Below are positions 1 through 32,000 of a stretch of 32,000 bases of DNA, in pieces. The stretch comes from Breznakia sp. PF5-3 (GTDB lineage: Bacteria; Bacillota_I; Bacilli_A; Erysipelotrichales; Erysipelotrichaceae). Both the position numbers and the translations under genes were made by a program. The notes under the pieces were generated by a model. The model was not told the DNA's origin. It ran no database searches and saw only the letters and a program-made list of their open reading frames with translations. The stretch spans positions 1-32,000 of the forward strand of contig NZ_JAQFIQ010000018.1 in the NCBI RefSeq assembly GCF_029504745.1. The letters are read 5' to 3'. How positions within the stretch are numbered: position 1 is the stretch's first letter; each line of letters opens with the position of its first letter.

Positions 1-345
1 GAAAGAATCATCATATACAGCATATCCATCACTCATTTGTCCATTTGTGGCACCATTACCATCATAAGTAACAGTATAATGATTTTTCTTCCATTTTGCT
101 ACTAAGGTAATGTTTTCTTCATATTGCCATGGATCTAATAATTCTTGATCTGCCAAAGTAATAAGTGTTCCATCTTTTAATGTAGCTTCCCAACCAACAA
201 ATGTGTATCCTTTTTTTGTATATCCAATAGTGTCTAAAGTGAAAGAATCATCATATACAGCATATCCATCACTCATTTGTCCATTTGTGGCACCATTACC
301 ATCATAAGTAACAGTATAATGATTTTTCTTCCATTGCGCATAAAG
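1..345. repeat. In-frame tandem coding repeat with a 240-bp period; nt 1-105 are 100% identical to nt 241-345
   Basis: Direct comparison shows the two 105-nt blocks are letter-for-letter identical, whereas the intervening segments (106-240 vs 346-480) have diverged. The period equals one 80-aa Listeria-Bacteroides repeat unit. Confidence 0.9.
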
Positions 346-1530
346 ATATGTTATATCATCTTCAAAAGGTGAAGCACCTAGTACTTGAGATGATGTATAT
401 TTAGTCCCTAATCCATCTGCTTTAGTATTCCAACTATCTAAAGTATATCCTGGTTTTTTAAATTTTGTAGTGTTATTATCTAAAATTGTATAAGTTAAAC
501 CGTAAATAGCTGTATCATCGTATTTAGAAGCAGAATTTTTATTATTGATAAGATATGAAATATTTGTTTTTTTCGAAATAGGTTTTTTATTATTATCGCT
601 AAAAGCAGCAGAGATTACTTTAATTTTTACTGATGTGTAAACATTATATTTATAGTGTGCCTCTGCCACCCCTTTGTTTTCAATACTATTTTTGAAAGCT
701 GTATTGTTTACCATAGCAGTATAATTTATAGTTATAAAATCTCCTGGCAGAATGTCAATAGTTTCTATCTTTAATGCATTTCCATTTATACTTGATATGG
801 GATTAGAAACTAAATTTTGACTATCTGTTAAAGTAATGCTATCTTGTTTAACACTAAGCCCTGCAGGGATTGTATCTTTGATGACAGCTTGTCTTGCCGT
901 ATCACTTCCAGTATTTTTGACCTTAATTGTATAGTCAATAGAATCTCCCACAAGTGTTGTTTCATTACGATTTGATGTTTTTGTTGCTTCTAAAGAAGGG
1001 GCAACGACAGGTATATTGAGGTTTATATTAAGATCATTTTTAAATGACTCTGAAAACATGTTTATAGAAATTGTATTATTTATGGTAACATCATCTTTTA
1101 CTTTTACAATAAAACTTATTTTATTGCTTGAGTAGGGAGCCATTAATCCTATATCTGCACGTACTGTATTTATATTTAAAGCAGGCTCATAGAAATCTAC
1201 ATTTCCACTTTCTACATTTCCGCTTCCACTCACAAATTCTAATTCTGGTGGAAGAACAATAGACGCATATCCAAAGTACATAAATGGAGGCAAAGACGTT
1301 GTCCATAATGCTTCTGCTGTTATTGTGAAAGTTTCTCCAGAATGTACAGCAAAAACAGAACTTGCTAAAGTCATATCTATTCCTGATTCTGAATCAGTAA
1401 CAGAATTCCATTTATTACTAGGTCCTGCAGTATCATCAGCCAATATTTTATTAGTAGCAGGTGTAAAGATGGTACTAATTAATAATAAAATTAAAGAAAA
1501 ATAGCTTATTTTTTTTATAATTGTTTTCAT
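1..1530 (-). CDS. Secreted surface protein, N-terminal 510 codons only (the gene runs off the window at position 1): signal peptide, DUF11-type conserved repeat domain, then Listeria-Bacteroides (Flg_new) repeats
   Basis: Absent from the ORF track because no stop codon lies inside the window. My own minus-strand translation from the ATG at 1530-1528 stays open to position 1. It begins MKTIIKKISYFSLILLLISTIFTPATNKILADD (signal peptide). It continues with TLVGDSIDYTIKVKNTGSDTARQAVIKDTIPAGLSV (DUF11 signature). Two units of WKKNHYTVTYDGNGATNGQMSDGYAVYDDSFTL follow (Listeria-Bacteroides repeat signature). Confidence 0.8.
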   Translation of the reverse strand, partial: MKTIIKKISYFSLILLLISTIFTPATNKILADDTAGPSNKWNSVTDSESGIDMTLASSVFAVHSGETFTITAEALWTTSLPPFMYFGYASIVLPPELEFVSGSGNVESGNVDFYEPALNINTVRADIGLMAPYSSNKISFIVKVKDDVTINNTISINMFSESFKNDLNINLNIPVVAPSLEATKTSNRNETTLVGDSIDYTIKVKNTGSDTARQAVIKDTIPAGLSVKQDSITLTDSQNLVSNPISSINGNALKIETIDILPGDFITINYTAMVNNTAFKNSIENKGVAEAHYKYNVYTSVKIKVISAAFSDNNKKPISKKTNISYLINNKNSASKYDDTAIYGLTYTILDNNTTKFKKPGYTLDSWNTKADGLGTKYTSSQVLGASPFEDDITYLYAQWKKNHYTVTYDGNGATNGQMSDGYAVYDDSFTLDTIGYTKKGYTFVGWEATLKDGTLITLADQELLDPWQYEENITLVAKWKKNHYTVTYDGNGATNGQMSDGYAVYDDSF

Positions 1531-1540
1531 TTAATAATTC

Positions 1541-1576
1541 TATAATATTTATGAAATTGTTTTCATAAATATTATA
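1541..1576. promoter_or_regulatory. Perfect 36-bp palindrome (16-bp arms, 4-nt centre) in the leader of the surface-protein gene; candidate operator or mRNA hairpin
   Basis: tataatatttatgaaa-ttgt-tttcataaatattata; the arms are exact reverse complements. It lies 11-46 nt upstream of the ATG at 1530 and encloses a 5-codon uORF. Confidence 0.5.
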
Positions 1577-1920
1577 AACTCCTTTCTTGATCATAACAAA
1601 ATATTTAATACTATATGTAAGTCATTAAGTTTAATTATTTGACTATACAGTATATGGTTTTGAATCAATATGCTCTCTCTTATAAATAAATTCATTTGTA
1701 CATATCTACTCTCTTGAAATTAATATTGTTTACTCTGTGTCTCCTTTCCTATTTTATTAATTAAAAAGGTTTCTCTGATATGTTAATCATCTTTTTTGTT
1801 GAAGTAAAAAAGATAAAATGTTATAGCATAATGTTTTATCCCATACCTATTTTTTAGCATATTCATGTTATTTTTCATATCATTCATACCAATGATTTTT
1901 TATTTATTAGAAAGTTTTAA

Positions 1921-1948
1921 AACAAACAAAAAGCACCAAATGGTGCTT
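1921..1948 (-). terminator. Rho-independent terminator after the 7TM-LuxR gene
   Basis: Minus strand reads aagcacc-attt-ggtgctt followed by tttgtttgtt. It sits 38 nt downstream of the stop codon at 1986. Confidence 0.7.
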
Positions 1949-1985
1949 AATAAAGACTATATGATAGATATTTGTTATTTTAAAA

Positions 1986-3476
1986 TTAATTTTTTTGTAA
2001 TTTGCAAATTAAATCTATTACACTATTACAGTTTGCTTTTTGATAAATATGTGTACAATGTGTGTTTATAGTACCTAAGCTGATATGCAATAAATTCATT
2101 ATTTCTTCACGACTTTTACCATCAATTAAAAGTAGTGCAATTTCTTTTTCTCTTTTACTTAATCCATACTTTACAAGTTTATCTTCAGGTTGTATTTCTT
2201 CTTGTCTTGTGATGAGTTCATAATATTTTTTTTCTGCTGATTTCAAAGATAAATGAAGCCTTTCAATTCTTTTGGAAGTTTCTGATTGCTCAACCGATAA
2301 AACTAACATATAACAAAATACAAACAAGACCATTCCAATGGCAGAATTAAAAGTTTTCCCTGCAAAGAAGTGAACAATTGTAACATTATTTCGGGTAAGG
2401 ATATCAATAATAATGAAAACAGCAAATAAGAAAATCCCAACAAAAGTAAAGATTTTTTTAAATGACCAATCTTTGTTTATAAATACCAGAGAAAAAACAC
2501 CTTGTAAAATCATAATAACGGAAATAATTTGAAATTGGACAAGAAAGGATGAAAAGAAGAGAGGCTCAGTAAATAGAATTAAACACGAAAATAAAAAACT
2601 AAATAGTAAATAGAAATAAATACTATATTTATGCAAAGTATTTGGAAATAATCGATTCACTAAATAAGCAAGGATAATAGCGGCCCAAATATAATTCAAA
2701 TATTCTAGGCGAATACTAAGTTGCCATTCATCAACATATAATTCAAATACATTCCCTGCCGCAAAAGATAAAAACAAGCAAAGAATCGAAAAAAGTAAAG
2801 AAGTGATTTGTTTTCGATTTAATAAGAAAACACTTAAATAAAATATGGAAGACATTATTAATATTCCAAAGATAATTCCATATTTGATATTAGAGTTTCG
2901 CTCATAATTAATCATTGTTGTTGCTTCCCCAAGGGTGAAAATTGGCGGTTTTCCACCCTCTACATATACAAAATTTGCAACTTGTATAATAATTTCAGTA
3001 TTTGTATTTGTAGGAGTGAAATATGTAACTTTTTTTTGTATAGATGGTTGTGTTGCTTCTTTGGTTGTTCCTGGATTTCCAACACAAGCTACTTCTTTTC
3101 CATCAATATACATGCGCATAGAAAAATTAGAAGTATTATAGGATAATCCATAAAGTTTATTTGGTTCAAGTTTGAGATTGATTCGATGTGTTATATAATT
3201 TAATTCTCGATAATTTAATTGATTATATGGAAGTGGACTTTCGGCGTCAGAGATATTTTTTGGCGAATACAGTTTATTTTCCCAACTATCCCATTGTGGA
3301 GAAAGCTCATATACATCTTTATGAAAATCAACATTTGTTAAATCATATGTTCCTTGTGTACTAATAGCATTATCAATATTGATGCTTTTTGATTCATGAA
3401 AAACAAATAGCCATAAGCATACGACGATTAGAAATATTAAAAACAAACTACTATATATTGTATTTTTTGATTTCAT
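1986..3476 (-). CDS. Membrane-bound one-component regulator: N-terminal extracytoplasmic 7TMR-DISMED2-like domain, 7 TM helices, coiled coil, C-terminal LuxR/GerE-type HTH
   Basis: 496-aa ORF. It has a signal-anchor, a soluble domain of about 190 aa, then seven hydrophobic segments. The C-terminus LSKREKEIALLLIDGKSREEIMNLLHISLGTINTHCTHIYQK matches the LuxR/GerE HTH pattern. Confidence 0.8.
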   Translation of the reverse strand: MKSKNTIYSSLFLIFLIVVCLWLFVFHESKSINIDNAISTQGTYDLTNVDFHKDVYELSPQWDSWENKLYSPKNISDAESPLPYNQLNYRELNYITHRINLKLEPNKLYGLSYNTSNFSMRMYIDGKEVACVGNPGTTKEATQPSIQKKVTYFTPTNTNTEIIIQVANFVYVEGGKPPIFTLGEATTMINYERNSNIKYGIIFGILIMSSIFYLSVFLLNRKQITSLLFSILCLFLSFAAGNVFELYVDEWQLSIRLEYLNYIWAAIILAYLVNRLFPNTLHKYSIYFYLLFSFLFSCLILFTEPLFFSSFLVQFQIISVIMILQGVFSLVFINKDWSFKKIFTFVGIFLFAVFIIIDILTRNNVTIVHFFAGKTFNSAIGMVLFVFCYMLVLSVEQSETSKRIERLHLSLKSAEKKYYELITRQEEIQPEDKLVKYGLSKREKEIALLLIDGKSREEIMNLLHISLGTINTHCTHIYQKANCNSVIDLICKLQKN

Positions 3477-3782
3477 TATATGCCCCTCTTATTCCTCTTT
3501 TACTTCTAGTATATATAATTATACATAATTATTTGAAAAATTGATATTTTATCTAAATTAGTAATAAAAAAGCTATGTGATTGATGTTCCCTCTGTCAAG
3601 TAGACAGGGGAAATATATAAAATTTATATAGACGATTTATCAATAGGATAGAGCGTCTTTTTCTTATGCATAGATACTCGTTTGTTGTTTCTGTTGTAAA
3701 TGTCTTTTATTGGATAGGCTACAATAAAGTAGACAGAAAAGATAAGGTTGTCATGGTAAAATAGAAGAGCGAGGAAAAGAAA

Positions 3783-4055
3783 GTGACAACAAGAAGAGAA
3801 CGTAGAGTATTTACAAGTGAATTTAAACAGCAAATGGTAAATTTATACCAAAGTGGAAAACCCAAGTCCGAAATTATTAGAGAATATGATTTAACCCCTT
3901 CAGCATTAACGAAATGGATTAAACAGGCAGATACAGCAGGATCATTCAAAGCAAAAGATAACCTTACTCCAGAAGAAAAAGAATTGATTGCTTTAAGAAA
4001 AAGAAATAAACAGCTTGAAATGGAGAACGACATTTTATACCCCAAGGGCACCTAG
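3783..4055 (+). CDS. IS3-family transposase OrfA (HTH plus leucine zipper), prematurely terminated
   Basis: RRERRVFTSEFKQQMVNLYQSGKPKSEIIREYDLTPSALTKWIKQ and LRKRNKQLEMENDIL are typical of IS3/IS150-group OrfA. After ENDIL the reading continues YPKGT-stop. Confidence 0.8.
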   Translation: MTTRRERRVFTSEFKQQMVNLYQSGKPKSEIIREYDLTPSALTKWIKQADTAGSFKAKDNLTPEEKELIALRKRNKQLEMENDILYPKGT

Positions 4056-4121
4056 AAGCAAGCGGCTCTGATTACGTCCTAAGTAAAAGTAATCAGAGCA
4101 AATGCACACAAGTATTCGGTT

Positions 4122-4913
4122 GTGAAAATGTGTAAGGCATTAAATATTTCGAGATCTGGATATTATAAATACCAAGATAAGGTTGCAAAGGTTGATAATT
4201 ACAATGATATTGTAGTTAGAATATTTAATGATAATCAGAAAGTCTATGGAACACGGAAAATCAAGCATTCATTAGCGAAACAAGGTATTTGTATCTCGAG
4301 AAGGAGAATTGCACGGATTATGCATCAAAATGGACTTGTATCGGTATATACAGTGAAGAAATATAAAGTACATAAGACAACTGTTAATGAAGCAAAAATA
4401 GAAAATAAAGTAAATCGAGAATTTGATAACAGAAACCCAAAAGAAGTCATAGTAAGTGATTTAACGTACGTTAGAGTGAATAACCAATGGAATTACATTT
4501 GTGTAGTTATCGATTTGTATAACCGGGAGATTGTTGGTTATAGTTGTGGGAAATATAAAGATGCAAAACTTGTGAAACAAGCATTTTTAAGCATCAAAGG
4601 AAATCTATTTGAATACAATATTTTCCACACAGATAGAGGTAATGAATTTGATAATTATTTAATCGATAATGTATTAGAAACATTTGGAATTGACAGATCC
4701 TTAAGTAGGAAAGGAAATCCATACGACAATGCAGTTGCAGAAGCACATTTCAAAATAATCAAAACTGAATTCGTCCGCGAAAGAACGTTTGCATCATTGC
4801 TGAATTTGGAACAAGAATTATCCGCATACGTATATTGGTTCAACAATAAGCGAGTGCATTCAACTTTAGGTTATCAAAGTCCTGTGGAATATAGACAAAA
4901 CATGACCTTATAA
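4122..4913 (+). CDS. IS3-family transposase OrfB (rve integrase core, DDE)
   Basis: Contains VSDLTYV, the HTDRGNEF motif, and NPYDNAVAEAHFKIIKTEF followed by YNNKRVHSTLGYQSPVEY, the classical IS3 DDE/K-R pattern. The ORF-track start is a GTG, and homology extends upstream of it (VIRANAHKYSV). Confidence 0.85.
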   Translation: MKMCKALNISRSGYYKYQDKVAKVDNYNDIVVRIFNDNQKVYGTRKIKHSLAKQGICISRRRIARIMHQNGLVSVYTVKKYKVHKTTVNEAKIENKVNREFDNRNPKEVIVSDLTYVRVNNQWNYICVVIDLYNREIVGYSCGKYKDAKLVKQAFLSIKGNLFEYNIFHTDRGNEFDNYLIDNVLETFGIDRSLSRKGNPYDNAVAEAHFKIIKTEFVRERTFASLLNLEQELSAYVYWFNNKRVHSTLGYQSPVEYRQNMTL

Positions 4914-4983
4914 AATTTGTCTACAAAAGTGTTGCCATTCCAGAGACGTATGATACAAGAACAAGGTTTACAAGTATCATACA

Positions 4984-5019
4984 AGGAAAAAAATAAGATC
5001 AATTTTTATTGATCTTATT
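4984..5019 (-). terminator. Rho-independent terminator-like hairpin
   Basis: Perfect 12-bp arms, aataagatcaat-tttt-attgatcttatt. On the minus strand the hairpin is followed by ttttttt. Confidence 0.5.
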
Positions 5020-5063
5020 GAGTACAGATTTAGGGTATAAACCCCGTTAGAATTTATAGTGCC

Positions 5064-5092
5064 ATAAAAAACCGCAACGAAGTGTTGCGGTT
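5064..5092 (-). terminator. Rho-independent terminator downstream of tRNA-Asp
   Basis: Minus strand reads aaccgcaac-acttc-gttgcggtt followed by tttttta. Confidence 0.7.
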
Positions 5093-5108
5093 GAGATTAC
5101 AATTTAAG

Positions 5109-5146
5109 AAACCAGAATTTCTTAGGAAACTCTGGTTTGTTTTTTT
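5109..5146 (+). terminator. Plus-strand terminator-like hairpin with T-tract
   Basis: aaaccagaatttc-ttag-gaaactctggttt (13-bp arms, 1 mismatch) followed by gttttttt. Confidence 0.5.
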
Positions 5147-5217
5147 ACTAGACCCTACATTACTTTATAGGTTCATTCAATATAAACCTTATACTAATCT
5201 AAAGCCCTATTTTTTTA

Positions 5218-5293
5218 TGGCGGTCCAGATGGGACTCGAACCCACGATCTCCTCCGTGACAGGGAGGCATGTTAACCACTACACCACTGGACC
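5218..5293 (-). tRNA. tRNA-Asp (anticodon GUC), CCA encoded
   Basis: I folded it by hand. The 7-bp acceptor pairs GGTCCAG with CTGGACC. The D-arm is GTGT/ACAT. The anticodon stem pairs CCTCC with GGAGG around the loop CTGTCAC. The T-arm is GTGGG-TTCGAGT-CCCAT. The discriminator is G, followed by CCA. Confidence 0.93.
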
Positions 5294-5316
5294 ATTTTCT
5301 TTTGCTGACGAAGTTT

Positions 5317-5345
5317 ATTCTATCAAATATTTGCACAATACGCAA
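5317..5345 (-). promoter_or_regulatory. Candidate sigma-70 promoter for tRNA-Asp
   Basis: Minus strand reads TTGCGT, 17 nt, TAGAAT. The -10 element ends about 23 nt upstream of the mature tRNA 5' end. Confidence 0.45.
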
Positions 5346-5398
5346 GCGTTTTAGAACAATTTTTTGAAAAAAATAGATTTCTCAGCAAAAGATCTGTT

Positions 5399-6187
5399 TT
5401 ATCCTTGTATAAACTGCCTTAAATACGAATTTAACTCTTCCAAATGTTTCTTTTCATCGACTGCTTTTGATGTAATTTCGTATTCATTAACATCTTTTAT
5501 ATATTTCTTGTATATATCACCATACTGGAAAGGGTGAATCGGATCTTGTTGGTTTGATAAAATCATTGTTGGTGCCTTTATTTTTTCAAGATCAGCTAGT
5601 TTATTTATTGGTTGTTTTGAAGGCATGATTTTAAATTTATTTGGATTTTTAATTGCATTAGGATCATCAAAGAAACGAAGCAATGAAGCTGCTACTTGTG
5701 GTGTTTCTTCTATCAGTCTCTTATACATATCATCTTGTATAAATAATTCTTTACCATTTTCCATATGGAGATATTTTTCCATATTTTCAAACCATGTCTT
5801 AATTTGTTTCTCCATCGGTTGATCCAACCATGCAATACGGATTAACACTAAACCTTTTACAAATTCTGGATAGCGTATCGCTATATTTGTAGAAACTCCT
5901 GCTCCCATTGATATTCCTGCTAAATAGAATTGTTCCAATTTTAAATACTTGGCTAAACCTATAACATCATCTGCTAATGTATCAAAGTCTAAAGTTTTCC
6001 AATCTGTAATTTCGCTTTTCCCATGTCCCCTTTGATCAAGCACAATAAGCTTTACACCTTCGATAGGTTTGTATACGTTTTTAGGTTGTTCAATATCTCC
6101 ACCCAAGCCATGAAGGAAAATAAATGGTATTCCTTCACCAATAACTTCATAGTTAAGTTCTACTAAGTTTCTTACAAAATATGACAT
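5399..6187 (-). CDS. Alpha/beta-fold hydrolase
   Basis: HGLGGD oxyanion region and nucleophile elbow GISMGAG. SD aaggag lies upstream of the ATG. Confidence 0.85.
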   Translation of the reverse strand: MSYFVRNLVELNYEVIGEGIPFIFLHGLGGDIEQPKNVYKPIEGVKLIVLDQRGHGKSEITDWKTLDFDTLADDVIGLAKYLKLEQFYLAGISMGAGVSTNIAIRYPEFVKGLVLIRIAWLDQPMEKQIKTWFENMEKYLHMENGKELFIQDDMYKRLIEETPQVAASLLRFFDDPNAIKNPNKFKIMPSKQPINKLADLEKIKAPTMILSNQQDPIHPFQYGDIYKKYIKDVNEYEITSKAVDEKKHLEELNSYLRQFIQG

Positions 6188-6199
6188 CCAATTTCTCCT

Positions 6200-7021
6200 T
6201 TATAGTTTCTCTTCCAAAAATTCTATACTACTTGAAATCTGATCAACTGATAATCCATGCATAATTAGTGGACCATCATAAGCATATTTTTTTAATAACG
6301 CTATATATGTATTATAATCTAAAATTCCTTCTCCTGCAGCAACAAATGCAATATCCGATGTATTTGCTAAATCCTTTGCATGTGCTAAAACAATATCTTT
6401 CCCTAAATATATAAATGCTTCCTTTAATACTTCTTCCATATTTTCTACTTGTGATGGTAGAAAAAGATTTGCTCCATCCATTACAATTTTCAAATTTGAA
6501 CTATTGAATGTATCTAAGTATGTTCTTGCTTTTAATGGCGTATTCACAATATTACTAGCTTCGGTTTCTACACCTAAAATAATATTATGTGTTTCTGCAC
6601 TTTTTAAAATCTGACTTGTTGTATCCAATAAATCTTCCCATGCTTCTGGAGTATCATTATTTGGATGCCATTTCCATTTACTTTCTCTATTCTTACTACC
6701 TGTACATAGTGTAATGATTGTAATTTGCAATTCTTTTGCAATTTTACATAATATATCAAATTGCTTTATCCCCTCATTTCTTTTTTCAATATCTGGATCA
6801 ATCATATTGAATGTACCTGATAACGCATCTAGATGAATATCATACTTCTTTGCTAAATGCTTAATCTCCTTTAGCTTTGCTTTATCAATTTCATCTGGCA
6901 TGGTTGGTAAACCTGCAGATGATAGATTAAACTGCGTATGATGAATTCCATATGCGCTCATTTCTTTAAATGTTTCTTCTAAAGATAAATTCCAAGTTTT
7001 TGAAAAAATACCAATTTCCAT
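6200..7021 (-). CDS. Sugar phosphate isomerase/epimerase (xylose-isomerase-like TIM barrel)
   Basis: 273-aa ORF with family-typical length and pattern. Its start overlaps the upstream stop by 1 nt (TAATG). Confidence 0.8.
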   Translation of the reverse strand: MEIGIFSKTWNLSLEETFKEMSAYGIHHTQFNLSSAGLPTMPDEIDKAKLKEIKHLAKKYDIHLDALSGTFNMIDPDIEKRNEGIKQFDILCKIAKELQITIITLCTGSKNRESKWKWHPNNDTPEAWEDLLDTTSQILKSAETHNIILGVETEASNIVNTPLKARTYLDTFNSSNLKIVMDGANLFLPSQVENMEEVLKEAFIYLGKDIVLAHAKDLANTSDIAFVAAGEGILDYNTYIALLKKYAYDGPLIMHGLSVDQISSSIEFLEEKL

Positions 7022-8109
7022 TATAAGTTTCCTCCTACTTCCTTTATTACAATCCTTTTTCCATTTGCTTGTACCGATTGATGGGTAGCAATTAATGCTT
7101 TTAGTGTTGCTATTCCATCTTCTATCGTTGCGCCAAGTTGTTTGCTTCCATTTAAAATAGTATCACTAAAACCTTCCAACTGTCTTCTAAAGAAATGACC
7201 ATCTTCATCATATGGACTTGTTGTAAGCTTTTTTGTATCATTCCAACAAATTACATCTGATGTTCGAAAAATCCATGGATTATACGTTTTTACTTCAATG
7301 GTTCCATTTGTTCCATAAATTTGCATTCCTTCATGCCAGTCTTTTCTAGCAGCGATTGTAAGATCCAAGTTACCAATTGCACCATTTGCAAATTCACAAG
7401 CAATTAACCAAGAATATAATCCATCTTTTTGCACATGTTTCGCCTCAACTGAAACAATCTCTCCCATCATATAACGCGCTGTATCAAACAAATGACTTGC
7501 ATGTCCTAATAAGTAATACACTTCTTTGTTTTCCTTAGGGTCGCCTTTTGGCTTCTTCATTGTAACACTTGAATATAAAACTGGCATAACATTATCACAT
7601 ACCTTATAACGTTGACTACTATCACAATACCACGCTTTAAATGTTGTTACATCACCTATTTCCTCTTTTATAAAACGATTTGCAAATTGTAACCCTGCAT
7701 CAAAACGTTTCATATTTCCAACTTGAAAAATCAAGTTTTCCTTAGCAAGTAACGCTTGTAGTTCTTCACATTCTTCTACAGATACACCCAATGGTTTTTC
7801 AACCAATACATGCTTCCCCGCTAAAATAGCTTGTTTTGCACACATTGCATGAAATTGGTCTGCAACCCCGATAATTATTGCATCCACCATTGGATCTTTC
7901 AACATTTCTTTATAATCACTATATACTTTTTGGGGATGATATAATTCTTCCATTCGATCTAGCAAATCTTTTGCAATATCACAAATCGCATACAATTCAA
8001 CATTTTTAGCCTTCTGTGCAGCTTCAAAATGAGCAGCTTGGCAAATTGTTCCACATCCTAAGATGCCAACTTTTAAGGTTCTTTCATCTTTCTTCACATT
8101 TGTATTCAT
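7021..8109 (-). CDS. Gfo/Idh/MocA-family NAD(P)-dependent oxidoreductase
   Basis: N-terminal Rossmann motif KVGILGCGTICQAAHF and the VLVEKPLG motif. I prefer the ATG at 8109 (MNTNVKK, SD aaggag 8 nt upstream) over the track's GTG at 8115. Confidence 0.88.
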   Translation of the reverse strand: MNTNVKKDERTLKVGILGCGTICQAAHFEAAQKAKNVELYAICDIAKDLLDRMEELYHPQKVYSDYKEMLKDPMVDAIIIGVADQFHAMCAKQAILAGKHVLVEKPLGVSVEECEELQALLAKENLIFQVGNMKRFDAGLQFANRFIKEEIGDVTTFKAWYCDSSQRYKVCDNVMPVLYSSVTMKKPKGDPKENKEVYYLLGHASHLFDTARYMMGEIVSVEAKHVQKDGLYSWLIACEFANGAIGNLDLTIAARKDWHEGMQIYGTNGTIEVKTYNPWIFRTSDVICWNDTKKLTTSPYDEDGHFFRRQLEGFSDTILNGSKQLGATIEDGIATLKALIATHQSVQANGKRIVIKEVGGNL

Positions 8110-8133
8110 AATCACATCTCCTTATCTACCATC

Positions 8134-8162
8134 AGTATAGGTTGGCAAACCAACACATTCAA
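8134..8162 (-). promoter_or_regulatory. Sigma-70 promoter of the oxidoreductase operon, with a palindrome in the spacer
   Basis: Minus strand reads TTGAAT-gtgttggtttgccaacc(17)-TATACT. The spacer contains GTTGG-tttg-CCAAC. Confidence 0.55.
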
Positions 8163-8194
8163 GCATTGTTTATGCTGTTTTATGCGTGTTTCGA

Positions 8195-8938
8195 TTACAT
8201 TATTCGATTTTGTGAATACAAAGTTTTTATTTCTTTTATCTTTTCATCTTCACAAATTAAGATATCAATATCACTTAGATCTGCTACTTTATACTTTGAT
8301 CGTTTCTGAATTCGATTAGGTGTCGTTAGGACAACAACTTGATTTGCTGTTGCTATAAACTGTTGTTTAATACTAATTTCCACTTCAAAAGGGACACTAA
8401 TACCAAAATCTGCATCAATCGCATGAGCACCTAGAAAGCAAATATCTGGATGAAACATAGACAACTGTTGTGTAGCATTATATCCTACATTCGTCATTGA
8501 TTCATGTAAATAGTCACCACCTAAAACAATTACTTTTATATTTACATGATTTGCTAATTCATTAGCAATAGGAAAACTATTAGTCAAAACTTCTAACTTC
8601 ATATTCATTGGTAATAGTTTTGCTATCATCTTATTCGTAGAGCTTCCATCAATGGCAATCAATTGGTTTTCCTGAATTAAAGAAATCGCTTTTTTAGCTA
8701 CCTGGTACTTGGCTATACTTTCTTCTTGTTCTCGCTCAATATAATTAGCAACTGGAAGGTGATGTGGCAAAGCTCCTCCAAATACACGTTTTAGTAATCC
8801 TTGATTTTCCATCTCTTGCAAATCTCGACGAACTGTATCTTTTGAAATATGATATTCGCTGGCAAGGTCATTGACAATGACTTTCCCCTTCATCCTTAAA
8901 ACATTTAAAATTGCTTGTTGTCTTTCTTCTTTCAACAT
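8195..8938 (-). CDS. DeoR/GlpR-family transcriptional regulator
   Basis: N-terminal HTH ILNVLRMKGKVIVNDLASEYHISKDTVRRDLQEME plus a DeoR C-terminal sugar-sensor domain. Its SD (aggag) overlaps the stop codon of the upstream gene. Confidence 0.9.
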   Translation of the reverse strand: MLKEERQQAILNVLRMKGKVIVNDLASEYHISKDTVRRDLQEMENQGLLKRVFGGALPHHLPVANYIEREQEESIAKYQVAKKAISLIQENQLIAIDGSSTNKMIAKLLPMNMKLEVLTNSFPIANELANHVNIKVIVLGGDYLHESMTNVGYNATQQLSMFHPDICFLGAHAIDADFGISVPFEVEISIKQQFIATANQVVVLTTPNRIQKRSKYKVADLSDIDILICEDEKIKEIKTLYSQNRIM

Positions 8939-8947
8939 AGTTTACTC

Positions 8948-9763
8948 CTATAACGCTTGTAAGATCCTCATATAAAAAGTTTCTGGATCTTCATTTTCCT
9001 TGTTTTTTATAACGTTAATATGATAACTCTCTAAAATTGTTTCTAATTCGCTAATATCTTTAGGGTTTTCTGTATAGATATAAAAATAAATTGTGTTCTC
9101 ATTTTCATGTTTATGAAAATAACGAACTCGAGCATTTAACACTGCCCATATATCAATTTCACTATAATCCAATCCAAAGCCAATCATATGAACCTCTTTT
9201 AAAAACATAAAATCAATCCAACTATGATATGCTTTTAAAAAATCATCTTGTTCTATATATGCATTCATTTTACCAACTACTTTCGCATACATATTTTGCC
9301 CTAAAACAATACTTCGAGGATATTTAAGTTCCCCATGAACATGCCATATAGATTTATCTTCTACACAATTCCTTGTTGTAATACGATACACCTTTTCAGC
9401 AGCCATATCTGGAATTGTATTCTGTATTTTAAATTCTTTTTGCACACTATTTTCCAACGTATAATCATAGTTTGTTGTAATGATATTCGAAATCGACAAA
9501 TCCATTATTTGCTTATGAATTACAGTTGGTAACAAATGCTTCATTTTTTTAACTATTGCTTTTAATAAATCCCCTTCCTTAAATTGTAGATTTCGCTTCG
9601 AACGAAAATAAATTTCCTCATAAAGAACTGGAAAAGGTTTATTCCCATTCATGATTTCCTTATTCGTTTGCGTATCCTTTTTCAATTCTTCCAATAAATC
9701 CGCCCAAGAATATCCTGAATGAATCCGATTGATTCCATTCCCTACAAATAGTACCTTATCCAT
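8948..9763 (-). CDS. Stand-alone SIR2-like superfamily protein (SIR2_2 / DUF4917 / AbiH-like motifs), 271 aa
   Basis: Motif series VLFVGNGINR ... IITTNYDYTLE ... WHVHGE ... MIGFGLDYSEIDIW. This matches the G-x-G / TTNYD / HxHG / small-loop-D pattern of defence-associated SIR2-like NADase domains. No additional sensor domain is present. Confidence 0.75.
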   Translation of the reverse strand: MDKVLFVGNGINRIHSGYSWADLLEELKKDTQTNKEIMNGNKPFPVLYEEIYFRSKRNLQFKEGDLLKAIVKKMKHLLPTVIHKQIMDLSISNIITTNYDYTLENSVQKEFKIQNTIPDMAAEKVYRITTRNCVEDKSIWHVHGELKYPRSIVLGQNMYAKVVGKMNAYIEQDDFLKAYHSWIDFMFLKEVHMIGFGLDYSEIDIWAVLNARVRYFHKHENENTIYFYIYTENPKDISELETILESYHINVIKNKENEDPETFYMRILQAL

Positions 9764-9772
9764 AGTCGCTCC

Positions 9773-10396
9773 TTACGTTATTTCAAATCCTAGCATTTTT
9801 GCAATTATTACTGCTTGATCATAACGAATTTTAACATTTCTACAATCACGTAAATCTATTCCTAATGAATCAAACTCACAACTAGATAAGTCCAATCCTT
9901 TTATCACCGTATCATGTAAATCAACTTTATCAAGATTTGATTTTACAAACATTAATTCTTTATGTTCAACCTCTTGTAATGAGGCTTCACTTAAATCCGA
10001 ATTATGAAAACTCACATGAGTAAGATTACTAAGTGATACATTAGCATAATGCAAATTGGATTCATGAAATGCAACATTCTTCATTTTTGTTTTATAAAAA
10101 CTCGTTCCGATAAACTTACAATTTGCAAACCGTACTCGATAAAATAACGATTCATCAAATTGGACATTTGAAAAGTCTATCTTTTCAAAAATAACATCTA
10201 AACATTCAAGTTTTAATAATGCCTTATCTGCAAAAAAGCAGTTTTCAAATTTAACTTCATCAAATTTATTTGTTTCTTCTATCCCCTCAATATGACAATT
10301 CTTATAGTGTGTATTGCTCTTAATATCACTTATAGTTAACGCTTTATCATCTATGATTTCTTCATAATGCTCAATTGGATCTATCCGCTTTTTCAT
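9773..10396 (-). CDS. Pentapeptide-repeat protein of the Qnr/MfpA (DNA-mimic) type
   Basis: Continuous A(D/N)LXX-type repeats (NVQFDESLFYRVRFANCKFIGTSFYKTKMKNVAFHESNLHYANVSLSNLTHVSFHNSDLSEASL). The C-terminal tail YDQAVIIAKMLGFEIT resembles the tails of chromosomal Firmicute Qnr-like proteins. I chose the ATG at 10396 (MKKRIDP, SD ggagagg 6 nt upstream) rather than the track start at 10426. Confidence 0.85.
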   Translation of the reverse strand: MKKRIDPIEHYEEIIDDKALTISDIKSNTHYKNCHIEGIEETNKFDEVKFENCFFADKALLKLECLDVIFEKIDFSNVQFDESLFYRVRFANCKFIGTSFYKTKMKNVAFHESNLHYANVSLSNLTHVSFHNSDLSEASLQEVEHKELMFVKSNLDKVDLHDTVIKGLDLSSCEFDSLGIDLRDCRNVKIRYDQAVIIAKMLGFEIT

Positions 10397-10414
10397 ATTG
10401 TACCTCTCCACTCT

Positions 10415-10420
10415 ATTATA
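10415..10420 (-). promoter_or_regulatory. Perfect TATAAT -10 box upstream of the pentapeptide gene (weak -35)
   Basis: The minus strand reads tataat 18 nt upstream of the ATG at 10396. It overlaps the T-tract of the preceding terminator, and the -35 is poor (tagtta). Confidence 0.35.
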
Positions 10421-10451
10421 AAACAAAAAAGAGAGTATAACTATACTCTCT
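10421..10451 (-). terminator. Rho-independent terminator of the SipW fibre operon
   Basis: Minus strand reads agagagtat-agtt-atactctct followed by tttttgttt. It sits 39 nt after the stop codon at 10490. Confidence 0.75.
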
Positions 10452-10489
10452 ACATCAATACACTAATTTACTTGTATCTCTTACGTATT

Positions 10490-11185
10490 TTATTCATACG
10501 CATACTTCTTCTTCACTCTTAGGATAGTACCACATATAATAATGACCCCACTAATAATTAATACAATCCATATCTCTTCTATATTCACATCATCGCCTGT
10601 GCTAATTGTACCAGCTTTATCCGGTGTTTTCTCTGGTGTTTTATCTGGTACTTTATCAGGTGTTTTTTCTGGTGTTTGTGTTGCATATAAAACCCAATCA
10701 AATGATGCATTTGCTTTTTGAAATTCATTTGTGAATTTATCACCTGGAAAATAATAATGAATTGTTAGTAAAGATACATCTTCTACATGTATATATCCTA
10801 AATCAAGTCCTGTTTCAACACTATTGCCAAAAGCTTGTTTATCTTGAAACAAATTCCCCCTATATAAAGTTTTATCTTTATAAACAACTTCAATCTCCAT
10901 ATATTCCAACACTTCTTTAGGATTACTTTTTTCATTTTTGTGAAACAGGGTCAGATGATATGGTACATCTAACGTATTTGTAATCCTGAAAGAACGAGTG
11001 ATAACATCGCCTGGAAGAATTTTATCAGAGTAAACAAAGTTACCTGATGAATCCTTTTCTATTGTCAATCCATCACTATCTCCAACAACACTAACATCTG
11101 GTAATTCAATATCATTTGCTGAGATTGATATAAGAGAACTAGCGAATACTATGCTTATTACAAAAATCCATCGCCATTTCTTGAT
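10490..11185 (-). CDS. Secreted, C-terminally membrane-anchored TasA-like-fold protein with a TP(E/D)K stalk; probable non-ATG (ATC) start
   Basis: The track ORF starts at a TTG (11068). The same frame, however, is open upstream to a TGA at 11191-11189 and encodes a complete signal peptide, (I)KKWRWIFVISIVFASSLISISA/NDIELP. GGAGG lies 8 nt upstream of the ATC at 11185-11183. The C-terminus is TPEKTPDKVPDKTPEKTPDK-AGTISTGDD, then a TM helix, then RVKKK. Confidence 0.6.
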   Translation of the reverse strand: MKKWRWIFVISIVFASSLISISANDIELPDVSVVGDSDGLTIEKDSSGNFVYSDKILPGDVITRSFRITNTLDVPYHLTLFHKNEKSNPKEVLEYMEIEVVYKDKTLYRGNLFQDKQAFGNSVETGLDLGYIHVEDVSLLTIHYYFPGDKFTNEFQKANASFDWVLYATQTPEKTPDKVPDKTPEKTPDKAGTISTGDDVNIEEIWIVLIISGVIIICGTILRVKKKYAYE

Positions 11186-11220
11186 ATTTCACTCCTCCTT
11201 TCAAACTACGATTATTTAAA

Positions 11221-12144
11221 CTATTTTACAGTTACTGTTTTACCGCTAATTGTTGCATTCCATCCATTGTCATCCAATGCACTTTGGTCTGCTTGAATAG
11301 CTTCTAACATTGGTGTTACTTTAAATATTGCACCTTTGTATTCATTTCCTAAAGATGAAGCAAATTCTACTTTTTCAAGTAATGAAGTTGTTGTTTCATT
11401 ACCAGCTAATAATTTTGTATAGTAGTACCAACCTGTATTTGGATCTAATGACCAATCTGTAGAAGCTGTACTAGCAAACTTCAATGTGATTCCTGCATGT
11501 GCGAAATCTGCATCTGGTGTTGTTGTTTTTCCATGGAATCCTAATTTTGCATTTGTTGTATCTTGTACATAATATGCATATTTAAAAGTTTTTGCTACTG
11601 GATCATATTGAACAAGACGGTTTGTTCCATCATTTAGGTAAGCAAAATATTCAACTTTTTCTCCACCTGTACCATTTAAATCACTTTGTTTTCTTTCGAA
11701 AACCAACACTTTACTTGGAGCACCAACAGATGCAGTTACATCATTATATCCAGATGCTTTTAAATCAGCAATTTCACGATCACTCATCTTCACAATAATT
11801 TGATCTTTTCCTAATGTTGTACTTGTATTGTAGCCAATTTCAATATTACCAGCTTGATCCAATTCCATTAGAATTAATTCTTTTTTAATTTTTACACGTA
11901 CTGCAGCATCTGCATTACCTTTATTTTGAACCCCAACTTCCTTGTTGATTTCAGTTCCAGGAACTACTGGTTCTGGGTTAAATTTTTCCGTAATTACTAC
12001 ATCAAATACATCAAAGTTGAAAATATTTTCAATTTCATCCTTTGCTGTAAACCATAGGAATGTTGAAGATAGCACTAATACTAATGCAAGGACTCCAGCA
12101 CCTAACGTTATTTTACTCTTTTTTGATTTTTTGTTTTCGTTCAT
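11221..12144 (-). CDS. SipW-dependent TasA/BsaA (camelysin-like) family fibre subunit
   Basis: The basic N-region KKSKKSK plus the TM segment and the FTAKDEIENIFNFDVFDVVITEKFNPEPVVPGTEINKEVGVQNKGNADAAVRV motif are typical of SipW-cognate exported proteins. The ATG at 12144 overlaps the sipW stop (ATGA), with SD aggag upstream. The 26-codon N-terminal extension in the track is discarded. Confidence 0.75.
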   Translation of the reverse strand: MNENKKSKKSKITLGAGVLALVLVLSSTFLWFTAKDEIENIFNFDVFDVVITEKFNPEPVVPGTEINKEVGVQNKGNADAAVRVKIKKELILMELDQAGNIEIGYNTSTTLGKDQIIVKMSDREIADLKASGYNDVTASVGAPSKVLVFERKQSDLNGTGGEKVEYFAYLNDGTNRLVQYDPVAKTFKYAYYVQDTTNAKLGFHGKTTTPDADFAHAGITLKFASTASTDWSLDPNTGWYYYTKLLAGNETTTSLLEKVEFASSLGNEYKGAIFKVTPMLEAIQADQSALDDNGWNATISGKTVTVK

Positions 12145-12686
12145 ACTTTTTCTCCTTCTAATATATTCTTTTTTGAACTTCGGTTTTTTAATACTTTCAT
12201 TGATACAATGAAACCAATACAAGAAATAACCATAGTTATTACAACCATTACATTCCTTTTAACAAAAGAACTGATATACCCAACCATTGGTAATTTCCCT
12301 TTCACAACCCCTATTACACGCGTAGCTTGAACCGGAGGGTCAATCGATTTGTTTGCATCTCCTTGTGTAATAAAGATAGGATTGTCACTTGCTTCATCTT
12401 GTATTTCAACTACTCGGTGAGTAACCGTAACCTCACCATCATCACTCGCTGTATATGTGATGATATCGCCAACTTTTATCTCATTTGGCCTTCTCACTTC
12501 AACTATTAATAAATCGCCTTTGCTTATTTGGGGGCTCATACTTTCTGATAACGCATCATAGAAGCGATATCCAAAGATCGATTTATCTTGACTCCCATTC
12601 ATTGAGAATAAGAATGCAAACAATACTACTGCGAATATGATTGTATAAAATACAATGTTTCCCATAACTTTTAAAAACTTCTTCAT
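12141..12686 (-). CDS. sipW: Signal peptidase I, SipW (archaeal/ER) type
   Basis: N-terminal TM segment, catalytic SESMSPQISKGD (Ser) and VTHRVV (His), and the C-terminal TM segment typical of SipW. Confidence 0.85.
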   Translation of the reverse strand: MKKFLKVMGNIVFYTIIFAVVLFAFLFSMNGSQDKSIFGYRFYDALSESMSPQISKGDLLIVEVRRPNEIKVGDIITYTASDDGEVTVTHRVVEIQDEASDNPIFITQGDANKSIDPPVQATRVIGVVKGKLPMVGYISSFVKRNVMVVITMVISCIGFIVSMKVLKNRSSKKNILEGEKV

Positions 12687-12689
12687 ATC

Positions 12690-13349
12690 CTACCACCGTA
12701 CTGTACTTTCATTCTCAATTTGTGGTCGTTTTTTCCATAATTCATATATTGCATTACTATCAGAACTTACAATAAGTGCTTCCACTTTAAAGGTAAGTAT
12801 GTATTTTTCTTGTGCATATATAGACGGTAAATCACCATGCATAGTCAATGAATTTAGGATTGGCTTTGTTGTATCTCCAGCCTTTAATACCTTTGTATAG
12901 TAATAGTATCCATCATTTCCATTCACCCATTCTGATCCATTTCCATCTGCCCAATAATTCGTCCATTGCTTTGTTACTGTATCAACCTCTTGTGTTGATG
13001 GAATACCATCATGATCAAAGGTATTCGATAGTGTCTTATCGTTATGCCAATATTCTAGATAGGTACATCGAATAATAACATCGGCATTCCCACGATTAGA
13101 AAATTGTACTTTTTTGGTAGCTGCTGTTCCAGGCACCCAATCTTCTACTTTAGGAAAGTCTTCAATAATCGAAACTTGATAGTAAGGTAGACTTAATACA
13201 TTTTCTATTTCATCATCAACAAGCAACCATAAATAGCTTTCATCTACTGCAAATGTCAATGTCAGCAACGAGAACGAGAAGCAAAGTGATGCTATGAAAA
13301 ATACAGCTTTTTTAATTTTTCTTCTTAATCTTCGTTTCTTTCTTTTCAC
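12690..13349 (-). CDS. SipW-dependent TasA/BsaA-like family protein (paralog 1)
   Basis: Highly basic N-region MKRKKRRLRRKIKK plus a TM segment, then DDEIENVLSLPYYQVSIIEDFPKVEDWVPGTAATKKVQFSNRGNADVIIR, the same motif as in 11221-12144. GTG start with a GAGG SD. Confidence 0.7.
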   Translation of the reverse strand: MKRKKRRLRRKIKKAVFFIASLCFSFSLLTLTFAVDESYLWLLVDDEIENVLSLPYYQVSIIEDFPKVEDWVPGTAATKKVQFSNRGNADVIIRCTYLEYWHNDKTLSNTFDHDGIPSTQEVDTVTKQWTNYWADGNGSEWVNGNDGYYYYTKVLKAGDTTKPILNSLTMHGDLPSIYAQEKYILTFKVEALIVSSDSNAIYELWKKRPQIENESTVRW

Positions 13350-13359
13350 ATCATTTACC

Positions 13360-15153
13360 TCACTTCACTGCATTTACATCTTCTATTTTTGTTATTGAAT
13401 CTTCCAAAACCACAACAGTATCATTCACAATCATTTCCACTACTAATTCATTTTGTGGTGGTGTTGGATACATGTCTTGTTTTGCTTTCAATACAACATT
13501 TTTCTTTATGAATGCAGATGATTTTAGCTCTGATGGTCCCCATTCAATATATGTTCTTCCATTACTATCGGTTTTAATACGTCCATCCCCTGCAGATACA
13601 ACTTCAAAATTATCATCTATGTAATATTTCGTATAAACATTTTTAAAGTTTCCGGAAATAACACCTGAGAATAAATCAAATGCTACTCCTAACTCATCTG
13701 TTGTTGTTACTTTTCTAAAGTTTTTCTCAACTGGTGCAGATGTTACATTTTCCATAAATTCTTGAACTTTATTTCCTAATCTCAAATCGTTAGGATTAGT
13801 AGATACAGGATAAGATGTCGTATCAAATAATCCAATACTGAAAATCGTAGCTCCTAAACCTAAAGCACTTCGTACATAATTACCACCTTTTTCACTTGAG
13901 AATGTTTCAGGTGATGCTGGATAGCTAGGATCACCAACATAAGGAATATAACTTGTATTATATAAACTATATTGCGAATTATTACGTACACTTCGATAGT
14001 CTTCCCAGGTATATCCAGAACCTAGTTTCACACCATAATATGGAATCCACTGATTTGTGGCATTATTTCCATATCCTATGAAAGATTCATTTGTTGAAGT
14101 CGTTTGTCCTCTAACACCTTTTAATATATTCGCTTGATTTTGCGCTTCTGCCATAACTTGGAATGTATTATTCACATATGTATAAGCTTTACTCTTATAC
14201 CAATCATAGTTATTTGAAGAAGGTCCATAGGATGGAACTACCCCACCTGGAACTCCATCGGTAAACAAGACTACAAATCGCTCATTGCTTGATTGATTAC
14301 GTTTTTCAAGTTGACGCCTTGCTTCTTTAAATCCAAGATCTGTCATTGTAATACCATCTACTTCCCAACTATCAATAATCGAATGGACACTAGTTGTATT
14401 AATTCCATTCAATGTCGTCCAATCCATTGCTACATCTGCATAACGACTATAGGTAATAATGGATAGCTTACTGTCTGGATGTGCATCAATAGACAATGCT
14501 TTAACAAACTCTTTGGTTGTTTCTTTTACTAGATGTAAACGACTATATTTAGGATCTGAAGGGATTCCTTTATAATCAATGTCATACGCCATGGTAAATG
14601 ATAAATCGACAACGAACACGACATCTACAGGTCGTGGTTGTGCTGGTTTTGGTTGTATTTCAAGATCTATAGAATATAATTTTTCTTTACTCCACTGACC
14701 AGCCAATAATTCGTTTTGTATCGACGCAAAAGAATAAAACGTTGGTAAGCTAACTGCTTCTATTATTATATCCACTGGTACTGCTTTCCCATTTACAACT
14801 TCTACATTAAATTTTGTTGAATTAACTTGCTGCATATAATCAACACTTGTTCTTTTAATTCTTAAACCCATCGGTTCAACCAAAGTAACACTATAGGTAC
14901 CATCTGCTAAATTAAAAAATGGTTCATAATTTCCAACCTCTACACAAGAATTTGTATTGGTTGGACCTTCAATTTTTATACCAATTTCACTATTCACAGG
15001 AGTAGCACTTCCGCTAACCATATGCGTTACAAATATAATAGCTCCTGTCGGTTCATTCGCAGAAACTTTAGTATTTTTCATTTCAGGCATCACTGTGATA
15101 CAAGAAAGGAATACGATAAACATCAAGATACTTTTATAAATTTTTCTTTTCAC
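13360..15153 (-). CDS. Secreted von Willebrand factor type A (VWA) domain protein with an N-terminal Ig-like domain; candidate adhesin
   Basis: Sec signal peptide (cleavage near VSA/NE). MIDAS-like VDVVFVVDLSFTM and VVLFTDGVPG motifs. GTG start with SD aaaggagg. Confidence 0.85.
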   Translation of the reverse strand: MKRKIYKSILMFIVFLSCITVMPEMKNTKVSANEPTGAIIFVTHMVSGSATPVNSEIGIKIEGPTNTNSCVEVGNYEPFFNLADGTYSVTLVEPMGLRIKRTSVDYMQQVNSTKFNVEVVNGKAVPVDIIIEAVSLPTFYSFASIQNELLAGQWSKEKLYSIDLEIQPKPAQPRPVDVVFVVDLSFTMAYDIDYKGIPSDPKYSRLHLVKETTKEFVKALSIDAHPDSKLSIITYSRYADVAMDWTTLNGINTTSVHSIIDSWEVDGITMTDLGFKEARRQLEKRNQSSNERFVVLFTDGVPGGVVPSYGPSSNNYDWYKSKAYTYVNNTFQVMAEAQNQANILKGVRGQTTSTNESFIGYGNNATNQWIPYYGVKLGSGYTWEDYRSVRNNSQYSLYNTSYIPYVGDPSYPASPETFSSEKGGNYVRSALGLGATIFSIGLFDTTSYPVSTNPNDLRLGNKVQEFMENVTSAPVEKNFRKVTTTDELGVAFDLFSGVISGNFKNVYTKYYIDDNFEVVSAGDGRIKTDSNGRTYIEWGPSELKSSAFIKKNVVLKAKQDMYPTPPQNELVVEMIVNDTVVVLEDSITKIEDVNAVK

Positions 15154-15357
15154 ATTGCCTCCTTTGCAAACTAGGTATTAATGAATAACATATTCCATAC
15201 TAACTTGCATTCCTATCATAAACAAAGAAAAGCAATTCAAAATGTTTTTGTTATAAAAAAAGGTTTTTTTGTAATAAAATATAACAAATTATATAATTAA
15301 ATGTATAAGTAAATCATAACAAGTTTATATAATATCATTATTTTTTTATGAAATTCC

Positions 15358-15400
15358 AAAAAAAATGTAGCTTTGAGTATAGAACTCATTGCTACATTTT
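15358..15400 (-). terminator. groEL rho-independent terminator
   Basis: Long hairpin aaaatgtagc...gctacatttt directly after the stop codon, followed on the minus strand by a T-tract. Confidence 0.8.
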
Positions 15401-15403
15401 TAA

Positions 15404-17044
<1,641 letters not shown>

Positions 17045-17326
17045 TTATTTTAAAATTGCCAATATACTCTCTTCTGCAACGATTGAATAATCTTTATCCT
17101 CGTATGTAATTGAAGTTGCTGCATATTCTTTATATACAACCTTATCTCCTTCTTTTACTTGCAGGGGAACCAATTTCCCATCAACAAATTTTCCCTTTCC
17201 ACATGCTACTACCGTAGCGATACTAGGTGTTTCTTTAGGACTACCACTTAAAATAATCCCACTCGAGGTCTTATTTTCAACCTCTTCTTTTACAAGTATT
17301 ACATTATCATGTAATGGTTCAAACAT
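17045..17326 (-). CDS. groES: Co-chaperonin GroES (Cpn10)
   Basis: 93 aa. Contains PLHDNVILVKEE...SGIIL (mobile loop). It lies 21 nt upstream of groEL. Confidence 0.96.
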   Translation of the reverse strand: MFEPLHDNVILVKEEVENKTSSGIILSGSPKETPSIATVVACGKGKFVDGKLVPLQVKEGDKVVYKEYAATSITYEDKDYSIVAEESILAILK

Positions 17327-17341
17327 ATAATTACCTCCTTT

Positions 17342-17368
17342 TTAGCACTCTCAACCATCAAGTGTTAA
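17342..17368. promoter_or_regulatory. CIRCE operator (HrcA site) no. 1, in the groES 5' UTR
   Basis: TTAGCACTC-tcaaccatc-AAGTGTTAA against the consensus TTAGCACTC-N9-GAGTGCTAA. The left arm is perfect and the right arm has 2 mismatches. Confidence 0.75.
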
Positions 17369-17373
17369 TAGAT

Positions 17374-17401
17374 ATTATAATCATTTTTAGCACTCTGTCA
17401 A
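17374..17401 (-). promoter_or_regulatory. Consensus sigma-70 promoter of groES-groEL
   Basis: Minus strand reads TTGACA, 16 nt, TATAAT. Confidence 0.7.
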
Positions 17402-17413
17402 TACGAGTGACAA
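17387..17413. promoter_or_regulatory. CIRCE operator no. 2, overlapping the -35 box
   Basis: TTAGCACTC-tgtcaatac-GAGTGACAA. The left arm is perfect and the right arm has 2 mismatches. Confidence 0.7.
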
Positions 17414-17454
17414 AAAAGTTAAACAATTTTTCATATTCTTTCTAAATCATCATA

Positions 17455-17479
17455 AGAAAAAAACACCTACTTCGTAGGT
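17455..17479 (-). terminator. Terminator of the TetR gene (the hairpin includes the stop codon)
   Basis: Minus strand reads cacctac-gaa-gtaggtg followed by tttttttc. Confidence 0.7.
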
Positions 17480-18075
17480 GCAATTCCTTTGATCATAAGT
17501 TCTGTCCACTCGGCTGTATATGGGACAATATGTTCATATACTTTTGGGTTTGAAATTCCTTCAACTAACGCTTGAAAATAAAGCAACAGAAACTCATCAG
17601 AATATTTCAAATCAACTTTTCCTTCTTTTTTTCCACGATGGAATAAATCCAACATCAGACCCGAACTCTCATGTAAATAATCCATCATCAATACCGTAAA
17701 TCCATCATCATTTTTATTTGTGAAGTAATCCATTAAATCCAAATAAAATTGATGATTTACTTCTCTAAAAAAAGTTATTTTATTTTGACTCATTGCTATT
17801 AATGTCTCCGCAAATGGTTTATTTTCATCCATTATTTTTCTAGCTTCTGTAGCAATCTGTTCAATAAATTCTTTAAACACTTGATGAATTAAATTATCTT
17901 TACTACCAAAATATTTAAAAATCGTTGTCTTTCCAACCTTTGCCTGTTTCACTATTTCATCAATCCTTACATTTGTTATACCTGCGTCTGTATTCATCAT
18001 ATCAAAGGTTGTTTTTAAAATTAATTGCCGCTTTTCTTCCGTTCTCTTTTCAAATCCATTCATATGTTTTCTCAC
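17467..18075 (-). CDS. TetR/AcrR-family transcriptional regulator
   Basis: N-terminal HTH VRIDEIVKQAKVGKTTIFKYFGSKDNLI. It is divergent from the ABC transporter genes. Confidence 0.9.
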   Translation of the reverse strand: MRKHMNGFEKRTEEKRQLILKTTFDMMNTDAGITNVRIDEIVKQAKVGKTTIFKYFGSKDNLIHQVFKEFIEQIATEARKIMDENKPFAETLIAMSQNKITFFREVNHQFYLDLMDYFTNKNDDGFTVLMMDYLHESSGLMLDLFHRGKKEGKVDLKYSDEFLLLYFQALVEGISNPKVYEHIVPYTAEWTELMIKGIAPTK

Positions 18076-18204
18076 TTTCTTATTTTCATTATAGCATAAC
18101 CAAAATTAAATACTATAATATATTTTTTAGTTCTTAATTTTTTATTTTTATAATTATATTAATTAATTAAGAACTATTTTATCAAAAAGGTACATTGTTG
18201 TTGG

Positions 18205-18232
18205 TTGACAATAGTAAAAAAATGTTTATTAT
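18205..18232 (+). promoter_or_regulatory. Candidate sigma-70 promoter for the ABC transporter operon
   Basis: TTGACA, 16 nt, TATTAT. It would give a leader of about 150 nt. Confidence 0.4.
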
Positions 18233-18388
18233 TAAACTTGTAAATGAACTTTGGTTTGACACAAGTTAAGGTTGATGACAATTCTTTATCCTTCCCCAAT
18301 AACAAGAATTCTTCACCATGAAACTTTGCATAGAACTGGAAAGCACGTTACGCACTTTACTATTTATATGAAAAGGAGTATCTGTGTT

Positions 18389-19267
18389 ATGGAAATTATT
18401 AAAATAAAAGGATTACAAAAGAAGTTTGGTAAGTTTACTGCCTTACATGATGTATCACTTAGTGTTAACGCTGGTGAAGTTGTTGGTTTCATTGGACCAA
18501 ATGGAGCTGGAAAATCAACAACAATTCGTGTTTTGTTGGGGATTATCAATCGAGATGCTGGAGATGTAACCATCTTTAATCACGATGTATGGAAAGACAG
18601 CTTAGAAATTCATAAACGTATTTCTTACGTTCCTGGGGATGTTGCGCTTTGGGGAAACCTAACTGGGGGAGAGATTATTGATTTATTTATGAAATTGCAT
18701 GGTGGAGGAGATAAAACAAAGCGGGATTATTTAATCAATCGTTTTGAACTAGATCCAAAGAAAAAAGCCAAAAGTTATTCAAAGGGTAATCGCCAAAAAG
18801 TTGGATTGATTGCAGCCTTGTCGGTTGCATCAGATTTATATATATTTGATGAACCAACTTCTGGATTAGACCCTTTAATGGAAGCAGTATTTCAAGAAGA
18901 AATTGAGAAAATCAAAACCGAAGGAAAGGCTATCTTGCTCTCTTCCCACATATTAAGCGAGGTAGAACGATTAGCTGATAAAGTTGCAATTATTCGCCAA
19001 GGGAAAGTTGTTGAAACAGGAACACTTGATGAACTACGTCATTTAACTCGTTCTACAGTAACTATGGCTACAACCAAAGATGTAGAAGCGATGGCGAAAG
19101 TAAAAGGTGTTTATGATTTTGTGAAAAAGGGGAATCAAGCTACATTCTCTGTCGATAATCATCATATGAATGATATTATGGCAGAAGCAGTAAAATTAGG
19201 AGTTAAAAAATTTGAATCTGTACCACCAACGCTAGAAGATTTATTCATGCGTCATTATGCAGAATAG
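18389..19267 (+). CDS. ABC transporter ATP-binding protein
   Basis: Walker A GPNGAGKST, signature-like YSKGNRQKV and Walker B LYIFDEP. The ATG at 18389 (MEIIKIKGL) has SD aaaggag. The 39-codon extension in the track is non-coding. Confidence 0.92.
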   Translation: MEIIKIKGLQKKFGKFTALHDVSLSVNAGEVVGFIGPNGAGKSTTIRVLLGIINRDAGDVTIFNHDVWKDSLEIHKRISYVPGDVALWGNLTGGEIIDLFMKLHGGGDKTKRDYLINRFELDPKKKAKSYSKGNRQKVGLIAALSVASDLYIFDEPTSGLDPLMEAVFQEEIEKIKTEGKAILLSSHILSEVERLADKVAIIRQGKVVETGTLDELRHLTRSTVTMATTKDVEAMAKVKGVYDFVKKGNQATFSVDNHHMNDIMAEAVKLGVKKFESVPPTLEDLFMRHYAE

Positions 19268-19289
19268 ACAGGAGCGAGGTGTTTACATC

Positions 19290-20903
19290 ATGAAAGAAAA
19301 ATTCTCACTATGGAATGTTTTGTTTATACAATACATCAAACGTGATTGGAAAAAAATTATTGTATGGATTTTAGGTTTAGGTTTATTTTGTGGAGCTTTT
19401 GTTCCTGCTTTTGAAGAAATTGGAAAGGGACAAGGTCTAATTGGGTTATTTGAAACTATGCAAAATCCTGCAATGATTTCTATGATTGGACCTACCCCTG
19501 TTGAACATGCTGCTAACTATACGTTAGGTGCCATGTATGCAAATGAGATGCTACTATTTTGTGGATTGTTTGCAATGATTATTTCTGCTTTGCATGTTGT
19601 TAGTCATACTCGTAAAGAAGAAGAATTAGGATTAAGTGAACTCGTCCGTTCTTTTGAAGTGGGTAGACAAGCAAATTCATTAGCCGTTATCATCGAAACA
19701 ATTCTCATTAACCTTATATTAGCCCTCTTTATAGGTGGTATAATGGTAAGCTTTGGCGTAGATTCCATTGTTGCAGAAGGGACATTTCTATTTGGAGCAT
19801 CAATCGGTTTAGCTGGAATTATCGGAGCAGTACTTGCTTTGTTAATCTCACAAATCATGCCTACTTCATCTGGAGCCTCTGGAACTACTTTATCAATCAT
19901 TGGATTATTATATATTTTGCGTGCTAGTAGTGATATTTCAAATATCACATTGTCAAAAATCAATCCAATGGGATGGGTATATTTAACTTATCCATTTACC
20001 GAAAATAATTGGTATTTCCTATTCATTGGTATTATATTCTGTATCGCAATTATCTTCTTATCCTTTGTGTTGGAAGGTAAACGTGATATGGGTGCAGGTT
20101 ATCTTCCTGAAAAAGAAGGACGAGCAACAGCAAAGAAATCGTTATTATCGGTTCCTGGTTTATTATTCAAAATCAACAAAGGTTCTATTATTGGCTGGCT
20201 TATTGCTTTTATGATTATGGGAGCTGCCTATGGATCCATTTATGGAGATATGCAAACATTCTTAAAAAGTAATGAGTTGATAAGTCAAATGTTTACAATG
20301 AGTGGCATTTCACTTGAGGCTTCCTTCACAGGAACCATCATGATGATCATGATCGGACTTGTTGCCATTCTTCCTATTACAGTTATAAATAAACTATTTT
20401 CAGAAGAAACGCGAATGCATCTTAGTCAACTATATTCTACGAAAGTTACAAGAGGACAATTGTATTGGACGACGCTTATCATTGCTATTTTGGCAGGAAT
20501 AATCGGTATTGTTTTTGGGGCTGGTGGATTAGGTTTGGCAGCTATGACATCCATGAATGGAACTTCTACACTTAATATGATAGATTTTCTTGCTGCTGGG
20601 TTTAACTTCTTACCATCGGTCTTATTTTTCACAGGTTTAGCTGCCTTAGCCCTTGGCTGGCTTCCAAAGCTAGGAAAAGTTGTTTATGCCTATCTTGGGT
20701 ATTCCTTTGCAATTAACTATTTTGGAGGTATCTTAAATTTACCAAACTGGTTCTCTAAAACCGCAATCATGAGTTGGATTCCACGAATGCCTATGGAAGA
20801 TTTTGATATAACGATATTTCTTATCATATCACTACTTGGTATTGGATTAATGATTTTAGGTTATATTGGTTATAAAAAAAGAGACATGCAAGAAAGAGCA
20901 TAA
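19290..20903 (+). CDS. ABC-2-type transporter permease (large, about 12 TM)
   Basis: Polytopic hydrophobic protein directly downstream of the ATPase. I chose the ATG at 19290 (MKEKFSLWNV) with SD ggagcgagg. Confidence 0.8.
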   Translation: MKEKFSLWNVLFIQYIKRDWKKIIVWILGLGLFCGAFVPAFEEIGKGQGLIGLFETMQNPAMISMIGPTPVEHAANYTLGAMYANEMLLFCGLFAMIISALHVVSHTRKEEELGLSELVRSFEVGRQANSLAVIIETILINLILALFIGGIMVSFGVDSIVAEGTFLFGASIGLAGIIGAVLALLISQIMPTSSGASGTTLSIIGLLYILRASSDISNITLSKINPMGWVYLTYPFTENNWYFLFIGIIFCIAIIFLSFVLEGKRDMGAGYLPEKEGRATAKKSLLSVPGLLFKINKGSIIGWLIAFMIMGAAYGSIYGDMQTFLKSNELISQMFTMSGISLEASFTGTIMMIMIGLVAILPITVINKLFSEETRMHLSQLYSTKVTRGQLYWTTLIIAILAGIIGIVFGAGGLGLAAMTSMNGTSTLNMIDFLAAGFNFLPSVLFFTGLAALALGWLPKLGKVVYAYLGYSFAINYFGGILNLPNWFSKTAIMSWIPRMPMEDFDITIFLIISLLGIGLMILGYIGYKKRDMQERA

Positions 20904-20907
20904 TGAC

Positions 20908-20940
20908 AAAAGCGAGTACACCATGTACTCGCTTTCTTAA
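20908..20940 (+). terminator. Terminator after the ABC permease gene
   Basis: aaagcgagtaca-cca-tgtactcgcttt followed by cttaatt (a modest T-tract). Confidence 0.6.
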
Positions 20941-20998
20941 TTGTAACCTTTTTATATTTCATAAAGAATATAATTCTTTTTATTCATAATTTAGATAT

Positions 20999-21724
20999 TT
21001 ATATTCTTTTTGCTTCATAGGTGAATACTGCTTTATCACAACGAATATAACTCTCAGTATACTCTACAACATTACCATCTTTATCTTTGCCTAAGTACTC
21101 AAAGTAATATAAAGGATCATTGGTGTGAATTCCCATTTGCTTGGCAAGCTTCTCATCTGCTTCAATAATGATTAAGCGTTGTTCAAATTTTATTGGGAAG
21201 TGTCCTTTGGACTCCATATAATTATAAATCGAAACATTTTCAAAATTATGTTCATCTGCATCTTCAAAAAATTTAAATGGCATATAACAATACTCTACTC
21301 CAAAAGGCTCATCATTTGCATAACGCAAACGATGAACAACATATACATCTTCATACTTTGCCAAATTTAATTTTGACCCCAAATAATTAAATGCCTTTGT
21401 TAGCCCTTTTACTAGTACCTTATCTTTTCTTCTAACCCCTTGTTCACGAAATAAAGCACTAATTCCTGAAGCATCATCACTTCCCCAAGCTAACCGTTGT
21501 CGATGTTTACGTTGTACAAAGGTTCCTTTTCCATGTACACGAAATAAATAGCCTTCTTCTACAAGAGCATCAATCGCTTTTTTAACAGTCATTCGATTCA
21601 CTTCATAACTCTCTGCTAACTTGCGCTCACTTGGAATAGCCTCTCCAGGTAGATACTCTTTATTATTTACTTTTTGAACAATTGCATCTCTAATCTGTAT
21701 ATATATTGGCATCCGATAATCCAT
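20999..21724 (-). CDS. GntR-family (HutC subfamily, UTRA effector domain) regulator
   Basis: PIYIQIRDAIVQKV...LPGEAIPSERKLAESYEVNRMTVKKAIDALVEEGYLFRVHGKGTFV. The start is either the ATG at 21724 or the GTG at 21736. SD AGGAGG overlaps the stop codon of the upstream gene. Confidence 0.88.
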   Translation of the reverse strand: MDYRMPIYIQIRDAIVQKVNNKEYLPGEAIPSERKLAESYEVNRMTVKKAIDALVEEGYLFRVHGKGTFVQRKHRQRLAWGSDDASGISALFREQGVRRKDKVLVKGLTKAFNYLGSKLNLAKYEDVYVVHRLRYANDEPFGVEYCYMPFKFFEDADEHNFENVSIYNYMESKGHFPIKFEQRLIIIEADEKLAKQMGIHTNDPLYYFEYLGKDKDGNVVEYTESYIRCDKAVFTYEAKRI

Positions 21725-21740
21725 GTTCGTATCCACCCTC

Positions 21741-22466
21741 CTAACTTTTTTTCCCAGTTAAATCATCATTCACGTATACAAAGCGATTCATAATCATATA
21801 AGTCTCTGAGTATTCAATTGGTTTTCCATCAATAGATAATACCAAGCCCTGTTGCTTTACCAATTTTTCACCAACTGGTACATGTAAACTTTTCGATAAA
21901 AATTCATCACTTTCCACAACAATAATTTCTTGTTCAGAAGAATCAAGATCAATTAAATAATCTTCTTCTAAAATACTATAAAAAGATCGATTTTCTAAAT
22001 CTTTTTCCATCAGTGTAGGTGCTACATCACAAGGCACAAGCGATTCTTCGAGTGAAACAATTTCATCATCTACATAACGAAGACGATCAATAAAAAAACA
22101 CTTCGTTCCTATGGGAAGTTTAATTTTATTAAATAAATCTTTTCCTATTTCTTTTTTTTCAATACTGAGTAGTTTGATATGCTGCTGTTTTCCCATATCT
22201 GAAACTACCTGCGAGGTAGATGAAATTCGATACACATTCTTTTCGATGCGTCGTGGTGCTACATAGTAGCCACTACGCTCTCTTGAACAAATCCAACCTT
22301 CTTGAAGCAATATCTTTAACCCCGTACGAACGGTTGCTCTTTGCACATCAAGTTTCTCTGCCAATTCTCTTTCACTAGGTAATTTCTCACCCTCCAAAAT
22401 AGGAGTGTTTTCTATCATGTATTTAATTTCATTACATACGATAATATCAAGTGTTAACAATCTCAT
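21741..22466 (-). CDS. Second GntR-family (HutC/UTRA) regulator
   Basis: LEGEKLPSERELAEKLDVQRATVRTGLKILLQEGWICSRERSGYYV plus a UTRA-length C-terminal domain. Confidence 0.85.
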   Translation of the reverse strand: MRLLTLDIIVCNEIKYMIENTPILEGEKLPSERELAEKLDVQRATVRTGLKILLQEGWICSRERSGYYVAPRRIEKNVYRISSTSQVVSDMGKQQHIKLLSIEKKEIGKDLFNKIKLPIGTKCFFIDRLRYVDDEIVSLEESLVPCDVAPTLMEKDLENRSFYSILEEDYLIDLDSSEQEIIVVESDEFLSKSLHVPVGEKLVKQQGLVLSIDGKPIEYSETYMIMNRFVYVNDDLTGKKS

Positions 22467-22492
22467 GGTAATTTGAACCTCTTTCCTTGTTT

Positions 22493-22501
22493 ATTATACC
22501 A
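22493..22501 (-). promoter_or_regulatory. Extended -10 promoter element (TGGTATAAT) upstream of the GntR pair
   Basis: The minus strand reads tgGTATAAT 27 nt upstream of the ATG at 22466. Confidence 0.4.
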
Positions 22502-22528
22502 CATTAAAGTTTATAAAAAAGATATACC

Positions 22529-22969
22529 TTAATATTTTTCCATTACAATATATTTACTCTGTTTATAACCTAGTTTGGTATAAAAAGACAGTGCTTTCTC
22601 ATTTCTTGGATTTACCTCTAAAGTAAACGTATATTCATCTAAATCGTAGTTTTTTTCCAACCACGTAAAAAACTTTCTTCCATATTGTTTACCTCGATGG
22701 GCTTTCTTTATATATAATTCATCAATCAGTATCGTTATACTTTCATTTCCATTACACCAAAAAAAGCCCAATAGAGCATATCCTATAATTGCTCCTTCTT
22801 GTTCCAAAAGTAAGCCTCTTACATAAGGTGACTTTTTCATTACCTGTTTAAACGTTGTTATAAATTGTTCTTCATTTCCATCTTCTATGGATGCCTCACT
22901 TTCATAAAAAGCTTTTGACATCGCAATATATGCTTCTTTATCCTTTACTTCAAAATCACGAACTTTCAT
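22529..22969 (-). CDS. GNAT-family N-acetyltransferase
   Basis: 146 aa. Acetyl-CoA-binding motif LYIKKAHRGKQYGRKFF. Confidence 0.88.
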   Translation of the reverse strand: MKVRDFEVKDKEAYIAMSKAFYESEASIEDGNEEQFITTFKQVMKKSPYVRGLLLEQEGAIIGYALLGFFWCNGNESITILIDELYIKKAHRGKQYGRKFFTWLEKNYDLDEYTFTLEVNPRNEKALSFYTKLGYKQSKYIVMEKY

Positions 22970-23070
22970 TTTTTTCTCCTTTCAAATTTAATATTTCGTG
23001 AGTTTGAAGCTATCCAGGATTTTGTTGATAATAATCTTTTATTATTTGCTCTTCACCATCATCCACATTT

Positions 23071-24423
23071 TCACTCCTTTATCAGTGTTAAATTCTTTAT
23101 CCAATGTTCTTTCTTATAAAAATAAGTAGATAAAAATACTTTTACTATATTTATGCCTTCTACTAATATAAACATCATAAGTAAATCCATATGCCACACT
23201 CTTGATGCCAAGATACTCAACAACAACGGTCCAAAGATAATAAATAATCCATCAATAGCTAGTACCGATTTTGTATCTCCTCCTGCTCTTAAAATATAAT
23301 ATGCTGTTTCTGCATATCCTTGTGTCCACATAATAGCGGCCTTTACAATCAATAATATCATCGCCATATCAGCACTTGTTTCCTTTAGCGAAAACAACTG
23401 AGGAATAAATGGTGAACCTATCATAATCAAAACACTACCTACCACATAAATGATTAGACCTATTTTAATCATCTTCTTAGAGTCACTTCGCGCCTCATCC
23501 AAATGATTTGCACCTAGATCCTTTCCAATAATAATTCCTGTAGCTGTTGCACATCCAGCAAAAGCAACATGAACAAGCGATGATATATTATCAACAACGG
23601 TTAATGATGGTATATAACTTTCACCAACATAACAATAGTTCATAAAGATAATACTAAGCCCTATTGACCACAGTATTTCATTACATACTAAGGGTATTGT
23701 TTGCTTAATGATGATTACTTTCTCTTTTATATTTAATTTCTTTATCTTGGCAAATAAGTATAAATCTGATTTCTTATTTGATAATAACCATAATAAGAAA
23801 AACAGTTCTACATAACGAGATAGAGAAGTTGCAATCGCTGCACCTTTAATGCCCATTGCTTCAAATCCAAAATGTCCGAAAATCAATATATAATTTAATA
23901 CAACATTTACAACAAAAGCAATAAACCCACTAACCATTGGAACCTTTGGTTCCCCTTTAATTCGATAAGCAACCGCAATCATCATCACACAAGCAAAGGG
24001 TAAGTAAGAATATCTTACCACATATAAATATTCAAGGGCTCCTTCTACTATTTTTGGTGTTTCCAAAAAAATGGTAATTACCGATTCAGGAAAGAGCAAT
24101 AAATATATGGTTGCTACAATACCAACAAGTGTACAACACCATAAACCAAAACGGAATACTGCATTATACGAGTGTTTATTGTTTGCTCCATAATATTGAG
24201 AAATATAAATACCAATTCCATTTGCCAATCCAAAAATTGCTAGATTAAATACAAAGAAGAATTTGTTAGCAACCGTAATACTGCTAATCGCATCTTCTCC
24301 CAGTCCACCAATCATTACCGTATCTGCAATGCTTAATAAATTGACGAGTAACTGTTGTATGATTACTGGTAATGCTAATAATAAAACATGTTTGATAAAT
24401 TTTTTATCTAATTTTGCATTCAT
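23071..24423 (-). CDS. MATE-family efflux transporter
   Basis: 12-TM protein with an N-terminus KKFIKHVLLLALPVIIQQLL typical of MATE/NorM. The start is uncertain: ATG at 24423 or ATG at 24465. Confidence 0.88.
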   Translation of the reverse strand: MNAKLDKKFIKHVLLLALPVIIQQLLVNLLSIADTVMIGGLGEDAISSITVANKFFFVFNLAIFGLANGIGIYISQYYGANNKHSYNAVFRFGLWCCTLVGIVATIYLLLFPESVITIFLETPKIVEGALEYLYVVRYSYLPFACVMMIAVAYRIKGEPKVPMVSGFIAFVVNVVLNYILIFGHFGFEAMGIKGAAIATSLSRYVELFFLLWLLSNKKSDLYLFAKIKKLNIKEKVIIIKQTIPLVCNEILWSIGLSIIFMNYCYVGESYIPSLTVVDNISSLVHVAFAGCATATGIIIGKDLGANHLDEARSDSKKMIKIGLIIYVVGSVLIMIGSPFIPQLFSLKETSADMAMILLIVKAAIMWTQGYAETAYYILRAGGDTKSVLAIDGLFIIFGPLLLSILASRVWHMDLLMMFILVEGINIVKVFLSTYFYKKEHWIKNLTLIKE

Positions 24424-24477
24424 TGTCCACCCCACTTCTACAATAAAACTGGCATCTTCATACATGCCAGTTTCTTT

Positions 24478-25116
24478 CTAATTTTCTTCGTTTATAATTT
24501 GAATTGCGGCACTGGCACCAAGTGCCTGGGCACCTGCATCCACCAATTCTTTCGCAAATAAGTAGCTACGAATGCCACCTGCTGCTTTGATTTTGATATT
24601 ATCATTTAAATATTTTTTCATTAGTTCTACATCATGTAGTTTGGCTCCACCAAAACTCTTTCCTGTAGACGTTTTTAAGAAACTTGGATTTGCTTGGTTG
24701 GCTAATTCACAAATTTTAACCTTTGCTTCTTCATCAAGCTTACACATTTCCACAATTGCTTTATCTGTAATTTGATGTTCTTTACAAAATGTTGCAACTG
24801 CTTTTAGCTCTTCTAGCAACCCTTCATAATTTCTTTCTTCCACATTCTTTTGGTTTAATACATAATCAATTTCTTTAAATCCTTTATCTGCGTACATTTG
24901 GAATGCTTTTAATTTATCTTCCAAACATAAGTTACCTTCAGGGAAATCAATTGCACCCGCAACAATAATATCCGTATCCTTTAAATATGCAACTGCTTCA
25001 TCATATTGATCCAAAGATGCAAATACACATCTTACATTTAATTTCTTTGCTTTTTGTAAGTACTCAATAAATGTATCATTAGGATCATCAATATAATCTA
25101 TGTATTTACTTATCAT
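24478..25116 (-). CDS. DeoC/LacD-class I aldolase (deoxyribose-phosphate aldolase-like)
   Basis: Schiff-base lysine context FLKTSTGKSFGGA and IKAAGGIRS. Confidence 0.82.
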   Translation of the reverse strand: MISKYIDYIDDPNDTFIEYLQKAKKLNVRCVFASLDQYDEAVAYLKDTDIIVAGAIDFPEGNLCLEDKLKAFQMYADKGFKEIDYVLNQKNVEERNYEGLLEELKAVATFCKEHQITDKAIVEMCKLDEEAKVKICELANQANPSFLKTSTGKSFGGAKLHDVELMKKYLNDNIKIKAAGGIRSYLFAKELVDAGAQALGASAAIQIINEEN

Positions 25117-25124
25117 AAGTGCAC

Positions 25125-25958
25125 CTATGCACTCATAACGCCAAAGTAAGCTAGTGCAATTCCAACTACAACGGTAATAAGAATTAATTTAACAGGACCT
25201 ACTTTTTTACCTAATGCCCAATAATAAAGCCATGTTACACCTAGCCCTACAATTCCAGGCATAATACCATCAAGCACTTCTTGCAAGCTCGCTACCGAAT
25301 CTCCTGAACCAATTTTCAAAGACACCGTAGCCCAGAACATATCAAACGTCATGGAACCAATTACCATAATCCCTAAGATACCTGCTGCATACATTAACTT
25401 ATCCATCGTTCCATTTTCTTGTGCTTTAGTAAGATAATTAAATCCTAAATTATATCCTAATCTAGCTCCAAATACACGTATTAAAAAGGCTGGAACATTG
25501 TAGATTAGTACATATAAGATTGGTCCAAGAATATTTCCTTGTTGCGCTAATGAAAGACCTACACCAAGGGCAATAACACGAATACAACCTAAGAAAATAG
25601 AATCACCAATCCCTGATAATGGACCCATAAGAGCAGCTTTAATACCATTGATTCCATCACCGCTAATATCACCTTTATTTACTTCCTCTTCCATCGAAAG
25701 AACGATTCCACCAACAAATGGTGCTAACTGAGGTGTAATGTTGAAGAATTCCATATGACGTACAAGTGCTTCTTTATACCCTTCTGGATTGTTTGCATAA
25801 ATCTTCTTTAATGAAGGATCTAGCATTAATAAGAATGCCATATGCATCTGTCTAGGATAATTCCAAGACCACTCCATTCCTAAACCACCTACATTAAAGC
25901 TCATTCTAGTTAATTCTTTTTTTGTTATTATTCCTGTTTGCTTAGAAGTCATCATCAT
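25125..25958 (-). CDS. PTS mannose/fructose/sorbose-family EIID component
   Basis: Family-typical WNYPRQMHMAFLLMLDP and GPLSGIGDS motifs. There are three consecutive ATGs at 25958-25950, and SD GAGGAGG favours the second or third. Confidence 0.92.
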   Translation of the reverse strand: MMMTSKQTGIITKKELTRMSFNVGGLGMEWSWNYPRQMHMAFLLMLDPSLKKIYANNPEGYKEALVRHMEFFNITPQLAPFVGGIVLSMEEEVNKGDISGDGINGIKAALMGPLSGIGDSIFLGCIRVIALGVGLSLAQQGNILGPILYVLIYNVPAFLIRVFGARLGYNLGFNYLTKAQENGTMDKLMYAAGILGIMVIGSMTFDMFWATVSLKIGSGDSVASLQEVLDGIMPGIVGLGVTWLYYWALGKKVGPVKLILITVVVGIALAYFGVMSA

Positions 25959-26718
25959 CTACCTCCTCATTACTTGCTCCTACTATTGCCTCTTTTGCGC
26001 CAGATAAGAACCCAAATTTTTCAGCAACGATAATGATTCCTAAAATTGCAACTCCAAGAACTGGCATTCCCAAATATGCAGTTAAAATAAATCCTAAGAA
26101 ATAATATGGAACTATTTTCTTCGTCAAAATCATTCTCATTAACATTGCAAATCCTAATGTAGGTAACATTCCTGCAGCGACTGCCATTCCATCAATGATT
26201 ACTTGTGGAATAGATCCTAATACTGATTCAACTGCATCTACACCTAGGTAATAAGCAAAGAATACAAGTAAGAATTTTTCAAGTGCACCGATTGCTCCCA
26301 TAAGCCAGTGTACTTTTTTGATTGTTTTCGAATCACCTTTGGTTGCTGCATCATCCGCAAATTTTAAAAATGTCGGTGTTAATGCTGCTATAAAATTACT
26401 AATTGATAATGCAATAAGAGCAATTGGCATTGCAAGGGTAACTGCTGTTTCCAATCCAGCCCCTGTTGTTATAGCAAATGCTGTCCCTAAGATTCCACCA
26501 ATCAATACATCTGGTGGAATATATGCTCCAACTGAGATTGCTCCCATAAATAACAACTCCAAACTAGCCCCCACTGTAATACCAGTTTGAAAATCGCCTA
26601 AAATAAGTCCTACAATTGGACCAATTGTAATTGGTCTAAATGTATATAATGTCCCTAGTTGATAATCCAATACTCCCCATACTGCAACTAGTCCTAATAA
26701 AATTGATTGAACTACCAT
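25942..26718 (-). CDS. PTS mannose-family EIIC component
   Basis: 258-aa polytopic protein with an acidic tail EEVDDDDF. It sits between the IIB and IID genes. Confidence 0.92.
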   Translation of the reverse strand: MVVQSILLGLVAVWGVLDYQLGTLYTFRPITIGPIVGLILGDFQTGITVGASLELLFMGAISVGAYIPPDVLIGGILGTAFAITTGAGLETAVTLAMPIALIALSISNFIAALTPTFLKFADDAATKGDSKTIKKVHWLMGAIGALEKFLLVFFAYYLGVDAVESVLGSIPQVIIDGMAVAAGMLPTLGFAMLMRMILTKKIVPYYFLGFILTAYLGMPVLGVAILGIIIVAEKFGFLSGAKEAIVGASNEEVDDDDF

Positions 26719-26729
26719 TGTTTTCCTCC

Positions 26730-27200
26730 TTATAACACTTTTTCAACAAATATCTTTTTGTCATCAACCAAAGCTCTAATTTCTACTTCTAAACCTTTTT
26801 GAACAAATTCTTTTAGAATTTCTTCTTCTTTTTTGGTAACAAATATCTGTTTACTCAATTGCTTTGTTTCCTCTGATTCTTTTGTATTTCCTAAATTTAT
26901 TGATTTAATCTGTGGACATCCATCAACAAGTTGTTTTGCTTCCTCAATTGTTTGAACGACAATAACCAACTTATATTTATCTGTAACACCACTATTAATT
27001 GCATCGATAGAATCTTGCATGTTTTTTATTACTAATTTACATCCAGAAGGTTTACCAAGTTTTAATGTTGTTTTCCAAACATCATCATTGACAACCATAT
27101 CACTAGCAACTAAAATACAGTCCGCTCCAACTCCATTAGTCCATGAAAATGCGACTTGTCCATGTAATAATCTATGATCTATTCTAACTAGTTTTATCAT
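26730..27200 (-). CDS. PTS mannose/sorbose-family EIIB component
   Basis: N-terminal IKLVRIDHRLLHGQV (phospho-His motif). Confidence 0.93.
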   Translation of the reverse strand: MIKLVRIDHRLLHGQVAFSWTNGVGADCILVASDMVVNDDVWKTTLKLGKPSGCKLVIKNMQDSIDAINSGVTDKYKLVIVVQTIEEAKQLVDGCPQIKSINLGNTKESEETKQLSKQIFVTKKEEEILKEFVQKGLEVEIRALVDDKKIFVEKVL

Positions 27201-27212
27201 AATTTTACCTTC

Positions 27213-27623
27213 CTAAAATTCATCTTCTTGAGAAACGTCTTCAATAAGAGGGTTACAAAATTTTGGTGTCGTATCCTCACTATTGACAATATTCTCAATT
27301 ATTTCCTTTGTATTACCATCACCTGCTAAAAAGATTTGCATGAGCAAGGGTAAATTCATTCCTGTTATTAAATAATAATTCTCTCTTCCTAAATGTTTCA
27401 TCAATTCATTGTTTACACTTCCACCAAACACATCACTCATCGCTATGATTTCAGCATTCTCAGGAATTTCATTCATAACTTTTTTGATATCTTCTTCAAT
27501 ATCATTCGATTCTACAAATCCATTAATGAGATGTACATTCTCTTGCTCTCCTACAATGATTTTAATGCTCTCATAGATACCTTTCGCAAAGGTTCCATGA
27601 GATGCGATAATATAATGTTTCAT
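27213..27623 (-). CDS. PTS mannose-family EIIA component
   Basis: HYIIASHGTFAKG (active-site His). The start overlaps the upstream stop (ATGA). Confidence 0.9.
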   Translation of the reverse strand: MKHYIIASHGTFAKGIYESIKIIVGEQENVHLINGFVESNDIEEDIKKVMNEIPENAEIIAMSDVFGGSVNNELMKHLGRENYYLITGMNLPLLMQIFLAGDGNTKEIIENIVNSEDTTPKFCNPLIEDVSQEDEF

Positions 27624-28453
27624 TGTTCATTCTCCTTCATGATTTTATTAAATTGCTGCATTGTTTTTAAATCTGCTTCATATGGTTTCTCATAATATTG
27701 TCCATTTACACTTTCCAGCGATAATAATCCATCATATCCATATTTCTGTAATTCTTTAATATCTTCACTCATATTTCGCTCACCATCACCCCATGCAAGA
27801 TGTCCGGTTGGTGCTCCATCAACAAAATGAACATGAACAATATCATCTTTGAAGGCTTTGAAATAGTCTTCAATCGTTTCCTTTGCCCCAGCCATGGCTC
27901 CAAAATCAATACATACTTTCAATTGATTGCTATTTACTGCCTCTTTATAACGTTTTAATCCATCAATCGAGTTTACAATTAATGACTCGTCATGTTGTAA
28001 TGATTCCATTGCTAAATAAATACGTTTGCTTTGTGCATATTCACAAAGACGTTTCATCATATGTACACTACGATTAAAGGCATCTTCTATATCCTCATTT
28101 AGAAATGCCCATCCACTTGTAACTAACACCATCTTTGCTTGAATACTTGCAGCTACATCAATAGCATTTGTAAAGTATTTATATACATGTTTTTGTAGCT
28201 CTAGATCTTTTGTAGCCATATTGTTAGGCTTTGGATTTGTTTGTTCTGGACAAATTACCGCTATTTTTATTTGATACTTTTCTTCTAAATGTTGTAATTT
28301 CTTTACACTTTCATATCCTTGATAATCCATGAAGAAATGTTGTGGTCCTGTCCATATCTCTGCTGTATCAAACCCTATTGACTTTATATGTTTAAAGAAA
28401 TCCTCTAGCTCATAAAAGCGATAATGTCCATTCATTGCACATAGCTTAATCAT
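27620..28453 (-). CDS. Xylose-isomerase-like TIM-barrel protein (FrlC-like ketosamine epimerase/isomerase candidate)
   Basis: TIM-barrel family pattern. I chose the ATG at 28453 (MIKLCAMNGHY) with SD gaggaggg; it overlaps the HAD gene by 8 nt. Confidence 0.8.
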   Translation of the reverse strand: MIKLCAMNGHYRFYELEDFFKHIKSIGFDTAEIWTGPQHFFMDYQGYESVKKLQHLEEKYQIKIAVICPEQTNPKPNNMATKDLELQKHVYKYFTNAIDVAASIQAKMVLVTSGWAFLNEDIEDAFNRSVHMMKRLCEYAQSKRIYLAMESLQHDESLIVNSIDGLKRYKEAVNSNQLKVCIDFGAMAGAKETIEDYFKAFKDDIVHVHFVDGAPTGHLAWGDGERNMSEDIKELQKYGYDGLLSLESVNGQYYEKPYEADLKTMQQFNKIMKENEQ

Positions 28454-29120
28454 AAAATCCCTCCTCACCTGCTTCAATACGCTTTATTAGCTGATAGACA
28501 TCAAACAAATCTTTCACATGATAGTCAGCTTTTGATTGATCAAAATGAAAGCGATCATCTATTTTTGCTGCTACTTTTATACCTGCATTTCTTGCAGCTG
28601 CAATTCCATAACCAGAATCTTCAATAACGAGTGTCTCACTTGCTTCAAGTGATAATTTCTTTAGCGTATATAAATACACTTCTGGATGTGGCTTGCTTTC
28701 TTGAAACATCATTCCACTAACTATGACATCAAAGTAATGCTCAATCCCATTTTCTTTACAGACTTTTTCAATGAAATCCAAATGATTTGAAGAGGCGATT
28801 GCTATTTTAACCCCTTGTTTTTTTAAATAACGGATTAAAAACTTTACATAAGGATTTAAAATATCTGTGCAATCAACCTCTTCAACATTTGAAGTTTTGC
28901 AATAATAATCATACATCTCATCATATGTATAATCACACTCTAACCACCCAGCCATTAATTCCCAAGTTCTTTGATGACTAGATCCAATAACTTCTGATAC
29001 AACTTCTGGTGGTTGTGGTTTACCATGCTTTTCCAAAAATGTCATCATTTCATACATATAATATGGTTCTGAATCAATCAATACACCATCCATATCAAAA
29101 ATTACGGCTTTAATCTTCAT
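28446..29120 (-). CDS. HAD-superfamily hydrolase (beta-phosphoglucomutase / sugar-phosphatase subfamily)
   Basis: Motif I VIFDMDGVLIDSE and motif IV EDSGYGIAAARNAG. Confidence 0.9.
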   Translation of the reverse strand: MKIKAVIFDMDGVLIDSEPYYMYEMMTFLEKHGKPQPPEVVSEVIGSSHQRTWELMAGWLECDYTYDEMYDYYCKTSNVEEVDCTDILNPYVKFLIRYLKKQGVKIAIASSNHLDFIEKVCKENGIEHYFDVIVSGMMFQESKPHPEVYLYTLKKLSLEASETLVIEDSGYGIAAARNAGIKVAAKIDDRFHFDQSKADYHVKDLFDVYQLIKRIEAGEEGFYD

Positions 29121-29122
29121 GA

Positions 29123-30154
29123 TTAATATTCAAATTGACGATAGTAACGTCTGTAATTTAAGTTATGCTTTGTATATGTCTCATAGTGAGCAGCCAGTCT
29201 CTCTGTCAATAGACTTGTTGCAATTAATGGTGATACAAGTCCTCTAAACTTATCATCAACACCATCCAATGCATATTCTGCTGTATCAAATACAACTAAC
29301 TTGTCAGTAATCTTCTTACAGAATGTTTCTACACGTGTATCTAAGGCACGACATTCATCTTCACCTTTCACTAAGAATACTGGTACATCTTTATCAACTA
29401 GTTCAAGTGTTCCATGGAAGAATTCTGGTGATGTAACAGATTTTGTACGTACCCATTGCATTTCTTCAAGAATACACATAGAGAATAAATATGTTTCTCC
29501 CCACAATGCACCAGATCCTACCCAGATATTATATGGTTCATTGTAGTATTTCTTTGCAATTTCTTCTGCTTTTGGATCAAATTGTTCACGAATATCAACT
29601 AAGTTTTTAAAGATTCCTTTCATTTGATCTGCAAACAATTCATAGTCAGGGAAATCACCACGGTTATATAATAATCTTAATGCTAATAAGTTAAATAATA
29701 AATAACTATATTCACACATTCCGGTTGTAACATTTGCTTCAATTACCGTTTGTGCAACTTTTCCAAGTGGTCCACTAGATTTTGTGAAAGCCATGACTTG
29801 GATTCCTTCTGCAACAATCCATTTTGCTGCTTCTACAATTTCCTTTGTATCTCCAGATGCACTTGCTGTAATCACAATTGAATCCTTAGTTAGTTTACGG
29901 TGTTTTAATACATTTAACTCTGCTGCGTTTACCAAATAAACTTCTACATCAGAATATTTTTCAATCGCATATTTAATTGGGGCAAACTCTGCCCAAGTTC
30001 CTCCAATTCCAAGTAAGAAAATGTTTGAATATCCATCTTTTGAAATCTTATCTGCTACTTTTTCAACCTCTGCACGTTGTGCATAGATTGCATCCCCTTC
30101 TTTTAAATACTTTTCTGTATCAAACTTTGGTAGTGTTACCATCTCTTTTTCCAT
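29123..30154 (-). CDS. Double-SIS-domain protein, FrlB/GfrF-like fructosamine-6-phosphate deglycase candidate
   Basis: Contains LLGIGGT, ITASASGDTKE and SPEFFHGTLE motifs, about 340 aa. I prefer the ATG at 30154 (MEKEMV) because GGAGGAG lies 6 nt upstream. The track start at 30169 is itself part of that SD. Confidence 0.8.
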   Translation of the reverse strand: MEKEMVTLPKFDTEKYLKEGDAIYAQRAEVEKVADKISKDGYSNIFLLGIGGTWAEFAPIKYAIEKYSDVEVYLVNAAELNVLKHRKLTKDSIVITASASGDTKEIVEAAKWIVAEGIQVMAFTKSSGPLGKVAQTVIEANVTTGMCEYSYLLFNLLALRLLYNRGDFPDYELFADQMKGIFKNLVDIREQFDPKAEEIAKKYYNEPYNIWVGSGALWGETYLFSMCILEEMQWVRTKSVTSPEFFHGTLELVDKDVPVFLVKGEDECRALDTRVETFCKKITDKLVVFDTAEYALDGVDDKFRGLVSPLIATSLLTERLAAHYETYTKHNLNYRRYYRQFEY

Positions 30155-30256
30155 TTCGTTCTCCTCCATAATAAAATATATCGTTTCACTTAATCATAAA
30201 GACAGAATTGAACCTGGCGCCTTTGTGGTTCCTTTTGTATTCCACTTTACGATTTC

Positions 30257-30285
30257 AATATACCAGTATGAGCGATAAATTGCAA
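30257..30285 (-). promoter_or_regulatory. Sigma-70 promoter of the SIS-PTS operon
   Basis: Minus strand reads TTGCAA, 17 nt, TATATT, about 95 nt upstream of the start codon. Confidence 0.55.
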
Positions 30286-30294
30286 GCGGTTTCA
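30281..30294. promoter_or_regulatory. cre (CcpA) catabolite-responsive element overlapping the -35 box
   Basis: TGCAAGCGGTTTCA (minus strand TGAAACCGCTTGCA) fits every fixed position of TGNAANCGNTNNCA. Confidence 0.6.
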
Positions 30295-30313
30295 TGATTT
30301 TTTTAAAAGATTA

Positions 30314-30345
30314 TAAAAAAACGAATCTGACAAATCATCAGATTC
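30314..30345 (-). terminator. Rho-independent terminator insulating the PTS operon from upstream transcription
   Basis: Minus strand reads gaatctga-tgatttg-tcagattc followed by gttttttta. Confidence 0.65.
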
Positions 30346-30462
30346 TCCTTTATTTATAGTGTTTTATTCATTTTTTCATAGCATCATATTTTTTCTATAA
30401 TTTTCTCTCATTTCCCATTTTTTATGAATTTTATATAATATTTTCCATTTTTGGCTACTTAT

Positions 30463-30810
30463 CTATTCCAATTTTGATTTTTCATATACCAAAATAAAAA
30501 ATCCACCCCTATAAGGGGATGAATATTGGCAACTCCCATATGGGAGCTTTTTGAATATTCGCAATTGTGATACACTGATTTTAGACGGTATGATAACCAA
30601 CATATGGGTATAACCCACGCATGCATTCGCCTCAATAATCTCTACGTCTTTGTATTCATAAAGACGTCTGAGGATAACGCCAATGTCCCTCCTCAATTCA
30701 CCATAGATTACTTTTCTGCGGTATTTTAGAATAAACACAATATGATACTGACAGTTTCATTTTGTGTGGAACAATTGGCTTTCATCGATACCTTTTTTCT
30801 TTTTAAACAT
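30463..30810 (-). pseudogene. IS200/IS605-family tnpA (Y1/HUH transposase) pseudogene
   Basis: The minus-strand frame from the ATG at 30810 reads MFKKKKGIDESQLFHTK-TGA-NCQYHIVFILKYRRKVIYGELR...EIIEANACVGYTHMLVIIPSKISVSQ. The stop replaces the conserved Trp, the HUH motif has degraded to Y-T-H, and homology ends at about 30565 with the C-terminal half missing. Confidence 0.8.
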
Positions 30811-30875
30811 AAATTACCTCCTATTGCTATATGGCGAGTATTCATCCATATTGTATAGGAGGTAATTTTATGTTT
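30805..30875 (-). promoter_or_regulatory. Long stem-loop sequestering the tnpA SD and start codon (IS200-type translational repression structure)
   Basis: aaacataaattacctcctat (30805-30824) pairs with ataggaggtaattttatgttt (30855-30875), giving a 20-bp stem with one bulge and a 30-nt loop. The stem contains AGGAGG and the ATG. Confidence 0.6.
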
Positions 30876-31156
30876 TCACTGAACGCGTTCGCTTTTTACA
30901 TTTCTCACCTGCTTAGCAGGTAGTTTTGGTTCCCACTAAATTGGTGTCAAATCTAAAACCCTTTAAAATAAGGGGCAACTAATTCCTACTCGACATAATG
31001 CTATAAATCATATATTTTCTAGTATAGTATATCATTATTTGTCTGCATTTTTGATTCCAAATATCCATATTATTTATTGTATTCAAAATTTTCAATGTCA
31101 CTGTATTGTCAAATATCTATACCTAATAAGCATTTAAGGGGATAATAATAGAATTG

Positions 31157-31831
31157 TTATTTTGTTTTTTGATAGGCAATATAGGAAATAATATAAGATA
31201 CGATTACACAAGAACCTACAAGAATAAAGAAGATAATTGTATTAAATGTATTTGCTTGTGACAAAACAGCATATAGGATTAGTGAAAATCCGAAAATAAG
31301 AAACACCCTACCTATCCATCTATGTGTTAATTCCCAAGATTTTTCATTTGCAATACTCCATGTATTTTTGAATCCAATCATCGAATTATAATCAAGTACA
31401 GGAAAATAATTTCCAACAACTATAATTAAAATCCCTGCTAATCCGATAGCAACATTTATAAAAGGAAATGTGGAAACAGTTGCTTTAGTAGATAGTAAAA
31501 TGAAACCCTGTGTTACTACAAATATCAATATACTATCAAAAATTGTCATAAAGATTATAGCAAACGTTAGTAAAGGCTTTTCATTACGCAAATGTTCATC
31601 TGGACTTATTTTATATTTATTTCTTTGATAAGCTATATAACATTTGGTAATAAAACCACAAAAAACAGGTATCATCCAATAACCAAGAAACTCAAAACGA
31701 TTTCCCCATCGTGAAATTTCCCCGCTAAAGCTGTACTGCATGGGGAATGATGTTGGCATAAAAATGATAACAAGTAATCCAAGCAGTGATATAACAATTA
31801 AAGTATTTGTAAGTTTATTTCTTATTTCCAT
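31157..31831 (-). CDS. SdpI/YhfL-family membrane immunity/signal-transduction protein (DUF1648 plus SdpI domains)
   Basis: VGNYFPVLDYNSMIGFKNTWSIANEKSWELTHRWIGRVFLIFG matches the SdpI signature. I prefer the ATG at 31831 (MEIRNKL, SD gaaggagg) over the track's TTG at 31846. Confidence 0.8.
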   Translation of the reverse strand: MEIRNKLTNTLIVISLLGLLVIIFMPTSFPMQYSFSGEISRWGNRFEFLGYWMIPVFCGFITKCYIAYQRNKYKISPDEHLRNEKPLLTFAIIFMTIFDSILIFVVTQGFILLSTKATVSTFPFINVAIGLAGILIIVVGNYFPVLDYNSMIGFKNTWSIANEKSWELTHRWIGRVFLIFGFSLILYAVLSQANTFNTIIFFILVGSCVIVSYIISYIAYQKTK

Positions 31832-32000
31832 CTTTTCCTCCTTCAAACTGTTTTAGCCATAGTGTTAATTCTTCAAATATCGATGTATTAATTTGATAGT
31901 ATACATAGTTTTTATATTTTGTCTCAAACACTAAATCTGCCTTTTTTAGCAAATTTAGATGATATGAAATTGCTGCATTAGTAATATTGAAATTTTTTGT
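31815..32000 (-). CDS. ArsR-family SdpR-like autorepressor, C-terminal part (the gene runs off the window)
   Basis: Not in the ORF track. My translation gives TKNFNITNAAISYHLNLLKKADLVFETKYKNYVYYQINTSIFEELTLWLKQFEGGKDGNKK-stop, which shows the ArsR recognition helix and wing. It overlaps the SdpI start by 17 nt. Confidence 0.75.
   Translation of the reverse strand, partial: TKNFNITNAAISYHLNLLKKADLVFETKYKNYVYYQINTSIFEELTLWLKQFEGGKDGNKK

What the first reader, a model, noticed from the sequence alone, without database searches (positions are those of the whole stretch)
8948..10426. Coupled Qnr-type pentapeptide-repeat protein plus minimal SIR2/AbiH-like protein: candidate undescribed two-gene defence or toxin module
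Seen in sequence:
- A 207-aa all-pentapeptide-repeat protein whose tail YDQAVIIAKMLGFEIT resembles that of chromosomal Firmicute Qnr homologues.
- Ten nt downstream, a 271-aa protein that is essentially nothing but a SIR2-like core, with motifs VLFVGNG, IITTNYDYTLE, WHVHGE and GFGLDYSEID.
- The two genes look translationally coupled, because the stop of gene 1 lies inside the SD of gene 2 (TAAGGAG). The same design links gene 2 to the downstream deoR (TAGGAG).
- The pair begins immediately after a strong terminator and has its own TATAAT box.

Established knowledge:
- SIR2_2, DUF4917 and AbiH-like domains act as NAD+-depleting or abortive-infection effectors in Thoeris, DSR, SIR2-HerA and pAgo systems. 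In those systems they are always joined to a sensor domain or a partner protein.
- Pentapeptide-repeat proteins of the Qnr/MfpA type are DNA mimics that bind DNA-binding enzymes such as gyrase.

Inference:
- A sensor-less SIR2 effector paired with a DNA mimic could be a system in which the mimic acts as bait, sensor or antitoxin for the NADase.
- I do not recall a described defence system with this pairing.
Basis: partly seen in the sequence, partly recalled or inferred. Interest (0 to 1): 0.75.

Follow-up and report, generated by a model that had tools for sequence, protein, structure and literature searches.

The report
Qnr-like gene beside solo SIR2 gene
Two tightly packed genes in a Breznakia gut bacterium, a Qnr-like DNA-mimic protein and a bare SIR2 NAD-cleaving-type enzyme, are real, but they sit together only in this one genus and each occurs alone everywhere else, so they are probably two independent genes sharing a transcript, not a new two-gene defence system.

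Summary
On the minus strand lie a 207-aa pentapeptide-repeat protein (9773-10396; best solved relative is EfsQnr) and, 9 nt downstream, a 271-aa protein that is only a SIR2_2 domain (8948-9763). Its catalytic Asn98 and His143 are intact, and its closest folds are ThsA, KomC and DSR2.

The two-gene-module interpretation is mostly not supported.
- The pair occurs only in Breznakia and close relatives, always at one chromosomal locus downstream of groES-groEL.
- Among 10 distinct close SIR2 loci (49-62% identity to the window protein), 5 have the pentapeptide gene and 5 lack it. Those lacking it keep an intact SIR2 gene that appears to be under purifying selection.
- None of 177 more distant SIR2 loci has a pentapeptide gene nearby.
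- The three nearest outgroup pentapeptide proteins examined are solo.
- No fusion protein appeared among the 150 best of 1.84 billion representatives.

The window is not a defence island. More distant members of this solo-SIR2 family do occur on prophage contigs, on an ICE, and sometimes next to restriction or Septu genes.

Best reading: an EfsQnr-type topoisomerase protector is co-transcribed with an autonomous solo SIR2 enzyme, probably a single-gene NAD+-depleting defence. A regulatory link between the two is not excluded (about 10-15%).

The parts
9773..10396 (-). Pentapeptide-repeat protein (PRP), 207 aa, EfsQnr-like, with a C-terminal dimerisation-helix-like tail
   Evidence: ORF. Pfam Pentapeptide_4 3.8e-27. 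PDB 2W7Z EfsQnr 8.6e-20 over residues 28-207. NCBIfam Qnr model scores only 32.9 bits against a cut-off of 240. No PADLOC hit.
8948..9763 (-). Stand-alone SIR2_2 (SIRim-type) domain protein, 271 aa, with catalytic Asn98 in TTNYD and His143 in WHVHG
   Evidence: PF13289 1.5e-11. ThsA 6LHX 1.3e-7, with TTNYD and HG aligned. N98 is invariant and H143 is invariant or nearly invariant in 23- and 104-sequence alignments. AF2 pLDDT 95.1, pTM 0.92. Foldseek hits: ThsA 1e-11, KomC TM 0.71/0.73, DSR2.
9764..9775 (-). Gene junction: the PRP stop TAA overlaps the SIR2 Shine-Dalgarno (TAAGGAG), with a 9-nt spacer
   Evidence: Sequence read directly. In the orthologous pairs the junction is a 4-nt overlap instead.
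10430..10451 (-). Intrinsic-terminator-like hairpin with a T-run, ending the upstream matrix-protein cluster just before the PRP ribosome-binding site
   Evidence: Scan result; sequence.
8195..8938 (-). DeoR-family regulator, coupled to the SIR2 stop (TAGGAG). A neighbour, not part of the pair in other genomes
   Evidence: Pfam DeoRC 2.9e-40 and HTH_DeoR 4.7e-17. Absent next to SIR2 in L001, L008, L095 and L089.
15404..17326 (-). groES-groEL, the marker of the ancestral locus shared by PRP-SIR2 pairs in other Breznakia-type genomes
   Evidence: Cpn60 5.8e-70. groES ORF at 17045-17326. groES-groEL lies directly upstream of PRP-SIR2 in L001, L002, L008, L095 and L096.
10490..15153 (-). VWA / BsaA / SipW / BsaA / 192-aa cluster inserted between groEL and the PRP in this genome only
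   Evidence: VWA domain. TIGR04090 BsaA family twice, and SipW signal peptidase. No PADLOC hits.

Best explanation
These are two separately functioning genes that share a transcript at a vertically inherited chromosomal locus in Breznakia.

Gene 1 is an EfsQnr-type pentapeptide-repeat DNA mimic. Its most likely job is to bind and protect (or modulate) DNA gyrase or topoisomerase IV. This is inferred from homology.

Gene 2 belongs to a widespread family of roughly 270-310-aa proteins that consist of only a SIR2_2 ('SIRim') domain. It most likely cleaves NAD+ using Asn98 and His143. It probably acts on its own as a single-gene, abortive-infection-type effector that is kept inactive until triggered, as for other defence SIR2 domains, which are activated by oligomerisation or filament formation. 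This is inferred from fold, catalytic residues and the mobile-element contexts of distant relatives.

The adjacency arose once in an ancestor of Breznakia. It has been kept in some lineages and lost in others, and SIR2 does not depend on it.
For: Shown:
- Domain identities.
- The pair occurs only in the window, B. pachnodae (L008) and metagenomic relatives (L001-3, L088, L095/96). In the loci long enough to show it, the pair lies in the region downstream of groESL.
- PRP and SIR2 distances among the five pairs are congruent. For window vs L008, dN is 0.34 and 0.32. For L008 vs L001, 0.12 and 0.14. This indicates co-inheritance, not repeated assembly.
- PRP-less close relatives are L004/5, L006/7, L089, L090 and L091. 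L004 branches beside the PRP-bearing pachnodae clade in the SIR2 tree. All keep N98 and H143.
- These PRP-less genes also look constrained: omega is 0.077 for L089 vs L090 and 0.08-0.09 for L004 vs the pachnodae clade, although dS is near or beyond saturation.
- 0 of 79 genome loci, 16 viral loci, 80 metagenome loci, L098 and L099 have a PRP within the flanks.
- PRPs at 46%, 41% and 36% identity are solo.
- No protein matched both halves of a fused PRP+SIR2 query among the 150 best of 1.84 billion representatives.
- Distant solo SIR2 genes lie on IMG/VR contigs beside integrase, tail, holin, methylase, restriction-endonuclease, KAP, TIR and AbiJ genes. One lies in a Salmonella ICE. Others sit next to Type I restriction, Septu and PD-T7 genes in some genomes.

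Inferred: NADase activity, the trigger and the defence role; gyrase protection by the PRP.
Against: - The PRP-SIR2 junction has survived divergence at which synonymous sites are saturated (dS > 1), while both flanks were rearranged. In four lineages the genes overlap by 4 nt. That is more persistence than an indifferent adjacency needs.
- The PRP-less loci are mostly short metagenomic contigs, so a PRP elsewhere in those genomes cannot be excluded.
- In Breznakia and Chitinophaga the SIR2 gene sits in stable, housekeeping-like positions rather than in defence islands. This sits uneasily with a purely anti-phage role.
- No activity of either protein has been measured.
Confidence: 0.6

Rival explanations
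1. This is a true two-gene module. The PRP DNA mimic binds the solo SIR2 enzyme as inhibitor, bait or sensor. One version: a phage DNA-binding protein titrates the mimic away and so unleashes NAD+ depletion. This would be a lineage-specific elaboration of an otherwise autonomous SIR2.
For: - The genes are translationally coupled or overlapping, and the junction is conserved in five diverged lineages despite rearranged flanks.
- The two genes have diverged in parallel.
- Both are under strong purifying selection: omega 0.035-0.06 for the PRP and 0.07-0.09 for SIR2.
- There is a precedent for a minimal SIR2 controlled by a small partner. KomC (264 aa) works with KomB in the Kongming system (PMC13454610).
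Against: - The adjacency is confined to one genus-level lineage and one locus.
- 5 of 10 close SIR2 loci lack the PRP but keep the catalytic residues and look constrained. This excludes an obligate antitoxin and argues against an obligate sensor.
- 0 of 177 distant loci show the pairing, and no fusion proteins were found.
- The same kind of coupling joins SIR2 to an unrelated deoR.
- No defence genes lie nearby.
Confidence: 0.13
2. The solo SIR2 protein is not an immune effector. It is a housekeeping or stress enzyme, such as an NAD+-dependent ADP-ribosyltransferase or deacylase, or an NAD+ regulator linked to DNA or topological stress. Its neighbours (a gyrase-protecting PRP here, AlkA/AlkB-type repair genes in Chitinophaga) would then reflect a shared DNA-damage theme.
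For: - The chromosomal position is stable across Breznakia-type genomes and across 17-21 Chitinophaga species. There the order is HhH-GPD glycosylase, then AlkB-like oxygenase, then SIR2 after a 14-nt gap.
- In L001, L008 and L095 an AraC regulator with a GyrI-like domain lies next to the pair.
- Base composition is host-like.
- The gene is under purifying selection.
Against: - The fold and sequence match the defence-type SIR2 clade (ThsA, KomC, DSR2), not canonical sirtuins.
- The protein has a single cysteine, so it has no Zn-ribbon module (sequence).
- Most neighbours across genera are unrelated to each other.
- Relatives occur on prophage contigs and on an ICE among defence genes.
Confidence: 0.12
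3. The adjacency is a chance consequence of dense, co-oriented gene packing, and the SIR2 gene is an inert remnant with no current function.
For: Nearly all genes in this part of the window are co-oriented, with gaps of a few nucleotides.
Against: - SIR2 has omega 0.07-0.09 in unsaturated comparisons.
- The catalytic residues are invariant or nearly so across 104 homologues.
- The AF2 model is very confident.
Confidence: 0.03

Closest known systems
EfsQnr (Enterococcus faecalis chromosomal Qnr-like PRP, PDB 2W7Z)
   Same: Best solved-structure match: E 8.6e-20, aligned over residues 28-207 of 207. It is similar in size (207 vs 211 aa) and all pentapeptide repeats, with a C-terminal helix-like tail matching the EfsQnr dimerisation helix. 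It is also chromosomal in a Firmicute. EfsQnr confers fluoroquinolone resistance and acts on gyrase (PMC8145042).
   Different: It is only distantly related. It fails the NCBIfam Qnr-family model (32.9 bits against a cut-off of 240). It has an unaligned 27-residue N-terminus. No gyrase or quinolone data exist for it.
ThsA SIR2 domain (Thoeris NADase; PDB 6LHX, 8BTO)
   Same: Closest by sequence (1.3e-7) and by fold (Foldseek 1e-11, TM 0.69 normalised to the query). The TTNYD Asn and the HG His align with those of ThsA.
   Different: There is no SLOG or other sensor domain: the whole protein equals the ThsA SIR2 domain. No ThsB/TIR gene is in the window.
KomC of the Kongming system (PDB 8ZSF, 8ZSI)
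   Same: It is a SIR2-only protein of the same size (264 vs 271 aa), with TM 0.71/0.73. It shows that a minimal SIR2 can be controlled by a small separate partner and can act as a filamentous NADase (PMC13454610).
   Different: No sequence-level match was found at E <= 1. There are no KomA deaminase or KomB HAM1 neighbours; the neighbour here is a PRP.
AbiH / SIRim-type stand-alone proteins (PF14253; FAM118-like)
   Same: These are SIR2-like antiviral proteins placed in the SIRim group (doi 10.1101/2024.09.18.613514). A few homologues of the window protein also carry PF14253 hits or the name AbiH (P0019, P0037, P0063).
   Different: The window protein gives no PF14253 hit at E <= 1.

Membership tests
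SIR2_2 / SIRim defence-type SIR2 domain (PF13289) | Profile match above the curated threshold | tested here: met
   45 bits against a cut-off of 24.5, E 1.5e-11.
SIR2_2 / SIRim defence-type SIR2 domain (PF13289) | Catalytic Asn and His equivalent to those of ThsA | tested here: met
   N98 (TTNYD) and H143 (WHVHG) align to TTNYD and MHG of ThsA. N98 is invariant and H143 is invariant or at least 90% conserved in 23- and 104-sequence alignments.
SIR2_2 / SIRim defence-type SIR2 domain (PF13289) | Rossmann-type SIR2 fold without the sirtuin Zn module | tested here: met
   AF2 pLDDT 95.1. The 50 best PDB matches listed are all ThsA, KomC/KomBC or DSR2. The protein has only one Cys.
SIR2_2 / SIRim defence-type SIR2 domain (PF13289) | NAD+ hydrolase activity | not testable with these tools
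   Needs an enzyme assay.
Thoeris (ThsA + ThsB) | SLOG or Macro sensor domain on ThsA, and a TIR-domain ThsB gene nearby | tested here: not met
   The protein is 271 aa and consists of the SIR2 domain only. No TIR family was reported for any of the 33 window ORFs scanned with Pfam.
Kongming (KomA/KomB/KomC) | Adjacent HAM1-type KomB and deaminase KomA genes | tested here: not met
   The neighbours are the PRP and DeoR. KomC resembles this protein by fold only.
AbiH (PF14253) | Match to the AbiH profile | tested here: not met
   No PF14253 hit at E <= 1.
Qnr family (NCBIfam NF033086) | Score above the equivalog cut-off | tested here: not met
   32.9 bits against 240.
EfsQnr/MfpA-type topoisomerase-binding PRPs | Contiguous pentapeptide-repeat beta-helix plus a C-terminal dimerisation helix | tested here: met
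   Pfam Pentapeptide_4 in 3 stretches. Full-length alignment to 2W7Z including the tail. The tail is conserved in the four aligned orthologues. This is sequence-level evidence only.
EfsQnr/MfpA-type topoisomerase-binding PRPs | Binds gyrase or protects it from quinolones or toxins | not testable with these tools
   Needs MIC and supercoiling assays.
Two-gene toxin-antitoxin or sensor-effector defence module | The partner genes co-occur across lineages and contexts, and the effector is not kept without its partner | tested here: not met
   The pair occurs only at one locus in one lineage. 5 of 10 close SIR2 loci and 177 of 177 distant loci lack a PRP. The outgroup PRPs are solo.
Two-gene toxin-antitoxin or sensor-effector defence module | Location in a defence island or on a mobile element | tested here: not met
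   The window neighbours are groESL, biofilm-matrix genes, sugar catabolism genes, regulators and transporters. The only PADLOC hits were generic ABC-ATPase matches. For distant solo-SIR2 relatives the picture is mixed.
Two-gene toxin-antitoxin or sensor-effector defence module | Physical interaction or domain fusion of the two components | tested here: inconclusive
   No fusion appeared among the 150 best hits of a fused query against 1.84 billion representatives. Complex prediction could not be run.

The most novel reading that the evidence does not exclude
In Breznakia, an otherwise autonomous solo SIR2 NADase has recruited a Qnr-like DNA mimic as an accessory regulator. The mimic could serve as a decoy that senses phage DNA-binding or gyrase-targeting proteins, or as a brake that couples NAD+ depletion to the state of the topoisomerases. 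That would be a first case of a pentapeptide-repeat DNA mimic acting as the sensing part of an immune system.
Probability: 0.1. Interest if true: 0.65.

Novelty: new member of a known kind. Interest (0 to 1): 0.27.

Why it matters
If the pair were a real module, it would add a new sensing principle (a DNA mimic as bait) to NAD+-depleting immunity. The evidence here argues against that.

What remains useful is the family itself. It is a widespread, uncharacterised set of SIR2-only proteins of about 270-310 aa, with invariant catalytic residues and no conserved partner, and some members sit on prophages and on an ICE. This family is a reasonable candidate for a single-gene NADase defence, and it raises the question of how a sensor-less SIR2 domain is kept off. 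The Breznakia PRP is an ordinary addition to the chromosomal Firmicute Qnr-like proteins.

Tried and rejected
- The word-indexed protein search with the PRP alone found only the query itself. A four-sequence profile was needed to reach relatives.
- The first metagenome scan, using the PRP alignment, found nothing because the chosen peptide patterns lay in the variable N-terminus. The second scan, using the close SIR2 clade, returned only relatives at 24-47% identity, none with a PRP.
An earlier version of that alignment had also placed the PRP-only rows on the SIR2 half. No interface test was therefore possible.
- I first thought the window pair lay in a different genomic context from B. pachnodae, which would have meant the pair moved as a unit. 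I rejected this once groES-groEL was found upstream in the window as well.
- The weak NCBIfam hit of the PRP to the Hailong effector HalA (49.5 bits against a cut-off of 250) reflects repeat similarity only. A literature search on it gave nothing.
- The PADLOC hits of the SIR2 protein to ThsA, LmuA, PDC-S25 and SIR2 models are domain-level only (E 1e-10 to 5e-4). They are not system membership.
- tblastn at E <= 10 found no PRP remnants upstream of the PRP-less SIR2 genes.
Full report
**What is there**

The window comes from Breznakia sp. PF5-3: the SIR2 and PRP proteins are 100% identical to NCBI entries from that organism. On the minus strand, a terminator-like hairpin (10451-10430, then TTTTTGTTTT) ends a cluster of SipW-dependent matrix-protein genes. 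It is followed by GGAGAGG and an ATG at 10396.

The pentapeptide-repeat protein (PRP) that starts there is 207 aa (9773-10396). It scores Pentapeptide_4 3.8e-27. It aligns over residues 28-207, tail included, to EfsQnr (2W7Z, E 8.6e-20). Its stop codon lies in the Shine-Dalgarno of the next gene (TAAGGAGCGACTATG, 9-nt spacer).

That next gene (8948-9763, 271 aa) is a SIR2_2 domain and nothing else.
- Pfam PF13289 scores 1.5e-11, above the curated cut-off.
- The ThsA SIR2 domain aligns at 1.3e-7, with TTNYD and HG in register.
- AF2 gives pLDDT 95.1 and pTM 0.92.
- Foldseek matches ThsA, the 264-aa KomC of Kongming (TM 0.71/0.73) and DSR2.
- N98 and H143 are invariant or nearly so across 104 homologues.

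Two details need correcting. The spacer is 9 nt, not 10. The 'own TATAAT box' is only a hexamer 18 nt from the ATG, whose -35 position falls inside the terminator, and the promoter scan called nothing there.

**Is the pair a unit?**

I surveyed both genes in other genomes. PRP-SIR2 pairs with a 4-nt overlap exist in:
- Breznakia pachnodae (L008);
- beetle-gut and other metagenomic contigs (L001-3, L088, L095/96).

In these, the PRP is 53-56% and the SIR2 59-61% identical to the window proteins.

At first the window seemed to hold the pair in a different context. However, the gene at 15404-17023 is groEL and the one at 17045-17326 is groES. The order groES-groEL-PRP-SIR2 is also the arrangement in L001, L008 and L095. 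The window differs only by a five-gene VWA/BsaA/SipW insertion and a different downstream neighbour. Every pair on a contig long enough to show its surroundings therefore occupies one ancestral locus. The two genes have diverged in parallel, as expected for vertical co-inheritance.

**Independence of the two genes**

Five of the ten distinct close SIR2 loci have no PRP:
- L004/5: HisKA, then SIR2, then FHA-FtsW. This is the same region as L095 but shorter.
- L006/7.
- L089 and L090: SIR2 followed by the orthologue of the window's abhydrolase gene at 5399-6187.
- L091.

In the SIR2 tree the PRP-bearing loci are not a clade. L004 branches beside the pachnodae group, and the window groups with the PRP-less L091 and L006. 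This points to an ancestral pair with at least one loss, and probably three or more.

The PRP-less SIR2 genes keep all catalytic residues. They also look constrained: omega is 0.077 for L089 vs L090 and 0.08-0.09 for L004 vs the pachnodae clade, against 0.07-0.09 for the paired SIR2 genes. In the PRP-less comparisons dS is near or beyond saturation.

Outside this clade no SIR2 locus has a PRP in its flanks by tblastn at relaxed thresholds, and an HMM built from the PRP alignment also found none in the genome loci:
- 79 genome loci;
- 16 IMG/VR loci;
- 80 metagenome loci;
- a Salmonella locus;
- the 43%-identical P0130.

The nearest outgroup PRPs examined (46%, 41% and 36% identity) are solo genes. 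A fused PRP+SIR2 query against 1.84 billion representatives returned only PRP-only or SIR2-only proteins among its 150 best hits.

An obligate antitoxin role for the PRP is thus excluded. An obligate sensor role is unlikely.

**What the SIR2 gene probably is**

It belongs to a broad family of solo SIR2-only proteins, found in Bacteroidota, Chloroflexota, Gammaproteobacteria and Firmicutes. The family has no conserved partner gene: 88 distinct immediate neighbours gave 98 Pfam families, none present in more than two neighbours.

Some members sit in typical defence or mobile settings:
- next to Type I restriction, Septu, PD-T7-1/-5, PDC-S26 and HepT genes;
- inside a PFGI-1-type ICE beside a helicase and Dnd-related genes in Salmonella Infantis;
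- on IMG/VR contigs among integrase, tail, holin, methylase, restriction-endonuclease, KAP, TIR and AbiJ genes.

Others sit in stable housekeeping positions. In Chitinophaga the order is HhH-GPD glycosylase, AlkB-like oxygenase, SIR2. The Breznakia locus itself is another example.

The window contains no defence island and shows no compositional anomaly.

I therefore favour an autonomous NAD+-consuming effector of the defence-type SIR2 clade. Its activity and its trigger are inferred, not shown.

**What the PRP probably is**

It is a chromosomal Firmicute EfsQnr-like protein. EfsQnr confers fluoroquinolone resistance and is thought to act as a gyrase inhibitor, and it dimerises through its C-terminal helix (PMC8145042). 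The window protein fails the NCBIfam Qnr model and has no PADLOC match. Its function is inferred from homology only.

**Comparison with known systems and novelty**

No described system pairs a PRP with SIR2. The closest functional analogy for 'a minimal SIR2 plus a small partner' is KomB-KomC of Kongming. The closest analogy for a SIR2-type gene acting on its own is AbiH, which one search lists among the SIR2-type antiphage proteins; that it works as a single gene is my own knowledge.

The conserved overlapping junction keeps a regulatory link possible, at roughly 10-15%.

Verdict: the genes are real and correctly identified, the pairing is ordinary, and interest is low to moderate. What interest there is rests mainly on the uncharacterised solo-SIR2 family.

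Noticed in passing
window 10490-15153 (- strand): A VWA-domain protein (597 aa), two BsaA-family SipW-dependent matrix proteins, a SipW signal peptidase and a 192-aa protein with a TPEK/TPDK repeat and a C-terminal hydrophobic segment. The cluster is inserted between groEL and the PRP here but is absent at that place in B. pachnodae-type loci.
   Followed up: partly
window 4122-4913 (+ strand): IS3-family transposase (E 6.3e-75) that matches only positions 105-369 of the 369-position profile, so it is probably a truncated or frameshifted copy. It lies about 4 kb from the pair.
   Followed up: no
L016, L021, L029 and about 15 more Chitinophaga loci (e.g. L016:3207-7478): The order HhH-GPD glycosylase, AlkB-like 2OG-Fe(II) oxygenase, solo SIR2 (about 14-nt gap), META-domain protein is conserved across 17-21 Chitinophaga species. 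This associates the solo SIR2 family with DNA-alkylation repair genes.
   Followed up: partly
L098 (Salmonella Infantis SARB27, AFYI01000007.1) 4912-8945: A solo SIR2 homologue (34% identity) is cargo inside a PFGI-1-type integrative conjugative element. It lies directly after an 873-aa ResIII/DEAD helicase and a few kb from DGQHR-domain and DndE genes.
   Followed up: partly
L105:3054-6446, L106:3054-6446, L111:3055-6235 (IMG/VR contigs): A possible three-gene cassette: a 312-aa ORF overlapping the SIR2 start, then SIR2 (303-310 aa), then a 449-504-aa ORF after no more than about 10 nt. Its components were not identified individually. Other viral-contig neighbours include TIR_2/SEFIR, KAP NTPase and AbiJ domains.
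   Followed up: no
L001:553-1393 and L002:984-1824: AbiEii (nucleotidyltransferase toxin) is split into two ORFs of 97 and 191 aa just upstream of groES. It is probably a decayed AbiE system about 3 kb from the PRP-SIR2 pair.
   Followed up: no
L004:435-5218 compared with L095:1188-13238: L004 goes straight from the 622-aa histidine kinase to SIR2 to FHA-FtsW. It lacks the transketolase, DUF6198, groESL, PRP and AraC/GyrI-like genes that lie in between in L095. This is a large local rearrangement that removed the PRP but kept SIR2.
   Followed up: partly
window 18272-19267 (+ strand): An ABC-transporter ATPase gives PADLOC hits to mad3, AriA and mad8 (best 3.2e-27). NCBIfam shows it to be an ordinary DrrA-type ABC ATPase, so these hits are false positives for defence.
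   Followed up: yes
window 20999-30169 (- strand): Two tandem GntR/UTRA regulators, a GNAT acetyltransferase, a MatE exporter, mannose-family PTS IIC and IID components, an AP_endonuc_2 TIM-barrel protein and a SIS-domain protein. Together they look like a sugar or amino-sugar catabolic operon.
   Followed up: no
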